A stretch of DNA of 64,000 nt from an uncultured beta proteobacterium (GCA_963747775.1 CAVVGT010000009.1:3409-67408), one strand, 5' to 3'; positions 1-64,000 are shown, numbered from the stretch's first letter. Notes: generated by a model not told the origin, from the letters alone. Numbers and translations: made by a program.

Positions 1-32
1 ATCGACGCGCTCTTAGTTCAATAACCAACGGA

Positions 33-923
33 TCACTGCTCCGTCGGTCGAACGGCTCCAGTCCACCCCTCTGCGGTCACTCGTGCAGGCGCCAGATCGC
101 AGCAATCGCCAAGCGACCCGATTTGGAACCGACTAGGCGTCTCGCCCAAGCAGCCGCGCGCATCGCTTAGGCGGCGTGGATCCGAAGGTCCTCGGTGTGC
201 GTCGCGTTGTTCGATCACGACGACCCACGGCCGATCGTCGCGGTGCTTCAGCAGGCCCCGCTCGTCCACCTCGTAGCGCGCGAGCGAGACCGCATCGCTG
301 ACATTTCCGCCGATGGCATTGATTTCTCCAACCTCCATGCCAACGACCAGGTCGCAGTGGTAGGGGCCGCGGCGAAGCTCTGCGAACCCAGCAACCGCGT
401 TCGAGCGCGAGATGCACACGAGATCGCCCGCCTTAGGGGCGTAAGCTCGTGGATCATGTGCGATGAAGCGCGCGCCGTCGCGCGCCTCCAGGGCGCGCTC
501 GATGTAGTCCCAGTGCAGGACCGTGGGCGGAAAATCCTCGGGCGTGAGCCCGGCGCTCTTTGCGAGCCACGAGATGAACGCCGCCGACCACGGCTCCAGC
601 TCGCCCTGATTGCCGACGATCGGAAGGCGCGTCACCGCATACCAGTACATGAGCACGCGCGAGAGCAATGCGGGCTGGACCTCGTGCGTCGCCGCACCCT
701 CGAACTCGAGCCGCGCCACGCCGTGCGCGTCGCGGACCACCACCGGCTGCCCGAATAGCGTCCACTCCTGCCGGGCTAGGTGGATCATGCGTTCGCGCAC
801 GTTCGGCACGAGGAAATTGGGTTGGATGGCCGCGCTCGGGGTCAGCGGCGGTGCGCCAATCGGCCGGGTCGCGCAGCCGGTGGCAAGCAGGCCGGCGCAG
901 GCAATCAAGGTAATGGCTCGCAT
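33..923 (-). CDS. DUF2272-family lipoprotein
   Basis: ATG at 923 gives the lipobox signal MRAITLIACAGLLATGC. The body (HWDYIERAL, GDLVCISR, HCDLVV, IGGNVSDAVS) fits the DUF2272 pattern from memory. The part of the 422-aa ORF upstream of 923 is Arg-rich and overlaps the next gene, so it is not used. Confidence 0.7.
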   Translation of the reverse strand: MRAITLIACAGLLATGCATRPIGAPPLTPSAAIQPNFLVPNVRERMIHLARQEWTLFGQPVVVRDAHGVARLEFEGAATHEVQPALLSRVLMYWYAVTRLPIVGNQGELEPWSAAFISWLAKSAGLTPEDFPPTVLHWDYIERALEARDGARFIAHDPRAYAPKAGDLVCISRSNAVAGFAELRRGPYHCDLVVGMEVGEINAIGGNVSDAVSLARYEVDERGLLKHRDDRPWVVVIEQRDAHRGPSDPRRLSDARGCLGETPSRFQIGSLGDCCDLAPARVTAEGWTGAVRPTEQ

Positions 924-1048
924 GCACGGCCTCCCCCAGGGAAGCCGCGATTCTCGCGCGCCTCCGAGTCCGGCGCGCCGGGAGAGGAGATGCCGCTGGA
1001 CTTCGGGCCGGCACCTTTTTTTGACTGGCGGGGCGCTAGCGGGCGCGC

Positions 1049-1651
1049 TCAGAATCGGCCGATCGCGCCCAACATACCGATGGCGCCCATCCCGAACATC
1101 GCAGCCAGGACCGCACCGATTGCGAAAGTGATGACCACGGCCATCGCCACGAGCACGATGCCGAACCCGACCGCGGCTCGCTCGGGCATCTGCATGAGTT
1201 GCGGGGCGCCGATCTGCACGAGGTAGAGCGAGTAGAGCCCGCCGAGGAGCGAGATCAACCAGCCGACCACGGGCAGGATAGTGAAGACGCCGGTGACCCA
1301 CGAGGCGGTCAGCGCATAGGCGGTGAGCTTCAGCGCCTGGCCGAAGTCGCCCTGCCCCCCGAAGCGCGGCGCGAGCGCGCTGGCAACGAACGCGATCACG
1401 AGCACCATGGCTAGGCTCATCAGGTAGCCGGCCAGCGCCGCCTGCAGCGCGACGCCCACCCCGAGGCGCCCGAAGCCGATGCTGCCCACGAACGCGGTGC
1501 TGATCAGGGACGCCGCCGCGGGCAGGATCGCGAGGATCGCGACGTAGCCGAGATAGAGCGACTTCGGATCACTCCGTTCGCGGGCGATCGCGGACCACTC
1601 GCTCTGCGGCTCGAGCAGGATGTTCGCTGCACGGTTGAGCGCGTTCATCAC
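1049..1651 (-). CDS. Yip1-domain inner-membrane protein
   Basis: 200-aa ORF. A soluble N-terminus (MNALNRAANILLEPQSEWSAIARE) is followed by about five hydrophobic spans, as in bacterial Yip1/DUF1282 proteins. Confidence 0.7.
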   Translation of the reverse strand: MMNALNRAANILLEPQSEWSAIARERSDPKSLYLGYVAILAILPAAASLISTAFVGSIGFGRLGVGVALQAALAGYLMSLAMVLVIAFVASALAPRFGGQGDFGQALKLTAYALTASWVTGVFTILPVVGWLISLLGGLYSLYLVQIGAPQLMQMPERAAVGFGIVLVAMAVVITFAIGAVLAAMFGMGAIGMLGAIGRF

Positions 1652-2588
1652 CCCCTCCTCGCTTTATGCCATAAGCATAATACCGGTCCGGCCGGGGCGC
1701 AACAACTCGTAGCGTCACTCCTACGTCATCAACACCTTCCGATGGCCAACTGACTCGACGGACACCGTCTCAGCGTCATGTTCCAGGGTCGCAAATACCG
1801 CATACCACGCACTGAACGCGGAAGACGGGAAGACTTAAGCGGTCCGACCAGGCTGAATGGCGTCAATAGAGCGACAGGTTTTGCGTCACCTCGTGGCTCG
1901 CTCTTGAACGACTACCCCTGGCCGATCACCGACCCTCACCAATCTCCGCTTCTCTTAAGCTCGACAGGTCTAAGCGGGCCAAGTGCTGCCTCTTGACCGA
2001 CGGATGACGAGTCCGCGGCTCCGGCGCGACACATGGAACTGCGCGTCCGACTCGAAGCCAGCAGATGCGTACTCAGTCGAGCGCCCAGAAGGCGAAGACA
2101 ACCAAATCGCCTGAGCTCACAGCGGCTCACTCGACGGGGTACCTCGAGGCGGAGCGAGAGGCTGCGTTCGGCCAAGACCGACTCGATCGCAACGAAAGCA
2201 GTCGCTGACTGCTACTCCTAGTCGGATCGCGGTCCTCCTTGGGTGTTTGGTAAGGTACGGAGGCCAACCTACGCACCCGAGGCATCTGATGCAACGCAGA
2301 ATCAACGATCTCGTTGCCTATGCCAAAACCCTAATCGACCTTTACCTTCAAGCCCATCAGAAGGTCGAGATACTGGATAGTCTTGGCACGACCGACTTCA
2401 TCGACCGACTTGACACGCCGCTGGGCGGATTGATTTCAGATAAATTCGGCACCTCCCGTTCCAGCTCGGCAATATTCCCCTCCCGTCGCGGCCGCGAAGG
2501 TGCACACTCGCTTCGTCGCGCTAGGCTGGAAACGGCATGAATCTGATCCTCCGATCGCGGCGTATGGCGCACCGATTGTCCATCATGA

Positions 2589-3062
2589 ATGAGCAAGAAC
2601 ATGCTCCCGCACCCTTCCCGCGACCTTGCCGGCCTCGCCGTCGTTCTAGTCTGTTTTCTAGCCCTGCTGTCTGAGCGTCTCTGGGCGACACCCGACGGTC
2701 AGAGCATTCGGCAGCCCTGCGCCGCATCATCGATCGGAAAGCCTTTCAACAGGACGGAGCTCTTGCTGGGCCTATCGAAACGTAACGGGTCCACCGTCAC
2801 CGACGCGGAGTTCCAACACTTCATCGATACGGAGGTCACGCCGCGCTTCCCGGATGGGTTCACCGTCGTGCCGGGCAGCGGCCAGTTCAAAGACTCCCGG
2901 GGACTCATCGTTCGGGAAAGCGCTCGCGTGCTCGTTGTACTTTATCCGTCGTCGGACCGTCGAAGCAGTCAGGACATCGACGAGATTCGCACTTCTTACA
3001 AAGATAAGCATCAGCAGGAGTCGGTAGTGCGTGTCGACGGCGAATCCTGCGCTTCGTTTTGA
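2589..3062 (+). CDS. DUF3574-domain exported protein
   Basis: 157-aa ORF with a hydrophobic signal-like N-terminus. The core ELLLGLSKRNGSTVTDAEFQHFIDTEVTPRFPDGFTVVPGSGQF matches DUF3574 as I recall it. It lies in a lower-GC patch. Confidence 0.6.
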   Translation: MSKNMLPHPSRDLAGLAVVLVCFLALLSERLWATPDGQSIRQPCAASSIGKPFNRTELLLGLSKRNGSTVTDAEFQHFIDTEVTPRFPDGFTVVPGSGQFKDSRGLIVRESARVLVVLYPSSDRRSSQDIDEIRTSYKDKHQQESVVRVDGESCASF

Positions 3063-3306
3063 GCCGTTTGTCGCAGACATCCTCTCAGGTTAGCCAACAG
3101 GCTTTTCAAGCGCGTTCGCGAAAACCGAAAGCCGCAGACCGCGAGTAGTCGTCCGAGTTTCGGGGGGCGCTTCGCTGACCTCGCGATCGCGACGCAACCG
3201 GAGCTGAGCGTGACGTCCGTGCAAACGCACCTGCGGAAGTCCTAGCCTCTCTGGTCTATAGCAATGGCACCACGCCATGCGTTAGGGTCTTCCGCATGCC
3301 AGCTTC

Positions 3307-4290
3307 GTGTTAAGCAGCAGGTCGACCGAGAGCATGCAGCAGAAGGTTGCAGCGACGCACTACGACGCGCGTATTTCGAAGCTTCGTTTGCCCGAGCAGG
3401 ACTCGCTCAAGAACGAGGCGGAGCGCTGCTCGGCCGACCCGGCTGCGCTGGCCGCGATCGGTCGCGCGGTCGGCCAGCAGATCCGGATCACGCGAACGGA
3501 CGACGCCCGCTTCGTCGCCATCTACACGGTCAGCGAGGCGAATCCGGACCAACCCCCCCGGGCAAACGTCGTTCGCACCGGCCAGGCCGGCCGCGAGCGC
3601 CTTGGAACCGACACCGAGCTCGAAGCGACGATCGCGGCCCGGGTGCTTGACGCGCCGCCGTTGCCCAACGAGCCCCCGGGAGTCCGCTTCTTCGAGCTCG
3701 CCGAGGACGGCGCCGACGACACCTACTTCGTCGCGATTGCGCCCCACGGCGGCCTGATCGAGCCACACACCGACGAGCAGGCCGCAGCGACCGCCGCAGA
3801 CGTGCGGGCCTCCGGCTTCACCGCGTCGCTGTGGTCATGCAAAGGGTTCGGGGACTCGATCAAAGGCGCTTCCGACCGCTTCCACATCACTTCCGACGAC
3901 CTTCACCCGGCATCGTTCCCGCTGCTCGGGTCGCTCCTGTCGCGACGATTCTCCTACGGCGTCGCTTTCCACGGTTTCGCGCAGCAGGCAGGCGAGGCGG
4001 ATATCTACATCGGCGGGGCCGCATCATGGCGGCTGAAGCGGGCTGTGCAGCGCGCCCTGAACCGCTTGCGCCTCCCGCTGCAGGTGAAGATCAGCACCGG
4101 CGACGACAAGCCCAAGTTCCAGGGATTCAGCGCGGAGAACGTCATCAATCGCCTGGCCGCGAGCGGCATTCAGCTCGAACAGTCGGCCAAAGCGCGAGCT
4201 CACCACCAGGCAATCGCTCGAGCGGTTGCCACGGTGTTCGCGTCGCCTTGGCAATGGCTGATGCATTTTCTGACGAGATTCTTCCGCTGA
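3307..4290 (+). CDS. poly-gamma-glutamate hydrolase family protein (PghP/YjqB-like, DUF867) with N-terminal extension
   Basis: The C-terminal ~190 aa (FVAIAPHGGLIEPHTDEQA, FHITSDDL, GVAFHGF, DIYIGG, ENVINRL) fit the PF05908 zinc-hydrolase pattern. The start is uncertain (alternative ATG at 3334). Confidence 0.65.
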   Translation: MLSSRSTESMQQKVAATHYDARISKLRLPEQDSLKNEAERCSADPAALAAIGRAVGQQIRITRTDDARFVAIYTVSEANPDQPPRANVVRTGQAGRERLGTDTELEATIAARVLDAPPLPNEPPGVRFFELAEDGADDTYFVAIAPHGGLIEPHTDEQAAATAADVRASGFTASLWSCKGFGDSIKGASDRFHITSDDLHPASFPLLGSLLSRRFSYGVAFHGFAQQAGEADIYIGGAASWRLKRAVQRALNRLRLPLQVKISTGDDKPKFQGFSAENVINRLAASGIQLEQSAKARAHHQAIARAVATVFASPWQWLMHFLTRFFR

Positions 4291-4557
4291 TCTCCCGGCT
4301 GCCGCCCCGGGCAGCCGCTACCAGCTCTCCTTCCCTCTCTGCCTCGATCGGCGCCGTGCCGCCGCGCGAACTCGCCGCACTGTGGTGGCGGGCGCTTTCC
4401 GGCCGGTTTGTCGCCGTCGCGGCTAGATCGCCTCGTGTTGTCCTGAACTCCCATGGCGGCATGGGCTTCGCATCCTTCCATAGTCCTCGCCACCGGCTCC
4501 CCTAGAATGACCCATGGGCGACTAACGGTGCGCCCCGTCGATCAATAAGGGGGATCA

Positions 4558-4797
4558 ATGAAACGCATCATCCTAGCCATCGCTCTTGCGGCGTTCGCCG
4601 TACAGGCTTCCGCCGCGACCTGTGCCGCTCAGTCGATGGAGAAGAAGCTCGCGGGCGCAGCCGAAAAGAGCTTCATGAAGAAGTGCGAGGCGGACGCGAA
4701 GGCTACGTGCGAAGCGTCGGCGAAGGAAAAGAAGCTGGCTGGCGCTGCGCAGACCAGTTTCGTGAAGAAGTGCTTAGCGGACGCGGTGGGAAGCTAA
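4558..4797 (+). CDS. PsiF-repeat periplasmic protein
   Basis: Signal peptide MKRIILAIALAAFAVQASA. Two copies of the C..(6)..KKLAGAA..SF.KKC repeat typical of PsiF. RBS aagggggatcaATG. Confidence 0.7.
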   Translation: MKRIILAIALAAFAVQASAATCAAQSMEKKLAGAAEKSFMKKCEADAKATCEASAKEKKLAGAAQTSFVKKCLADAVGS

Positions 4798-5339
4798 GCT
4801 CCTGCCCGTAACCGCGCCTTCCGGCCCACGGCCTCCATCTGCCGCTCATGTCAAACGTTGAGCTTCGTGCACGTCCGCTTGTGGGCGATTTGAACTTCCG
4901 CATTGGCTCGGCCACGTCGATTGACCGACCGGTATGGAGCACGATCTCGAGTGACAGGTTGTGGCCCGACAGCCGCGGTTCCCTATGTTCGCCGAAAGCG
5001 GGTTTTGGAAGAATCAGGCTCTTGCCGCGAAGGGCAGCTTACGGGCTTAGTTTCGAACTCACGCAACCGGCCAAAACCGGAAGTTAAGAGGCGTGCCGCA
5101 AAGCAGACCATCAACGGTGCTCTCGACCTGAAGCGGACGTTCGCTCGCGTTTCACTCGCAACCTTTCGCCTATCGTGTTGCGATTCACCCCCCACAACCG
5201 CAGCACGCGACCCGAAGCCGATACTTTGAGGGGTAGACTGACTGCCGATTGGGGTGTCCCAGGCTTTTCGCCCCGCGACCGCGCGACTCTCAGCGCGCAG
5301 AGGCCGGAACGCAGGAAACGAGCTTGAGCTGTTGGCTTC

Positions 5340-7061
5340 TCAGTGATCCAAGCCATAGGGCGGCAAAGTGGTCAGGCGAAGATCCTCGACAGGGCCACCA
5401 GTGGTGAAGTGATAGAGCGACTGATACGTCGCGTCGCTGAATCCAAGTACCTGATGGACTGGGTCATCGAAAAAGCAGCCGATTCCCGTTGCACGGACGC
5501 CAAACGCCTCCGCCTCCAGGTAGAGCACCTGGCCGATCACGCCGGTTTCCCAGAAAAGCCTGCGGTAGAACCAGGGTCCATGCCGCCGCAGGCTCGGTTC
5601 GAACTCCGCGATCATCCCCAGTGAAAATGCACTGTCCCCGGCGATCGCCTGTCCGCAACTGATCTGGACCGCCATTCGCCGCGCATCGCCCCCTTCGAGG
5701 AGAAACAGCGGTAGGTCTTCTGGGCAGCCCGGTGGTGAGCTCCAGGCGAATTGCTGGCGCATCGATTGCCTGAGCGAGCCCGCCATCGCGGGATCGCGCA
5801 CCAGCATGTAGATGCCGGGAGCAAGGCCGTCCACCCGATGGACGAAAAGGGCAAGATGAATGGCCGGTTCCCAGGGCAGTACGTCCCAAGGCATCGGACG
5901 CCAGCACAGGTCGCGCTCGATCCGTGGCATGACGCGGCCCAGCATCGTGAAGAAGCTGCCGACTGGGATCGAGGTCTCGCCATCGAACGCAACCGCGCTT
6001 CGCCGCTGGCGGATCACCTGCCCGGCGCCTGACTGACGCGGGTCGATACCTGGCGCCGTTGCGGTGTGACCGCTGCGGTTCACAGCGACGACTCGGTGCT
6101 CGGTATTCGACTTCCACGATGCGACTTCCACTTGGTTGAGGAACACCCACTGCACCGGATCGTCTCGGCTCAATCGGTTGGCCGTGCCGTGCCAGACATA
6201 TCGCGTCGAGTCGCGCACTGCATCGGCCGCAAGGAAAAGCGGCAACGAATCAGTCTCCCTGGCGGAGCCGGCGACCGCCTGATCGGCCGGCCAGACAACA
6301 GCCAGGCAATCCGGATGCTCCCGCTCGGCTCGATTGAAATCCTGGATTCGATCGACCCCCAACAACGCACCCAGCGTGTCGTCGGCCACGCCGTCCAACA
6401 ACAGCATGCGCCAACCCAGCGTCTGGGCCGCAATCCGAGCGCTGGCGATCGCGTGGCCCACGTCATGTTGACAGTAGCGAAAGGCGCGCTCTCCGTACTT
6501 CCAGGTCTCTCGCCAGTTCACGGACGTAAAACCCAGAAGAAAGGCGTTGGGCGGGAATCCGTTCAGCAGGGAAGTGAAGCTTTCCTGCGGCAACCCTGCT
6601 CGCAGTTCCAGCGCATGCTCCTTGGCCGCATAGTGATAGAGACCCGGGAATGGCGAAAGGCCCGGCACGCCGTCAATGAGCAGATAGCCTTCCGTAGGAT
6701 GCAGGTTGCCGCTCGACGGATTGCTTCGAAGCGCCCAGCGGACCTCACTGGTCTGCTTCCAGGCGGAAATCGCCAGCGAAAACTCGAGAAAACGCGATAG
6801 GGCGCGGATACTGACCGGGATGCTCGAGATCGCTCCAGGACGGTATAGGTCTTCATAAAGAGGCGAGCGCGGAGCCTCGTCCGGTTTCAGGACCGGTAAG
6901 GCGATGAGGGGAGAACCCTGGAATCGTCGAAAAGGATCCGGCTGATTCGCCCAGTCCATGCTGGCGGGCGCGCGCGCAGAGCGTGAAAAATGGTGCTTTG
7001 TCTCCTGGTGGTAGCGCATGACCACGTCCAGGGGGTCGAGTGCGCCCGCTGCCTTATTCAT
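5340..7061 (-). CDS. SagB/ThcOx-type dehydrogenase (tandem nitroreductase-fold protein)
   Basis: 573-aa ORF. The N-terminus YHQETKHHFSRSARAPASMDWANQPDPFRRF and a C-terminal nitroreductase-like half (GLYHYAAKEH, FWETGVIGQVLYLEAEAFGVRATGIGCFFDD) are hallmarks of SagB-type domains. Confidence 0.8.
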   Translation of the reverse strand: MNKAAGALDPLDVVMRYHQETKHHFSRSARAPASMDWANQPDPFRRFQGSPLIALPVLKPDEAPRSPLYEDLYRPGAISSIPVSIRALSRFLEFSLAISAWKQTSEVRWALRSNPSSGNLHPTEGYLLIDGVPGLSPFPGLYHYAAKEHALELRAGLPQESFTSLLNGFPPNAFLLGFTSVNWRETWKYGERAFRYCQHDVGHAIASARIAAQTLGWRMLLLDGVADDTLGALLGVDRIQDFNRAEREHPDCLAVVWPADQAVAGSARETDSLPLFLAADAVRDSTRYVWHGTANRLSRDDPVQWVFLNQVEVASWKSNTEHRVVAVNRSGHTATAPGIDPRQSGAGQVIRQRRSAVAFDGETSIPVGSFFTMLGRVMPRIERDLCWRPMPWDVLPWEPAIHLALFVHRVDGLAPGIYMLVRDPAMAGSLRQSMRQQFAWSSPPGCPEDLPLFLLEGGDARRMAVQISCGQAIAGDSAFSLGMIAEFEPSLRRHGPWFYRRLFWETGVIGQVLYLEAEAFGVRATGIGCFFDDPVHQVLGFSDATYQSLYHFTTGGPVEDLRLTTLPPYGLDH

Positions 7062-7710
7062 CGCCCCACAACGGCTTGCTCAATGCGGCACCAAACGTGG
7101 GAAACATCAGGTTGAAGCTCAAGCTTACGCGGGTGTCTCCACTGGTGTTGGCATCGACTGAGTGATACAGATACGAGGGGAAGACGAGCAGCGTGCCGTC
7201 TTTCACCCGCACCACGACCTGATCGGTATTAGTGGCGGTGAGTGCCGTGACCGGCGGTCTGATGACGCTGGCCTGGCTGCGCGGGTCGTGGAAGTTGATG
7301 CTGTCGGCGCCGGGCCGGGTGCGCACGTAGTACACCGCGCTCAGGAAATTGTTGGGGTGGCTATGCGCGCGGTGCGCGGCGCCCGGCGCATACAAGTTCA
7401 CCCAGCAGCCGGTGATTTCTATCGCTGGTTCGCCAATTTTCAGGAACCGCAGCACGCTCGCGGCCGCCCGGCTGACGCAGTTGCAAAGCGCGTGCAGCTC
7501 TTCGCGCCGATGCAGGGCATGGCCCGACTGCCAGGCTTCGCCGGACATCAGCTCCGGCTGTCCCTGCCGCAGCGAGTGCAGCAATCCCAGCGCGCTCGCG
7601 TCGATCGGTTCGTGCACCTTGGCGCGAAGCTGGATTTTCCACACCAGGGTAGGAAAAAGCGAAACGACTTCCGCGTTTTCGATCCACGAGTGCTTGCCCG
7701 ATATTGCCAT
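7054..7710 (-). CDS. TIGR02466-like putative 2OG-Fe(II) oxygenase (PF13759-type)
   Basis: 218 aa. The motifs ITGCWVNLYAPGAAHRAHSHPNNFLSAVYYV and LLVFPSYLYHSV match. Its stop overlaps the SagB start by 8 nt, so the two form an operon. Confidence 0.75.
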   Translation of the reverse strand: MAISGKHSWIENAEVVSLFPTLVWKIQLRAKVHEPIDASALGLLHSLRQGQPELMSGEAWQSGHALHRREELHALCNCVSRAAASVLRFLKIGEPAIEITGCWVNLYAPGAAHRAHSHPNNFLSAVYYVRTRPGADSINFHDPRSQASVIRPPVTALTATNTDQVVVRVKDGTLLVFPSYLYHSVDANTSGDTRVSLSFNLMFPTFGAALSKPLWGDE

Positions 7711-7862
7711 AGGGCCCCGCGCACGAGTGTGACCTGCCCAGCGTTCACTGGGCCAAGGTCTGTGATTCAGCGGACTTCCAGTGCAAAGACAGTACCACCT
7801 GCCTTAATGGAGTTGAAGAGCGTCGACAAACCTCTCTTAATCCGTCACTCATGGCGACGTGG

Positions 7863-8009
7863 TTAAGCCTGAAGCGCTGCGAGGTTCGCCTCTCGCCAAA
7901 GGCTCGCGTCGGTGAATACCGACCCGTCCCGCTTGAGACCCGCGTCTCGCCATCGCTCCGCGGCAGCGAGGATCGCCTCAGACTTGTTGTTTCCGCAGTA
8001 GCGTGCCAT
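7863..8009 (-). pseudogene. 48-codon stub resembling the N-terminus of McrB-like AAA restriction ATPases
   Basis: The ORF MARYCGNNKSEAILAAAERWRDAGLKRDGSVFTDASLWREANLAALQA is preceded by a GGAGG RBS. The pattern recalls N-termini of McrB-family proteins and then ends in TAA with no ATPase domain. The ORF is below the track cutoff. Confidence 0.35.
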
Positions 8010-8053
8010 CGAGCCTCCCCCGTCTCAGCGCGCGCCTCTATCGCGCGCACCTT

Positions 8054-8713
<660 letters not shown>

Positions 8714-8783
8714 CTAGCGAATTCCGGGCACAGGCTCTTCGCCGGCATGGACCGGCCAGCCGCCGAGTCCCCTGAGAGCAGAG

Positions 8784-10052
8784 TCACGAACGTCCGGCGC
8801 GCCTGACCCTCCGGACCAAACGCTGCACGGCGACCAGGGCGAAGAACATCTCGATCCTGGCTCGTGTCAGCGGTGAAGGGCGCCAGTTCCCGGCGAGGAC
8901 CGCCACGATAGCCCCGTAAATACCTAACCGCTTCCGGGGCGTGAACCACAGGTCACGGAACGCCGGGTCGTAGAATCCGATAGCGAACCGCCGGAAATGG
9001 TGATAGCGCTTCCGGGCGATGCGCTCATACCGAGCGAAGGCTCGCGCCGACAGGTCGCCGGTCCGCAGCCCGGCGTCGATCGCCTCGGCGGCGTCCAGAC
9101 CTCCCTGCATGGCGAGTAACACTCCGGTCGAGAAGATGGGGTCCAGGAACGCGGCGGCGTCGCCCACCGCCACCCAGCGGTCCCCGGCCATCCGGGTGGC
9201 GAGATAGGAGTAGTCGACGTCGACGCGCGCCGGAGAGACCCGTCGTGCCCGCTCGAGCAGCGATGCGGCGGGCCGCGTGTCCGCGAGATAGTGGGCAAGG
9301 CTCTCCTCCGCGGTCGGCTTCGCTTCGCGCCGATGCACCTCCTTCGGGATCACGGCCCCCACACTCATCACGGTGTCCGACAGCGGTATCAGCCACAGCC
9401 ACCCCATGTCGGAGCGTGTGAACATTCGGATGTCGCCGGCGCGGCGCCCGTCGGCGCGCGGGACCCCCTCGTACTGCGCGTGAACGGCGATGTTGCGCAG
9501 GAGCGGGTCGTATTCGTGGCGGCCGAAGCGATTCACGAGAACGCCGGCCCGCCCCGAGGCGTCGACGACGACCCCCACACGTGCGGTGCGCTCGATGCCA
9601 TCCGAGTCCGCGAAGCGAAGCGTGACGGCTTCGGCGTCGAAGGCCGCATCGAGAAGTCGGTGCCCCTCGCGCACCGCGACTCCGCACCGCTCGGAATGGC
9701 GCAAGAGAATCTCGTCGAATCGCTCCCGGAGGACCTGGAACGTCTGCGGCATTGGCGTCTCCACCGCCTCCTCGAAGTCGGCATATTGCTCGGTCACGCT
9801 GTCGGGCGGACGGAAGCTTGCGCCCCACTTCCTGACGAACCCGGCGGCGCCGATCGCCTGGTCCACGCCGAGCGCTCGGAAGACCTCGTTGCTCCACGGG
9901 AGCTGCGACTCGCCGATGTGGAAGCGGGGGAACCGCTCCCGCTCCAGCAGGAGGACTCTCCTCCCCCGCCGCGCAAGCGCGGTGGCGGCGCTGGAGCCGC
10001 CCGGCCCCCCGCCCACGACAGCTACGTCGAAATCCCACCCCTCGCTTGTCAT
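8784..10052 (-). CDS. FAD-dependent oxidoreductase of the flavin-dependent halogenase family
   Basis: FDVAVVGGGPGGS (GxGxxG) and GWLWLIP (WxWxIP) motifs, plus RFHIGES and VAVGDAAAFLDPIFSTG. The start is taken at MTSEGWDFDV (alternatives at 10067 and 10172). Confidence 0.75.
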   Translation of the reverse strand: MTSEGWDFDVAVVGGGPGGSSAATALARRGRRVLLLERERFPRFHIGESQLPWSNEVFRALGVDQAIGAAGFVRKWGASFRPPDSVTEQYADFEEAVETPMPQTFQVLRERFDEILLRHSERCGVAVREGHRLLDAAFDAEAVTLRFADSDGIERTARVGVVVDASGRAGVLVNRFGRHEYDPLLRNIAVHAQYEGVPRADGRRAGDIRMFTRSDMGWLWLIPLSDTVMSVGAVIPKEVHRREAKPTAEESLAHYLADTRPAASLLERARRVSPARVDVDYSYLATRMAGDRWVAVGDAAAFLDPIFSTGVLLAMQGGLDAAEAIDAGLRTGDLSARAFARYERIARKRYHHFRRFAIGFYDPAFRDLWFTPRKRLGIYGAIVAVLAGNWRPSPLTRARIEMFFALVAVQRLVRRVRRAGRS

Positions 10053-11175
10053 GCCGATGGCATCCATCTGGGACCGGGAGAACACAAGGAATCGCCCAAG
10101 GCTGTCTGCGCCTCCCGCCGAACGCCCTTCGTCGTCAGGAGCATACCAGCCACGGCAAGACTTAAGACACACCCCACCGCATCATGGGCTCAGCCAGCCC
10201 GAGTGGCGTCACTTGTTCGTCCGGGCGCGCCGGCCCACCGGGCCGGGCGGGCGATCACTCGCGCGAACACCTTGCAGGCTAGAAATCGCAGCTCTCGATG
10301 ACGCGCTCGATCAGCTCAAGCTCGCGGGTAGTTCAATGCCTCCAACCGAACATGCTCAGCGCGAACACGATCAGAAGTGGAAGTCTCCCGAGGCGATGCC
10401 CGTGACTTGAATCTCTGCTTAGGGTCAACAGCGCAGTCGAACGACAGCTTTCAGCGACTTGGCTGTATCGCCGCTTTTGGCCGATCTGAGACGTTGGCAA
10501 GGTCGACTCGCCGCGGCGCATGCTGCCGAGTTCTCGCCGCAAGTCGAGCGAATATTCAGTACATCAAACTGCGAGGTGACGTTGTCCACCGGTCTCGAAC
10601 CATCAACGCCGGGACCGCCGAAGGCCCATCCAGTGACCAAGGAAGATCTGGAGGGGGCGATCCGCTTCCCGAAAAGGTCTCGTTCAGGCAACTGAACGCG
10701 CATTGCAGCTGACCAACAGGTAAATTCTGGGAGTTCCGTCAATCTGCTCCTAGCCGTTATCCGATGGTCCGCGCTCAGAGTTGACGGCGATTGCCCTACC
10801 CAGTCGATGGATTCGCCATCCATCATTCGAATAGCTGCTTACGACCGATGGGCTGCCCGCCCTCACGTCTCGAAGACGATGATGTTCGAGGGTAGGAGTG
10901 GTCGAGACCACAACATGTCGCGATTTGCACGCCGAGCATTGTGACGAAGTGCTCGCCTGGAGGCTTGAAAAAGTTGCTCGTCAGATATGACGTCAGCATA
11001 TTGAATTCTCAACCTCGTGTACGGAGTGCCGCAGCGGCACCGTAGCGCATTAGCGCTGTGGCTAGCGATCGAAGACGCTCGCGCAGTAGCCTGCCTACTT
11101 GGCAATTGCCTGGGGCGCCCTGCGCGCGGGTCGTACCCCCGAACACACCCTCAACTTGGAGTGGAGGCCCCGCAG

Positions 11176-11421
11176 ATGGCTCTCAACAAGTTTCAGCACG
11201 AGGACTGCGCAATCACGGTGAGTGCCATTTTCCTGTCGGGGCCGCGGAAGTGGCGGCCCCACATCTCGATCATTCGCCTCCGCCGCACTGCGGCGCTAAC
11301 CAGAGAGCAGGCTATCGTCGACCAACCCGCAGTATTCTCGTCCGCCCGCGATGCCCTGGAGTTCGGGACGCACCACGCCCGCAGGCTCGTCGATGGTGAC
11401 TTGCCGGGGTTAAAGGTGTGA
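11176..11421 (+). CDS. hypothetical small protein
   Basis: 81 codons (MALNKFQHEDCAITVSAIFLSGPRKWRPHISIIRL...) preceded by ggagtggagg. It lies in a lower-GC coding-poor patch and I recognise no family. Confidence 0.3.
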   Translation: MALNKFQHEDCAITVSAIFLSGPRKWRPHISIIRLRRTAALTREQAIVDQPAVFSSARDALEFGTHHARRLVDGDLPGLKV

Positions 11422-11602
11422 TCGAGACGGAGGTGCAGAGAGACGAGGCGTGTACCGTCCGCTCTGTTTCGAGTGCACGTGCTGCAGTCAGGTGTTTTCT
11501 GCGGTTGTGCTAGCCCTATGATCTGCACTTGGCTCTGCACCGAACTCAGCACTTCACAAGTCAGGACTCGTCACGTACCGTTACGAGTCGTGAAGTCCCG
11601 AA

Positions 11603-11651
11603 ACGGCTGTTAATCGGCAGGTCGTAGGTTCGATCCCTACTCGGGGAGCCA
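11603..11651 (+). pseudogene. tRNA-Asn(GUU)-like 3' fragment (anticodon loop, T arm, acceptor 3' strand, CCA); not an intact tRNA
   Basis: ACGGCTGTTAATCGGCAGGTCGTAGGTTCGATCCCTACTCGGGGAGCCA carries a CTGTTAA loop, a GTAGG/TTCGATC/CCTAC T arm and TCGGGGA-G-CCA. There is no complementary TCCCCGA 5' acceptor or D arm upstream. Confidence 0.6.
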
Positions 11652-11889
11652 GGTTTCATAGGGAATTTTGCGCCCGTTTAACTGCGGACTAACCAGTCCG
11701 TGGGCCGAATGGCTGCATCCGACCCGAACGCCTATCCGCTGTCCTTAGAAGCAGCCGTTCGGGTCGCGCCTGAAAGCTGGTACCGCGCGGTGTCCCGCGT
11801 CGGGAGCGAGGGACGAGCGTCGTCGAGAGCCCGAGACTCGCTTTGTTCCGCTGTCGCCCTGCGACGAAGACATTCCTCCGTCCCTCGAC

Positions 11890-12501
11890 TCACACGGTGA
11901 CCGGGGCGGACTTCTGTGCGGCGCGCTTCATGCCTGCCAGCAACTCGCCCGCACCCGACCCCCACTTGGAAATCACGCTCACGGCCTGCGTGAAGGGCAC
12001 GTCGACCGGATGCACGCGCTCGTTCGCGATGATGTAGATCGAGCCGGCGGCAGGCGTGGGCACCGATGGCACGAACACCGCGCATTGGCCGTCGCCGCAC
12101 TCTTCGACAAGGAAGGCCGGCACGAGGGCATCCTCGATTTCCACCAACACCACGGCGAAGGTTTGCTCGTCCGTCTGACCGGCGATACGGCCCGCGAGCC
12201 CGCGGATCAGCGCATAGCCTGGAATTCTCTCGAGGAGTGACCGTTCGAGCGCGTTCTTCGCCCGCAGGCCCGGGCCCGTGCGCACCGCGATCCCGCAGAC
12301 GAAGCAGACGCCGATCAGCACCAGGATCGCAACGAGCTCGCGGAACGGCAGCGTCACGGGCAGTCCCTCAGTAATTGGCGCGACCAGCCTGACCACGGCG
12401 GCGAATGCCTTCAACAGCAAGAGCACGCTCAGGTACACGGGAATGATGATGAGAACGCCACCGATCAGCGTGGTCTTGGTGAATTCAGCAATGGCCCGCA
12501 T
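11890..12501 (-). CDS. DUF502-domain membrane protein
   Basis: 203 aa. Two N-terminal TM spans and the conserved LLERIPGYALIRGL / SVPTPAAGSIYII pattern of DUF502. Confidence 0.8.
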   Translation of the reverse strand: MRAIAEFTKTTLIGGVLIIIPVYLSVLLLLKAFAAVVRLVAPITEGLPVTLPFRELVAILVLIGVCFVCGIAVRTGPGLRAKNALERSLLERIPGYALIRGLAGRIAGQTDEQTFAVVLVEIEDALVPAFLVEECGDGQCAVFVPSVPTPAAGSIYIIANERVHPVDVPFTQAVSVISKWGSGAGELLAGMKRAAQKSAPVTV

Positions 12502-12775
12502 CTGTCTCCCCTTTGCCCGATGTGACGGCGCATGGTGCAGCAGCCTCGGCCAGCTCCGGCATGGCCTCCGCGGCGCGAAAATTGATGAGCGTAGAAACGT
12601 GAAGTATTAGTACCTTTTCTTCAACGAGAAAGCCCGTACGCAGGAGACTCGCACTGTAGGTTGATTAGGGCGACCGACCGAGCGCGCTTTCTCTGAACAG
12701 CCTAGAGCGGCTGTCCGGCTTCGTCGCTGAGGGCGGTCGTGGCGTCAGCCGGCGGCTAGCGAGAGGCTGAATGGG

Positions 12776-13513
12776 TCAGCGAAAGACTTCTCGCGATGAA
12801 TCTCGGCCCACGACCGGCGGCTCGATCTCGCGCTCAAGCATCGTGCGGTACACGAGGCCGCCGAGTCCCGCACCGACCAGCGGCGCAAGCCAGAACAGCC
12901 AGAGTTGCTGTAGATAAGCCATCCCAGCGAAGAGGGCCGGGGCAGTGCTGCGGGCGGGATTGACCGACGTGTTCGTGACCGGAATGCTGATGAGGTGAAT
13001 GAGCGTCAGCGCGAGCCCAATCGCGAGGCCGGCAAATGCGACGGGCGCGCGCCGATGCGTCACGCCGAGAATGACGATCAGAAACATGAACGTCATGACG
13101 ACCTCGGTGACGATCGCGGCGCCCATGCTGTACTTGCCGGGCGAGAGCGAGCCGAAGCCGTTCGAAGCAAAGCCCGCCGACGGGTCGAACCCCGCGCGGC
13201 CGGTCGCGATGACATACAGCACCCCCGCGCCGACGATCGCGCCGGCAAGCTGCGCTACCCAGTAGGGCAGGAGGTACGCAGCCGGAAACCGGCCGCCCGC
13301 CCACAGCCCGAACGACACGGCTGGATTGAAATGACCACCCGAGATCGGCCCGAGGGCATAGGCGGCGGTGAGGACCGAGAGGCCGAAGGCAAGTGAAACG
13401 CCGGTGAAACCGATCCCGAGCTCGGGAAACGCCGCAGCGAGCACCGCCGCGCCGCAACCCCCGAGGACCAGCCAAAACGTACCGAGGAATTCAGCGAGGA
13501 GCTTCGCAGGCAT
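12776..13513 (-). CDS. aqpZ: aquaporin Z
   Basis: Two NPA boxes ([19 protein letters not shown]) and six TM spans, with near end-to-end AqpZ-like sequence. The start is taken at MPAKLLAEF (alternative 13543). Confidence 0.9.
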
Positions 13514-13741
13514 AGCGGATCTCCTGGAAACGCGCGTCGCCATGGTGCGCTCGATTTATGACGTTGGCAAGCCAGAGCGCGGCGGTGGCCGCTTCCGGGG
13601 TCAACCCGCACTCTCGTCCTCTGCTGGCACCGATTCCGGCGCGCAGTCTCCGCACGGGACTGAGACGCTCGGCCAGCATTGAGGCGGAGGGCATAAGCTT
13701 GCGCATTCGGTCTTAACGTCCGCGCGCATTTGCGGACTAGT

Positions 13742-13781
13742 AGTCCGCTAAACCGCGGATCACTGATCCGTCGAGCTTACG
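13742..13781. promoter_or_regulatory. two adjacent palindromes (GCGGACTA-G-TAGTCCGC and GCGGATCA-C-TGATCCGT) upstream of aqpZ
   Basis: Read directly: 8-bp and 7/8-bp inverted repeats, each with a 1-nt spacer and centres 23 nt apart. They lie in the 310-nt gap between the M23 gene stop and the aqpZ start. Related copies occur at 29-43 and 11684-11701. Confidence 0.4.
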
Positions 13782-13855
13782 ACTCTACTGCCGGTTGCTG
13801 AAACCGGGGTCGTGTAGAGCAGACTGGCTGCTACCGAGCGTTGAGGGGCGAATGC

Positions 13856-15280
13856 CTATCGCCGCCGCTTCCCTCCGCCCTTCCTCGCCGGCTTCGCCAG
13901 CTGCTGCGCCTCCGCGATCTCCTGCCCGCTACGCCCTTCGAGCTTGGGCTTGATGTTGTCGTCGATCCACTTCTGGTCCCACCACTCAACCGGCAGCACC
14001 GCGACGCCATCGAGATAGATCCCGAAGTGCAGATGATCGCCGGCGGCGAGCCCGGTGTCGCCCGTCTTGCCGAGCGCTTGGCGCCGGGTGATCGAGTCCC
14101 CGGCTTTGACGTCGATCGAACTCAAGTGCCCGTACAAGCTGAAGAGGCCGAGGCCGTGGTCGAGGATCACTGTGTTGCCGTAGATGCCCAGGTCGCCCGT
14201 GAAGGCCACCGTGCCGCTGTTGGCGGCCTCCACTGGGTAGTGCTTCGTCACCGAGAGGTCGTAGCCGAGGTGGTACGCGGTATCGATCGGCTCGCCGTTA
14301 TAGGTGTACGTCCGGTAGTCCGCGAAGTTGGCCTCGACCTTCGAGTTGCTGAGCTGGGCGAAGGCGTCCTTCCATAGCATCTTGGGCGTCGCCTTCTGCG
14401 TGATCGCGGTAATGCGGTCCTCGTTCTCCTTGCGCAGCCGCTTGTTCACGGCGAGGAATACATCCTTCGGCGCGCCTTGCCGTGCGGCGACGTCGGAGAT
14501 CAGCGGCGTCACCTTGTCTTGCAGGAAGCTGTCCGATAGTGCGAGCGTGCTCTTTTTGTAGCGCACGTTCTTCAGCTCATACGCAAGCCGCATCTCGCGC
14601 GTGTTGCCGGCCTGGTCCGTGGCGACCAGGGTGGGCCTCGCCTCCGGCGGCGCATCGTACGGATGGGCGAACAAAGCCAGGGTGTGATCCGGATGGTCCG
14701 CCACCTGGCCAGCAAAACCGGGAAAGAAATAGTTGCCGCTCTTGACGCCGCTTGTCACCGTGTCCGCCGACGCCTTGTAGACGATCGCGCCCACGCCGCC
14801 GAAATTGACGTAGCGATCGTCGGCAATGAGCTCCAGCGTGGGCGGCGTGGTGTCGATCGTGATGTTCTTCTGCACCACAGCCTCGTTGCCGCGCCAAAGC
14901 GACGCGTCGCGCGCGGTGACGCGCAGCACGACGGGACCTTCCTTCACACCCGGCACCTTGGCCAGCGCCACCGCGATCTTTTTCTCGCCCACCGACTGGT
15001 CGAACTGCTCGGTGACCAGATTCTGCTCGGTGCCGCCTTGCGACAGCGTCGCCGTGACGGACTTCAAGCCCGTCCCCTTGTCGGTGACCTGGATCTCCAT
15101 CGGCGCCACGCCGACCACGTCGACATCGGGCGAGATGACGATCTGCGGCGGCTCGGATTCGAAGCGCGGCCGCAGGTAAAGACCGCCGCCAACCAGCGCG
15201 GCGATGACGAGCATGAGCACGAAGACAAGAGCGACACTGGCTAGCTTGGTGCGGGGACGTTCGGAGGAAAAGGCGTTCAT
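13856..15280 (-). CDS. M23-family (LytM-domain) metalloendopeptidase, membrane-anchored
   Basis: HLGYDLS, GNTVILDHGLGLFSLYGHLS and GDTGLAAGDHLHFGIY (the HxxxD and HxH motifs), plus an N-terminal TM anchor. Confidence 0.85.
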   Translation of the reverse strand: MNAFSSERPRTKLASVALVFVLMLVIAALVGGGLYLRPRFESEPPQIVISPDVDVVGVAPMEIQVTDKGTGLKSVTATLSQGGTEQNLVTEQFDQSVGEKKIAVALAKVPGVKEGPVVLRVTARDASLWRGNEAVVQKNITIDTTPPTLELIADDRYVNFGGVGAIVYKASADTVTSGVKSGNYFFPGFAGQVADHPDHTLALFAHPYDAPPEARPTLVATDQAGNTREMRLAYELKNVRYKKSTLALSDSFLQDKVTPLISDVAARQGAPKDVFLAVNKRLRKENEDRITAITQKATPKMLWKDAFAQLSNSKVEANFADYRTYTYNGEPIDTAYHLGYDLSVTKHYPVEAANSGTVAFTGDLGIYGNTVILDHGLGLFSLYGHLSSIDVKAGDSITRRQALGKTGDTGLAAGDHLHFGIYLDGVAVLPVEWWDQKWIDDNIKPKLEGRSGQEIAEAQQLAKPARKGGGKRRR

Positions 15281-15415
15281 CGTTAGATCGGGTGGTTTGG
15301 AGGCGTGGCCGCGGGCGAGCGCCGGCGAGCAAACCGTTAGCTGCTGGCGGGTCGCAGTATAACTGCCGGCGCGCGGCGTGGCCGGATGCCGCTCGACCCC
15401 GCTTGCCCTGTCAAG

Positions 15416-17413
15416 TCAGCACGGGGCGCCCGGGCATTCCTTCGACAGCCCCAGCACTTTACTGAGCCCCCTCGCGATCGACCTGGCGACCTCGTACTGG
15501 CCGAGAATGTTCGGGTGCATCACGCCGGTGGAGAATCCTCCGGGTGAATCGAATGCGGCAACCAGTTCGCCTTGGCGAAGCAGCGAATCCCCGTGGGTAT
15601 GAAACCACGGGCGACGGTCAGGCCGTTCCCAGCGGTTGCAGTACCCGTGAAGTTTGGCGGTCTCTTCGTAATCGGAAACGATCTCCCACCCGTTGATGGC
15701 GGCGGCCGATCTCACCGCGCTTTGCAGGGGGTCGATCACGTGTCCGCGCAGGTCTCCGACTTCATTCTCGGACATCCCCAGGAAGAACGCCCAGTCCGCC
15801 GTATGCGAAATGATCGTCCTTTCCTCGAGCAACGTGACCCTGTCGCGTACGCCGCAGCGATCGTCGACCTTCCCGTCGCTGGAGCCCTTGTATCTGGGAC
15901 CATACGTGGGATTGGGATACTGAGTAATCAGAACCTTCAGCTTTCCCTGGCGTGCTCCGACGTGCCGTTGCAGATCAGCGGCGAGCCGCTCGTACTTTTC
16001 GTCCAGTCGATGCGATTCATACTTTCGATCTGCACGGAAGCCTGCCAGGTCAAATGAGTTTCTGTGAGATAGCGAGTATCGCAGGAGGTTGCCAAAGGCG
16101 ACGTCGTTGGCGCCGGCGGAAATCAATAGCGCGTCGACCGGGCGGCGGAACCCACTGCACTCTCGGATGCTCAAAGACGCAGCCAGCACCCTGCCAACTC
16201 CGGCCGCAGGGGTGCGGAGCAAGTCCTCAGGCGGGCAGAGCAAGTTCAGGACCGCATTCAGCTGAGACGGCAACGGGCCCACATAGGCATCGTGGCTGTG
16301 GTGAAGGCCCGTTGCTGCGCCGACGCAAATCGCATCGCAAGCATCGATATCCGATTCCAGCTCTCGAGTATTCAGCTGCCGGCAATCGAGCACCTCTCTG
16401 CTCATCCGGCAGATGCTCGGGCACCCGCCCTGATTCTTGCAATCATCCTGACCGAACGCTTTCACAACGTCTTTTCGGCACTCCCACCGAGAATCACTCT
16501 GCGCTTCGCAGCTTTTCGGCCGAGGGATCTCAAAAGGCAACAGCAGCCTCTCCAGCTCTGGGCGCGCCGGTCGATTAGATGCACTTGCTGGCGCGTTGGG
16601 CAGGAACGTTCGCAACTGCTTGGCAAGCTGTCCGTACGTCTGTCGACCTGCATACGGTCCGAGTAGGCCAGCCATGATCTCCGCGCCCGAGCAAGCGAAG
16701 CTGACGAACACCACCTGAAGCTGCGGATTCTGGCGCGCCAGCATCATCGCCGCCTGCGCCGGGCCGGCGTAGAGAGACCGGTGGCAACGCTGGTCCCACC
16801 AAAGCGCTGGTCGCGCTACCGGATCGCCCGCCTGATTCACAAGGCGGGACGAGAGGTGATCCACGGCATCGACGTCGGGGACACCGTCTCCCGACGCGAA
16901 CGAGTCACCCAGCGACACAATGAGCACAGAGCGAACCTCGATGGTCTCCTTGATAGGTTCTCCACCGCGCTCGAGCCGGACAGTCACCTTTGCGCCCCGC
17001 TGGTCCCATCGGAATACATGCCGGACGCCTCCGCAGTCCCGCGTGGCGAGCGGTGCGTCGTCGATGGTCCACGTGCACGCCCCGGAAGCCGGTGGAGGGG
17101 CGAGCGAAAGCTGGACGACGATTGGGCTGTGGATCAGATCTTCGTCGTATCGCTGATAGTAGTAATCCCACCGGGTCGCAGGTACGCCGGCCGCGGGATT
17201 CCGCATTGTGGGATTTGCGAGATAGGCTTCAGTGTTACGCGCCAGTACATCCAGATCTTCTGGATGCACTAGCAAAGGAAAGCGGTTGACGACTTTCCAC
17301 TCGATTCTCTGCTGCGCTATTGCAAGCGGACTCCCGGACAGCGTGAACCAAACCACGATCACGAGCTGCAGCAACTGCTTGCAACCGGCATCCGCGCGGC
17401 TCTTGGTCCCCAT
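15416..17413 (-). CDS. exported SGNH/GDSL-family hydrolase with large Cys-rich insertion
   Basis: Signal-like N-terminus (LLQLVIVVWFTLSGSPLAIAQQ). Block I VSLGDSFASGDG, block III ISAGANDVAF, block V GVMHPN. About 230 aa lie between blocks II and III, with many Cys residues. Confidence 0.65.
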   Translation of the reverse strand: MGTKSRADAGCKQLLQLVIVVWFTLSGSPLAIAQQRIEWKVVNRFPLLVHPEDLDVLARNTEAYLANPTMRNPAAGVPATRWDYYYQRYDEDLIHSPIVVQLSLAPPPASGACTWTIDDAPLATRDCGGVRHVFRWDQRGAKVTVRLERGGEPIKETIEVRSVLIVSLGDSFASGDGVPDVDAVDHLSSRLVNQAGDPVARPALWWDQRCHRSLYAGPAQAAMMLARQNPQLQVVFVSFACSGAEIMAGLLGPYAGRQTYGQLAKQLRTFLPNAPASASNRPARPELERLLLPFEIPRPKSCEAQSDSRWECRKDVVKAFGQDDCKNQGGCPSICRMSREVLDCRQLNTRELESDIDACDAICVGAATGLHHSHDAYVGPLPSQLNAVLNLLCPPEDLLRTPAAGVGRVLAASLSIRECSGFRRPVDALLISAGANDVAFGNLLRYSLSHRNSFDLAGFRADRKYESHRLDEKYERLAADLQRHVGARQGKLKVLITQYPNPTYGPRYKGSSDGKVDDRCGVRDRVTLLEERTIISHTADWAFFLGMSENEVGDLRGHVIDPLQSAVRSAAAINGWEIVSDYEETAKLHGYCNRWERPDRRPWFHTHGDSLLRQGELVAAFDSPGGFSTGVMHPNILGQYEVARSIARGLSKVLGLSKECPGAPC

Positions 17414-17853
17414 GCGCCACCTCCAATAGATAAGCCCTTTCACATGATTAGGTCTCTTCAGATCGCTCTACAGTCATGGGCTTGCCGCTTTCCGCTCGAT
17501 TGGAACTGGGCGATCAATCTGAACATACTGCGTGCTAAGGTGGTCTGCAAGATGTGACCCAGCCTCGATCGGAATCGGTTCAATCGATACCTCACGGACG
17601 AGATGGGGCGTTTCGAAGCGCCGCTTGCGCGGCACGAACTGAATGAAGAGCACCGTAGGTCTCTGGGCGGGTCAGCACCGAGGTGCTGTTGCATTGTCTG
17701 ATGCGGACAATGGGCAAATGGTTGAGCTCTTCGAGAGCAAACCGCGCCTTCCCCTTTCTGTCCACAAGAAGAAGAACCTGCTAAGCTGGTCGGCCAGATC
17801 AACCGCGCTCTGCATGACGCGCGCGGGGCCGACAACGCGACCGGAGCAGCAGC

Positions 17854-19218
17854 ATGGCTGAGAACGGCGCATCGCATTGCTGCGGGCCAGGCTATGCCTC
17901 GCCGGCCGAGGCAATGAAGGCCCCCCGCGAGAAGATCCTCTACACGGTCGCGCTCTATATCGGCACCGGCATCCAAAAGCCGGACTACCTGGCGACCATC
18001 GACGCGGACCCGGAGAGCCCCACCTACAGCCAGGTCATCAGCCGGCTGGAGATGCCGGGCATCGGCGACGAGTTGCATCACATGGGCTGGAACGCCTGCT
18101 CGTCGTGCCATCACGATCCGACCAAGCAACGGCGCTACCTGATCGTGCCGGGCGTCCGCTCGTCGAATCTGCACATCGTCGACTGCGGCATCGACCCGAA
18201 GGCCCCGCGCCTGCACAAGGTGATCGAGGGCGCCGAGATCAAGTCCAGGACCAATCTGTCGGCCCCGCATACCGTGCACTGCCTCGGCTCCGACATCATC
18301 ATCTCGATGCTCGGCGACGCACGGGGAAACGCGCCCGGCGGCTTCCTGCACCTGAACGAGCACTTCGACATCGTCGGGCGATGGGAGAACGACCTAGGCG
18401 GCATGAAGTTCAACTATGACTTCTGGTACCAGCCGCGCCACAACGTGATGGTCTCGTCCGAATGGGCGGCGCCGAACACCTTCATGCCGGGCTTCGACCT
18501 CGAGGAGGTCGGCCAGCTCAAGTACGGTCGCGAGATCCACTTCTGGGATTTCAAGGGGAAGCGCGTCGAGAAGACCATGTACCTGGGCGAGGACGGGCTG
18601 GTGCCGCTGGAAGTCCGTTTCCATCACAATCCGGATTCGAGCCATGGCTTCGTCGGCGCCGCCCTCTCGTCCAACATCATTCATTGGTACAAGCGGGACG
18701 GCCAGTGGATCTGGGAAAAGATCATCGATGTCGAGAACGTGCGCCACCCGGAATGGCCGATCCCGGTGCCGGGCCTCATCAGCGTGATCCTGATCTCGAT
18801 GGACGACCGGTTTCTCTATTTCTGCAACTGGCTGCACGGCGACATTCGCCAATACGACATCTCGGATCCCTCGAACCCGAGATTCACCGGCCAGGTCTGG
18901 ATGGGCGGCCTGCTGAACAAGGCACCCGTGGTCAACGGCCGGCGTATCACCGGCGGGCCGCAGATGATCCAGCTCTCGCTGGACGGCAAGCGGCTCTACG
19001 TCACCACCTCGCTGTTCTCGACGTGGGACAACCAGTTCTATCCGGATATCCGGCAGAACGGCGGCTGCATGCTGATGGTCGACTGCGACACCGGGAGCGG
19101 GGGCATGTCGATCAACCCGGATTTCTTCGTCGATTTCGGGCAGGAGCCGAACGGCCCCGCCCGCTGTCACGAGACGCGGTATCCGGGGGGCGACTGCACC
19201 TCGGATATCTGGCTCTGA
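17854..19218 (+). CDS. selenium-binding protein 56 family (SELENBP1/methanethiol oxidase MtoX-like)
   Basis: 454 aa with full-length SBP56-like sequence (HCCGPGYASPAEAMKAPREKILY, GDELHHMGWNACSSCH, YFCNWLHGDIRQYDISDP). GGAG RBS 8 nt upstream. Confidence 0.9.
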   Translation: MAENGASHCCGPGYASPAEAMKAPREKILYTVALYIGTGIQKPDYLATIDADPESPTYSQVISRLEMPGIGDELHHMGWNACSSCHHDPTKQRRYLIVPGVRSSNLHIVDCGIDPKAPRLHKVIEGAEIKSRTNLSAPHTVHCLGSDIIISMLGDARGNAPGGFLHLNEHFDIVGRWENDLGGMKFNYDFWYQPRHNVMVSSEWAAPNTFMPGFDLEEVGQLKYGREIHFWDFKGKRVEKTMYLGEDGLVPLEVRFHHNPDSSHGFVGAALSSNIIHWYKRDGQWIWEKIIDVENVRHPEWPIPVPGLISVILISMDDRFLYFCNWLHGDIRQYDISDPSNPRFTGQVWMGGLLNKAPVVNGRRITGGPQMIQLSLDGKRLYVTTSLFSTWDNQFYPDIRQNGGCMLMVDCDTGSGGMSINPDFFVDFGQEPNGPARCHETRYPGGDCTSDIWL

Positions 19219-19220
19219 AG

Positions 19221-19592
19221 ATGGCGGAAGTCACGATCACGCTTGCCAACCGGGGCGGCGCGTCGTTCCGGATCGATCGGGGGAAGCCGCTGCTCGATGC
19301 GCTGGAGGCGCAAGGCATTTCGCTGCCCTATGGCTGCCGCTACGGCGGTTGCATCTCCTGTGCCGCGAAACTGCTTTCGGGCGAGATCGACCAGCGCGCT
19401 GGCGTTGCGCTGAACGGGCGGCAGCTCGCCGATGGCTACGTCCTCCTCTGCGTTGCCCGGCCACTGACCGACTGCACGTTCGATGTCGGCGTCGAGAGCC
19501 ATGACAGGCTCTACCGCAATCCCTTCGCCAGCCCGCTCGCGCCGCATGAGTTGAAACCCGGCATCGCGACCCCGCTGGAGGATGCGCGATGA
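19221..19592 (+). CDS. 2Fe-2S ferredoxin (plant-type fold)
   Basis: CRYGGCISCAAKL...LLC gives the Cx4Cx2C...C pattern. The ATG lies 2 nt after the SBP56 stop. This is the in-frame C-terminal part of track ORF 18462..19592. Confidence 0.8.
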   Translation: MAEVTITLANRGGASFRIDRGKPLLDALEAQGISLPYGCRYGGCISCAAKLLSGEIDQRAGVALNGRQLADGYVLLCVARPLTDCTFDVGVESHDRLYRNPFASPLAPHELKPGIATPLEDAR

Positions 19593-20056
19593 CCGCCGCC
19601 GCCCACATGGACCACGACCAGGACTACCCGGCGGACTATCTCGCGACCATCCTGAAGGAGGTGAAGACCATCGCCATGGTCGGCGCCAGTTCGGACCCCA
19701 CCAAGTTCAGCTATGGCGTGCTCAGGGTTCTGCACGAAACCGGCTACGACATGATCCCGGTCAATCCCAACGAGGCCGGGGGCGAGATCCGCGGGCTGCG
19801 GGTCTACGAATCGCTGGCCGCGATCGACCGGCCGGTGGACATGGTCCAGGTGTTCCGCAGCTCCGACGCGCTGCCCGGGATCGCGCGCGAGGCGATCGAT
19901 ATCGGCGCCAAGGTGCTGTGGGCGCAGCTTGGCGTGCGCAACGACGAGGCGGCCCGGCTGGCGGAGGCTGCGGGGCTGAAGGTCGTCATGAACCGCTGTC
20001 CGAAGATCGAGCTGTTCCGCCCGTTTTGGAAGCCCCGACTGAACCAGGCGCTTTAG
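19589..20056 (+). CDS. CoA-binding domain protein (YccU/YneT-like)
   Basis: KTIAMVGASSDPTKFSYGVLRVLHETGYDMIPVNP. ATGA overlap with the ferredoxin stop. Confidence 0.85.
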   Translation: MTAAAHMDHDQDYPADYLATILKEVKTIAMVGASSDPTKFSYGVLRVLHETGYDMIPVNPNEAGGEIRGLRVYESLAAIDRPVDMVQVFRSSDALPGIAREAIDIGAKVLWAQLGVRNDEAARLAEAAGLKVVMNRCPKIELFRPFWKPRLNQAL

Positions 20057-20174
20057 CCGCTCGCCGACAGGCTCGGCTGACGGGCGCCGTGATGCAGCAT
20101 TCATATAAGCTATAAAGCCCTCTTTATCGCGCTGCTATACTTTTCGCCCCCTTGAACTTTCCCAGGAGAAAGCC

Positions 20175-20741
20175 ATGGCGACAGCAAAGAACGACAAGCC
20201 CGTCAACAACGGCGTCAACGTCGAAGCGTTGTTCGGCGCGCAGGAGGCGCTGAAGAACGCGCCGGAAGCGGCAAAGTTCAAGTGGCGCTCGACGGTCGAG
20301 TGGATCAACGGCACCCACAGCCGCTCCACCATCGAGGGCTTCTACGGCCTGGGCGCCGAGCAGAAGCACAAGAAGCAGTTCACCTTCGACGCCGACCATC
20401 CCGAGGTGTTCGCAGCCGAAGACCACTCGGCCACGCCGGTGGAGATCGTCCTGGCCGGTCTCGCAAGCTGCCTGACCGCCGGCGTTGCGGCCGTCGCCCA
20501 GGCGCGCAAGATCCAGTTGCGCTCCGTGTCGGCGACGCTCGAGGCCGGGATGGACGTCCGCGGCATCCTCGGCATGGATGAGGACGTGCGCAACGGCTTC
20601 GACGGCATCAAGGTGACCTACAAGATCGACGCCGACGCGTCGCCCGCCGACATCAAGGCGATCGTCGCGCAGTCGCAGAAGCGCTCCGCGGTCTACGACA
20701 TCATCACCAACCCGACCAACGTCACGGTCGAGGTGGCGTAA
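20175..20741 (+). CDS. OsmC-family peroxiredoxin-like protein
   Basis: 188 aa with TPVEIVLAGLASCLTAG and KRSAVYDIITNP. AGGAGA RBS at 20164-20169. The 118-nt upstream gap is AT-rich. Confidence 0.85.
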   Translation: MATAKNDKPVNNGVNVEALFGAQEALKNAPEAAKFKWRSTVEWINGTHSRSTIEGFYGLGAEQKHKKQFTFDADHPEVFAAEDHSATPVEIVLAGLASCLTAGVAAVAQARKIQLRSVSATLEAGMDVRGILGMDEDVRNGFDGIKVTYKIDADASPADIKAIVAQSQKRSAVYDIITNPTNVTVEVA

Positions 20742-20772
20742 CGCCGCTTCGCCGTACGCGGCACCGCGCCGG

Positions 20773-22041
20773 GTGCGCACGACTGCCGTCGTCATCGGCG
20801 CGGGCCAGGCCGGGCTCGCCATGAGCTGGTGCCTCGCCGCGCGCTCGATCGACCACGTGGTCCTCGAGCGCGGCGAGGTCGCCAACACCTGGCGCACCGA
20901 GCGCTGGGATTCGCTCACCTTGCTCACCCCGAACTGGCAAAGCCGCCTGCCGGGGCTGGGGTACGAGGGCGACGATCCGGACGGTTTCCGGACCATGCCC
21001 GAGACCATCGCGTTCCTCGAGCGCTACGCGAAGCAGGTATCGCCGCCCCTGCAGACGCACTGCCCGGTCACTGCCGTGCGGCGCACAGCCGACGGCTACG
21101 AGGTCGTCGCCGGGCAGGGAACCTGGCATTGCAAGGCGGTCGTGCTTGCTACCGGCGCTTTCAACATCGCGCAGCTCCCGAAGCTGGCGGAATCGGTGCC
21201 GTCCGGCATCGCCCAGTTGTCCACCGCCCAGTACCGCAACGCGGGGAGCCTCGGGCCGGGCGGCGTGATGGTCGTCGGCGCGGCCGCCTCGGGCGCGCAG
21301 ATCGCCGACGAGATCCAGCGCTCGGGACGTCCCGTGACGCTGGCGGTGGGTGAGCACGTGCGCGCCCCCCGGACGTACCGCGGCAGGGACATCCAGTGGT
21401 GGATGGACGTGACGGGCCTGAACGATGAGCGCTACGACCAGGTCGAGAATCTGCGGCGCGCCCGCAACCTTTCCTCGTTCCAGATCGCGGGCTATCCCGA
21501 CCGCCGGAACATCGACCTGAACGCGCTCACGTCGCTCGGGGTGAAGCTCGTCGGCCGGCTGGCCGGGATTCAGGACGGCAAGGCCCAGTTCTCCGGATCG
21601 CTGCGCAATCTGTGCGAGCTCGCCGACCTCAAGCAGAACCGGCTGCTGAACACGTTCGACGAGTGGGCCACGGAGAACGGCGTGAGCGATGCGGTCGATC
21701 CGCCGCATCGCCCCGAGCCGACGCGCGTCGAAGCCTCGCCGCCGCTCGGGCTCGATCTCGGTCGCGCCGGGATCAGGACGATCGTGTGGGCGACCGGATT
21801 TCGCCCCGACTACGCCTGGCTGGAGGTCCCAGTCCTCGACCACAAGGGCAACATCCGCCACGATGGCGGCGTCGTGACGGAAGCGCCCGGCCTGTACGTT
21901 ATGGGCCTGCCGTTCCTGCGGCGCCGGAAGTCGAGCCTCATCGACGGGGCCGGCGACGATGCGCGTGATCTGAGCGCTCACCTCGCGGCCCATCTCGGCG
22001 CGCGGAGCGCCGGCCTGAGCGCGGCGGCCTCCGACGCCTGA
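20773..22041 (+). CDS. flavin-containing monooxygenase-like NAD(P)/FAD oxidoreductase (COG2072/CzcO-type)
   Basis: GTG start. VVIGAGQAGLA and VMVVGAAASGAQIA form two dinucleotide-binding motifs, and there is a WATGFRPDY tail. Confidence 0.8.
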   Translation: MRTTAVVIGAGQAGLAMSWCLAARSIDHVVLERGEVANTWRTERWDSLTLLTPNWQSRLPGLGYEGDDPDGFRTMPETIAFLERYAKQVSPPLQTHCPVTAVRRTADGYEVVAGQGTWHCKAVVLATGAFNIAQLPKLAESVPSGIAQLSTAQYRNAGSLGPGGVMVVGAAASGAQIADEIQRSGRPVTLAVGEHVRAPRTYRGRDIQWWMDVTGLNDERYDQVENLRRARNLSSFQIAGYPDRRNIDLNALTSLGVKLVGRLAGIQDGKAQFSGSLRNLCELADLKQNRLLNTFDEWATENGVSDAVDPPHRPEPTRVEASPPLGLDLGRAGIRTIVWATGFRPDYAWLEVPVLDHKGNIRHDGGVVTEAPGLYVMGLPFLRRRKSSLIDGAGDDARDLSAHLAAHLGARSAGLSAAASDA

Positions 22042-22091
22042 TCGAAAAGCAACGCAGCGCTCGGAGAGGCGTTGCCGCGCGGCAGCGCTGT

Positions 22092-23846
22092 TCAAACAGT
22101 AGATCGGGCAACGGCAGCCGAACCGGCTGCAGCCGGGGTCAGCGTGAACGAATGCGCCGCATCCGCGGCGCATTTCGCGGCGAGATACCCGAACGTCATC
22201 GCAATGCCGATCTGCGCGCCCGGCCCTGGATACTCGCCGCCTATCACCGACTGCATGTCGTTGCCGCAGGCGTAGAGGCCGCCGATCGGCGCCCCGGCGG
22301 CGTCGAGAACCCGCGCGTTCGCATCGGTGCGCACGCCGAGGCTGGTGCCGAGCGGCGTCGGATACACCTTGACGGCGCAGAACGGCGAGGTCTCGATCGG
22401 CCCGAGGCACGGATTCGGCCCGTGCTCCGGATCGCCGTTGCAGCGGTCGTAGCTCGTGCCGCCCTTGCGGAAATCGGCATCCATGCCGGTTCGGGCGAAG
22501 ACGTTGTTCGCCCCGACCGTCTCCGCGAGCCCGACCGGGTCCACACCGGCGCGACGCGCCAAATCCTCGAGCGTCGCACCCGAGACGAGGTAGCCGCGTC
22601 GCACGAACGGCGCGAGCGACGGCGTGCGCGGGCGGATCATCCCGAGCCCGTACTTCCAGACGAAGCGGCGGTCGCAGACGAGGATCGCCGGAATCGTCGG
22701 GACGCCGCGATGCGAGCGGTACATCGCGCGCACGAACTCGTGGTACGAAACCGCCTCGTCGACGAAGCGCCGGCCGCTCGCGTTCACGGCGACGAGACCG
22801 GGCTTCGAGCGGTCGAGCGCGATGTGCGGGAAGACGGCCATGCTGCCGTCGTCGCGCTGCGCGATCGAGCTCGGAAACCACAGCGCGTTGTCCTCGCCCT
22901 CCGGGCCGAGCGCGGCGCCGACCTCCTGCGCGAGCGAAAGCGTCGTGCCCGTGCAGGTCTCGCACGCGGCCGTGTACTCGGCGACGGGGCTTGGCAGGTA
23001 GCGCGCACGCAGCGCGGCGCTGGCTGGAAAGCCGCCACCGGCCAGCACGACGCCATGCCGCGCGGCGATGCGCCGCCCACCTTCCGGCGTGACGATGTGG
23101 AGCGCCGTCACGCGGTTGCCCTCGCGGACCAGGCGCACGGTGCGCGTGCCGAGCAGGATCGCCACGCCGCGCGCGCGCAGGTCGCGGAGGAGCCTAGCGA
23201 TGAGCGCGTTGCCGAGGACGAGCCGGGTCCCGCGCCTGTAGCGGAGGCGATCGCGCGCGTAGCGGGTCAAGAGCGATGCGCCGAGCCGGAGCGAGTCTAG
23301 CGACCGGTGCACGCGCAGGAGCCGCACCGCCTCGCCGCGCGTCACCATCATGCCTCCGAACAGCATCAGCTCGCGCAGCGGCGAGCGAAGCTTGTCGAAG
23401 TCGTCGCCGAGCGTACGGCCGTCGAACGCCAGCGGCTCCAGCGGCCGTCCGCCCTGCCCGGCGCCCGGCAGGTCCTGCCGGTAGTCGGGACTCTGCGCGT
23501 AGGGCTTGAACCGCACCTCCGTGCGTTCGTGCAGGAGGTCGATCATCGGCGGGCCTGCTGCAATGAATGCTTCGCGCAGCGAGCGGTCGGCGCGCTCGCC
23601 CACGAGCGCGTCGAGATAGGCGCGCGCCGCCTCCGGGTCGTCGGTCGAGCCCAGCGCGCGCTGGTGCCGGTTGTCCGGGATCCACACGGTCCCCGAGGAC
23701 AGCGCCGTCGTTCCGCCGATCCGGTCGCTCGCTTCGACGAGCAGCGGGCGCAGGCCTTCGAGCGAGGCGACGAGCGCCGCGGTCATGCCTCCTGCGCCTG
23801 ATCCCAGCACGACCAGGTCGAATGCTTCGTCGGCGCTCCCGCTCAT
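22092..23846 (-). CDS. FAD-binding dehydrogenase (3-ketosteroid-delta1-dehydrogenase / fumarate-reductase flavoprotein-like)
   Basis: FDLVVLGSGAGGMTAALVASLEG, GGTTALSSGTVW and the C-terminal GLYACGND motif. Confidence 0.8.
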   Translation of the reverse strand: MSGSADEAFDLVVLGSGAGGMTAALVASLEGLRPLLVEASDRIGGTTALSSGTVWIPDNRHQRALGSTDDPEAARAYLDALVGERADRSLREAFIAAGPPMIDLLHERTEVRFKPYAQSPDYRQDLPGAGQGGRPLEPLAFDGRTLGDDFDKLRSPLRELMLFGGMMVTRGEAVRLLRVHRSLDSLRLGASLLTRYARDRLRYRRGTRLVLGNALIARLLRDLRARGVAILLGTRTVRLVREGNRVTALHIVTPEGGRRIAARHGVVLAGGGFPASAALRARYLPSPVAEYTAACETCTGTTLSLAQEVGAALGPEGEDNALWFPSSIAQRDDGSMAVFPHIALDRSKPGLVAVNASGRRFVDEAVSYHEFVRAMYRSHRGVPTIPAILVCDRRFVWKYGLGMIRPRTPSLAPFVRRGYLVSGATLEDLARRAGVDPVGLAETVGANNVFARTGMDADFRKGGTSYDRCNGDPEHGPNPCLGPIETSPFCAVKVYPTPLGTSLGVRTDANARVLDAAGAPIGGLYACGNDMQSVIGGEYPGPGAQIGIAMTFGYLAAKCAADAAHSFTLTPAAAGSAAVARSTV

Positions 23847-23892
23847 GGGCGACTCCTCAAGCGTCGGGCATCACGCCGGACGCACGTCGGCT

Positions 23893-24087
23893 TCAGGCGA
23901 CCTTCGCGGACGATCGTCCTCGGTAGCCGAGCTCGTCGGACAGCTGGGCCGCCACCCGGACGAGGTAGCGCGAATTCTCGTGTAGCGACTGAAGCGGCAG
24001 CCGCCACATCGGCCCGGACACTCCGATCGCGCCGGCCACGCGGCCGAGAAAGTCGTGCACCAGCACGGCGACGCAGCGCGCTTTGCC
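23893..24087 (-). pseudogene. IclR-family regulator, C-terminal ~65 codons only
   Basis: Hand translation gives GKARCVAVLVHDFLGRVAGAIGVSGPMWRLPLQSLHENSRYLVRVAAQLSDELGYRG-stop, the typical end of an IclR effector domain. There is no start codon or HTH, and the upstream space is occupied by the + strand gene at 24192. Confidence 0.6.
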
Positions 24088-24128
24088 CCTGCGGCGGGTG
24101 CCTGTGCATATAATTCCTCGTATCGTGG

Positions 24129-24144
24129 AATGTCAACCGACATT
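24129..24144. promoter_or_regulatory. palindrome AATGTC-AACC-GACATT upstream of the first SDR gene
   Basis: A perfect 6-bp inverted repeat with a 4-nt spacer, ~50 nt upstream of the ATG at 24192. Operator function is only inferred. Confidence 0.3.
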
Positions 24145-24191
24145 GTCGTAACGGACACGACAGCGTCCGGCCACCGAAAGGACGTCGATCG

Positions 24192-25163
24192 ATGCCGATC
24201 CTTGTCACGGGCGCGATGGGACATGTCGGCTACGAGACGGTCCGCGAGGCGCTGTCGCGCGGCCACGCAGTGGTCGCGCAGTATCGCAGCGTGTTCCGCG
24301 AGGACGATGCGGCCGCGCTCGGCGACAAGGTGACGTGGGTCCGCTGCGATCTCGCGGACGCGGCGCAACTCGCCACGCTTCTCGACGGCCATCGCGTCGA
24401 TGGGTGCATCCACACGGCGGCGGTGCCCAACGAGCAGTTCGCGCGCGGGGACCCGCTCGGCACGATCGACGCGAACGTCGTTGCCGTCGGCCGCCTGCTC
24501 GACGCGGCGCGCACGCGGCACTGGCGGCGCTTCATCTACACGAGCACCGGTTCGGTCTTTCAGAAAGTCACCGACGTCACGCAGCCGATCCTGGAGGACG
24601 CGACGCCGAGCGCGACGAACGTCTACAGCACGACCAAGTACGCGGGCGAGCTGCTGACCGCGATGTACCGCTCGCAGTTCGACCTGCCGGCGGCGACCGT
24701 CCGCATTTCCTGGGTGTACGGCCCGCCGCTCGTGCCGAAGGTGCGCCAGAACCCGCGCGGCCCGATCCCCGTGTTCCTGAAGCTCGCGCTTTCGGGCAAG
24801 GCGATCCGCGAGCCGTCCGGTCGCGACTTCGGCGCCACCTACACCTACGTCGCCGACGTCGCCTCGGGCCTGCTCGCTGCGTACGAAGCCGGCAAGCTCT
24901 CGCATTCGACCTACCACTTGAGTTGCGGCCGCAACATCTCCACGGCGGAGGTGGCGGCGGCGGTGCGAGCCGCGGTACCGGGGGCACTCATCGAGGTCGG
25001 GCCCGGTACGGCGCCATGGACCGATCATACGAAGATGCGCGGGCCGCTCGCGGGGACGCGGCTTCTGGACGACGCGGGTTTCGCGCCACGCTACTCGATC
25101 GAGCAGGGCGTGAAGGCGTTCGCCGATTGGATGGGCGCGCATCCGGAGGTCGTTCACGACTAG
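24192..25163 (+). CDS. NAD-dependent epimerase/dehydratase (extended SDR) 1
   Basis: ILVTGAMGHVG Rossmann motif and catalytic YSTTK (YxxxK). 323 aa. Confidence 0.85.
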   Translation: MPILVTGAMGHVGYETVREALSRGHAVVAQYRSVFREDDAAALGDKVTWVRCDLADAAQLATLLDGHRVDGCIHTAAVPNEQFARGDPLGTIDANVVAVGRLLDAARTRHWRRFIYTSTGSVFQKVTDVTQPILEDATPSATNVYSTTKYAGELLTAMYRSQFDLPAATVRISWVYGPPLVPKVRQNPRGPIPVFLKLALSGKAIREPSGRDFGATYTYVADVASGLLAAYEAGKLSHSTYHLSCGRNISTAEVAAAVRAAVPGALIEVGPGTAPWTDHTKMRGPLAGTRLLDDAGFAPRYSIEQGVKAFADWMGAHPEVVHD

Positions 25164-25213
25164 ACCGAACGCGAGCGCGACAGGTAGCGACGGCGACGAG
25201 GAGGACGACGGCC

Positions 25214-26113
25214 ATGCGGTTCGCGAACGTGCTGGTGACGGGCTCGGGCGGCCTGCTCGGCCGCCATGTCCTGCGCGAGCTTGCCGGGCGCTGCAGCGTG
25301 TCGGGATTCGACCGGAAGCGCGCGCCCGAGGACGCGCCACAGGCCCTCGGGGACGTCACGGACCTCGCCGCCGTGCGCGAAGCGTGTGCCGGCAAGGACG
25401 CCGTCGTGCACATCGCCGCGCTTGCGAACATCTGGAGCGGGCCAGGCGATCGCCTCATGACGGTGAACGTCACCGGCACGTGGAACGTGCTGCAGGCGGC
25501 CGAGGACGCGGGCGTCCGGCGCGTCGTCCTGTGCAGCAGCGACTCGGTCGTCGGCTTCACGGTCCTGTCCGGCGCGATGCTGCCGCCTGACTATGCGCCC
25601 GTCGACCTTGCGCATCCGCTGCGCGCGAGCGACCCGTATGCGTTGAGCAAGGTCTTGGGCGAGCGGCTCGGCGCCGCGTTCGTCGAGCGCGGCAAGCTCG
25701 AGGTGGTTGCGCTGCGGCCGGTCTTCATCCTCTATCCCGAGATGATCCCCGAAGTGTTGGCGCGCGCGCAGGACCCGGCACGCTACAAGGGCCCGATGGC
25801 CGGCGGGCCAAGCGCCGCCGGTGGCGGCCCGCTCTGGCACTACGTCGATCCGCGGGACGCGGCGCGCGCGTTCCGGCTCGCGCTCGAGGTGGAGCGTTGC
25901 GCGGGCTTCGAGGGCATCTTCATCAGTGCGGCGTCCACGCTGGCGCCGGAACCGACGCTCGAGCGGCTGGAGCGGACCCTGCGGCGCCGCGTGAGCGTGC
26001 GCCGCCCCGCCGTCTACGCGCGCAATCCGTACGCCCCGCTCTACGATCTCGCTCCCGCGCGCGACCTGCTGGGGTTCGAGCCGGAGCACGACCTGCGCCA
26101 CCTGATCCCTTGA
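25214..26113 (+). CDS. NAD-dependent epimerase/dehydratase (extended SDR) 2
   Basis: In-frame ATG at 25214 within track ORF 24335..26113. VLVTGSGGLLG, YALSK, TGTWNVLQAAEDAGVRRVV. Confidence 0.85.
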   Translation: MRFANVLVTGSGGLLGRHVLRELAGRCSVSGFDRKRAPEDAPQALGDVTDLAAVREACAGKDAVVHIAALANIWSGPGDRLMTVNVTGTWNVLQAAEDAGVRRVVLCSSDSVVGFTVLSGAMLPPDYAPVDLAHPLRASDPYALSKVLGERLGAAFVERGKLEVVALRPVFILYPEMIPEVLARAQDPARYKGPMAGGPSAAGGGPLWHYVDPRDAARAFRLALEVERCAGFEGIFISAASTLAPEPTLERLERTLRRRVSVRRPAVYARNPYAPLYDLAPARDLLGFEPEHDLRHLIP

Positions 26114-26118
26114 GCGAC

Positions 26119-26427
26119 ATGGAGACCGGCATGGTGTTCCACACCGCCCACCTGCGCGTTCGACCGGACGTGATCGCGCCGTTCAAGGCGCGCATCGAGC
26201 GCCATGCGCGCACGAGCGTGACGAAGGAGCCCGGCTGCAGCCGCTTCGACGTGCTCCAGGAGCGCAGCGATCCGACCTTGTTCCTGCTGATCGAGTGCTA
26301 CGACGACGACGCTGCGTTCCAGGCGCACCGCAGCTCGGCGCACTTCCTCGCGTTCCGCGAGGACGTGAAGGACTGGGTCGTCGAACGGACCTGGTGGTAC
26401 TGGGACCCGGTGGTCTCGCCGACGTAA
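26119..26427 (+). CDS. antibiotic-biosynthesis-monooxygenase (ABM) domain protein
   Basis: 102 aa with ferredoxin-like ABM features (FLLIECYDDDAAFQAHRSSAHFLAFRE). The start lies 5 nt after the SDR2 stop. Confidence 0.75.
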   Translation: METGMVFHTAHLRVRPDVIAPFKARIERHARTSVTKEPGCSRFDVLQERSDPTLFLLIECYDDDAAFQAHRSSAHFLAFREDVKDWVVERTWWYWDPVVSPT

Positions 26428-26447
26428 CGGCACCTCCCCGCTTCCTG

Positions 26448-26476
26448 TTGACAGTGCCTGCGGGCGATGGTATTTC
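26448..26476 (+). promoter_or_regulatory. candidate sigma70-type promoter (TTGACA-17 nt-TATTTC)
   Basis: A perfect -35 hexamer at 26448-26453, a 17-nt spacer and a weak -10 at 26471-26476. It lies in the 220-nt gap before the third SDR gene. Confidence 0.3.
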
Positions 26477-26649
26477 GCCACATCGGACCGGCTTCTACAT
26501 TGGGAAACGCCGGGCTCCCAGGAGCAGCGGTGCGAGCACGACATCTTGCATCTCGAGTCATGCACGCGCCCTCCCCGCGCCGTTGCGCGGCCGCCCGTCG
26601 CGCGCCCCCACGGCACTGAAGTTCCTTCGACCGGACGGGGGAGCAGCGA

Positions 26650-27519
26650 ATGGGATTCGAGAAAGTCGCGTGCACGGGCGGCAGCGGCCGGCTCGGCCGG
26701 TACGTGACCGACGACCTCCGCGAGCGCTGTGCGCTCACCGTGCTCGACGTGAAGCCCCCGCCATCGCCAGGCATCCGGTACGTGGACGCGAGCATCCTCG
26801 ATTACGCCGCTTTGAAGCGCGCGTTCGCAGGCCAGGACGCCATCGTCCACCTGGCCGCCATTCCCAATCCGCGCACGGCATCCCCCGACGTCACGTTCCA
26901 CACCAACGTCCAGGGCACGTGGAACGTGCTGCAGGCGGCGGAGGACGCGGGCGTGCGTCGCGTGGTCGTCGCCTCGAGCGACGCGGCCCTCGGCCTGCAC
27001 TACAACCCGCCGGGCTACGGCCCGCAGTACCTCCCTATCGACGAAGCGCATCCGCTGCGCCCGATCGAGTGCTATTCGCTCAGCAAGGAAGCAACGGAGG
27101 CGATGTGCCGAAGCTACGCGAACCGCGGCAACCTCGAGGTGCTCGCGATCCGTCCGACGCACATCGTGTTCCCGCCCGAGTATCCGGAGCTCGAGGCGCG
27201 CGGCGCCGACGTGCAGAATTACCACGTCTGGACGTACGTCTCGCCGGAGGACGTGGCGCAGGGCTTCCGCCGCGCGCTGGAGATCGCGAAGGCACCTTGG
27301 CAGGCGTTCTTCATCTCGGCGGGGGACGGACTCAACACGCGCCCGACGCTCGACATGCTGCGCGAGCGCTACGGCGTCCTCCCGCCGATCCGCAGTCCTG
27401 ACCACTTCCGCCGCAACCCGCTCGCCTCGATCCTCGACATCACCCGCGCGCGCGAGGTGCTCGGGTTCGAGCCGACGAGCAACTGGCGGACCATGGCCGC
27501 CGCTGCGACCACGGCCTAG
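26650..27519 (+). CDS. NAD-dependent epimerase/dehydratase (extended SDR) 3
   Basis: VACTGGSGRLG and YSLSK. It shares the block QGTWNVLQAAEDAGVRRVV with SDR2, so the two are paralogues. Confidence 0.85.
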   Translation: MGFEKVACTGGSGRLGRYVTDDLRERCALTVLDVKPPPSPGIRYVDASILDYAALKRAFAGQDAIVHLAAIPNPRTASPDVTFHTNVQGTWNVLQAAEDAGVRRVVVASSDAALGLHYNPPGYGPQYLPIDEAHPLRPIECYSLSKEATEAMCRSYANRGNLEVLAIRPTHIVFPPEYPELEARGADVQNYHVWTYVSPEDVAQGFRRALEIAKAPWQAFFISAGDGLNTRPTLDMLRERYGVLPPIRSPDHFRRNPLASILDITRAREVLGFEPTSNWRTMAAAATTA

Positions 27520-27585
27520 CAGGCCCCTTCCAGTCACCCGATCGCCGCTGATCCCTCCTCACATTCCACCGATGGGCCTCCTGTC

Positions 27586-28422
27586 ATGAGCCGTGGCGCC
27601 GCCTCGTTCGCCGTCAACACCTACTCGTACACGCTGAGCCATCGCGTCGGCGACTGCCTCGTTTCGCTTATGCGCCGGGGCTACAGCGAGTTCGAGCTGA
27701 TGATGTATCCGGACCATCTATGGCCCGCCGACACCGATGGGGCCGCACGGCGGCAGCTGCGCCAGTTCATCGAGTCGAACGGCCTGCACGTCACGACGCT
27801 CAACATGCCCAACATCGATCTCAACGTGGCCGGCGCGGCGGCGGAGATGCGGGCATATACGCTCGCGAACCTGCGCGGTGTGGTCGAGCTCGCCGGCGAC
27901 CTCGGCGCGCCCGGCGTGGTGATCGGCCCGGGCAAGGCGAATCCGCTCATGCCCGCGCCTGCCGCGCGGCTGACCGGATACTTCTTCACGGCGCTCGACG
28001 AGCTCGTGCCCCTCGCGGAGCGCGTCGGCACCTCGATCTACGTCGAGAACATGCCGTTCGCGTTCCTGCCGGGCATCGATGCCTTGCTCGCCGCGCTCGA
28101 CCGCTACGGCAACGACGGCATCGGCATCGTGTACGACGTCGCGAACGGGCACTTCATCGGCGAGGACGTCAGCGCGGCGCTGCGCAAGTGCCGCCGGCGC
28201 CTCAGGATCGTGCATCTCTCCGACACGAACCAGAAGGTCTATCGCCACGACCCGGTCGGGCTCGGGACCGTCGACTTCGCGCCGATTCCTGCCGTGCTCG
28301 CGGAGATCGGCTACGACAAGCGCCCGATCCTCGAGATCATCTCCACGAACGCCGACCGCGACATCGACGACAGCGTCGCCCAGCTCTTGAGCCTGGGCTG
28401 GGCGCGCGCGCCGGCGCACTGA
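27586..28422 (+). CDS. sugar phosphate isomerase/epimerase (xylose-isomerase-like TIM barrel)
   Basis: 278 aa with typical AP_endonuc_2 family features (GYSEFELM, IYVENMP, IVHLSDTN). Confidence 0.85.
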   Translation: MSRGAASFAVNTYSYTLSHRVGDCLVSLMRRGYSEFELMMYPDHLWPADTDGAARRQLRQFIESNGLHVTTLNMPNIDLNVAGAAAEMRAYTLANLRGVVELAGDLGAPGVVIGPGKANPLMPAPAARLTGYFFTALDELVPLAERVGTSIYVENMPFAFLPGIDALLAALDRYGNDGIGIVYDVANGHFIGEDVSAALRKCRRRLRIVHLSDTNQKVYRHDPVGLGTVDFAPIPAVLAEIGYDKRPILEIISTNADRDIDDSVAQLLSLGWARAPAH

Positions 28423-28603
28423 AGCGCGCCGCACTGCGCATGGCCACGGTGGCGCCTCTCGCAGTCGGCCAGGTCGTCCGCGGCCTTGACGTCGCGCTGC
28501 GCCCCGGCGTGTCGATGCAGCGCGCGACCGAGCCCGAGCACAACCGGCTCGAGTGCGTGCACTACTGCGACCCCGACTCCTACCGGCCGCAGGAGGGACG
28601 CAA

Positions 28604-28636
28604 ATGAGCGGGCAGCGCGCGGCGCGCGGCACATGA
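28604..28636 (+). other. 10-codon leader ORF (MSGQRAARGT) with strong RBS, ATGA-coupled to the permease start
   Basis: AGGAGG at 28591-28596 lies 7 nt before the ATG at 28604. Its TGA (28634-28636) overlaps the permease ATG (28633), and the permease ATG has no Shine-Dalgarno of its own. Confidence 0.35.
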
Positions 28637-29604
28637 GCGACGGCACGGCGCATCCGCAGATCATCGAGCGCTCGGCAGCGCTCGAGCGTGCGAAGACCGC
28701 GCCCGGCGCGTTCTACCTGCTCGCGGCGATGGGCGTCGCGCTGACCCTCTGGACGCCGGGCTTCTTCACGCCCGCCAACCTCACGAACGTGCTGCTGCAG
28801 GTCGCCGTCCTCACGATCGTGGCGCTCGGCATGACGCTGGTGATCCTCACCGAGGGCATCGATTTGAGCCTGGGCCCGGTGCTCGGGCTGTGCGGCGTCG
28901 CGGCGAGCCTGCTCGTGGTTGCGGGCCATCCGCTGCCGGTCGCCATCGGTGCCGCGCTCGGCATCGGCCTTTGCTTCGGCCTGCTGAACGGCGCGCTCGT
29001 CGCGGTCGCCGGCATGCCGCCGTTCATCGTCACGCTGGGCACGTTCGGCATCGCGCAAAGCCTCGCTACCGTGCTGACGCGCGGCGACTCGGTCGTCAGG
29101 CTGCCCGGGTACTACCGCTGGTTCAACGACGGCGTGTTCCTCGGCATCCCGGTGCCGTTGTGGGCGACGGCCGCCGTGTTTGCGCTCACGTGGTTCCTGC
29201 TGTACCGGACGAAGTTCGGCCGATACGTGTTCGCGATCGGCAGCAACAAACAGGCGCTCAAGCTCTCGGGCACGCGCGTGCCCGTCTATCACATCGCCGT
29301 CTACGCCTACGCGGGCGCGCTCGCGGCGATCGCCTCGTTCATCATGACCGCGCGGATGAACGCCGCGCATCCCACGATCGGCGTGGGGCTCGAGTTCGAC
29401 GCGATTGCGGCCGTGATCCTCGGCGGCACGCGCTTCGAGAAAGGCCACGGCGGCATCGCCGGGACGATCGTCGGCGCGCTGGCGGTCGGCGTGTTGCGCA
29501 ACGGCCTCAACCTGATCGGCGTCGGCACGGAGTGGCAGGTCGCGATCGTGGGCCTGGTGATCATCACCGCGGTGGGCGTCGACTCGCTGCGCGGACAACC
29601 ATGA
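28633..29604 (+). CDS. CUT2-type sugar ABC transporter permease (RbsC/AraH-like) 1
   Basis: Multi-span membrane protein with TEGIDLSLGPV and AIGSNKQALKLSGT motifs. The start M lies within track ORF 28486..29604. Confidence 0.85.
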   Translation: MSDGTAHPQIIERSAALERAKTAPGAFYLLAAMGVALTLWTPGFFTPANLTNVLLQVAVLTIVALGMTLVILTEGIDLSLGPVLGLCGVAASLLVVAGHPLPVAIGAALGIGLCFGLLNGALVAVAGMPPFIVTLGTFGIAQSLATVLTRGDSVVRLPGYYRWFNDGVFLGIPVPLWATAAVFALTWFLLYRTKFGRYVFAIGSNKQALKLSGTRVPVYHIAVYAYAGALAAIASFIMTARMNAAHPTIGVGLEFDAIAAVILGGTRFEKGHGGIAGTIVGALAVGVLRNGLNLIGVGTEWQVAIVGLVIITAVGVDSLRGQP

Positions 29605-30584
29605 AGACCCGGTCTGCCACGCTGCTCGCGACGCCGGCCGGCCGCATGGACCACACGGTGTTCGTGGCGGTCTCGCGCGTCGTCGCGATCGCGGCGCTGA
29701 TCGTCCTGCTCGCGATCCTGAGCCCCCAGTTCCTGACGTGGGGCAACTTCGTCAACGTCGCGCGACAGGCGTCGCTGCAGTTCCTGATCGCGGCCGGTCT
29801 GACGATCGTCGTGCTGACCGGCGGCATCGACCTCGCCGTGGGGGCCATCCTCGGGCTCGCGGCCTGCCTGTCGGCGTCGCTGATCAGCCAGGGGCACGTC
29901 GCATGGGGCATCGCCTCCGCGTTGCTCTCCGGCCTCGCGTGCGGAAGCGTGAACGGCCTGCTGATCACCTACGGGCGCATCCCGGCGTTCATCGCCACGT
30001 ACGGCATGCTGTGGATCGCGCACGGCCTGGGCTACGTGTTCATGAAGGGCGAGGTGATCTACGGGCTGCCCGAGGCGGTCCGGTTCATCGGCGTCGCCTT
30101 CGTCGGGCCGATCCCGGTCCCGGTCGTCGTCGCCGTCGCGCTGCTGATCGCGCTGCACGTTATGCTGCACGGTACCGTGCTCGGCCGCGCGATCTACGCG
30201 ATCGGGGGCAACCCCGGCGCCGCCCGACTGTCGGGCATGCCGGTCAAGCGGCGGCTGATCACCGTCTATGCGCTTTCGGGGCTCCTGTCGGGCTTCGCCG
30301 CGCTGGTGGTCATCGCACGCGTCAACGCCGCGGACTCGAGCCTCGGCGAGGACATGCTGCTCCCGGCGATCGCCGCCGTCTGCCTCGGCGGGACGTCGCT
30401 TTTCGGGGGCGTGGGGGGTATCGTGGGGACCGCGATCGGATCGCTCATTCTGGCGCTCGTCGTCAACGGCATGAACCTGCTCGGCGTGGAGACGTTCTGG
30501 CAGAGCGGCGTGATGGGCGCAATCATCTTGGCAGCGGTGCTTGCCGACCAGCTCGGCGGTTCGCGGCTGATCGGCAAACGGTGA
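29601..30584 (+). CDS. CUT2-type sugar ABC transporter permease (RbsC/AraH-like) 2
   Basis: TGGIDLAVGAI and AIGGNPGAARLSGM motifs. ATGA overlap with the preceding permease. Confidence 0.85.
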   Translation: MKTRSATLLATPAGRMDHTVFVAVSRVVAIAALIVLLAILSPQFLTWGNFVNVARQASLQFLIAAGLTIVVLTGGIDLAVGAILGLAACLSASLISQGHVAWGIASALLSGLACGSVNGLLITYGRIPAFIATYGMLWIAHGLGYVFMKGEVIYGLPEAVRFIGVAFVGPIPVPVVVAVALLIALHVMLHGTVLGRAIYAIGGNPGAARLSGMPVKRRLITVYALSGLLSGFAALVVIARVNAADSSLGEDMLLPAIAAVCLGGTSLFGGVGGIVGTAIGSLILALVVNGMNLLGVETFWQSGVMGAIILAAVLADQLGGSRLIGKR

Positions 30585-30615
30585 CGGTGGGACAACACAA
30601 AGGAGGAGGCGCAAC

Positions 30616-31617
30616 ATGGATCGCAGGCATTTCCTGAAGGCATCGCTCGCATCGACGGCGGCAGCGGGGCTCGCCTCCGCGGCTCCGCACGCGTTCGCGC
30701 AGGCAGGCAAGCCGCCGACGATCGCGTTCTTCGTGAAGAACGTGACGAACCCGTTCTGGAAGGCGTGCCGGATCGGGGCCGAGAAGGCGGCGAAGGACCT
30801 CGGCGTGACCCTCGAGGTCGTCGCGCCGACCAAGCCCGACAACATCGAGGAGCAGACGCGGCTCGTCGAGGACTGGGTCGTGCGCAAGCCCGACGCGTTC
30901 GTGTTCGTCCCGGTGGACTACACCGCGCTGGTGCCGTCGATCCAGAAGGCCACGAAGGCGGGCATTCCCGTCGTCAACTACAACAACCGGATGAACGACA
31001 TCCAGGCCGTCACCTACATCGGCTCCGACGACGAACTGATGGAGTACGAGATCTGCACGTACCTGTTCAAGTCCATGGGCGGCAAGGGCAAGGTGGTGCA
31101 TATCGACGGGGTGCCGGCGGCAAGCACCGCGCAGGCGCGCAAGCGCGGATTCGACCGCGCGGTGAAGGCGTTTCCCGGCGTCCAGGTGCTCGCGTCGCAG
31201 CCGGGCCAGTACCGCCGGCTGCCCGCCGTGCAGGTGTTCGAGAACCTGATGCAGCGCTTCCCGGAGATCGATGCGGTCGTGAGCGCGAACGACGATATGG
31301 CCGTCGGCATTGCCGAGGCGCTGGCTGCGGCCGGCCGCGGCGGCAAGACGATGGTGATCGGCATCGACGGGATTCCCGACGCGACCGCCGCGATCGCCGC
31401 CGGGAAGATGTTCGCGACCGCCGATTTCAGCGGCCATGACCAGTCGTACCTCGCGGTCACGGCCGCGGTTCGCCACCTGCGCAAGCAGCCGGTGCCGAAG
31501 GAGATCCAGCTGCCGATCGTCATCATCGACAAGAAGAATGTCCAGGCCTTCATGAAGACGCCGGAAGAGCGCGCGGTGCCCAACTGGGACAAGACGGTCG
31601 CTGCGCAGAAGTCCTGA
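30616..31617 (+). CDS. sugar ABC transporter periplasmic binding protein (RbsB-like, type I PBP)
   Basis: Tat-like signal MDRRHFLKASLASTAAAGLASAAPHAFA. The body is PBP type I-like. aaaggagg RBS. Confidence 0.9.
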   Translation: MDRRHFLKASLASTAAAGLASAAPHAFAQAGKPPTIAFFVKNVTNPFWKACRIGAEKAAKDLGVTLEVVAPTKPDNIEEQTRLVEDWVVRKPDAFVFVPVDYTALVPSIQKATKAGIPVVNYNNRMNDIQAVTYIGSDDELMEYEICTYLFKSMGGKGKVVHIDGVPAASTAQARKRGFDRAVKAFPGVQVLASQPGQYRRLPAVQVFENLMQRFPEIDAVVSANDDMAVGIAEALAAAGRGGKTMVIGIDGIPDATAAIAAGKMFATADFSGHDQSYLAVTAAVRHLRKQPVPKEIQLPIVIIDKKNVQAFMKTPEERAVPNWDKTVAAQKS

Positions 31618-31690
31618 CCTCCGTCGTGCGCGGGGAGGCGGGCGCCGCCAACCTCCCCTTCCCGCCGCTTTCCGGACCGCCTTTTACGCC

Positions 31691-32479
31691 ATGGCCGACA
31701 CGCAAGCACCGATCGTCTCGATGCGCGGGATCGCGAAGGCCTACGGGGGTGTGCAGGCGCTCAAGGGCGTCGACCTCGACATCTACCTCGGCGAAGTGCA
31801 CGCGCTCGTCGGCGACAACGCCGCCGGCAAGTCGACGCTGATCAAGACGCTCGCGGGCGCGTTGCGCCCCGATGCGGGGACGATTGCGTTCGACGGCAAG
31901 GCGGTGGCGATCGAGGATCCGCGCGACGCCAAGGCGCTGGGCATCGAGACGGTCTACCAGGACCTCGCGCTGGCCGACAACCTCGACGTGCCCGCGAACG
32001 TCTTCCTGGGGCGCGAGGCGACCCGCTTCGGCTGGTTCCTCGACAACAGGACGATGGAAGAGCGCGCGCGCAAGCTCCTCGCGCGGCTCAAGATCAACAT
32101 CCCCAACGTTCGGCAGAAGGTCCGCGCGATGTCCGGCGGCCAGCGGCAGTCGATCGCCATCGCCCGGTGCGTCTGCTTCAACGCGCGCGTGATCATCCTC
32201 GACGAGCCGACCGCGGCGCTCGGCGTGCAGGAGACCAGCAAGGTCTACGCGCTGGTCCGCGAGATGCGCGAGCAGGGCTGCGGCGTCCTGCTGATCAGCC
32301 ACAACCTGAACCACGTGTTCGAGAATTGCGACCGCATCACCATCATGAAGACCGGCAGCCTCGTCGGGTCGCGGCGCGTCGCGGAGACGAACCAGGACGA
32401 GGTCGTGCGGATGATCGTGAGCGGCACCGCGGAGCCGGTCCGGCCGCAGGTTCGCGAGCCGCTGCTGCAGTCCGGCTGA
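31691..32479 (+). CDS. sugar ABC transporter ATP-binding protein (single NBD)
   Basis: Walker A GDNAAGKST, signature MSGGQRQ, Walker B IILDEPT. Confidence 0.9.
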   Translation: MADTQAPIVSMRGIAKAYGGVQALKGVDLDIYLGEVHALVGDNAAGKSTLIKTLAGALRPDAGTIAFDGKAVAIEDPRDAKALGIETVYQDLALADNLDVPANVFLGREATRFGWFLDNRTMEERARKLLARLKINIPNVRQKVRAMSGGQRQSIAIARCVCFNARVIILDEPTAALGVQETSKVYALVREMREQGCGVLLISHNLNHVFENCDRITIMKTGSLVGSRRVAETNQDEVVRMIVSGTAEPVRPQVREPLLQSG

Positions 32480-32501
32480 ACGCTTGGCCCCTTAGGGCCT
32501 G

Positions 32502-34023
32502 CTAACGCTGCCGAAGGGCTCGCTTCCTCGCCGGGATGTGCTTCTTCTTCTTCGGTGCAGGCGCCTTCCCGCTCTTCCCGGGCTTATGCCGCATCAACGA
32601 TTCGATCACGTGCTGCATGCGCCGCCCGCTCAGCTGCTCGATGCGCGCGCCCACGGCATCCAGATCGCTTTGCAGCGCGCGGATCTTCACCTTCACGCGC
32701 AGCTTCTTGAGCAGGGCACTCGCTCGTTTGCTGTCGGCCTCACCGAATACCGCACCCTTGTCGCCCACGGATCGCGCCGTGGCCCGGATGACCTCGCCCG
32801 CGGCCGCCAGCAGGTTCGCATCGCGCACGGCGACGGAGAGCAGAGCGAACTGCGCGCGTTCGAACAATGCGATCCATTCGCGGCCCGCGGCGGTGGTCGC
32901 CAGCAGATCGTCGCGGATGGCACGCAGAGCGGCGACTTCGGTATCGCCTTTGAACAGCTTGATGCCGATGAGCTCGATCGCGCACACCGACTGCTGCAAC
33001 AGGGCCAGCATCGCCGCCTTTGCATCGCGCTTGACGAGTGTGGGATCGGCGGGGTGGAACGATTCGGGCGCACTAATGGTGAACGGTCCGGTCTCGAAAG
33101 TGAAACCGTAGGTCTTGTACAGGCTCGGGTTCGCGATGTGTCGCGAGTAGGCGTAGTCGCTCTGCGTGCCCGTCGTGGCATACAGGTCGTATGACGTCTC
33201 CGGCGTGTAGCTGCGCCCGCGCACGGCGGCGATGTCGGTAACGATGCGGGCGGCGACCGTCCGGAAGCGCTGCACGTCGCGTGGCGGCATGTATTCGGAA
33301 TACGTGGCCGGGATGCTGGCCGTGCACGTGCCCGTCGGCAGCCCGGTGAAGCGCTGGCTGGGGTCGGTGGACTGCGTGCGCGCATGGCCCCAGGGGTACA
33401 GCACGAGCTCGGAATACGAGTGAACGTCGACGAAGGAGACGATGCGCTCGTTATCCAGGATGTGCTTGACGTTGCGCGTCTCGGGCTCACTGAAAGCCGA
33501 AGGGCCGCAGTAGGTATCCGCGCACGGCGAACACGAGGTCTGGCCCTGCGCGACGCCCCAGACGAAATCGGCATTGCGATTCAGGTCCACGCCGTCACAA
33601 GTCGTCCCGGGGTTGTCGCGCCGGTTCTTGCGCCACATGTCGTCGACCGTCATCACGTGGTGGCGCCCGTCCGGGTTGACGCAGGGCAGCAGCCAGATGT
33701 CCATGGCCTCGAGGATCAGCTTGACTTCATCGGCCGTGAACGTCTTGCCGCCATAGCGGATGTTGGTTCCGTTCGAATAGCTCAGCAGCAGGTCGATTGC
33801 GAGCTCGATGATGGCGTCCGGGATTCATCAGCTCGCGCGCGTGCGTGCCACCCACGATGAGCACGCCACGGCGTCCTGTGCCGCTTCCCGCGCGCATGCG
33901 CAGCGCGTAGACCGGGCGACCCTGGACCGACGCTTCGGGGAGCTGGACGCGGGTGAAAAGCTGCGGAAACCAGGTTGACAAGATGCTGGTGGCCGAGTCG
34001 ATCTGGGCAACGGTGCGGTACAT
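32502..34023 (-). pseudogene. M14-family zinc carboxypeptidase with long C-terminal helical/basic tail; interrupted by a 1-nt frameshift near 33816-33822
   Basis: The N-terminal ORF (33727..34023) ends in VLIVGGTHARELMNP (HxxE). Shifting by one base continues as DAIIELAIDLLLSYSNG...EAMDIWLLPCVNPDGRHH...FVDVHSYSELVLYPWG (ORF 32502..33704). The shift occurs at a CCGGG run. Confidence 0.75.
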
Positions 34024-34349
34024 CAGCGGTCTCCCTTCTTCGGGATGCCCTTGACCTGCTGCTCGAGCCAGCGCTTGGCCTGGTCGTCGGTCATGATCCG
34101 TTTCTGGTCCAGCGGCGCGACGGGAATCGCCGCGGTCAGGTGGACCTCATAGCCCTGCTCCAGCAGGCGGCGCGCGTCGTCCGCCGTCAGCAGCAGCTTG
34201 ACCTTGCCGCCGGCGTCGGGCAGCCGGTCCAGGTCGAGCTCCGCGGCCGCCAACACCGCTTTGCGGTGGGGCGCGGGACCCAGGGTGGCCTCGAATCGAA
34301 CCGAAGTAGGTTGGGTGACCCTGGATGGAGGGGGTTTTCGCGTGGCCAT
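34023..34349 (-). CDS. hypothetical protein translationally coupled to the M14 peptidase gene
   Basis: 108-aa ORF whose TGA overlaps the peptidase ATG by 1 nt (TGATG). I recognise no family. Confidence 0.5.
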   Translation of the reverse strand: MATRKPPPSRVTQPTSVRFEATLGPAPHRKAVLAAAELDLDRLPDAGGKVKLLLTADDARRLLEQGYEVHLTAAIPVAPLDQKRIMTDDQAKRWLEQQVKGIPKKGDR

Positions 34350-34822
34350 GGCGCCTCCTGCGGTGATGCCGGCACTGCAACATCCGCCCCGTAAACAGCG
34401 GAGATTCGCATCCCTCGTATTCCTGCGACTCTACACGCCGAAGGCGTCGCAGTCAGTCGTCCGATTGGCCTAAGCGCATTCCAATGAAGCTCTGGCCCGC
34501 GCCTGAATCCCTCCTCCAAGCGTGTCCGAGGCTCAATGCCCCAATGAACCTGGCCTCTGCGAAACCCGTGCTCCGTGGCCCGGTGAACTATTTGCTTTTC
34601 CCTTGTTGTTTCAGCTCCCGCTGGGCATGCTCGAGCGGAGTGCGCAAGTTCATAGTCCCTGGTGCCCGCTCCCAGGTTTTCCGTGTCCTGACCGTACGAC
34701 CGCTTCTCGCCGATGGCCGCCTCGTAACCATCGCCGCTGGTCTCCTCCGGGGCGCAAGATTTACTGAGCTGATGCGATGCTGATAGGCTTGGAGCCCATT
34801 GTCTTGACGGGGTCGGGCATCG

Positions 34823-35746
34823 ATGAAGGCTGCTTTCTTCATGCAGCATGGAGGTCCTGAGGTCTTGCAGTACGGCGATGTACCCGATCCCGCGGCCGGC
34901 GCAGGCGAACTGCTCGTGGACGTTCATGCCGCTAGCGTGAACGCAGCGGACTGGAAGATGCGCGCCGGCAGCTATGCCCCCGTTTCGCATTTTCCCTATG
35001 TGCCGGGCCGGGACTTTTCCGGCGTCGTCGCCGCGCTGGGCGAAGGCGCCGGCGATTTCAAGGTGGGTGATCCGGTTTTCGGTGTCTGTGACGTCGGTCA
35101 GGAGGGCGCATATGCGGAAAAAATCGCCATCAAAGCGGCGATCGCGGCGAGAAAGCCTGACGCGCTCTCGCATGCGCAATGCGCCGCGCTTGCGCTCACC
35201 GGTTTGACGGCCCTTGTTTCAATCGAGGATACGCTGCAGCTTGCGAGCGGCGAGACGATTCTGATTCAAGGCGGTGCTGGGGGCGTCGCGGGTTTTGCGA
35301 TCCAGCTCGCGAAGCACATCGGGGCGCGTGTCGTCACCACCGCAAGCGCCGCGAACCATGCCTACGTGCGCGGTCTCGGTGCAGACGAGATCATCGACTA
35401 TCGGACCGAAGATTTCACGCGCAAGGTGTCGGACTGCGATGCGGTCTTCGACACCGTAGGAGGTGAGGTGGCCCTGAAGTCCTTTGCCGTGTTGCGATCG
35501 GGTGGTCGCGCGGCGTTCATCGCCTCGGGTGCATCCGCACCGGCCTCGCCCCGGCCCGACGTGCGCGCATACCGCCCGATGGTGGGACGCGACCGACGCC
35601 ATCTGGAGCGCATCCTGGCGCTCGTGCGGTCCGGCGCCGTGCGTGCTCCCGAGATCAAACTCTATCCCCTGTCGGAGGCTGCCGCGGCCCATGCGCTGAG
35701 CGAAGGCCGTCACTTTAGAGGGAAGCTGGTATTTCGCGTGCGCTGA
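34823..35746 (+). CDS. NADPH:quinone oxidoreductase (zeta-crystallin-like MDR)
   Basis: 307 aa with VHAASVNAADWK, GGAGGVAGFAIQLAK and RGKLVF. Confidence 0.85.
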   Translation: MKAAFFMQHGGPEVLQYGDVPDPAAGAGELLVDVHAASVNAADWKMRAGSYAPVSHFPYVPGRDFSGVVAALGEGAGDFKVGDPVFGVCDVGQEGAYAEKIAIKAAIAARKPDALSHAQCAALALTGLTALVSIEDTLQLASGETILIQGGAGGVAGFAIQLAKHIGARVVTTASAANHAYVRGLGADEIIDYRTEDFTRKVSDCDAVFDTVGGEVALKSFAVLRSGGRAAFIASGASAPASPRPDVRAYRPMVGRDRRHLERILALVRSGAVRAPEIKLYPLSEAAAAHALSEGRHFRGKLVFRVR

Positions 35747-35801
35747 AACGGGGCACCAGCCGCGGAAAGTGGGGGCGGTGCGTAACCTCCTCCGCGTCGC
35801 T

Positions 35802-37007
35802 TCATCGATACAGCAACACGGCTTCCCTCTCTTCGCGCCACGCATCCTCATCGGGATGCGCAAGCGCGTCGAGATCGGCTGCCGTGGCGGCGGGATCGTC
35901 CACCCAAGCTCGCAACAGCTCGCTTCCGTTGATCAAGTCGATTGCGAGACGGCCGTGTTCGTACTCGTACGGAAAGTCGCGCCACAATCCGTACTCGGGC
36001 CGCAGCGTGCGGAGCGCCTTGAACGCGAGAGCCAGCAGTCGCCACGGGCGAAATGCGTCGTGATCGTAAGCCGAGTCGTCGACGTGAATCTGAAGGCCCG
36101 CGCAGAGCTCACCGACGTGCTTGTGAAATGTCGGCTCGAACCAGCAAGCCCGCAGCCGACAACCGCGCATCCATCGAGGCGCCAGGGATTCCATCCTCGC
36201 CACCAGCGAACGCGGATCGAGATCGGGCGCTCCGAACAGCTCGAGCGGCCGGGTTGTGCCGCGCCCCTCCGACAACGTGGTGCCTTCCAGCATCACGGTC
36301 CCCGCGTAGCAGCGGGCCATCCAGGGATTGGACGCATTGGGGCTCGGGTTGACCCACGTCCGTTCGCCGAGCGCCCAACCGTATCCCGGTGCGCCGTTCG
36401 GATTCCAGCCCTCCATCGTCACGACCTCGCACTCCACGTCGAGGCGAAGCGTGCGCAGGAACCAGTTCGCGAGCTCGCCGAGCGTCAGGCCGTGGCGCAT
36501 CGGCAGCGGTCCCGCACCGACGAAACTCTCCCACCCGGCACGCAGCAGCAGTCCCTCGATCGGACGCCCCGCCGGGTTGGGTCGGTCGAGCACCCAAACC
36601 TGCTTGCCCTGCTCGACGGCCGCCTCGAGAACGTAGCGCAGCGTCGTGACAAAAGTGTAGATCCGGCAACCCACGTCTTGCAGATCGACCAGCAGCACGT
36701 CGAAGCTGTCCATCATCGCTGTTGTCGGGCGGCGCACTTCGCCATAGAGGCTGAAGACCGGGATCCCGTGCACGGGGTCGGTGAAGTGCGGCGATTCGAT
36801 CATGTTGTCCTGCTTGTCGCCGCGCAGCCCATGCTGGGGCCCGAAGGCTGCAACCAGCTCGATGTCCTCAACCGCAGCGAGCGCGTCCAGCGAGTGCACG
36901 AGATCGCGCGTCACCGACGCCGGATGCGCAAGCAGCGCCACTCGCTTGCCTACCAGCGGTTGTCGCAACGCCGGATCTTCAAGCAAGCGATCAATTCCGA
37001 ACTTCAT
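35802..37007 (-). CDS. DUF1343-domain protein (exo-beta-N-acetylmuramidase NamZ family)
   Basis: VALLAHPASV, FGPQHGLRGD, VLLVDLQDVGCRIYTF and VLDRPNP are typical of DUF1343. The start is taken at MKFGIDRLL. Confidence 0.85.
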   Translation of the reverse strand: MKFGIDRLLEDPALRQPLVGKRVALLAHPASVTRDLVHSLDALAAVEDIELVAAFGPQHGLRGDKQDNMIESPHFTDPVHGIPVFSLYGEVRRPTTAMMDSFDVLLVDLQDVGCRIYTFVTTLRYVLEAAVEQGKQVWVLDRPNPAGRPIEGLLLRAGWESFVGAGPLPMRHGLTLGELANWFLRTLRLDVECEVVTMEGWNPNGAPGYGWALGERTWVNPSPNASNPWMARCYAGTVMLEGTTLSEGRGTTRPLELFGAPDLDPRSLVARMESLAPRWMRGCRLRACWFEPTFHKHVGELCAGLQIHVDDSAYDHDAFRPWRLLALAFKALRTLRPEYGLWRDFPYEYEHGRLAIDLINGSELLRAWVDDPAATAADLDALAHPDEDAWREEREAVLLYR

Positions 37008-37560
37008 AAAATTCCAAAGCGAACGCGTCAGGATGGTGGAAATCGGGTTTGCCCGGCGGATGTCTAAGCGCCCAGTAGGAAAGCTCGCCGGAGTCGTCCT
37101 CGACAACGGCTGACAGCGCGAGCGAAAGACTGGCGCTGAGGTACATCGGCGACAGGTGGCCGAGGCGCACTCGGGCGTCGAGCTCCAATCTTCCCGCCGT
37201 GCTGCGTACAGTAACTCCCGGATTCAGCTGCTCGTCATCAAGAATCCCGCCGTCGCGATAGCGCGTGAATGCGTATGCCGCCCACTCGCCGGAAGGTCCG
37301 AGGTTGAATTCATGGTATCCGGGCGACCCTTCGCTCGCCACAAATATCTCGCAACACGTGTGCTGCCAAAGCCGTTCGGCGATGCGCGGTGCCCGCGGGC
37401 GCGGAACGCGCAGGCGATTGAGGTCTCCCTCTAGCGAGTAGTGGACCGCCAGAATTCCGTCGGCGGTCCTGGCTACACGCGCTCGGACGGCGTGCACCGA
37501 ATTGCTGCGAGTTTCGGGATGACAGATGAGAGCGACCGCGCTGACCGGTGGAGATGCCAT
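36991..37560 (-). CDS. hypothetical protein (DOMON-like fold suspected)
   Basis: 189-aa ORF that overlaps the DUF1343 start by 17 nt. The pattern (CCEIFV, YHEFNLGPSGEWAAY, DFHHPDAF) recalls DOMON-like proteins, from memory only. Confidence 0.5.
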   Translation of the reverse strand: MASPPVSAVALICHPETRSNSVHAVRARVARTADGILAVHYSLEGDLNRLRVPRPRAPRIAERLWQHTCCEIFVASEGSPGYHEFNLGPSGEWAAYAFTRYRDGGILDDEQLNPGVTVRSTAGRLELDARVRLGHLSPMYLSASLSLALSAVVEDDSGELSYWALRHPPGKPDFHHPDAFALEFYEVRN

Positions 37561-37683
37561 TGTCGCGCGAAGCCTAGCATCCCCTCCTAACTATGGATGA
37601 CGAGGGCACGTTTGTCGGGCATTGTCGCAGGTCGAGATAGACAAGGAGACGAGCCGCGGGCAGCTTTGGCAGCTAGGAGCTGG

Positions 37684-37938
37684 CTATGTCGTCGGCTTTG
37701 GTTTTCGACCGGGCGCTGCCGGCGGGTAGTACCCCGACACGCGGCAGAGCCACGCTTCAATCCGGTTGCCATTCTCGAAGCGCGTCAGGTTGCACGTGAC
37801 GACCGCCCCCGCGGCTGCCAGGCCGGCTACATGCTGGCGCACGGTCGCAAGCGGCATGCCCGTCTCTCTGGCGAGCTCTGAATCGAGCCGCTCACCGTGT
37901 TTCTTGAGGCACTGGAGGATTCGATCATGGCCAGCCAC
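37684..37938 (-). CDS. small winged-helix DNA-binding protein
   Basis: 84 aa. ILQCLKKHGERLDSELARETGMPLATVRQHVAGLAAAG looks like a wHTH. Confidence 0.55.
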   Translation of the reverse strand: MAGHDRILQCLKKHGERLDSELARETGMPLATVRQHVAGLAAAGAVVTCNLTRFENGNRIEAWLCRVSGYYPPAAPGRKPKPTT

Positions 37939-38100
37939 ACGGAAAGGGCCGGCAGTCTATCAGACCCGCCGGTGTCGGCCCCTTATTACCCTTCCCATTC
38001 AAACTGCGTCCATGCGCGCCTTTTGCTAGAAATGCGAAAAGCGCCGGAGCAACTCCGCAGATTTCCCGCATGCACGACTTCTGCGGGGCTAGCGGATCGG

Positions 38101-39519
38101 CTAGCTTGCCGCCCGATCCTGCGCCGAGGCGGGGCCGATCGCCGACGGCCGACCCTCAGCCTTGCCGCGCAGCAAGAAAGCGAGCACCGGCGGCGAGATC
38201 AGTGTCGTGCCAAGAACCATGAGCACGATCACCGAGAAGAGATGGTCGTTAAGTACACCGAGTTCTTTGCCGACGAACGCGAAGATGAGACCCACCTCGC
38301 CGCGCGGCACCATGCCCCAGCCAACAACCCAGCGATTCACGCTGCCCGCGGCGAGGCCGGAGACGAGTTTGCCCGCGACCGCGACTGCGGGAGTGCCACC
38401 GCCAAGACAACGGTGGACGGGTTGGCGAGAACCGCAAGGTTCACCTGCATGCCTGCGAAGAGGAAGAAGATCGGCACGAGGAAGTGCCCGACTGACCCGA
38501 CGAGGTCCTCGAGATGGCGGTCGGTGCCGCTCGACGACACCTATCACTCGTTCACGGGTCCGCGCATCGGCGTCGGCAACCGCGGCCAACAACTCACCGC
38601 GGATGTGGGGCGCGTCGAAATTGCGGAAATGCACCTCTTCGAGGATCAGGCCAGCCGCAAAGGCCCCCACGATGGGAGCAAGGCCGATGAGGTGCGCAAG
38701 GTAGGCGAACGCGAGGCAGAGGGCTAGGGCGACTGTGAGCTTCATCCCGGCGCCGCGACTGATCGCAGCGAATGCGCGGCTGAGCCACGGCGCCGCGACT
38801 TGGCCGACGAGCAGCGCGCCAGCGAGGAAACCGAAGGCTTGCACCACCGTCATCCCGAGCCCGGCGGCGTCGATTGCACCTTCGGATGCGATCGACGATA
38901 CGACCGCAAGGATCACAAGGCCCATCACGTCGTCCATCACCGCCGCCCCCAGCACGATCTGGGCCTCCGGCCGCTGCAGTACTCCGGCATCGCGGAACAC
39001 GCGGCCGGTAATGCCGACCGAGGTCGCAGTGAGCGCGGCGCCAAGGAACAGATAGGCCGCTTGCGACAGACCAGGAAGTAAAACCGGGCCCACGAGGTAA
39101 GTGCCGAGCACGAATGGTGCCGCGACGCCGATCGTCGCCACCCAGAACGCGCGTGCGCCCACGCGGCGCATGCTGCGCACGTTCGACTCGAGCCCGATCT
39201 GGAAGAGCAGGATGATCGCGCCGAGTTCCGCGAGAAACCGCACAGCCGAATCCCCGCGAATCTCGTCGACAAAGCCGAATCCCGCGAGCGCGAGGCCGCC
39301 AAGCGCCACGCCCGCCAGGATCTCGCCCAGTACGACTGGTTGGCGCACACGCTCCACCAGCGTACCGAGCTTCGCGAGGACGATGATCAGCGCGATCCAC
39401 AGGAAGCTGCGTGCAACGCTGTCGGACCCGCTCGCCCATGCGTCGCTGCTCAGGGTCAGCGCGACCAGCGCTGCGCCAATGACGGCCAGGCGCAGCGCGC
39501 CGGTGTCGGCCATTTTCAT
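38101..39519 (-). CDS. cation:proton antiporter (CPA2/Kef-type) with an internal out-of-frame segment
   Basis: The N-terminal ~330 aa and the last ~90 aa are typical multi-span CPA2. Residues encoded by about 38395-38535 read as Arg/Pro-rich nonsense in the ORF frame. The +1 frame (track ORF 38337..38540) reads DRHLEDLVGSVGHFLVPIFFLFAGMQVNLAVL. Confidence 0.75.
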   Translation of the reverse strand: MKMADTGALRLAVIGAALVALTLSSDAWASGSDSVARSFLWIALIIVLAKLGTLVERVRQPVVLGEILAGVALGGLALAGFGFVDEIRGDSAVRFLAELGAIILLFQIGLESNVRSMRRVGARAFWVATIGVAAPFVLGTYLVGPVLLPGLSQAAYLFLGAALTATSVGITGRVFRDAGVLQRPEAQIVLGAAVMDDVMGLVILAVVSSIASEGAIDAAGLGMTVVQAFGFLAGALLVGQVAAPWLSRAFAAISRGAGMKLTVALALCLAFAYLAHLIGLAPIVGAFAAGLILEEVHFRNFDAPHIRGELLAAVADADARTRERVIGVVERHRPPSRGPRRVSRALPRADLLPLRRHAGEPCGSRQPVHRCLGGGTPAVAVAGKLVSGLAAGSVNRWVVGWGMVPRGEVGLIFAFVGKELGVLNDHLFSVIVLMVLGTTLISPPVLAFLLRGKAEGRPSAIGPASAQDRAAS

Positions 39520-39543
39520 CGGGGTGTGGGCGGCGAGATTCGG

Positions 39544-39735
39544 TCAGCGCACGTGCACTGGCCGTCCCGACGTGCGTTCCATCGCGGCCGAGCGCCGCTC
39601 GCGGCGCTTGCCACGCGATTCGAGGTGAACCGTTAGCAGCCCGGCCGCCGCGACGACGAACGGCAGCGCAAGCAGAAACGCAAAGGCCGGCTCCAGCCCG
39701 GCGAGCCAGCGTCCGAGGTCTGCGATGATGTCCAT
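39544..39735 (-). CDS. small membrane protein upstream of the antiporter
   Basis: MDIIADLGRWLAGLEPAFAFLLALPFVVAAAGLL is followed by a basic tail. GGAGGG RBS. The gene ends 25 nt before the antiporter start. Confidence 0.4.
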   Translation of the reverse strand: MDIIADLGRWLAGLEPAFAFLLALPFVVAAAGLLTVHLESRGKRRERRSAAMERTSGRPVHVR

Positions 39736-39887
39736 GATCCCTCCAGCGCCCTGGTCGCTCGGCCGCGCGAGGCGCCGGAAACCATGGCTCACTCGATCAT
39801 AGGGACCGGTGGTGACGAGGAAATCCGGGACAGCCCGTAAGGGAAACCCTTATCCGCTCGAGAGAGGCGAGCAGAATGTCGCGCCTC

Positions 39888-40514
39888 TCAGCGCACCCGG
39901 CGCCGGTCCGCCGGCTTCTGATCGAGCACGAGCCGCACCAGCTCGGGCACGCGCTGGACTTGGAGCTTCTCCATCAGCCGGGCCTTGTACACCTCGACCG
40001 TTCGTGGGCTGATCGAGAGCAGTACGGCGATCTCGCGGTTGTGCTTGCCGTCTGCGACGAGATCCAGGACCTCCCGCTCTCGGGGTGTCAAGCGCTCGAG
40101 TCGCTCGGCCACCGACACCCGTGAAGCGGCCTCGCGCCGCTCGCGCACATCGCGATCCATCGCACCGGCGATGGCGGCAATGAGCGCCTCGTCGTCGACC
40201 GGCTTCTCGATGAAATCCACCGCGCCAGCCCTAAACGCTGCGCGGGCCGTCGGGACGTCACCGTGAGCCGTCACGATGATCACGGGCAGCCGCACGCCGC
40301 GCCGCGCCAGTTCCGTCTGGAGCTCCAGACCACTCATGCCCGTCATGCGGAGGTCGAGTACGAGGCACCCCGCCCACTCAGCACGGTACCGTTCGAGGAA
40401 ATCTTCGGCGGTCGCATAGGTACGCGTATGGAAACCCTTGAGCTCGAGGAGCATCGCGAGCGAGTCGCGCACCGCCGCGTCGTCGTCGACGATGAACACG
40501 GTTGCCGCCGTCAT
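39888..40514 (-). CDS. FixJ/NarL-type response regulator (REC + LuxR HTH)
   Basis: Receiver domain (VDDD...LDLRMTGMSG...TAHGD...KP) and LTPREREVLDLVADGKHNREIAVLLSISPRTVEVYKARLMEKL. Confidence 0.9.
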   Translation of the reverse strand: MTAATVFIVDDDAAVRDSLAMLLELKGFHTRTYATAEDFLERYRAEWAGCLVLDLRMTGMSGLELQTELARRGVRLPVIIVTAHGDVPTARAAFRAGAVDFIEKPVDDEALIAAIAGAMDRDVRERREAASRVSVAERLERLTPREREVLDLVADGKHNREIAVLLSISPRTVEVYKARLMEKLQVQRVPELVRLVLDQKPADRRRVR

Positions 40515-41722
40515 GCGGCTGCCTCCGCGCCGGTCTCCGCGGGCAGCGTAAATGACAGCGCAGCGCCCCGATCGGTGCGCTCGGCCGTGAGGCGCCCGCC
40601 GTGGTTCTCCACGATCGAACGGCTGATCGCGAGCCCGAGCCCCATGCCCTCCGGCTTGGTCGTCGTGAAGGGGCGAAACACACCCTTCGCCAGCTCAGGC
40701 GGTAAACCGGGCCCGGTATCGCTCACGGTAATTCGCACCACGCTGCCAGAGAGCGTGGCGTGTATGCTAATCCGCCGCTGCTTCGTTTCCGGACTCCTGA
40801 GCGCGTCAATGGCGTTCGCGAGCAGATTGTGCAGCACCGTGTCGATCTGCAAGCGGTCAACCAGCACCTCGGGCAGGCCGGGATCGATTTCCACCGCGAG
40901 CTCGATCTGGTGGCGCGTGAGGCGCGGCGTGAACAACTCCACGCCGCTGCGCACGAGGTCCGTTACTGTGGCGCGCTCGAGGCGCGAAGTGCCGCTGCGG
41001 AAGAAGTCGCGCAGCCGGCGCACGATTTCGCCCGCGCGGCCGACCTCGGCGACGACGGTCTGCATTGTCTGCACGAGGCGGTCGCGATTCGCGTCGGGGC
41101 GATCGAGCAACAGTGTACAGGCGCGTACGTAGGTCCCGATTGCGGACAGAGGCTGATTCAGCTCGTGTGCAAGCGCGCCGGCAGTCTCAGCGGCCGCGGC
41201 GAGGCGCAAGCTGCGCGCGAGGTCCGCTTCGCGCTCGCGCAACTGCCCTTCCATCTCCTTGCGGGCCGAGACGTCGCGCAGCACGGCGATGTAAAGGCGG
41301 TGCTTAGCAGCGGTGGCGCGACCGATCGCCATCTCCAGCGGGAATAGCGTGCCGTCTTGCCGCCGCGCCGCGTACTCGACGCTCGCGAAAGCGTGGCCCC
41401 GAGGTCGACGTCGGGAAGCAGGTCCACGAGCGGCGTAGCGACGAGGCTCGAGGTCGGGGTCCCGAGATTCCGCAGCTGCTTCGTTCGCGCGGAGCACGCA
41501 ACCGTCTCGCGACGACAAACCGTCGGCGCCGTTCAGATCGACGTGAGCTGTATCTCGCGCGCCTCTAGTGCGTCCTGTGCCCGGCGGCGGTCGCTAACCA
41601 GCGCCCCCAGGAAGAAGCCGGAGCGAGCGCCACATGAAAAGCGGAACCCAAGCACCGTCGCCAACGAAAGTCGCTCAACAGCAGCGATGAATCAGCAGCG
41701 AGAGCAGCAGCGCAAACGCTAG
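40511..41722 (-). pseudogene. PAS-domain sensor histidine kinase (FixL-like) with decayed N-terminal region
   Basis: The intact part has H box AHELNQPLSAI, N box LHNLLANAIDA and G boxes DTGPGL / GMGLGLAISR. Upstream of ~41390 the PAS/TM sequence can be followed only by hopping frames, and it contains an in-frame TGA. Confidence 0.6.
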
Positions 41723-42035
41723 TCGCCTGTGTTCAATCAAGCGTGCTCCGTCATCGCTGCGCACGCGCCGCCCACGCTTTGCGCGTCTGGCGGCCGGACT
41801 TCCTACGGTGACTAGGATACGCGAGCCGACAAACGAGTGCCGAATCGACTACGGGATCACTTCATCGGCACGCAGCAGGAGCGACTGCGGAATCGCGATG
41901 TCGAGAGCCTTCGCCGTCCGGGTGTGCACCGGTCGATCAAGACTATCGGGGCCACCCTCTGGATAGGTTCCGCGTGCCAAAACCTGCCCAGCAAGCGAGC
42001 GATCTTGGTCGGACGCCGAGCGACTGCTTAGGATC

Positions 42036-42079
42036 GGGTTGAATCCGCAGGTCGTAGGTGCAATCCCTAACTAGGGGAG
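42036..42079 (+). repeat. degenerate second copy of the tRNA-Asn 3' fragment
   Basis: GGGTTGAATCCGCAGGTCGTAGGTGCAATCCCTAACTAGGGGAG aligns with 11607-11649 at roughly 80 percent identity by eye, in the same orientation. Confidence 0.45.
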
Positions 42080-42178
42080 TGGGGTCACGCAACGGTCTAG
42101 CGAAACGCTGGCCCGCTTTCTTTTCTCCGCCGTGATACGCAGCGAGTCGTGGCCCGCTCCGCTCACGCTGGGACGTAC

Positions 42179-42982
42179 CTATGCCGCGTTGGGCTCCGCG
42201 TCCAGCCGCGCGACGATGCCCTCCAGCCCCCGCACCGCTGCGGGGTAGCGCTTGAGCACCAAGGGATCGTGACCCGGAATGACGTGCTGAGTCGAGCTCG
42301 CGAGAGCGTAGGCGCGCTGGTGCCCGGCGAGCATCTCGGGAACGTTGTAGACGATCGGAAATGGCCGCCCCTGCTCCATGTTCGCGTAGTAGTGGCTCGC
42401 ATCCGAGGCGAGCACGACCCAGCCGCGCTGCGTCCACACCCGGACCATCTGCAGACCCATTGTGTGGCCGCCGACGAAATGCACGCTGAGCCCCGGCGCG
42501 ATCTCTTCGTCGCCGTCGTGAAACACCACACGCCCGGCATAAACACGGCGCACCATGTTCACGACGTCCTCCACGTCGAAGGCGTGGCGCACCACCGCAT
42601 GACACATGCAGCGGCCCGTCGAGTAGCGCATCTCCTTGTCCTGGAGATGGAAGCGTGCGCGCTCGAACAACCGGTGATTGCCGCAATGATCGTAGTGCAT
42701 GTGGGTGATGATCACGTCCTCGATCTTGTCGGGGTCGATGCCGAGCGCACGCAGGCCCTCGCTCGGGCAGCGCTGCACGTTGCGCTGCCGCTGTCGTCCC
42801 ACCTCGGCGTCGAAGCCGGTATCCACGATCCACGTCTTCTCGCGGCCGCGGATCGCCCACACGAAGTAGTCGATCGGCATCGGTCCGTTGTGCGGGTCGC
42901 CGCCGATGAAGTTCTCGCCGGCGAGACGCTGGTGATCCCCGTACTTGATGGCGTAGATCTCGTAGGTCTCGGGCTGAGCCAT
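42179..42982 (-). CDS. MBL-fold metallohydrolase (N-acyl-homoserine-lactonase-like)
   Basis: 267 aa from MAQPETYEIYAIKYG, with HMHYDHCG (HxHxDH). Only the last 268 codons of track ORF 42179..44197 are credible. Confidence 0.85.
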   Translation of the reverse strand: MAQPETYEIYAIKYGDHQRLAGENFIGGDPHNGPMPIDYFVWAIRGREKTWIVDTGFDAEVGRQRQRNVQRCPSEGLRALGIDPDKIEDVIITHMHYDHCGNHRLFERARFHLQDKEMRYSTGRCMCHAVVRHAFDVEDVVNMVRRVYAGRVVFHDGDEEIAPGLSVHFVGGHTMGLQMVRVWTQRGWVVLASDASHYYANMEQGRPFPIVYNVPEMLAGHQRAYALASSTQHVIPGHDPLVLKRYPAAVRGLEGIVARLDAEPNAA

Positions 42983-43132
42983 GCGCGGTCCTCCAGATGC
43001 AAAGCTTGACATCGTTTTTCGCCGAGCGCACCGGCTGAACGCGAGGCCCGACCAATCCCATGGCGCTTGCGGCCAGGACGCCTCGCGCCCACCATAGCGA
43101 CTCCTGCCCGCACCGCGCCTTCGTTCCATCGC

Positions 43133-44611
43133 ATGGGCCGCCATCCAGGTACCCGACCCGACGACAAACCGGACCTGCCGAAGCGTCGCGACTTCCTCGC
43201 GCTCGGCGGCGCGGCGGCGGCCGCGGCGCTGCTCGAGCCGGCGCTTGCACAGGCCCTCGACTTCGGGCCGCGGTTCGCATGGGGCACGGCAACCTCCGCC
43301 TATCAGATCGAGGGGACGCCCCTGCGCGTCGGCGGCGGTGCGTCGGTGTGGGATGCCTTCTGCCGGCGACCCGGCGCGATTCGCGACGGCTCGTCGGGGG
43401 AGCTCGCCTGCGATCACTACAACCGCTACCGCGAAGACGTGGCGCTGCTGCGCGAGCTCGGCGTCGGCGCATACCGATTTTCGATCGCCTGGCCGCGGGT
43501 CCTGCCGGAGGGCACCGGCGTCGTCGACACCGTGGGTCTGGAATTCTACGACCGCCTGGTCGATTCCCTGCTCGCCGCAGGCATCGCGCCGTGGGTCACC
43601 CTCTTCCACTGGGACTATCCCGAGGCGCTCTACAGGCGCGGGGGCTGGCTCAATCGCGACAGTGCGCAATGGTTCGCCGACTACGCGGCGGCGGTGGTCG
43701 CACGCCTGTCGGACCGCGTGACGCACTGGATCACGTTCAACGAGCCCGAGGTGTTTTTGGTCCTCGGCCATCACCTCGGCGTGCATGCGCCGGGCGATAA
43801 GCTGCCCTGGAGCGCAGTGCTTCGCGCCGCGCATCACGTGTTGCTCGCGCACGGGCGCGCGACGGCCGCCATCCGCGCGGGGGCGAAGCGGCCGTGCGAG
43901 ATCGGTTACGTCGCGGCGCTCGAGCCCGCGATCCCCGCGACCAGCCAGACCGCGGACATGGAGGCCGCAAGACGCGCGACGTTCTCCGGCATGGCCGGCT
44001 GGCTCCTCGATCCCGTGTATCGGGGCAGTTATCCGGAGCGCGAGCTGAAGGCGTGGGCAACGGACCTTCCCGAGCTTCCAGGCGAGGATCTGCGCACGAT
44101 CTGTCAGCCGCTCGACTTCTTCGGCGCGAACATCTACCAGGGTAACGTCGTTCGAGCGGGCGCGGAGGGGAATCCGGAACGGGTGGCGCGGGCGCAAGGC
44201 GCCCCGCGCACGCTAATGGAGGTGTTCGACGTCGTTCCCGCGGCGCTTCAGTGGGGCCCGCGCTTCTACTGGGAGCGCTACCGTCTGCCGATCGTGGTGA
44301 CCGAGAACGGCCTCTCGGGGTGTGATTGGATCGCGCTGGACGGTCGCGTCCACGATCCGCAGCGCATCGACTTCATGGAGCGCTATCTCGGCGAGCTCGC
44401 GCTCGCCCGCGCGGCCGGTGTCGACGTGCGCGGCTATTTCGCCTGGAGCCTGCTCGACAACTTCGAATGGGCGGAGGGCTATCGCCAGCGATTCGGCCTC
44501 GTCCACGTCGACTTCGCGTCGCAGCGCCGGACGCCGAAGGACTCCTTTCGCTGGTACCGCGACGTGATCCGCCGCAGCGGCGCTTCGATCAAAGGACGCG
44601 CGCCCCGCTGA
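43133..44611 (+). CDS. GH1 beta-glucosidase with twin-arginine signal
   Basis: KRRDFLALGGAAAAAALLEPALAQA, then FAWGTATSAYQIEG, acid/base TFNEP and nucleophile VTENG. Confidence 0.9.
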   Translation: MGRHPGTRPDDKPDLPKRRDFLALGGAAAAAALLEPALAQALDFGPRFAWGTATSAYQIEGTPLRVGGGASVWDAFCRRPGAIRDGSSGELACDHYNRYREDVALLRELGVGAYRFSIAWPRVLPEGTGVVDTVGLEFYDRLVDSLLAAGIAPWVTLFHWDYPEALYRRGGWLNRDSAQWFADYAAAVVARLSDRVTHWITFNEPEVFLVLGHHLGVHAPGDKLPWSAVLRAAHHVLLAHGRATAAIRAGAKRPCEIGYVAALEPAIPATSQTADMEAARRATFSGMAGWLLDPVYRGSYPERELKAWATDLPELPGEDLRTICQPLDFFGANIYQGNVVRAGAEGNPERVARAQGAPRTLMEVFDVVPAALQWGPRFYWERYRLPIVVTENGLSGCDWIALDGRVHDPQRIDFMERYLGELALARAAGVDVRGYFAWSLLDNFEWAEGYRQRFGLVHVDFASQRRTPKDSFRWYRDVIRRSGASIKGRAPR

Positions 44612-44670
44612 TCCCGGTCGCGCCGCCGGTCGTACTGTGCCGCTCGCCGAACAGCCCGAGACCGCGGCTG

Positions 44671-45576
44671 TCAAGCTGGCGGCGGGCTCAGCGGAGCCGG
44701 ACCGCCGTCCTCGGTGCGGTCGGATTGCCTGGTGCGCTTCCGTGCCGGCCACGGCTTCCAGCGACGGTGCACCCACCACCACTGCTCGGGATGCCGCAGG
44801 ATCAATCGCTCGAGCGCGGCATTGTAGGCGCGCGTGTTGAGCCGGACCGCCTCGTTGGTGTCCTCGTGCTCGATCGGCGGCAGCGGATCCTCGAATCGCA
44901 GGACATGCCTCCCGCCCGGCTCCCGCCAGCTCGACGCCGGCACGACTGGTGCGCCGGTCGCGAGCGCGAGGACGGCCACGCTGCGGAACGTGCCGGCGGG
45001 CTGTCCGAAGAAGTCGACCATCACCCCGTCCTTGCGGCTCGCGTGCTGGTCGAAAGGAAACACGACGAGATCCCCGGCGGTCAGGCGGTCGAGAATGCCC
45101 TCCAGACCGCCGCGCTTCGGTAGCACGCCGAAGCCTGCGCGGAGGAATCGCCGCGTCACGAGATCGTCGAGCCAGCGCGGCTTGAAGGGGCGCCGCACAA
45201 AGTAGAACCGGCCCCGTGCGTGGGGATAGTTGGCGAGCCCCGCGGCGGTCGAGACCTCGAAGTTGCCGAAGTGCCCCGTGACGATGAGGACACCCTGTCC
45301 CCGCGCGAGCGCGGCCTCGAGCGAATCGAGATTCTCCACGCGCGCCATCGTTGCGCGCCGCTCGCTCGACACCCACGGAAACCAGAGGAACTCCCAGAAC
45401 AGGCAGCCGAGATGCGCGTAATGCGCTTGCGCAAGCCGCTCGATGTCTGCGGCCGGCGCCCCGGCGCCGAAGACGCGCCGCAGGTTCTCGAGAATCACGC
45501 CGCGTCGGAACGGCAGCAGCCGGTAGAGCAGCCTGCCGAGGAGCGGCGGCTCGGCCTGCGCGGGCAGCGCAAACAT
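44671..45576 (-). CDS. LpxL/HtrB-family (lysophospholipid/lipid A) acyltransferase
   Basis: GVLIVTGHFGNFE (HxxxxE catalytic motif region) and C-terminal RHPEQWWWVHRRWK. The start MFALPAQ lies 5 nt after the preceding stop. Confidence 0.85.
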   Translation of the reverse strand: MFALPAQAEPPLLGRLLYRLLPFRRGVILENLRRVFGAGAPAADIERLAQAHYAHLGCLFWEFLWFPWVSSERRATMARVENLDSLEAALARGQGVLIVTGHFGNFEVSTAAGLANYPHARGRFYFVRRPFKPRWLDDLVTRRFLRAGFGVLPKRGGLEGILDRLTAGDLVVFPFDQHASRKDGVMVDFFGQPAGTFRSVAVLALATGAPVVPASSWREPGGRHVLRFEDPLPPIEHEDTNEAVRLNTRAYNAALERLILRHPEQWWWVHRRWKPWPARKRTRQSDRTEDGGPAPLSPPPA

Positions 45577-45581
45577 CGCCG

Positions 45582-46868
45582 CTAGGCGCCGCGGGGGACG
45601 CGGAGGAGCAGCGCGGCGTTGGTGCCGCCAAACCCGCGGGACAGGACGAGTGCAACGTCGCTGCGCGGCGTTTGCGCCGTGGCAGACACCGGCAGGCCGG
45701 CGCACTCCGGATCGAGCTGGCGCAGGTTCGCGACGCCGGGCACGCTCGCCTCCCGCATTGCGGCCAGCGCGATGACCGTATCGACCATCCCGGAGGCGGC
45801 CAGCAGATGTCCGAACGCCCATTTGAAGCCGGTCACCGGCGGGGGCGCGGCGCCGAAAACGTGCCGGAGCGCGCGCGCCTCGGACACATCGGATTGTCGT
45901 GTGCCGTTCGCGTGCGCGACGATCAGGCCGACGTCACTGGGGCGCAGTCCCGCATTGACCAGCGCGCTTGCGATGGCGCGCGCGAGCCCTTCCCCTTCCG
46001 CGCTGATCGGCAACAGCCCGAGGCCGTCGCTCCCGTACCCGCTGCCGAGGATCTCGCCGAGCACCGTCGCCTTGCGTTGCGCGGCGGACGCCTCGGTTTC
46101 GAGGACGAGGGCGGCCGCGCCCTCGCCCATCGTGCTGCCGCTGCGCCCGGCGTCGAACGGTCGCACCGTGTCCTCGGAAAGCAGCCCGACGCGGTGGTAG
46201 TACAGGATCATCTGCGGCTCGATCGACGCGTCGTGGCCGACGGCCACGGCGCGCTCGCACTCGCCGGCGCGGATCGCCTCCGCCGCCTCGGCGATCGCGA
46301 GCGGCCCGCTCACGCTATGGTTGGTGATGCACGCATTCGGGCCTTTCAGCCCGTGCCGGATCCCGACGTGGCAGAGGACGTTGTTCGGCAACGTGCGCAG
46401 CAGCCACATCGGATTGACCGTTGCGGCGAGCTCGCGCCCGAAGGTCTCCAGACTGCCGTCGGCAGCGCTCAGCAGCGGGAAGTAGTCGTACTGGTTCTGG
46501 TAGCCGCCGCCGCCGGAGCCGACATAGACGCCCGTTGCGTCGCTATAGGTGGCCGCGGCGTCCGCATCGAGCGTATCGCGGTACGGGATCAACCCCGCCG
46601 CCTCGATCGCCTGTCCGGCGGCATAGAGGCCGAACACGTCCGTGCGGCGGATGAGCTTGAGCAACTTGCGGTCACCCGCGAGCGCACCGCCATTGTACTC
46701 GGGGACTTCGGCCGCGAACTTGGCGGGCCACTTCGATGCGTCCCATTGCTCGATCGGTCTGATCGCCGACCGGCCCGCGCGCAGCGCCGCGACGATCTCG
46801 GCCGGCGACTTGCCCGAGCCGCAGATCGCGCCCGTTCCGGTGATGACGATGCGCTGCGCGTCGGCCAT
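45582..46868 (-). CDS. beta-ketoacyl-ACP synthase-like protein lacking the active-site Cys (CLF-like partner)
   Basis: 428 aa from MADAQRIVITGTG. ITNHSVSG aligns with TACASG of the neighbouring KS (Cys to Ser). Both His motifs are retained (AHANGT, FGHLLAASG). Confidence 0.85.
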   Translation of the reverse strand: MADAQRIVITGTGAICGSGKSPAEIVAALRAGRSAIRPIEQWDASKWPAKFAAEVPEYNGGALAGDRKLLKLIRRTDVFGLYAAGQAIEAAGLIPYRDTLDADAAATYSDATGVYVGSGGGGYQNQYDYFPLLSAADGSLETFGRELAATVNPMWLLRTLPNNVLCHVGIRHGLKGPNACITNHSVSGPLAIAEAAEAIRAGECERAVAVGHDASIEPQMILYYHRVGLLSEDTVRPFDAGRSGSTMGEGAAALVLETEASAAQRKATVLGEILGSGYGSDGLGLLPISAEGEGLARAIASALVNAGLRPSDVGLIVAHANGTRQSDVSEARALRHVFGAAPPPVTGFKWAFGHLLAASGMVDTVIALAAMREASVPGVANLRQLDPECAGLPVSATAQTPRSDVALVLSRGFGGTNAALLLRVPRGA

Positions 46869-46873
46869 TCGCT

Positions 46874-48190
46874 TCACCCGAGCGCCGCGCGCCCGTCCAC
46901 TTCCTCGGGGTTGCGGAAGGCGAGGCAGCTGTTGGAGCCGCCGAAGCCGAGCGAGTTGGACAACGCGATTCGTATCCGCTGCTGGCGCGGTTCGCCGCGC
47001 ACGACGTTGACGTCGCAGTCGGGATCGATCTCGCGCAGGTTGGCGCTGACCGGCAGCGTGTCGGTGTGGATCGCCAGCGCGCACACCGCGGCCTCGACGG
47101 CGCCCGCGGCGGCGATGAGATGGCCCATGACGCTCTTGGTCGAGCTCACCGCGACGCGGCGGAAATCGTCGCCGAACACCGCCCGCACGGCAGCGCATTC
47201 GCTGCGGTCGTTCATCGGCGTGGAGGTGCCGTGCGCATTCAGGTAGTCCACGTCTGCGAGCGACGCCCCGGCGTCGCGCAGCGCCTGGCGCATCGCCTGG
47301 ATGGGTCCGTCGCCGGACGGGTGCGAGTCGGTGATGCGGTAGCTCGACAGCGAGTTTCCGTCACCGGCCAGCTCCGCATAGATCCGCGCGCCGCGCCGGC
47401 GGGCGGACTCCCACTCTTCGAGCACCAGGAAGCCGGCCCCCTCCCCGAGAACGAAGCCGTTGCGCGTCACGTCGAACGGGCGGCTTGCGCGCTCCGGCGT
47501 GTCGTTATCGGGCGAGACCGCGTTCAGCAGGCAGAAGCCGGCCAGCCCGACTGGGTTGATCATCGAGTCGAAGCCTCCGGCGAGGACGCGGTCGGCAATC
47601 CCGCGGCGGATCACTTTCAAAGCGGTGCCGATGGCCTGGCCACCGGACGCGCAGGCAGTGTGCACCGAGCTCGCATAGCCGCGGATGCCGAACCGGCGCA
47701 TGAGCAGCGCGACGCCCGCGGTCGACTGGCTGCGGCAGAACACCATCGGATCGGCCGCCGCGCCGTCGCCCGCCAGAAGCCGATCGGTATCGAGCTCGCC
47801 GCCCGGCGCCGCACACCGATGCACGTCCGCAAGATCCTCGAAGGGGACGCCCATCATTCCGGTGCCCACGACGCAGCCCCAGCACGTGCCGGTCTCAGGC
47901 GTCGGCGCGACGCCCGCGTCGCGGATGGCCTGCTCCGCGGCGGCGAGCGCGAACCGGTGCGAGCGATTGGCCGACTTGAGGAGCTTCCGGTCGTCGATGA
48001 CGCGCTCGGGCTCGAAACCCTTCACCTCCGCGGCGATCCGGACCGGGAAGCCGCTGGCATCGAACGTCCGGATCGAAGCGACGGCACTGCGCGCGGCGAG
48101 CAGCGCGCTCCAGGTCGTCGCGACATCGTTGCCGGCGGGCGTCACGAGCCCCAGGCCGGTGATCGCGACGCGGCGCGGACCCTGCGTCAC
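46874..48190 (-). CDS. beta-ketoacyl-ACP synthase (FabF/KAS II-like)
   Basis: RVAITGLGLVTP, VHTACASGGQAIG, LNAHGTSTPMND and KSVMGHLIAAAG give an intact Cys-His-His triad. Confidence 0.9.
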   Translation of the reverse strand: MTQGPRRVAITGLGLVTPAGNDVATTWSALLAARSAVASIRTFDASGFPVRIAAEVKGFEPERVIDDRKLLKSANRSHRFALAAAEQAIRDAGVAPTPETGTCWGCVVGTGMMGVPFEDLADVHRCAAPGGELDTDRLLAGDGAAADPMVFCRSQSTAGVALLMRRFGIRGYASSVHTACASGGQAIGTALKVIRRGIADRVLAGGFDSMINPVGLAGFCLLNAVSPDNDTPERASRPFDVTRNGFVLGEGAGFLVLEEWESARRRGARIYAELAGDGNSLSSYRITDSHPSGDGPIQAMRQALRDAGASLADVDYLNAHGTSTPMNDRSECAAVRAVFGDDFRRVAVSSTKSVMGHLIAAAGAVEAAVCALAIHTDTLPVSANLREIDPDCDVNVVRGEPRQQRIRIALSNSLGFGGSNSCLAFRNPEEVDGRAALG

Positions 48191-49029
48191 GACATCCTCC
48201 GCGGCGCGATCTCGGCGCGTCCGGTCGACACGGACTTGCCGTTTGCGCGCGCTGCGAGGCTAATCGTCGCTCCGTCCGGCGTCGCGGACCGGAGCTCCAG
48301 GCGAAGCTCGAGCACCTGGCCGGGCGAAATGAACGAGCGCATCTTGACGTCGCTCGCTCGCACCGGGGCGAGTATGTCCGCGTGGCGCAATGCCGCCGTC
48401 TCGCCCGCGAGCTGCACGGCCAGGCCGATCTGGGTATCCAGGAGCAGCGTCCCCGGAAACACCGGACGCCGCGGAAAGTGGTCGCCGAAGAACGGGGCGG
48501 TCTCGGGCACGCGCAGCTCGGCACGCAATCGCTCCCCGGCCACGCGCTCGATGATCGCGACTGCGCGCGGCGGGACGCCCTGAAATCTTCCCGCCGGCGC
48601 ACCGGCCCCGCGCAGCACTTCGAAATCCGCGCGGACCGCCTCGGGGGCATCGAACTCGTCCATCGGCAGCATCGGTCCGACGCAATGATTGAGCGCCAGG
48701 ACCTGCCATCCATCCACGCTCGCGGTGCCGCCGTACGCAATCGCCCCCTCGTCGCAGCTCTCGATGCCGACCTCGAGATCGAGCGTCTGCCCGGACGCCA
48801 CGTCGCGCGCGAACAACGCCTCGCCCGCGAGACCCGCGACGGGACGGAAGCGGAAATCGAGTTGCGACATGGATGCCCAGGCGGCGAGCTGGCCCACTGC
48901 TTCAGCGACCAATGATGGCGGGAACTGTGCGACTGCGCCCGGAATCCAATAGCGCCCGGTGGCCCGGATGCCCGGCTCGAGGCGCGTGATCCGGTCGACG
49001 AACGAGAACGCGCTGAAGCGCTCGGCCAT
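48187..49029 (-). CDS. double-hotdog 3-hydroxyacyl-ACP dehydratase
   Basis: 280 aa. The C-terminal half carries the FabZ motif FFGDHFPRRPVFPGTLLLD. The N-terminal half is a second hotdog-like region without that motif. ATGA overlap with the KS start. Confidence 0.75.
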   Translation of the reverse strand: MAERFSAFSFVDRITRLEPGIRATGRYWIPGAVAQFPPSLVAEAVGQLAAWASMSQLDFRFRPVAGLAGEALFARDVASGQTLDLEVGIESCDEGAIAYGGTASVDGWQVLALNHCVGPMLPMDEFDAPEAVRADFEVLRGAGAPAGRFQGVPPRAVAIIERVAGERLRAELRVPETAPFFGDHFPRRPVFPGTLLLDTQIGLAVQLAGETAALRHADILAPVRASDVKMRSFISPGQVLELRLELRSATPDGATISLAARANGKSVSTGRAEIAPRRMS

Positions 49030-49058
49030 CGATCCCGGACGCCCCGCAGCCGGCGCGC

Positions 49059-49484
49059 TCAGGCCGCCGCCTGGGCGGCGCGCTGCGCGCGGATGACGAC
49101 CTTGCAGAAGGTCTCCGGCGTGAAGAGCTTGGGGATGTCCGCGGACTTCATCGGGGTCTTGAAGCGCTCGACCGGCACTTCGCTCAGGAACTCGCGCAGG
49201 CGCTTGTTCCCGATCTCGGTGAGCACGCCCTTCTGCTCGAAATCGGATTCCGCAAGGTCGCCGCGCGCGTCCTCGACGATTTTGCCGCGAGGGATCTTGA
49301 CGCCGAACGCCCGCTCGAGCCGGAAGACGAGGTCCAGAAAGTCGATCGACTCGGCGCCGAGCTCTTCGATGAGCGGCGCCGCCGGTTTCACGTCCGCGGT
49401 CTCGAGACCGAGCGCATCGGCGATGATCTGGGCCACCTTGGGGTAGACCGTTGCAATCTCTTCCTTGCTGATCGCTTGCTGCAT
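49059..49484 (-). CDS. acyl carrier protein with ~60-aa C-terminal extension
   Basis: EELGAESIDFLDLVFRLERAFG carries the phosphopantetheine Ser context. The start is taken at MQQAISKEE (alternative 49511). The tail RGKIVEDARGDLAESDFEQKGVLTEIGNKRLREFL... has no ACP counterpart. Confidence 0.75.
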   Translation of the reverse strand: MQQAISKEEIATVYPKVAQIIADALGLETADVKPAAPLIEELGAESIDFLDLVFRLERAFGVKIPRGKIVEDARGDLAESDFEQKGVLTEIGNKRLREFLSEVPVERFKTPMKSADIPKLFTPETFCKVVIRAQRAAQAAA

Positions 49485-49488
49485 CCTG

Positions 49489-50247
49489 TTACTCCATCTT
49501 GAAGCCGCCATCGACGTGCAGGACCTCTCCAGTGACGTAGTCCGCGAAACGCGAGGCGAGGAACCAGACGGCGTATGCGACGTCCAACGGCTGGCCGAAT
49601 CGACGCAGCAGGATGCGTCCCTTCACCTCGTCGCCCGCCGCGTCCCGAACCGCCTGCGACATCTCGGTCTCGATCACGCCTGGCGCCACGCAGTTCACCG
49701 CGATCTTGCGGGGCGCGAGCTCGACCGCGAGCGCTCGAGTGAAGGCGTTGATCGCGCCCTTGCTCGCCGCGTAATTCGTCTGTCCCCGGCCGCCCTTCTC
49801 GCCCGAGACCGAACTCAGATTCACGACCTTCCCGGCGCGCCGCGCGATCATGTGCGGCACCACCGCGCGCGTCACGTTGAACACGCCGCCGACGTTCGTC
49901 TCGAGCACGGTGCGGACGTCCTCGTCCTCGAGCAAGCCCAAAAGATTATCACGGATCACCCCTGCATTGTTCACCAGGATATCGATCCGACCCCACGCGT
50001 CTGCCAGCCGCTCCACCGCGGCGCCGACTGCCTTCGCGTCGGTCACATCGACCTGATCGGCCGTGACCCTGAGCCCCGCGGCGCGCGCCTGCTCGACCAC
50101 CTCCGTCGCCGCCGCGGCATTGCCGCGATAGAAGAACGCGACCTCCGCGCCGTCGCGCGCGAAGAGCTCGACGATTGCCCGTCCGATGCCGCGGCTTCCG
50201 CCGGTCACCAGTACCGTCTTGCCCGCGAGTCCCGACTCGATCTGCAT
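49489..50247 (-). CDS. 3-oxoacyl-ACP reductase (FabG-type SDR)
   Basis: 252 aa from MQIESGLAGKTVLVTGGSRGIG, with NNAG and catalytic YAASK. The upstream part of track ORF 49489..50679 is rejected. Confidence 0.9.
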   Translation of the reverse strand: MQIESGLAGKTVLVTGGSRGIGRAIVELFARDGAEVAFFYRGNAAAATEVVEQARAAGLRVTADQVDVTDAKAVGAAVERLADAWGRIDILVNNAGVIRDNLLGLLEDEDVRTVLETNVGGVFNVTRAVVPHMIARRAGKVVNLSSVSGEKGGRGQTNYAASKGAINAFTRALAVELAPRKIAVNCVAPGVIETEMSQAVRDAAGDEVKGRILLRRFGQPLDVAYAVWFLASRFADYVTGEVLHVDGGFKME

Positions 50248-50255
50248 CGTGCCCG

Positions 50256-51011
50256 CTAACCCGATATGGCGAACCCGCCGTCGACGAACAGCGTGTGGCC
50301 GTTGATCATGCCCGCCTCGGGCAGGCAGAGGAGGTAAACCGCCCCTGCCACATCCTGCGGCGTGAGCACCGGACCGGCCGGCGTGCGCTGAGCGAACGAC
50401 GCGAGCAGCGCCTCGCGATTCGGGAAGTGTTGGAGGGCATCGGTGTCCACGACGCCCGCGCTCACGGCGTTCACGCGAATTCCGCGCGGGCCGAGCTCCT
50501 GCGCGAGCGATCGCACGAGCGCTTCGAGCGCCGCCTTGGACGCGCCGATGAAGCCGTAATGCGGCATCGCGCGCAAGGCCCCGAGGCTCGACATCGCCAC
50601 GATCCGCCCGCCGGACGTCATCATCGGCACCGCGCGCTGCGCCAGCAGGTTGAGGGCGAAGGCGTTTGTCTCCATGCACCAGCGCCAGTGCTTGAGCGTC
50701 ATTTCCATCGTCGGCCGCAGTACCCCCGATGCGGCGTTGCTCACCACGATGTCGACTCGATCGAAGTGCTTCTTCAGCTCGACGAACAGCTCATCGACGC
50801 TTTCCGGCAGCCCGACGCTTGCCTTGATCGCGACCGCGCGCCTGCCCATGCCGCGAACCTCGGCGCACACCGCCTCGGCTTCGTCGTGGCTGTTGTAGTA
50901 GTTCGCCACCACGTCGCAACCGCCCGATGCGAGCTTGAGTGCGACGGCGCGGCCGATGCCGCGGGCGGCGCCGGTGACGAGCGCGACCCTGCCTGAGAGA
51001 ACGTCCGACAT
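50256..51011 (-). CDS. SDR resembling FabL-type enoyl-ACP reductase
   Basis: VALVTGAARGIG, SNAASG and MSSLGALRAMPHYGFIGASKAALE (a Yx6K-like spacing as in FabL/FabI-type reductases, from memory). Confidence 0.7.
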   Translation of the reverse strand: MSDVLSGRVALVTGAARGIGRAVALKLASGGCDVVANYYNSHDEAEAVCAEVRGMGRRAVAIKASVGLPESVDELFVELKKHFDRVDIVVSNAASGVLRPTMEMTLKHWRWCMETNAFALNLLAQRAVPMMTSGGRIVAMSSLGALRAMPHYGFIGASKAALEALVRSLAQELGPRGIRVNAVSAGVVDTDALQHFPNREALLASFAQRTPAGPVLTPQDVAGAVYLLCLPEAGMINGHTLFVDGGFAISG

Positions 51012-51023
51012 CCGCGCCCTTTC

Positions 51024-52088
51024 CTATTGCCGCTTTTCCGCCGCGGCCGCCGCGTTCTTGGCGCGCAGGAACCGCTGTGCCTCGAGCACCCAGTGCTTCT
51101 TGATGCTGTACCAGACATCCGCTGCCCAGAGCGCGTTGGCTACCGACGCGGCGTTCGCCGGAAACCCGTCGACCTGGCCGGGAACGTAGGCGTTCAGCCA
51201 TTCGCGCATCGCCGGGTCCTCGGCAAGATCGGCGACCGCAGCCACGGTGACGTGCGAGTAGCTGGCGGGCAATTCGATGTTGCGCACTCTCGCAGCGCCG
51301 CTCGCGCGATACGTCCCACCGACGCCCGGCAGATCCCACGCGATGAAATCGACGCCGAGCGAGTAGCCGGTGAAATCCTCGACCGTATCGGGAATGGTGC
51401 GCAAGCGGCCGACCATACTCCACTGGTTCGGGAGCAGTAACGCCGCGCCGCCGGCACCGACGGCTGACGCGTATCCCACCTTCAGCCCGACGACCGGACG
51501 CTCGTGACCCGTGAGCGGATCGAGGATCGTGGTCCGGCTCTCGGCGCGGTCGGTAAGCGGATTCCAGACCCGAATCGCGTTGCCGCCGTCCCCGGCGAGC
51601 TCGTGGAGCACTTTGACTGCCTGAATACCGCCCTGGCTGTGCCCGACGATGAGCGGCCGCAGACCGTCGTGCTCGTAGTACCACGCGATCAGTCCCGCGA
51701 GTTGCGCGCTGCTCTCGTAGGGGCTGTGGGACAGGCGCCCGTCGCCCGGATGGCGGATCTTGCTCTCCGGGTAGCCCATGGCGACCAGGAACCGCGCGAA
51801 CGACTCCATCACGAGATGGACCGGATAGATGCCTCCGTGCAGATTCACGATGCGCGGCGTGGGGCCGGCGGCGAGGACGGTTCGCACGTCGTCGTCGCTG
51901 ACACGCTCGGGGTCGAGCGCGAGAATCCGGTTCTGGTGCGCCGGGGCGACGTGCGTTTGCGCGAGCACGGAGCCCTTCTCGATCGTCTGAGCTTCGAGCC
52001 GTGCGCGCTCGGTGGTGGGCAGCGTTGCCGCGCAACCGGCAACGAGGAGGGCGAAAAGGATCGACAGGAGAAAGGCGGCGGCTTTCAT
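51024..52088 (-). CDS. alpha/beta-hydrolase-like lipoprotein (GHSQGG nucleophile elbow), paralogue B
   Basis: Lipobox MKAAAFLLSILFALLVAGC. IVGHSQGG. C-terminal WYSIKKHWVLEAQRF. Start taken from within track ORF 51024..52397. ATGA overlap with the upstream gene. Confidence 0.75.
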   Translation of the reverse strand: MKAAAFLLSILFALLVAGCAATLPTTERARLEAQTIEKGSVLAQTHVAPAHQNRILALDPERVSDDDVRTVLAAGPTPRIVNLHGGIYPVHLVMESFARFLVAMGYPESKIRHPGDGRLSHSPYESSAQLAGLIAWYYEHDGLRPLIVGHSQGGIQAVKVLHELAGDGGNAIRVWNPLTDRAESRTTILDPLTGHERPVVGLKVGYASAVGAGGAALLLPNQWSMVGRLRTIPDTVEDFTGYSLGVDFIAWDLPGVGGTYRASGAARVRNIELPASYSHVTVAAVADLAEDPAMREWLNAYVPGQVDGFPANAASVANALWAADVWYSIKKHWVLEAQRFLRAKNAAAAAEKRQ

Positions 52089-53395
52089 GAACCAGGCTCT
52101 TCGCGGAGACTCGCGATACAGCGGACAAATTCTTTCACTACCCCGTCGATGGCCGCCTGCGAGAACGCGGCCGTGCGGTACGAGACGCCGACATGGAGCA
52201 CGTCTCTTATCGTGGTGACTGCGAACACCATCGGGCACAGCGGGCCGGTGGGAACCGCCCGGATATAGTCGAACGTCGCGTCGCGGCCGTCTCCCCTGCC
52301 CCACAGCGCCTTCACATTCAGCGTGGTGACGCCCGCCCAGGCGGGATGGTATTTGACGAAGAAGCGGGCGCGCTGGTGCGGCGACAGGAAACGCCACATC
52401 AGCGCCGACACCCCGAGCGCGAGGAGACTGAGCAGATCGACCCGATTGGCCTTCACCCGCACGGTCTCGGCGTGAACGGCCTGGACCAGCGCGCGCAGCC
52501 CGAGGCCCGCCGGCACCGGGTGCGAGACGCGGAAGGAGGCGAGAAACGGGCTCAACGCGGTGCGCGCCGCCGGGCCGAAGTCGTCCCTGATGTTCACAAT
52601 CGAAGCCACCGCAAGCTCGCGTCGTCTAGGCTGTCTCGCACGCTCCGGAGCAAGCGGCGCAAGCGCCAGCAGGACGCTTGCCATCAGGAGATCGTTGAAC
52701 GTGACCCCCCAGGCCCTGCCCGCCCCGCGCAAGCCGTCCAGCGCCTCCGGCCCCAGGCTGAAGAACTTGAACGCATTGTACTGATCGTCGGCGCTTCCAT
52801 AGCGCGGGCGAAACGACCGGCGCGAGCTGGCCACCATGCGCGGCAGCGCGGCGAGCCCTTTCAGGATCCAAAGCGGATGGCGCAGCAACAGGCTGCGATA
52901 GGTCGCGGGATAGACCTCCAGCGGCGGCACCGCAGCCTCGGCCGCCACGCCGCCAACGTAGCGTTCGGCGATGTCCCTGAGCAGCAGTGCGATCGAGTCG
53001 CCGCCCGCCACGAAGTGATCATACGCCAAGGCGAGATGGAATTCCCCGCCGGCGTCGACGGCGACGAACCGGAACGGCGTGGACTTCGGTGCGGCAGCAA
53101 ATGGCGAGTTGAACTCGCGCTCGATCTCGCTGCTCAAGACACTGATCGCGTCGGCGCCGGCCGCGCGCACGCGGAGGTCGGCGTTGGCCGGGCCGCCGCA
53201 GTAGCGGAAGCGCCAGCGCTCCAGATCGACGACCAGGCCGGTCAGGCCGACGCCCTCCAGATGGCGGTCGATGCACGCCTGCAAGCGCGCGCGCTCGAGC
53301 GGAGCGGGGATCAATACGACGTGCACCGGGTTGTACGGATGCAGCTCGCGCCAGCGCAGCATCATCCGCTGAAACAGATTGAGGTGGCCCTCCAA
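52085..53395 (-). CDS. condensation-domain-like acyltransferase (degenerate HHxxxDG: DHFVAGGDS)
   Basis: LNLFQRMMLRWRELHPYNPVH N-terminus and FHLALAYDHFVAGGDSIALLL core. The start is ambiguous: TTG at 53395 directly after the upstream stop, or ATG at 53365. Confidence 0.65.
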   Translation of the reverse strand: MEGHLNLFQRMMLRWRELHPYNPVHVVLIPAPLERARLQACIDRHLEGVGLTGLVVDLERWRFRYCGGPANADLRVRAAGADAISVLSSEIEREFNSPFAAAPKSTPFRFVAVDAGGEFHLALAYDHFVAGGDSIALLLRDIAERYVGGVAAEAAVPPLEVYPATYRSLLLRHPLWILKGLAALPRMVASSRRSFRPRYGSADDQYNAFKFFSLGPEALDGLRGAGRAWGVTFNDLLMASVLLALAPLAPERARQPRRRELAVASIVNIRDDFGPAARTALSPFLASFRVSHPVPAGLGLRALVQAVHAETVRVKANRVDLLSLLALGVSALMWRFLSPHQRARFFVKYHPAWAGVTTLNVKALWGRGDGRDATFDYIRAVPTGPLCPMVFAVTTIRDVLHVGVSYRTAAFSQAAIDGVVKEFVRCIASLREEPGS

Positions 53396-53397
53396 AA

Positions 53398-54456
53398 TCA
53401 GCGCCTCGCTTGCTGAACCGCCCGCTGGGCGCGTACCAGGCGCTGGGCCTCGAGGCACCAATGCTTCTTGATGCTGAACCAGATGTCGGCGGCGTGCAAA
53501 AGGTTCTGGGTGTCCACGCCCGCCGGTGCCGGCGTCGGCGCACCCGGCGCGTAGTGCTCGATCCAAGTACGCGTCGCCGCGTTTGCGGCCAGATGCGCCG
53601 CGGAGGGCAGCGATATGTGCGAATACTCCGCGGGGAGCGTGACGTTACGCACCTTGGCGCTCCCGGTCGGCCGATACGGATTGTCCTGCGCCGAACCCGG
53701 CGAGGTGCCGGCGATTACGTCCCATTCGATGAAGTAGCCGGTGAACTCGTCGACGGTGTCGGGCACGGTGCGCAGCCGCGACAGCATTCCCCACTGGCCG
53801 AGCAGCACGCGCATGAGACTCCCGGTCGCGAGCGCGGCCGCATACGGCACGCGCAGCCCCACGACGGGCCGGTCGGCGCCGGTGAGCGGGTCGGTGATCG
53901 TGAACCGGTCCTCGGCGGCATCGGTGACCGGGTTCCACACGGGGATGCGGTCGCCCGGGGCGCCGGCGAGATCCTGCAGGATCTTCACGGTTAGCATGCC
54001 GCCCTGACTGTGCCCGATCAGCATGGGCACGCTGCCTTCGCGCTCGTAGTGCCACGCGAGCGTCCCGGCGATCTCGCGGCTGTCGGCGAAGCTGCTGTAG
54101 GTGTAGCGGCCGTCCCGCGGGTTCCTGAGCCGCTCCGCCGGATAGCCCATCGCGATGAGGAACTCCGCGAAGGGCGCCATCGTCACGATCGGAACGCTGC
54201 CCTGCAGGCCGATGATGCGCGGCGCGGGCGCCCGCGCCAGGACCTCTCGCACCTCCTCCGGCGAGATCCGTTCGGGGTCGAGCGCGAGCAGCCGGTCCTC
54301 GGTCGCGCGGTCGAGCGATAGGCCGGCGAGCACGCCGCTCGGCGCGTGCGCCGCGCCTGGCGCCGCTGGACCCACTGGATCGGCGGCGAGCGCGAAGGGC
54401 GCGCCGAGCGCCAGGGCCGCGGCGAGGATTGCGCGGACGTGGCGCATGCGACTCAC
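53398..54456 (-). CDS. exported alpha/beta-hydrolase-like protein (GHSQGG), paralogue A
   Basis: Sec signal MSRMRHVRAILAAALALGAPFALAADP. LIGHSQGG. C-terminal WFSIKKHWCLEAQRL. Colinear with paralogue B over its whole length. Confidence 0.75.
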   Translation of the reverse strand: MSRMRHVRAILAAALALGAPFALAADPVGPAAPGAAHAPSGVLAGLSLDRATEDRLLALDPERISPEEVREVLARAPAPRIIGLQGSVPIVTMAPFAEFLIAMGYPAERLRNPRDGRYTYSSFADSREIAGTLAWHYEREGSVPMLIGHSQGGMLTVKILQDLAGAPGDRIPVWNPVTDAAEDRFTITDPLTGADRPVVGLRVPYAAALATGSLMRVLLGQWGMLSRLRTVPDTVDEFTGYFIEWDVIAGTSPGSAQDNPYRPTGSAKVRNVTLPAEYSHISLPSAAHLAANAATRTWIEHYAPGAPTPAPAGVDTQNLLHAADIWFSIKKHWCLEAQRLVRAQRAVQQARR

Positions 54457-55094
54457 GGCGGGCCCTCAAGCTTCGACTTGCCCGCCCCGAAGTGCGGCAC
54501 GAAGCGACCGGTCCGGCGGCAATAGCTCGCATAGGCCTCGCCCTTCGCACCGAGCAGGAAACGCTCCTCGTTGCGCGCCTTCACGAGCATCAGCAGGACA
54601 TGCACCGCCGCCACCACGACCATCGGAACGGTCGGGACCACCAGCGCGGAGCAGAGCATGAGCAGGACGCTCAGCGCGTAAATCGGGTGGCGGATGTAAC
54701 CGTAGAGGCCGCTCGTGACGAGGTCGGTCTGTTGATCGGGGGTGACCGCCATGCGCCAATTCTTGCCCATCCGGATCCAGCACTCGATGGTGAGCGCAAG
54801 GCAAGCGACTCCGACAACCGCGGCGATCCAGCGTAGCGCGACGTAGCCCGATGCGTAGGCGAAACCGGGAAGTGCCCAGGGCGCGCCGGAGCCGGTCGCG
54901 GCAAGGTAGGGAAGCGCCATCCACGCGAAAACGAGCGGCACCCAGACTACCCACATGAACTGCTCGAGCCGCTGCTTCGGCACGACGCCCGACAACTTCC
55001 GGGTCTTGCGGCGGATGCGTACCACCATGACGCCGACGCAGAACCAGTAGGTCCAGACCGTCGCCGTCAGTACCGTGACCGGTAGATCCTTCAT
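54453..55094 (-). CDS. ICMT/PEMT-family membrane methyltransferase
   Basis: Multi-span protein with GLYGYIRHPIYALSVLLML ... ARNEERFLLGAKGEAYASYCRRT. The start is taken at MKDLPVTVL (alternative 55133). ATGA-type overlap with the next gene. Confidence 0.75.
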   Translation of the reverse strand: MKDLPVTVLTATVWTYWFCVGVMVVRIRRKTRKLSGVVPKQRLEQFMWVVWVPLVFAWMALPYLAATGSGAPWALPGFAYASGYVALRWIAAVVGVACLALTIECWIRMGKNWRMAVTPDQQTDLVTSGLYGYIRHPIYALSVLLMLCSALVVPTVPMVVVAAVHVLLMLVKARNEERFLLGAKGEAYASYCRRTGRFVPHFGAGKSKLEGPP

Positions 55095-55211
55095 AGCCCC
55101 GTCTGGCGCGCCGCCGCTTGCGGGTCCGCCCATCCCTGCGCCCGCGCGCGGTGGCGCCGGGTGTGCTGCAGTGCGGAGTCTACCGCGCCGGAGTGACGGA
55201 GACCGTGCGAA

Positions 55212-55943
55212 TCAGGGCGTGCGGCCGGGGTCGAACACCTGTCGCTTCCAGAGTTCCCAGGGACGCTCCGACACCGAGCGGTTGGTCTCGTCGGAGCGGG
55301 CGGCCTCGTCGGCCTCGAGATAAGTGACGGTGCCGCCGAGCGCGATCGCCTTCTGCTGGGCCGCCGCATTCACTTCGGTGTAGATCGCCCGATAGACCGC
55401 CACCGGAATGCTCTCCGCTACGGCCACGAACCCGTGACCGCGCATCAGCAGAACGCCTTGCGCGCCGAGGTCGCCGGCGAGCGCCGCCCCCTGTTCCCGA
55501 TTGCGCACCAGCAGGTCGGTGCAGCCGAAGTGCTTGCGAATGTCGAAGACCGGCGCTCCGGCCGCGAGGAAGCTCCCCATGTGGTAGATGGGGCGCAGCT
55601 TCACCGAAGAGGCCGCGAACGGGATCACCGAGGGCGAGTGGCTGTGCACGATCGCGTTCACGTCCGCCCGCACGCGGAAGATCGCGCCGTGTATGAATCG
55701 CTCGAGATAGGGCTTGCGGGTGTCGCCGCCCTGCGCGTTGGAGTCGAGGTCGAACTCCATGATGTCGGCAGCGGAGACGAGTTCGGGGGCGCGGGAGCAG
55801 GCGAGCAGGAACCGGTCCGGCCGCTCCGGGTGGCGCGCACTGACGTGCCCGAACCCGTCGAGCACGCCATGGTGCGCGAGGATGCGATTGGCGGCGACGA
55901 GGTCCTCGACGAGGGCCGTCACCACGGCGCCGGGTGCGCTCAT
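55212..55943 (-). CDS. class II aldolase/adducin-domain protein
   Basis: 243 aa with GFGHVSARHP, AIVHSHSP and LMRGHGFVAV. Confidence 0.85.
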   Translation of the reverse strand: MSAPGAVVTALVEDLVAANRILAHHGVLDGFGHVSARHPERPDRFLLACSRAPELVSAADIMEFDLDSNAQGGDTRKPYLERFIHGAIFRVRADVNAIVHSHSPSVIPFAASSVKLRPIYHMGSFLAAGAPVFDIRKHFGCTDLLVRNREQGAALAGDLGAQGVLLMRGHGFVAVAESIPVAVYRAIYTEVNAAAQQKAIALGGTVTYLEADEAARSDETNRSVSERPWELWKRQVFDPGRTP

Positions 55944-55947
55944 TCGC

Positions 55948-57042
55948 TCAGATCACCGCTTCGTTGCCGCCGTCGAAGAAGTGCACGCGGCCGGGATCGA
56001 GCACCAGGCGGACGCTCTCGTGCATCTTGACGCGGACGCCCGGGTCGACCCGGGCCACCACGGACGCCGCGCCAACGCGCACGTCGAGCAGGATCTCGGA
56101 GCCGAGCGGCTCGACGACGTCGATCGTGGCGCCAAACGTGTAATCGGCGGGATCGGACCCGTTCGCGAGCCGCAGGGCCTCCGGCCGTACGCCGAGCGTC
56201 GCGCGCTTCCCGGCATACGCGCGCAGCCGCGCGCCGTGCTCGGGCGACACCTTCACGCGGAACCCGGGCGCCTCGGCCCAGATCGTGCCGGCCGCGTCCG
56301 CGATTGCCACGTCCAGGAAGTTCATCGCGGGCGACCCGATGAAGCCGGCGACAAACTTGTTGGCCGGCTTGCCGTAGAGCTCCATGGGCTCGCCCACCTG
56401 CTGCACCACGCCATCCTTCATTACGACGACGCGGTCACCGAGCGTCATCGCCTCGACCTGGTCGTGGGTGACGTAGACCGCCGTGGTCTCGAGCCGGTCG
56501 TGCAGCCGCTTGAGCTCGACCCGCATCTGGACCCGGAGTTTCGCGTCCAGATTGGACAGCGGCTCGTCGAAGAGGAAGAGCTGCGGATGTCGGACAATCG
56601 CGCGCCCGAGCGCGACGCGCTGGCGCTGACCGCCCGAGAGCTGGCGCGGCTTGCGGGCGAGCAGCGGCTGGATGCCGAGGATATCGGCCGCCGCCTGGAC
56701 GCGCTTCTCGATTTCCTCCTTCTTGAACTTGCGCATCTGCAGCCCGAACGCCATGTTGTCGTACACCGACTTGTGCGGGTACAGCGCGTAATTTTGGAAC
56801 ACCATCGCGATGTCGCGGTCCATCGGCGGGAGGTCGTTGACGATCCGGTCGCCGATGCGGATCTCGCCCGAGCTGATTTCCTCCAACCCCGCGATCATGC
56901 GCAGCGTCGTGGTCTTTCCGCAGCCAGAGGGACCGACGAAAACCATGAACTCCTTGTCGCGGATGTGCAGGTTCACGTCCTTCACTGCGTGGACGTTGCC
57001 GTCGTAATACTTGTTTATGCCCGTGAGTAAGACTTCAGCCAT
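55948..57042 (-). CDS. CUT1 sugar/glycerol-3-phosphate-type ABC ATPase (UgpC/MalK-like)
   Basis: GPSGCGKTT, LSGGQRQRVALGRA, FLFDEPLSNLD and a C-terminal TOBE-like region. Confidence 0.9.
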   Translation of the reverse strand: MAEVLLTGINKYYDGNVHAVKDVNLHIRDKEFMVFVGPSGCGKTTTLRMIAGLEEISSGEIRIGDRIVNDLPPMDRDIAMVFQNYALYPHKSVYDNMAFGLQMRKFKKEEIEKRVQAAADILGIQPLLARKPRQLSGGQRQRVALGRAIVRHPQLFLFDEPLSNLDAKLRVQMRVELKRLHDRLETTAVYVTHDQVEAMTLGDRVVVMKDGVVQQVGEPMELYGKPANKFVAGFIGSPAMNFLDVAIADAAGTIWAEAPGFRVKVSPEHGARLRAYAGKRATLGVRPEALRLANGSDPADYTFGATIDVVEPLGSEILLDVRVGAASVVARVDPGVRVKMHESVRLVLDPGRVHFFDGGNEAVI

Positions 57043-57044
57043 TG

Positions 57045-57896
57045 TCAGCCCTTGACTGAGCCGGTCAGGCCGGCGACGTAGTACTCAACGAAAAATGAGT
57101 AGACGAGCGCCACCGGCACCGAGCCGAGCAGCGCGCCCGCCATGAGCTGCCCCCAGAAGAAGATGTCACCGCGGATCAGCTCCGACACGACCCCCACCGG
57201 CACGGTCTTCTGGTCAACCGAGGAGAGAAAGACGAGCGCATAGATGAACTCGTTCCACGACAGGGTGAACGCAAAGATCCCTGCGGAGAGGATCCCCGGC
57301 ACCGCCACCGGAAAAATGATCCGCACCATTGCGCCGAACCGCGTCGCGCCATCGATCCGCGCGCACTCCTCGAGCTCCTTCGGAATCGTCTTGAAATAGC
57401 CCATGAGGAGCCAGGTGCAGAACGGGATCAGGAACGTCGGGTACGTCAGCATCAGCGCCCACGGAGTATTGCCGAGGTGCATGTTGCGGATGATGTCGGC
57501 GAGAGGGATGAAGAGCAGCGTCTGCGGCACCAGGTAGGTGATGAAGATTGCCGTACCGAGGAACTCCGAACCCTTGAACCGGAGCCGCGCAAGCGCGTAG
57601 CCCGCGAACATCCCGCAGATGAGCGAGATAATCGTCGAGACCATGGCGATCAGCATCGTATTCCACAGCCATTGCAGGAACTCTGTGCTCTCGAGCAGAC
57701 CCTTGAAGTGCTCCAGGGTTGGCGCGAGCGTCCAGAACGGCGTTGCGTTGGCCGCGCGCCAGGAGCGGTAGAGCTCCGGGTCCGGGCGGAATGCGGTCAC
57801 CGCCATCCAGTAGAACGGGAACAGCGTGAAGAGGATGAACACCGCCAGCGGGATGTAGAAGTACAGCACCTTCTTCCAGCGGCGCTCGATGACCAT
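57045..57896 (-). CDS. carbohydrate ABC transporter permease (MalG-type)
   Basis: Six-span permease with the EAA loop ELEECARIDGATRFGAMVRIIFP. Confidence 0.9.
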   Translation of the reverse strand: MVIERRWKKVLYFYIPLAVFILFTLFPFYWMAVTAFRPDPELYRSWRAANATPFWTLAPTLEHFKGLLESTEFLQWLWNTMLIAMVSTIISLICGMFAGYALARLRFKGSEFLGTAIFITYLVPQTLLFIPLADIIRNMHLGNTPWALMLTYPTFLIPFCTWLLMGYFKTIPKELEECARIDGATRFGAMVRIIFPVAVPGILSAGIFAFTLSWNEFIYALVFLSSVDQKTVPVGVVSELIRGDIFFWGQLMAGALLGSVPVALVYSFFVEYYVAGLTGSVKG

Positions 57897-57899
57897 CGC

Positions 57900-58859
57900 C
57901 TACGCGCCTTCCATCCGCTTGAGGTAGCGCAGCTGCACCCAGACCACTGCGAAAAGCACCGGGAACATGAAGAGCGAGATCGCCGCCCCCTGGCCGAGCA
58001 GGCCAGAGGCCACGCCGATCTGGTAGGCGTAGGTGGCGACGAGGTGAGTCGAGTTCGCCGGGCCTCCGCCAGTGAGCACGTAGATCAGCTGGAAGTCGGA
58101 GAACGTCTGGATGACCGAGAACACGACGACGACGAGCGTCACCGGCAGGAGCAGCGGCCAGGTGACGTGCCAGAAGCGGTGCCACGCATTCGCGCCGTCG
58201 AGCGCCGCCGCTTCGTGGAGGTCCGGGCTGATCGTCTGCAGGCCGGCGAGCAGTGTGATGGCGAAGAACGGCATGCCGCGCCAGGTGTTGACGAGGATTG
58301 CGCACCACATCGCGTAGTCGCCGTTCGACAGGAACGGCAGCCGGTCAGTGATCCAGCCGGCGTTGTAGAGCGCCCAGTTGATCACGCTGAAGGTCGGGTC
58401 GAACATCCAGCGCCAGGCAAACGTCGAGAGCACCGTCGGGATGATGAACGGCAGCAGCATCGAGGCGCGGATGATCCGCTTGAACTTGAAGTGGCGATTG
58501 AGGAGCAGCGCGAGCCACATTCCGAGCGAGAGCTTGAACACCGTCGCCCAGAACGTGTAGAAGACGGTGTTCTTGAACGCGGTCTGGAAGATCGTGTCCT
58601 CCCAGGCCTTGCTGAAATTCTCGATCCCGACGAACTTGCCCGCCACGCCGACGCTGATGTCGGTCAGCGCGAACCAGATCGCCATCACGAACGGATAGGC
58701 GATGAAGATCGTGAGGATGATTACGCCCGGCGCGAGCAGCGCCACGGCGAGGACGCGCTGATTCTCGAGCAGGCGCGTCCAGCGCGAGACGACGATTCGA
58801 TCGGCGGGTAGCGCCGCGCCTGCAGCGCTACCCGATCCCGCCACCACCGGATCCCTCAA
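57900..58859 (-). CDS. carbohydrate ABC transporter permease (MalF/UgpA-type)
   Basis: EAA loop LHEAAALDGANAWHRFWHVTWPLL. Confidence 0.9.
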   Translation of the reverse strand: MRDPVVAGSGSAAGAALPADRIVVSRWTRLLENQRVLAVALLAPGVIILTIFIAYPFVMAIWFALTDISVGVAGKFVGIENFSKAWEDTIFQTAFKNTVFYTFWATVFKLSLGMWLALLLNRHFKFKRIIRASMLLPFIIPTVLSTFAWRWMFDPTFSVINWALYNAGWITDRLPFLSNGDYAMWCAILVNTWRGMPFFAITLLAGLQTISPDLHEAAALDGANAWHRFWHVTWPLLLPVTLVVVVFSVIQTFSDFQLIYVLTGGGPANSTHLVATYAYQIGVASGLLGQGAAISLFMFPVLFAVVWVQLRYLKRMEGA

Positions 58860-58869
58860 GGTCGTCGAA

Positions 58870-60165
58870 TCAGACGTAGACCTTGCGCAGCTCGCCCGCG
58901 GCCCACTTGACCGAGTCCTCGGCCTTCATCTTGCCTTGGCATACCTGGGCGTACATGTCGGTGATGATGTATTTGTTCCACACCTCGGCCGCCTTCTTGT
59001 TCGGTTCGCCGGCATAGCCCATGGCGCGGCCCGTCAGCGAGGCCTTGCTGAAGGGCAGCATCACCGGGTCCTCTTTCCACATCGGGTGCTTCTCCCAGTC
59101 GCGCGTCGGCGCGATCGCGAAGCCCTTCTGCACCACGAACCACTTCTCGTAGTTCTCCTTGGTGTGGGCCCAGCGCAGGAAGTCCTTGGCGGCCTTCTGG
59201 TTCTTGGAGTACTTCATGACCATGTGCGTGAACGCGGTATGGTATGGAGCCTCGCCCGCGGGCCCTTTGGGCAGCGACGCGTGCAGGATGTCGGTGTGTA
59301 GCGGCGCGCCCTTCTCGGTCTTGAATTTGTCCCCGCCGCGTAGTGCAGCGACGTAGATCGACGCGCCGTTCAGCGTCGCGGAGATTTCCTGGGCGAGGAA
59401 CGCGCGGTTGTTGTTGGTGTCGTCCCAGGCGAGACCGCCCTCGTCGTGGGCGTCCTTCCAGAACGCGGCCATGAAGTTCACCGACTCGATCGTCTGCTTC
59501 GACTCGAGGATCACCTTCCCGGCCTTGTCGATCTCCTGCCCGCCATAGGACCACATGAAGGGATAGGTGAACGTCGGCGCATCGCCGAACGTGTGGCCGA
59601 GCGTCTGGCCGATCGGCCGCTTCGCTGCCTTGAGCTTCTTGCCAACCTCGCGGTACTGGTCCCACGTCGTCGGGAAGGTCTTCGCCCCGGCTTCTTCGAA
59701 CCAGGACTTGCGGTAGGCGATGAGCGCCGGCACCGTCGACCAAGGCATCGCCGCCCAGCGCGAGCCCACCTTGCACAGCGCTTGCGGCAGGGAGTAGATG
59801 CCGCCCTGCGCCTTGCCGACCTCCTCGGCGATGTCGCTCACGTCCACCCCGGACTCCGCGTACAGGTGGGGATAGTTGTTGAGGAGCATGAAGATGTCGG
59901 GGCCGTTGCCCGACTGGATCGCGGAGGTGGCGCGCGCCGGGATGTCGTTGGCGTTGATCGTCTCGACGTTCAGCCGGATTCCGAGCGATTTCGCCACGAC
60001 GGGCACGAACTCCTTGCGCCAGATCTCGTCGGCCGCCGGAACGAAATCGTTCCACCGCACGATGTGGATCGTGGTGCCTTGCGCGAACGCCGGCGCCATG
60101 CGGCTTGCGAGTATGCCCTGGAGACCTGCGGCGGCGGTTGCCTTGACGAATGTCCTGCGCTTCAT
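58870..60165 (-). CDS. ABC transporter extracellular solute-binding protein (family 1)
   Basis: Tat-like signal MKRRTFVKATAAAGLQGILASRMAPAFAQ. 431 aa. Confidence 0.9.
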   Translation of the reverse strand: MKRRTFVKATAAAGLQGILASRMAPAFAQGTTIHIVRWNDFVPAADEIWRKEFVPVVAKSLGIRLNVETINANDIPARATSAIQSGNGPDIFMLLNNYPHLYAESGVDVSDIAEEVGKAQGGIYSLPQALCKVGSRWAAMPWSTVPALIAYRKSWFEEAGAKTFPTTWDQYREVGKKLKAAKRPIGQTLGHTFGDAPTFTYPFMWSYGGQEIDKAGKVILESKQTIESVNFMAAFWKDAHDEGGLAWDDTNNNRAFLAQEISATLNGASIYVAALRGGDKFKTEKGAPLHTDILHASLPKGPAGEAPYHTAFTHMVMKYSKNQKAAKDFLRWAHTKENYEKWFVVQKGFAIAPTRDWEKHPMWKEDPVMLPFSKASLTGRAMGYAGEPNKKAAEVWNKYIITDMYAQVCQGKMKAEDSVKWAAGELRKVYV

Positions 60166-60362
60166 GCTGCCCTCCTCATGGACGGAGACGGATGGTTTTG
60201 TTCTATTTCTACTCGCGCGGCCGAGCCGCGTCAGTGCGCAGGGACTCTGTCACGCGACCTTGGCAAAGTCAACCGCGCGCCACCCGCGGCGGGCTTTGTC
60301 GCACAGCAACAGGGCGCCGCTGGATTGGTAGAATCCGCCCGCCCTCAACGATCGTTGCACAG

Positions 60363-60899
60363 ATGCAGAAACGAGCCGACGAACTTCTTCCGGATTGGCC
60401 GGCCGCGGCGCATCAGGTACTTAAGGCGCTCGGCGTATCGCAGGTCAGCTACGTCCCCGATGCCGGCCAGCGGCGTCTCATCGAGCTGTGCCAGGCGGAT
60501 GCCGCAATGTGTGCGGTGCCGCTGACGACCGAGGAGGAAGGCATCGGTCTGGCGGCGGGTGCGTGGCTCGGCGGCGCGCGCGCCGTGCTGCTGATGCAGT
60601 CGAGCGGCGTCGGCAACTGTCCGAACACCCTCGCAATGATGAAGTCGTGCGGGATCCCGTTCCTCGCACTGGTGACGATGCGCGGCGAATGGGGGGAGTT
60701 CAACCCGTGGCAGCTGCCGATGGGACAGACCACCGCCGCGACCCTCGAGCTCGCCGGCTGCGCGGTCTATCGGACCGAGACGCCGGAGGCCGTGGCGAGC
60801 GCAGTCGAGGCCGCCGGCCGGCTCGCGTTCGATGCCGGCGCCATGGCCGCGGTCCTGATCGCGCAGAAGCTGATCGGCACGAAGCACTTCAAGGACTGA
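60363..60899 (+). CDS. TPP-dependent decarboxylase, alpha subunit-like (sulfopyruvate/phosphonopyruvate decarboxylase ComD-type)
   Basis: 178 aa from MQKRADELL, with VSYVPDAG, TTEEEGIGLAAGAWLGG and LLMQSSGVGN (the N-terminal PYR domain of TPP enzymes). Confidence 0.7.
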   Translation: MQKRADELLPDWPAAAHQVLKALGVSQVSYVPDAGQRRLIELCQADAAMCAVPLTTEEEGIGLAAGAWLGGARAVLLMQSSGVGNCPNTLAMMKSCGIPFLALVTMRGEWGEFNPWQLPMGQTTAATLELAGCAVYRTETPEAVASAVEAAGRLAFDAGAMAAVLIAQKLIGTKHFKD

Positions 60900-61495
60900 T
60901 GATGGCCGACACCGCGACCCTGGACCGCCGCAACGTCGTCGCACGGCTCCTTGCCGACCGCGGCGACCTGCTCGTGGTCGCCGGGCTGGGTGCGCCGGCC
61001 TGGGACTGCACCGCCGCGGGCGACCATCCGCTGACCTTCCCGCTGTGGGGCGGCATGGGGTCGGCGGCGATGATCGGGCTGGGTCTCGCCCTCGCCCAGC
61101 CCGGGCGGCGCGTTCTCGTCATCACCGGGGACGGCGAGATGCTGATGGGGCTGGGCAGCCTCGCGACCATCGGGGTGCAGGCACCCGGCAATCTCGCGCT
61201 CGTCGTCCTAGACAACGAGCGGTACGGGGAGACCGGCATGCAGGCCACCGCGACGGCGCACGGCGTCGATCTCGCCGCCATCGCGCTCGCGTGCCGCTTC
61301 CGGCACGCGGCCGTGGTGCGAACCGGCACCGAGCTTGCCACCGCGCTCGGTCCGATCCGGTCCGAGCGCGGTCCGCTGCTCCATCAGGTGAAGGTCCGCG
61401 CGGACAAGCTGCCGCTCGTGCTGCCCCCGCGCGAGGGCGCGCACCTCAAGAACCGCTTTCGCGAAGCCCTGCTCGGGCCGCAGGCGCTCGCCTGA
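60899..61495 (+). CDS. TPP-dependent decarboxylase, beta subunit-like (ComE-type)
   Basis: 198 aa with the TPP-binding motif ITGDGEMLMGLGSLATIG...VVLDNERYGETG. The ATG overlaps the alpha stop (TGATG). Confidence 0.7.
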   Translation: MMADTATLDRRNVVARLLADRGDLLVVAGLGAPAWDCTAAGDHPLTFPLWGGMGSAAMIGLGLALAQPGRRVLVITGDGEMLMGLGSLATIGVQAPGNLALVVLDNERYGETGMQATATAHGVDLAAIALACRFRHAAVVRTGTELATALGPIRSERGPLLHQVKVRADKLPLVLPPREGAHLKNRFREALLGPQALA

Positions 61496-61591
61496 TTCCG
61501 CCGCGAAGTCGCTGCGGCGCAAGGCCTGGTTGTCCTCGCTCGTCCAGCTGCGCGGCTTCGCGACACGCCGCGGCCCTTTTTCGAGCCTCCC

Positions 61592-62950
61592 CTACGCCGC
61601 CGCGCGCTGCGCCGGCGCGAACTCGCGCTCCATCTCGCGGCGGATCCTCACCGCGTCGCTCGCCGCGTCGTATTGCACGTCGGTCCAGCGCACCGGCTGG
61701 CCCGCGGCGACCGGGTTCAGAAGCTTCACCTCGTGCGCGAGACCGAGCGGGAGGCCGCCGATCTCGAGCGATTCTTCCGCGGGGAAGAGCTTGCCGTACA
61801 CCGTGTAGCCGCCCTCCCCGTCGAGCATCTCGCCGGCCCTGAGATCGCGTTTCGCGGTTGCGACGACGTCGGCCCGGAAACCGGTGGCGCAGCCGGTCGG
61901 CTCGCGGCGCAGGCCGACCGAAGCGACCGAGATTCCGACCTCCAGGCCGATCAAGTGCCAGCGCTTGTACAGGCAGGCGTAACGGCCGGACGGATCGGTG
62001 CGCACACCGTACTCCGTGAAGCAGCGGCGGATGTACTCGGTGTCGCCCTCGAACACCACCCACACGCCGAACCGGATGTCGTAGGGAATGGCACGCCCGT
62101 CGGACTCGAGCGAGGAGACGACCTCGACCTGCCCCTTGTGATGCAGATGACCGCCTTCCTCGCGCGGCCGCATCACGAACGGCAGGTCGTCCACGCTCGA
62201 CGGCGGAAACGCCAGCCCCCACGGCGCCGGCGTCAGGCCCGTCGCGTTGCACACCGCCGTGCTCTCGATCGCCGGCTTGGAGCCGTCGAGGAACGAGTTG
62301 AACATCTTCGGGTTGAGCCCGCCGACGCGGGCCTGCTCCGGCGTGAGCCCGTAGTAGCCCCATACCGTCTCGGGGGTCGACTGCGCGAAGTGCGGCAGCC
62401 ACTTGTGTCCGCGCCCGGCCGCAACCACTTCGAAGCCGGCGGTGCGCGCCCAGTCGACGAGGTCGCAGATGAGCGCCGGCTGGTCGCCGTAGGCGAGGCT
62501 ATAGACGACCCCCGCCTCGGCCGCTCGCCGGGCGAGCAGCGGACCGCAGAACGCATCCGCTTCGACGGTCACGTTCACGACGTGCTTGCCGTGCCGGAAG
62601 GCGGCGAGCGCATGCGTGACGGCCGCCGGCGGATTCCCCGTCGCCTCGACGACGATGTCGATCGCGGGATGCGACACGAGCGCCTGCCAATCGTCCCCGA
62701 CATGCGTCGTGTGCTGCGCGAGCGCCGCGTCGAGCGATGCCGCGCCGTAGGTCTCCAGATTCCAGCCGACGCGCTGGAGATTCGTCCGCGCGTTCCCTGG
62801 CGCGAGGTCGGCGATGCCGACCAGGTGGATGCCCGGGGTCCTGGGCACCTGCGCGAGATACATGGCCGCGAACTTACCCGCGCCGATGACGCCGATCCGC
62901 AACGGCTTGCCCTGGGCTGCGCGCGCACGGAGCATTGCGTAGAGGTTCAT
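61592..62950 (-). CDS. NAD(P)-binding oxidoreductase with SAF-like C-terminal domain (COG4091-type)
   Basis: RIGVIGAGKFAAMY Rossmann N-terminus. 452 aa. The C-terminal ATAKRDLRAGEMLDGEGGYTVYG resembles an SAF domain. Confidence 0.7.
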   Translation of the reverse strand: MNLYAMLRARAAQGKPLRIGVIGAGKFAAMYLAQVPRTPGIHLVGIADLAPGNARTNLQRVGWNLETYGAASLDAALAQHTTHVGDDWQALVSHPAIDIVVEATGNPPAAVTHALAAFRHGKHVVNVTVEADAFCGPLLARRAAEAGVVYSLAYGDQPALICDLVDWARTAGFEVVAAGRGHKWLPHFAQSTPETVWGYYGLTPEQARVGGLNPKMFNSFLDGSKPAIESTAVCNATGLTPAPWGLAFPPSSVDDLPFVMRPREEGGHLHHKGQVEVVSSLESDGRAIPYDIRFGVWVVFEGDTEYIRRCFTEYGVRTDPSGRYACLYKRWHLIGLEVGISVASVGLRREPTGCATGFRADVVATAKRDLRAGEMLDGEGGYTVYGKLFPAEESLEIGGLPLGLAHEVKLLNPVAAGQPVRWTDVQYDAASDAVRIRREMEREFAPAQRAAA

Positions 62951-63009
62951 CGTCCCTCCTTGGACACGTCAACGCCGACCGCGCGCCGGACGCGGTCAGG
63001 CAAGCCGAG

Positions 63010-63300
63010 CTAGCGGCGCGCTTCGGCGCGCGGCTCGACGATCTGGACGAAGACCTCGTCCTGGCGAACCATGCCGAGTTCGAACCGTGCGCGCTCCTCG
63101 ATCGCCTCGGACCCCTGCTTGAGGTCCCTGACGTCGGCCTCGAGCGCATCGTTGCGCTCCTGCAGGCGGAGATTGTGCGCCTTCTGCGCCGCGAGCTGCC
63201 GGTCGTTGTCCCACGCGCGCACCCAGCCGCCCTTGCCCAGCCAGAGCGGGTACTGGATGAGGACGATCAGAACGCCCAGGATGATGCCGAGGACTCGCAT
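63010..63300 (-). CDS. ftsB: cell division protein FtsB
   Basis: 96 aa. TM start [20 protein letters not shown], then a coiled coil and [16 protein letters not shown]. It sits immediately downstream of eno, as in many beta/gamma-proteobacteria. Confidence 0.9.
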
Positions 63301-63434
63301 CGGGAAGGTCTAGGGGCGGGCCACGGGGTATCGCGAGGCAGCGCAGCTGGACGAGCGTGAACGACACCGGCTAACGCCCGATGTGGCCGTGCACTCGCGA
63401 TGTCGTGTGCCGAAAGCCCTCATTTAGTGCCTCT

Positions 63435-64000
<566 letters not shown>

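Follow-up and report, generated by a model that had tools for sequence, protein, structure and literature searches.

What does a compact block of eleven genes, in which fatty-acid synthesis enzymes are followed by an acyltransferase and preceded by a set of modifying enzymes, produce, and does it act as one system? The block lies in a 64,000-nucleotide stretch of DNA from an uncultured beta proteobacterium (GCA_963747775.1 CAVVGT010000009.1:3409-67408; the window), in which ORF listing and translation identify eleven consecutive minus-strand genes from 55094 or 55133 down to 44671 (Table 1). Neighbouring genes overlap by 4 nt or are separated by at most 29 nt; with homolog-supported starts, the junctions from gene 1 to gene 11 measure -4, +2, -4, +12, +8, +4, +29, -4, -4, and +5 nt. 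This confirms the tight eleven-gene arrangement given in a preliminary description, whose quoted motifs are all present in the translations and whose enzyme families were recovered with Pfam and NCBIfam. Its order of the upstream four genes requires correction, as the condensation gene lies between the hydrolases and not after both, and of its operon span the 44671 end stands, while the first codon is probably the ATG at 55094 (MKDLP...) rather than 55133, giving a protein of 213 aa; homologs of gene 1 begin at MKDLP. A convergent GH1 gene faces the 3' end of gene 11. Judged from sequence, the operon most likely makes and decorates an outer-membrane lipid that is not yet described.

Table 1. 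Genes of the operon in the window, in order of transcription.
Gene	Product and features	Coordinates (strand)	Length
1	ICMT/PEMT-family membrane methyltransferase, polytopic	54453-55133 (-)	226 aa (longest ORF)
2	Exported alpha/beta hydrolase (hydrolase 1), SPase-I signal, GHSQGG nucleophile elbow	53398-54456 (-)	352 aa
3	NRPS-type condensation-domain acyltransferase, stand-alone, cytoplasmic	52085-53395 (-)	436 aa
4	Lipoprotein paralog of gene 2 (hydrolase 2), lipobox LVAGC	51024-52088 (-)	354 aa
5	FabL-type enoyl-ACP reductase	50256-51011 (-)	251 aa
6	FabG-type 3-oxoacyl-ACP reductase	49489-50247 (-)	252 aa
7	Dedicated acyl carrier protein, C-terminal extension of ~60 aa	49059-49484 (-)	141 aa
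8	3-Hydroxyacyl-ACP dehydratase, fused double-hotdog	48187-49029 (-)	280 aa
9	FabF-like ketosynthase, Cys-His-His	46874-48190 (-)	438 aa
10	KS-like partner, chain-length-factor-like, Ser replaces active-site Cys, both His kept	45582-46877 (-)	431 aa
11	LpxL/HtrB-superfamily acyltransferase, N-terminal membrane helix absent	44671-45576 (-)	301 aa

Two separable modules are fused in the operon. Module 1 combines the ICMT-type methyltransferase and the stand-alone NRPS-fold C domain with a Pfam-less alpha/beta hydrolase family, and module 2 comprises FabL, FabG, the long-tailed ACP, the double-hotdog dehydratase, the KS, its Ser-type KS-like partner, usually AcpS, and the LpxL-family acyltransferase. 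An AcpS-type phosphopantetheinyl transferase is the twelfth gene in most relatives, between the KS-like gene and the acyltransferase, and lies inside the operon in 54 loci; it has been lost from the window.

The catalytic residues of the operon are conserved across its relatives. In module 2, gene 5 exceeds the NCBIfam threshold for FabL (NF005975, 348.6 bits; cut-off 328), confirming the enoyl reductase read earlier, and shows the highest conservation in the block (median 79% identity), while gene 6 scores 247.9 bits against NF009466 (cut-off 222) and 267 bits against TIGR01830. The ACP matches PF00550 and contains LGAESIDFLDLV; its phosphopantetheine Ser is kept in 61/61 sequences. Its tail is conserved, with a total length of 138-144 aa among relatives, and also aligns with the 133-aa ACP of a Streptomyces reducing type II PKS. 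Among solved structures, the ACP is closest to 2kw2, "Specialized acyl carrier protein" (E 5e-10), an AcpXL-type protein. In the dehydratase, PF07977 covers the C-terminal half, which carries FFGDHFPRRPVFPGTLLLD; homologs are annotated with PF22818 (ApeI-like) plus PF07977, each half has its match in a separate Streptomyces dehydratase gene, and the catalytic His is kept in 51 of 52 sequences. Genes 9 and 10 both match PF00109 and PF02801. Gene 9 scores 426.7 bits against NF005589 (cut-off 387), its best PDB match is T. thermophilus FabF (341 bits), and its Cys/His/His triad is conserved (TACASG, NAHGTST, GHLIAAAG). Ser stands at the Cys position of gene 10 (ITNHSVSG) in 46/48 orthologs, its two His residues are kept in 48/48 and 47/48, and its PDB matches include FabF and the "Ketosynthase" chain 6kxd (148 bits). 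Because the catalytic residues are intact and the families are clear, full reduction cycles on the private carrier protein are predicted to give a saturated, length-defined acyl chain.

Gene 11 matches PF03279 from profile position 41 (142.5 bits) and contains TGHFGNFE, the H...E dyad being kept in 46/46 sequences. It falls below the cut-off of every NCBIfam LpxL, LpxM, and LpxXL-type model (best PRK08419, 111 of 248 bits), and, unlike canonical LpxL and LpxM, it has no membrane helix; both features count against lipid A as the target. The PF03279 superfamily also includes non-lipid A enzymes, e.g., PatA. The enzyme would move the chain from its carrier to an acceptor on the cytoplasmic side of the inner membrane.

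Module 2 resembles the rhizobial acpXL-fabZXL-fabF2XL-fabF1XL-adh-lpxXL locus, which provides the very-long-chain fatty acid on lipid A (PMC11901934, PMC5613085), in the order of a dedicated ACP, dehydratase, two FabF-like synthases, and PF03279 acyltransferase (PMC11901934). Both also have a private elongation system that feeds a late acyltransferase, and 2kw2 extends the likeness to the ACP. However, where the rhizobial locus has a single FabZ, the operon encodes a fused double-hotdog dehydratase, and its active and inactive KS come in the opposite order. It lacks the Zn alcohol dehydrogenase, its ACP carries a tail of 60 aa, its acyltransferase is devoid of a membrane helix, and its hosts are Betaproteobacteria; the operon also has its own FabL and FabG and, in most relatives but not the window, AcpS. 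Orthology with the rhizobial locus was rejected on NCBIfam equivalog scores far under cut-off: 48 of 83, 317 of 629, 56 of 320, and 87 of 273 bits for the models that we take to be AcpXL, FabF1XL, FabF2XL, and LpxXL, respectively.

A second likeness is to the aryl-polyene cluster (E. coli ape, PMC8253772) and the highly reducing type II PKS of a Streptomyces plasmid locus (L081). The pairing of a KS with a non-catalytic partner, dehydratase halves related to ApeI-like and FabZ-like subunits, a FabG-type reductase, and an in-cluster lipid-anchoring acyltransferase are shared with these systems, and the long ACP with L081. In contrast to them, the operon has an enoyl reductase, from which the chain should be saturated, and is devoid of an acyl-AMP ligase, aromatic starter, thioesterase, glycosyltransferase, LolA/RND export genes, and class I methyltransferase. 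No NCBIfam Ape model matches, and identity with an aryl-polyene cluster was rejected. By sequence thresholds, module 2 fails as an ortholog of both rhizobial acpXL-lpxXL and highly reducing type II PKSs, so the earlier exclusion of the aryl-polyene and rhizobial systems holds.

The resemblance of the KS, KS-like protein, split-type dehydratase, and long ACP to the organization of the Streptomyces genes nevertheless raises the alternative of a reducing type II PKS/FAS cluster for a diffusible fatty-acid-derived signal or surfactant, e.g., a methyl ester or acyloxyacyl compound, with the exported hydrolases serving activation, turnover, or self-protection. The aryl-polyene-type domain PF22818, the ABC-2 exporter that sometimes adjoins module 2, and the patchy, modular distribution agree with such a product, which we consider quite unlikely: comparison of the flanks of relatives revealed no thioesterase, exporter, or regulator conserved alongside the operon, the lipoprotein hydrolase and polytopic methyltransferase point to a membrane-resident product, and the lipid-A-superfamily acyltransferase encoded by the last gene speaks for transfer onto a membrane acceptor.

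For module 1, the databases searched contain no named relative, curated model, or close solved structure, in agreement with the unmatched tailoring module described before. Gene 1 exceeds the Pfam cut-offs of PF04140 (39.1 bits) and PF04191 (36.3 bits) and remains below that of the NCBIfam isoprenylcysteine methyltransferase model NF040696 (78 bits); its nearest solved relative is the ICMT 4a2n (E 1.7e-8). It shares the ICMT fold family with the lipid A 1-phosphate methyltransferase LmtA but reaches 40.8 bits against a cut-off of 325 in the LmtA model (TIGR04571). Gene 3 gives weak matches to PF00668 and PapA_C (Pfam). The top Foldseek match of its AlphaFold model (pLDDT 88, pTM 0.91) is the CDA starter C domain 4jn5 (E 2e-22, TM 0.68), an acyl-ACP-using (lipo-initiation) domain, and the model also aligns with AzeD 8s6l (TM 0.76); the motif YDHFVAGGD holds the invariant His127, and the 427 clusters of the family at E<=1e-30 are all unnamed. 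A gene 1 homolog is fused to the condensation protein in two lineages (P0086/L083 and P0462/L084), and the two genes are adjacent at ~30% identity in L085, L087, L090, and L174; because the proteins adjoin in several phyla and are fused in two lineages, their steps are probably coupled. The condensation enzyme would take a further acyl group from a thioester and attach it to a hydroxyl or an amine, and the ICMT-type enzyme would methylate a carboxylate or phosphate with SAM.

Genes 2 and 4 belong to a new alpha/beta hydrolase family of at least 3117 proteins, all of them without a Pfam domain. The two are paralogs of 46-48% identity that both contain GHSQGG, and their export signals and catalytic triad are seen in the sequence; Ser151, His279, Asp190, and Asp247 are invariant, and Asp234 is ~90% conserved (gene 4 numbering). 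Gene 2 has no Pfam, NCBIfam, or PDB sequence match. A lipobox is absent from the gene 2 position in 52 of 58 loci and present in 44 of 58 copies at the gene 4 position. The AlphaFold model of gene 4 (pLDDT 88.9) folds as an alpha/beta hydrolase and has a long C-terminal helix; in Foldseek, minimal lipases and type II thioesterases match it only weakly (best E 1e-3; TM ~0.3-0.35 on the query). After export, the soluble periplasmic hydrolase and the lipoprotein hydrolase may trim or transacylate the product.

Mycobacterial acyl-trehalose and PDIM pathways combine a dedicated FAS/PKS and a PapA-type C-domain acyltransferase with exported cutinase-like or Ag85 alpha/beta hydrolase acyltransferases. 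The stand-alone C-domain-fold acyltransferase, exported serine alpha/beta hydrolases, and dedicated acyl-chain factory follow a similar logic, by analogy only, since sequence-level membership, an MmpL transporter, FadD, and a sugar acceptor gene are absent and the hosts are Gram-negative.

Module 1 could also serve an aminolipid route, which we regard as unlikely. The condensation enzyme would N-acylate a free amino acid or amine from (3-hydroxy)acyl-ACP, the LpxL-family enzyme would add a piggy-back chain on the 3-hydroxyl, the ICMT-type enzyme would methyl-esterify the alpha-carboxylate, and the exported esterases would turn the lipid over; from housekeeping acyl-ACP, a lone module 1 would yield an N-acyl amino acid methyl ester. 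Stand-alone C domains commonly take free amines or alcohols, which together with the lipo-initiation match of gene 3 supports this route. ICMT methyl-esterifies the free alpha-carboxylate of lipidated cysteine, and carboxyl methyltransferases (NF040696, 4a2n) are the best family-level matches of the gene 1 methyltransferase. OlsA performs piggy-back acylation in ornithine lipids; an Asp_Arg_Hydrox gene (OlsC family) after the acyltransferase in 5 loci, the anchorless acyltransferase, and the occurrence of module 1 in many genomes without a nearby acyltransferase or FAS also agree. Furthermore, N-acyl alanine methyl esters are still without known genes (PMC11580390). However, linked genes for an adenylation enzyme, amino-acid supply, or an OlsB-like protein are absent, LPS is the better fit for the LpxL/LpxJ and O-antigen-ligase neighbours, and the presence of the family in known methyl-ester producers could not be established.

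The operon is conserved across dozens of uncultured soil betaproteobacteria. The same gene order is kept in 55/66 informative species loci at 44-95% amino-acid identity, all of them from Burkholderiales metagenome-assembled genomes with every carrier uncultured; since it recurs in these 55 species-level loci with unrelated flanks, the order is not due to chance. The expected co-occurrence of the upstream four genes with the FAS-like genes therefore holds in these loci but not in the remaining 11/66, where module 1 is without FAS genes, nor in distant phyla. Module 1 is also found alone, at times fused, in Verrucomicrobia-type contigs, and module 2 is without module 1 in 17/26 metagenome loci, so that the single indivisible system first envisaged is not supported. 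Lone module 2 often adjoins an acyl-AMP ligase-ACP-oxoamine synthase set, an ABC-2 exporter, and a reductase.

This frequent separation, with no gene common to both modules, would also be expected of two unrelated operons that lie head to tail in one lineage and act on different substrates, the eleven-gene system being a synteny artefact. We consider this very unlikely, as the 12-nt module junction carries neither of the signals sought there, terminator or promoter, and the juxtaposition lasts across 55 species, down to 44% identity, while the outer flanks all change. The pairing also outlasts loss of either hydrolase and a methyltransferase::C-domain fusion followed by FabL, and distant C-domain homologs again adjoin late acyltransferases of two different families.

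We thus return to a shared lipid product, on which module 1 would act together with module 2. On context, lipid A or a comparable acyloxyacyl lipid is the favoured putative target. The in-operon PF03279 acyltransferase, the homology of the methyltransferase to LmtA, the proximity of the ACP to 2kw2, and the ACP-DH-KS-KS-acyltransferase order all fit a lipid A-like acceptor. In a Verrucomicrobiales MAG, two PF03279 genes show translational coupling to a gene 3 homolog of 47% identity, and one distant ICMT::condensation fusion sits directly after a DUF374 gene; DUF374 comprises the LpxJ-type late acyltransferases of lipid A (PMC6148475). A Wzy_C gene (O-antigen-ligase-like) lies upstream in 13/75 loci, and the Asp_Arg_Hydrox genes lie directly downstream of the acyltransferase. 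LpxO and OlsC are both members of the latter family. A minority of loci have these LPS-type flanks, which could reflect lineage synteny; the neighbour set of lone module 2 resembles sphingoid-base chemistry and not that of lipid A, and 11 module 1 loci have no acyltransferase within 9 kb. To our knowledge, no lipid A pathway employs a condensation-domain enzyme or periplasmic alpha/beta hydrolases, and we know of no lipid A deacylase of the latter type. That two self-sufficient modules jointly make and decorate a cell-envelope lipid, with lipid A or a similar lipid with an amide-linked hydroxyacyl chain as the likeliest target, is therefore proposed tentatively, at slightly less than an even chance.

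The preliminary interpretation is partly supported overall: a special acyl chain installed on an envelope lipid and then methylated or transacylated is still the best reading, and "unprecedented" applies to the gene combination and to module 1, not to the kinds of enzyme, which are already known. In the operon, an unstudied methyltransferase/condensation/hydrolase trio is combined with a dedicated set of fatty-acid synthesis genes and an acyltransferase of the lipid A type.

The eleven genes of the operon follow one another on the minus strand from 55133 down to 44671, as the six-frame ORF listing and translation confirmed, and every motif quoted in the preliminary description was found in the window proteins. 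The order of the upstream four genes given there has to be corrected, since the condensation-like gene lies between the two hydrolase genes and not after them. Genes 1–4 are referred to as module 1 and genes 5–11 as module 2. From gene 1 to gene 11, the junctions measure -4, +2, -4, +12, +8, +4, +29, -4, -4, and +5 nt. The maximum ORF of gene 1 starts at 55133; the N-terminus of its relatives, MKDLP, corresponds to the ATG at 55094.

Genes of the operon, listed from gene 1 to gene 11
Gene	Product	Position	Strand	Remark
1	ICMT-like methyltransferase	54453-55094	-	homolog-supported start
2	hydrolase 1	53398-54456	-	
3	condensation-like protein	52085-53395	-	
4	hydrolase 2	51024-52088	-	
5	FabL	50256-51011	-	
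6	FabG	49489-50247	-	
7	ACP	49059-49484	-	
8	double-hotdog dehydratase	48187-49029	-	
9	KS	46874-48190	-	
10	KS-like partner	45582-46877	-	
11	LpxL-family acyltransferase	44671-45576	-	

Rfam, promoter, and terminator scans of the operon and its surroundings returned no Rfam family, leader, terminator, internal boundary, or convincing promoter. At its 3' end the operon converges with a plus-strand gene (43067-44611) for a divergent GH1 glycosidase that has a possible TAT signal, and beyond this gene a metallo-beta-lactamase-fold protein is encoded on the minus strand (42179-43054); the latter shows weak similarity to quorum-quenching AHL lactonases (58–59 bits, below the cut-off), and neither gene is conserved with the operon. 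Approximately 117 nt upstream of the operon, the minus strand carries, at 55212-60165, a gene resembling class II aldolases/decarboxylases and four genes for an ABC transporter of the sugar type. These genes probably lie outside the system because they are common only to the closest relatives (L001, L002, and L092); read-through transcription from them into the operon is possible.

A scan with an alignment of the condensation protein, covering one genome per species in 185,579 species, yielded 145 loci, 80 of which were kept. The kept loci come from MAGs without exception, nearly all of them Burkholderiales, with carriers including Casimicrobiaceae, Rubrivivax, Ideonella, and genomes named 'uncultured beta proteobacterium'. 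In a tblastn comparison with the 11 window proteins, 66 loci were informative, showing no less than 9.3 kb of sequence on the downstream side of the condensation gene, and 55 of these 66 have the FAS-like genes and the acyltransferase on the same strand and ordered as in the window. Median identity to the window is 49% for the condensation protein, 54% for the dehydratase, 57% for the methyltransferase, 59–62% for the hydrolases, 65% for the KS partner and the acyltransferase, 68% for the ACP, and 72–79% for FabG, KS, and FabL, and the catalytic residues are conserved in all relatives. Conservation of the eleven-gene block on this scale greatly exceeds what chance would give, and it marks out the unit. 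The outer flanks are variable, the commonest flank family occurring in 13 of 75 loci, and no flank gene sought across the loci, such as an exporter or a regulator, proved universal.

In 54 loci, a gene for an AcpS-type phosphopantetheinyl transferase of about 125 aa is inserted between the KS partner and the acyltransferase (e.g., L004:17778-18152), and the canonical form of the operon is one of twelve genes, AcpS included. L001 and L002, the two loci closest to the window, have cleanly lost the gene, as has the window itself, with a 5-nt gap at 45576-45582 in its place, so that in the window the dedicated ACP must be activated by another enzyme. In four further loci, an extra 0.6–3.3 kb precedes FabL, following the second hydrolase in L032 (~12373-14831) and the condensation gene in L064, L052, and L054; the extra sequence may represent an insertion or one more gene.

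The two modules are separable. Module 1 occurs without module 2 in 11 of the 66 informative loci, in which the methyltransferase, hydrolase, and condensation genes are followed by unrelated, often convergent genes. The contexts of ten distant members of the condensation family (26–32% identical to the window protein, with one at 47%) were also sampled. An ICMT-like gene is adjacent in four of these (L085, L087, L090, and L174) and fused in a fifth (L084), a hydrolase homolog lying between the ICMT-like and condensation genes of L085; the condensation gene stands alone in L088, L091, L172, and L173; and L076 contains neither an ICMT-like gene nor module 2, its condensation gene being preceded by two PF03279 genes. 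Fusions with an N-terminal ICMT methyltransferase and a condensation domain are present in two unrelated lineages (L083:10001-11917, protein P0086, and L084:10001-11965, protein P0462), and P0086, from the locus closer to the window, is followed by a hydrolase, FabL, FabG, and ACP.

Module 2 is likewise found by itself. A metagenome scan with the dehydratase returned more than 530 relatives; where at least 4.5 kb is visible upstream of the dehydratase, module 1 is present in only 9 of 26 loci, and the other 17 start at FabL. Several of these 17 have as a divergent neighbor an acyl-AMP ligase-ACP-alpha-oxoamine synthase, either fused (1100 aa) or split. Neighbors of the oxoamine synthase type are located upstream of FabL (~2100-7600) in L135, L168, L164, L103, and L143, together with an ABC-2 exporter, to which L164 and L143 add an epimerase-family reductase. 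The ligase-ACP-oxoamine synthase, exporter, and reductase set resembles bacterial sphingoid-base synthesis. L147 carries an ACP-AMP-ligase-PlsC-type acyltransferase fusion in place of the oxoamine synthase set. Upstream of the FAS module, L143 has an additional KS/KS pair together with an epimerase-family gene and a copy of the ACP that has been displaced (1167-6339), and the ACP gene is absent from its usual place in the main block.

Since each module occurs separately, the eleven-gene operon is a fusion of two autonomous modules that is stable in one clade. The single eleven-gene system of the preliminary description should be replaced accordingly, and its preset test, namely the co-occurrence of the tailoring and FAS-like genes, partly failed; what stands is that the two are found together in most Burkholderiales carriers, though not obligatorily. 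The proposal that the modules are functionally unrelated is considered very improbable.

In module 2, gene 5 scores above the cut-off of the FabL equivalog NF005975 (348.6 bits, cut-off 328), and genes 6 and 9 are assigned from their sequences as FabG and a FabF-type KS, respectively. Gene 10 is a KS paralog, in which the active-site Cys is replaced by Ser and both His residues are kept. The C-terminal half of the gene 8 dehydratase is FabZ-like; in the precomputed annotation of all close homologs, the N-terminal half is ApeI-like (PF22818), a match that hmmscan with the window protein and with P0121 did not return. Among plasmids, the dehydratase matched only Streptomyces type II PKS loci and one unannotated Caballeronia locus, the latter with weaker matches (27–43% identity) to the ACP, dehydratase, LpxL-family gene, KS, and FabG. 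The 60-aa tail of the ACP is kept in sequence and length across relatives. A 133-aa ACP from a reducing type II PKS cluster on a plasmid of Streptomyces sp. NBC_00891 (L081:10664-11065) aligns with residues 2–130 of the window ACP, C-terminal extension included. The long-tailed type of ACP is thus older and shared, rather than a peculiarity of this operon.

Gene 11 matches PF03279, the bacterial lipid A biosynthesis acyltransferase family, with 142.5 bits, and its HX4D/E dyad (H103 and E108) is conserved in 46 of 46 sequences. The match starts only at profile position 41 and the N-terminus contains no hydrophobic helix, so the membrane helix that LpxL has at this end is lacking. None of the curated LpxL, LpxM, LpxP, and LpxXL-type models of NCBIfam was reached (best, 111 of the required 248 bits); the PatA model gave 82 bits, and PF03279 also contains non-lipid A enzymes.

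Turning to module 1, gene 1 exceeds the Pfam gathering scores of both PF04140 (39.1 bits, cut-off 24) and PF04191 (36.3 bits, cut-off 25) and is thus assigned to the ICMT/PEMT family of membrane methyltransferases. It falls below the NCBIfam cut-offs for isoprenylcysteine methyltransferase (78/160 bits), LmtA (41/325 bits), and MddA (29/270 bits); LmtA is the lipid A 1-phosphate methyltransferase of Leptospira.

The AlphaFold2 model of gene 3, built from an alignment of database homologs, is confident (pLDDT 88.1, pTM 0.91), and Foldseek placed it at TM 0.68–0.76 to C, Cy, E, and AzeD structures, including the starter C domain of CDA synthetase (E 2e-22, TM 0.68) and AzeD (TM 0.76). As modeled, the protein has a genuine NRPS condensation-domain fold, i.e., the two-lobed chloramphenicol-acetyltransferase-like fold. 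Its active-site motif, YDHFVAGGD, departs from the canonical HHxxxDG in that the Asp is shifted, while His127 at the catalytic position is invariant. The match to PF00668 is sub-threshold (22.8 bits, cut-off 30.6), as are those to PapA_C and WS/DGAT; PF00668 is precomputed for some homologs, and the fusion P0086 reaches 35.2 bits against the same cut-off. A tblastn search of 72,556 plasmids with the protein gave no match. A full-library profile search with the family, clustered at 50% identity, gave 1148 clusters at E<=1e-3, of which 427 reached E<=1e-30; the sampled members are nameless, 'hypothetical', or 'NRPS condensation-like uncharacterized', and come from metagenomic sources, Akkermansiaceae and Verrucomicrobiales MAGs among them.

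Neither hydrolase has a match in Pfam, NCBIfam, or PDB sequences; searched alone or as a profile against PDB chains, the best E was only 0.015–0.5. The family counts at least 3117 proteins in the database, and no Pfam domain is assigned to any of them. Ser151 in the GHSQGG elbow, His279, Asp190, and Asp247 are invariant in 50 sequences. The AlphaFold2 model of hydrolase 2, likewise from an alignment of database homologs (pLDDT 88.9), shows an alpha/beta hydrolase fold and, at the C-terminus, a long helix, and Foldseek found weak matches for it in the PDB (best E 1e-3, query TM ~0.3–0.35) to Bacillus LipA-type minimal lipases and type II thioesterases; given this weak similarity, no specific hydrolase subfamily can be assigned. 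Hydrolase 2, with its GxSxG elbow and Ser-Asp-His triad, is therefore predicted to be an intact serine hydrolase of a new family. The copy upstream of the condensation gene usually carries a signal-peptidase-I leader (52 of 58 copies have no lipobox), and the downstream copy has a lipobox in 44 of 58 (LVAGC in the window); thus, the pair consists of one soluble periplasmic enzyme and one lipoprotein.

In rhizobia, AcpXL and LpxXL yield a C26–C34 (omega-1)-hydroxy acyl chain on lipid A. The equivalog models NF005079, NF005076, NF005084, and NF005120 are taken, in part by model length, to be AcpXL, FabF1XL, FabF2XL, and LpxXL, and the operon remains below their cut-offs (47.8/83, 317/629, 56–58/320, and 87/273 bits, respectively). 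With the acpXL-lpxXL locus, the operon shares the single-strand order ACP-DH-KS-KS-(adh)-PF03279 acyltransferase (order per PMC11901934); unlike that locus, the window has no alcohol dehydrogenase, the dehydratase is a double and not a single hotdog, and reductases are added. Judged by sequence, the locus would operate in the manner of the rhizobial VLCFA-lipid A system, but its genes are not orthologs of that system.

Aryl-polyene clusters contain an aromatic-starter acyl-AMP ligase, a thioesterase, LolA/RND export, and a glycosyltransferase (ApeH, K, L, M, N, J; PMC8253772), and they lack an enoyl reductase. No gene of these ApeH, K, L, M, N, or J types is present among the 11 operon genes, and FabL is present above its cut-off. 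The operon partly resembles aryl-polyene and highly reducing type II PKS systems in its KS with a Ser-type partner, in the ApeI-like domain annotated for close homologs of its dehydratase, and in its long ACP, as in the Streptomyces plasmid locus; however, it has none of their defining starter, release, and export genes and does possess an enoyl reductase. A secreted specialized metabolite, which would be the product expected by analogy with such systems, is regarded as quite unlikely. The C-domain acyltransferase with exported alpha/beta hydrolases also recalls the logic of mycobacterial PapA/Chp/Ag85, as an analogy only. Two further candidates were rejected: the cispentacin-type (Amc) type II PKS-like enzymes, whose AmcF, AmcE, and AmcB models matched below cut-off throughout, and exosortase-associated acyltransferase/hydrolase systems, for which there was no NCBIfam match. 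Literature searches for a methyltransferase with a condensation domain and a ketosynthase, or for a stand-alone condensation enzyme with lipid A, found no paper on the locus in the library searched; the enzymology originally assigned to it and its status as undescribed are both upheld.

As to the target, lipid A or LPS is favored with confidence falling just short of even. Pointing to it are the membership of gene 11 in a late-acyltransferase superfamily, the relation of gene 1 to LmtA, the acpXL-lpxXL-like order, the flanks, and the carrier, whose best solved relative is the 'specialized acyl carrier protein' 2kw2, the AcpXL-type carrier of Rhodopseudomonas palustris. In L076, a Verrucomicrobiales MAG, the 47%-identical condensation homolog overlaps the second of the two PF03279 genes, which retain the N-terminal region, by 4 nt. 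L013 has a further PF03279 gene, which, with a gene of the fatty-acid-desaturase family, lies convergent to the methyltransferase-condensation pair. Of 75 loci, 13 have a gene for Wzy_C, an O-antigen ligase-like membrane protein, on the upstream side of the operon (e.g., L050:6900-8204); in five of the 13 it immediately precedes the methyltransferase gene and shares its strand (L028:6814-8190, L036, L040, L060, and L062). Five loci have an Asp/Arg beta-hydroxylase-family gene (PF05118), from the family of LpxO and OlsC, directly after the acyltransferase on the same strand (L029:18158-19099, L023, L044, L045, and L067), and all five are devoid of the second hydrolase. The fusion of L084 begins 9 nt past a DUF374 gene, DUF374 being the LpxJ family of late lipid A acyltransferases (PMC6148475). 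Against lipid A, gene 11 has no membrane helix and scores below every curated lipid A model, PF03279 is not confined to lipid A enzymes, module 2 is elsewhere paired with sphingoid-type genes, and LPS-type flanks are found in a minority of loci. In addition, we know of no periplasmic alpha/beta hydrolase that acts as a lipid A deacylase.

An acyloxyacyl aminolipid has also been considered, for which the C domain would N-acylate an amino acid, the LpxL-type enzyme would add a piggy-back chain, and the ICMT enzyme would methylate the carboxylate. This route accounts well for the stand-alone methyltransferase-condensation pairs and fits several of the facts of lipid A type; the link to the N-acyl alanine methyl esters of Roseobacters (PMC11580390, PMC6296433) is an idea only. 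Overall, we judge the aminolipid route unlikely.

For the favored lipid A-like target, the following mechanism can be envisaged. By analogy with KS/CLF pairs, the KS and its Ser-type partner would form a heterodimer, in which the partner, with both His residues kept, may decarboxylate malonyl-ACP for priming. FabG, the double-hotdog dehydratase, and FabL would finish each cycle to give a saturated chain on the long-tailed ACP, a step based on the intact motifs and FabL membership observed; the carrier would be activated by the operon-borne AcpS in most species, where the gene is observed, and by another transferase in the window. The soluble LpxL-type enzyme would then move the chain onto the acceptor. 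The condensation enzyme, tethered to or beside the polytopic methyltransferase, as the observed fusions suggest, would acylate a hydroxyl or amine on the same membrane lipid with a thioester as the acyl donor, and the methyltransferase, using cytoplasmic SAM, would cap a carboxylate or phosphate. Once the lipid has been flipped and exported, the two hydrolases, one periplasmic and one a lipoprotein, whose export signals and triad are observed, would remove or move an ester-linked group.

The family of the trio of methyltransferase, condensation enzyme, and hydrolase, with about 1150 sequence clusters, is found in Burkholderiales and Verrucomicrobia-type genomes. We tentatively propose, with confidence well below even, that the trio is an unrecognized widespread pathway that places a further acyl group and a methyl group on lipid A or an aminolipid, followed by periplasmic remodeling, and that in Casimicrobiaceae-like soil bacteria it has recruited a private saturated-chain FAS and a soluble LpxL-type transferase.

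A dedicated acyl-chain factory with a late acyltransferase is of a known kind, and the attached tailoring trio may be a new pathway. Rhizobial factories that feed late acyltransferases set outer-membrane stiffness, stress tolerance, and host interaction, and the operon would add another such factory, assembled independently, in soil Betaproteobacteria that are abundant but uncultured. To our knowledge, neither an NRPS condensation domain, nor an ICMT-type methyltransferase, nor the new exported hydrolase family represents a fold known from envelope-lipid assembly; if the proposal is true, no earlier case would exist of an NRPS condensation fold serving in the assembly of an outer-membrane lipid. 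The condensation family has more than 400 deep clusters and zero named members, so that thousands of 'hypothetical' genes would gain an annotation once its reaction is assigned. No rule is broken; rather, a large, wholly unannotated set of envelope-lipid-modification enzymes becomes directly testable, and the clean two-module architecture renders the question amenable to experiment. The operon may also reveal a new modification of lipid A or aminolipids that affects membrane permeability, resistance to antimicrobial peptides, and innate immune recognition.
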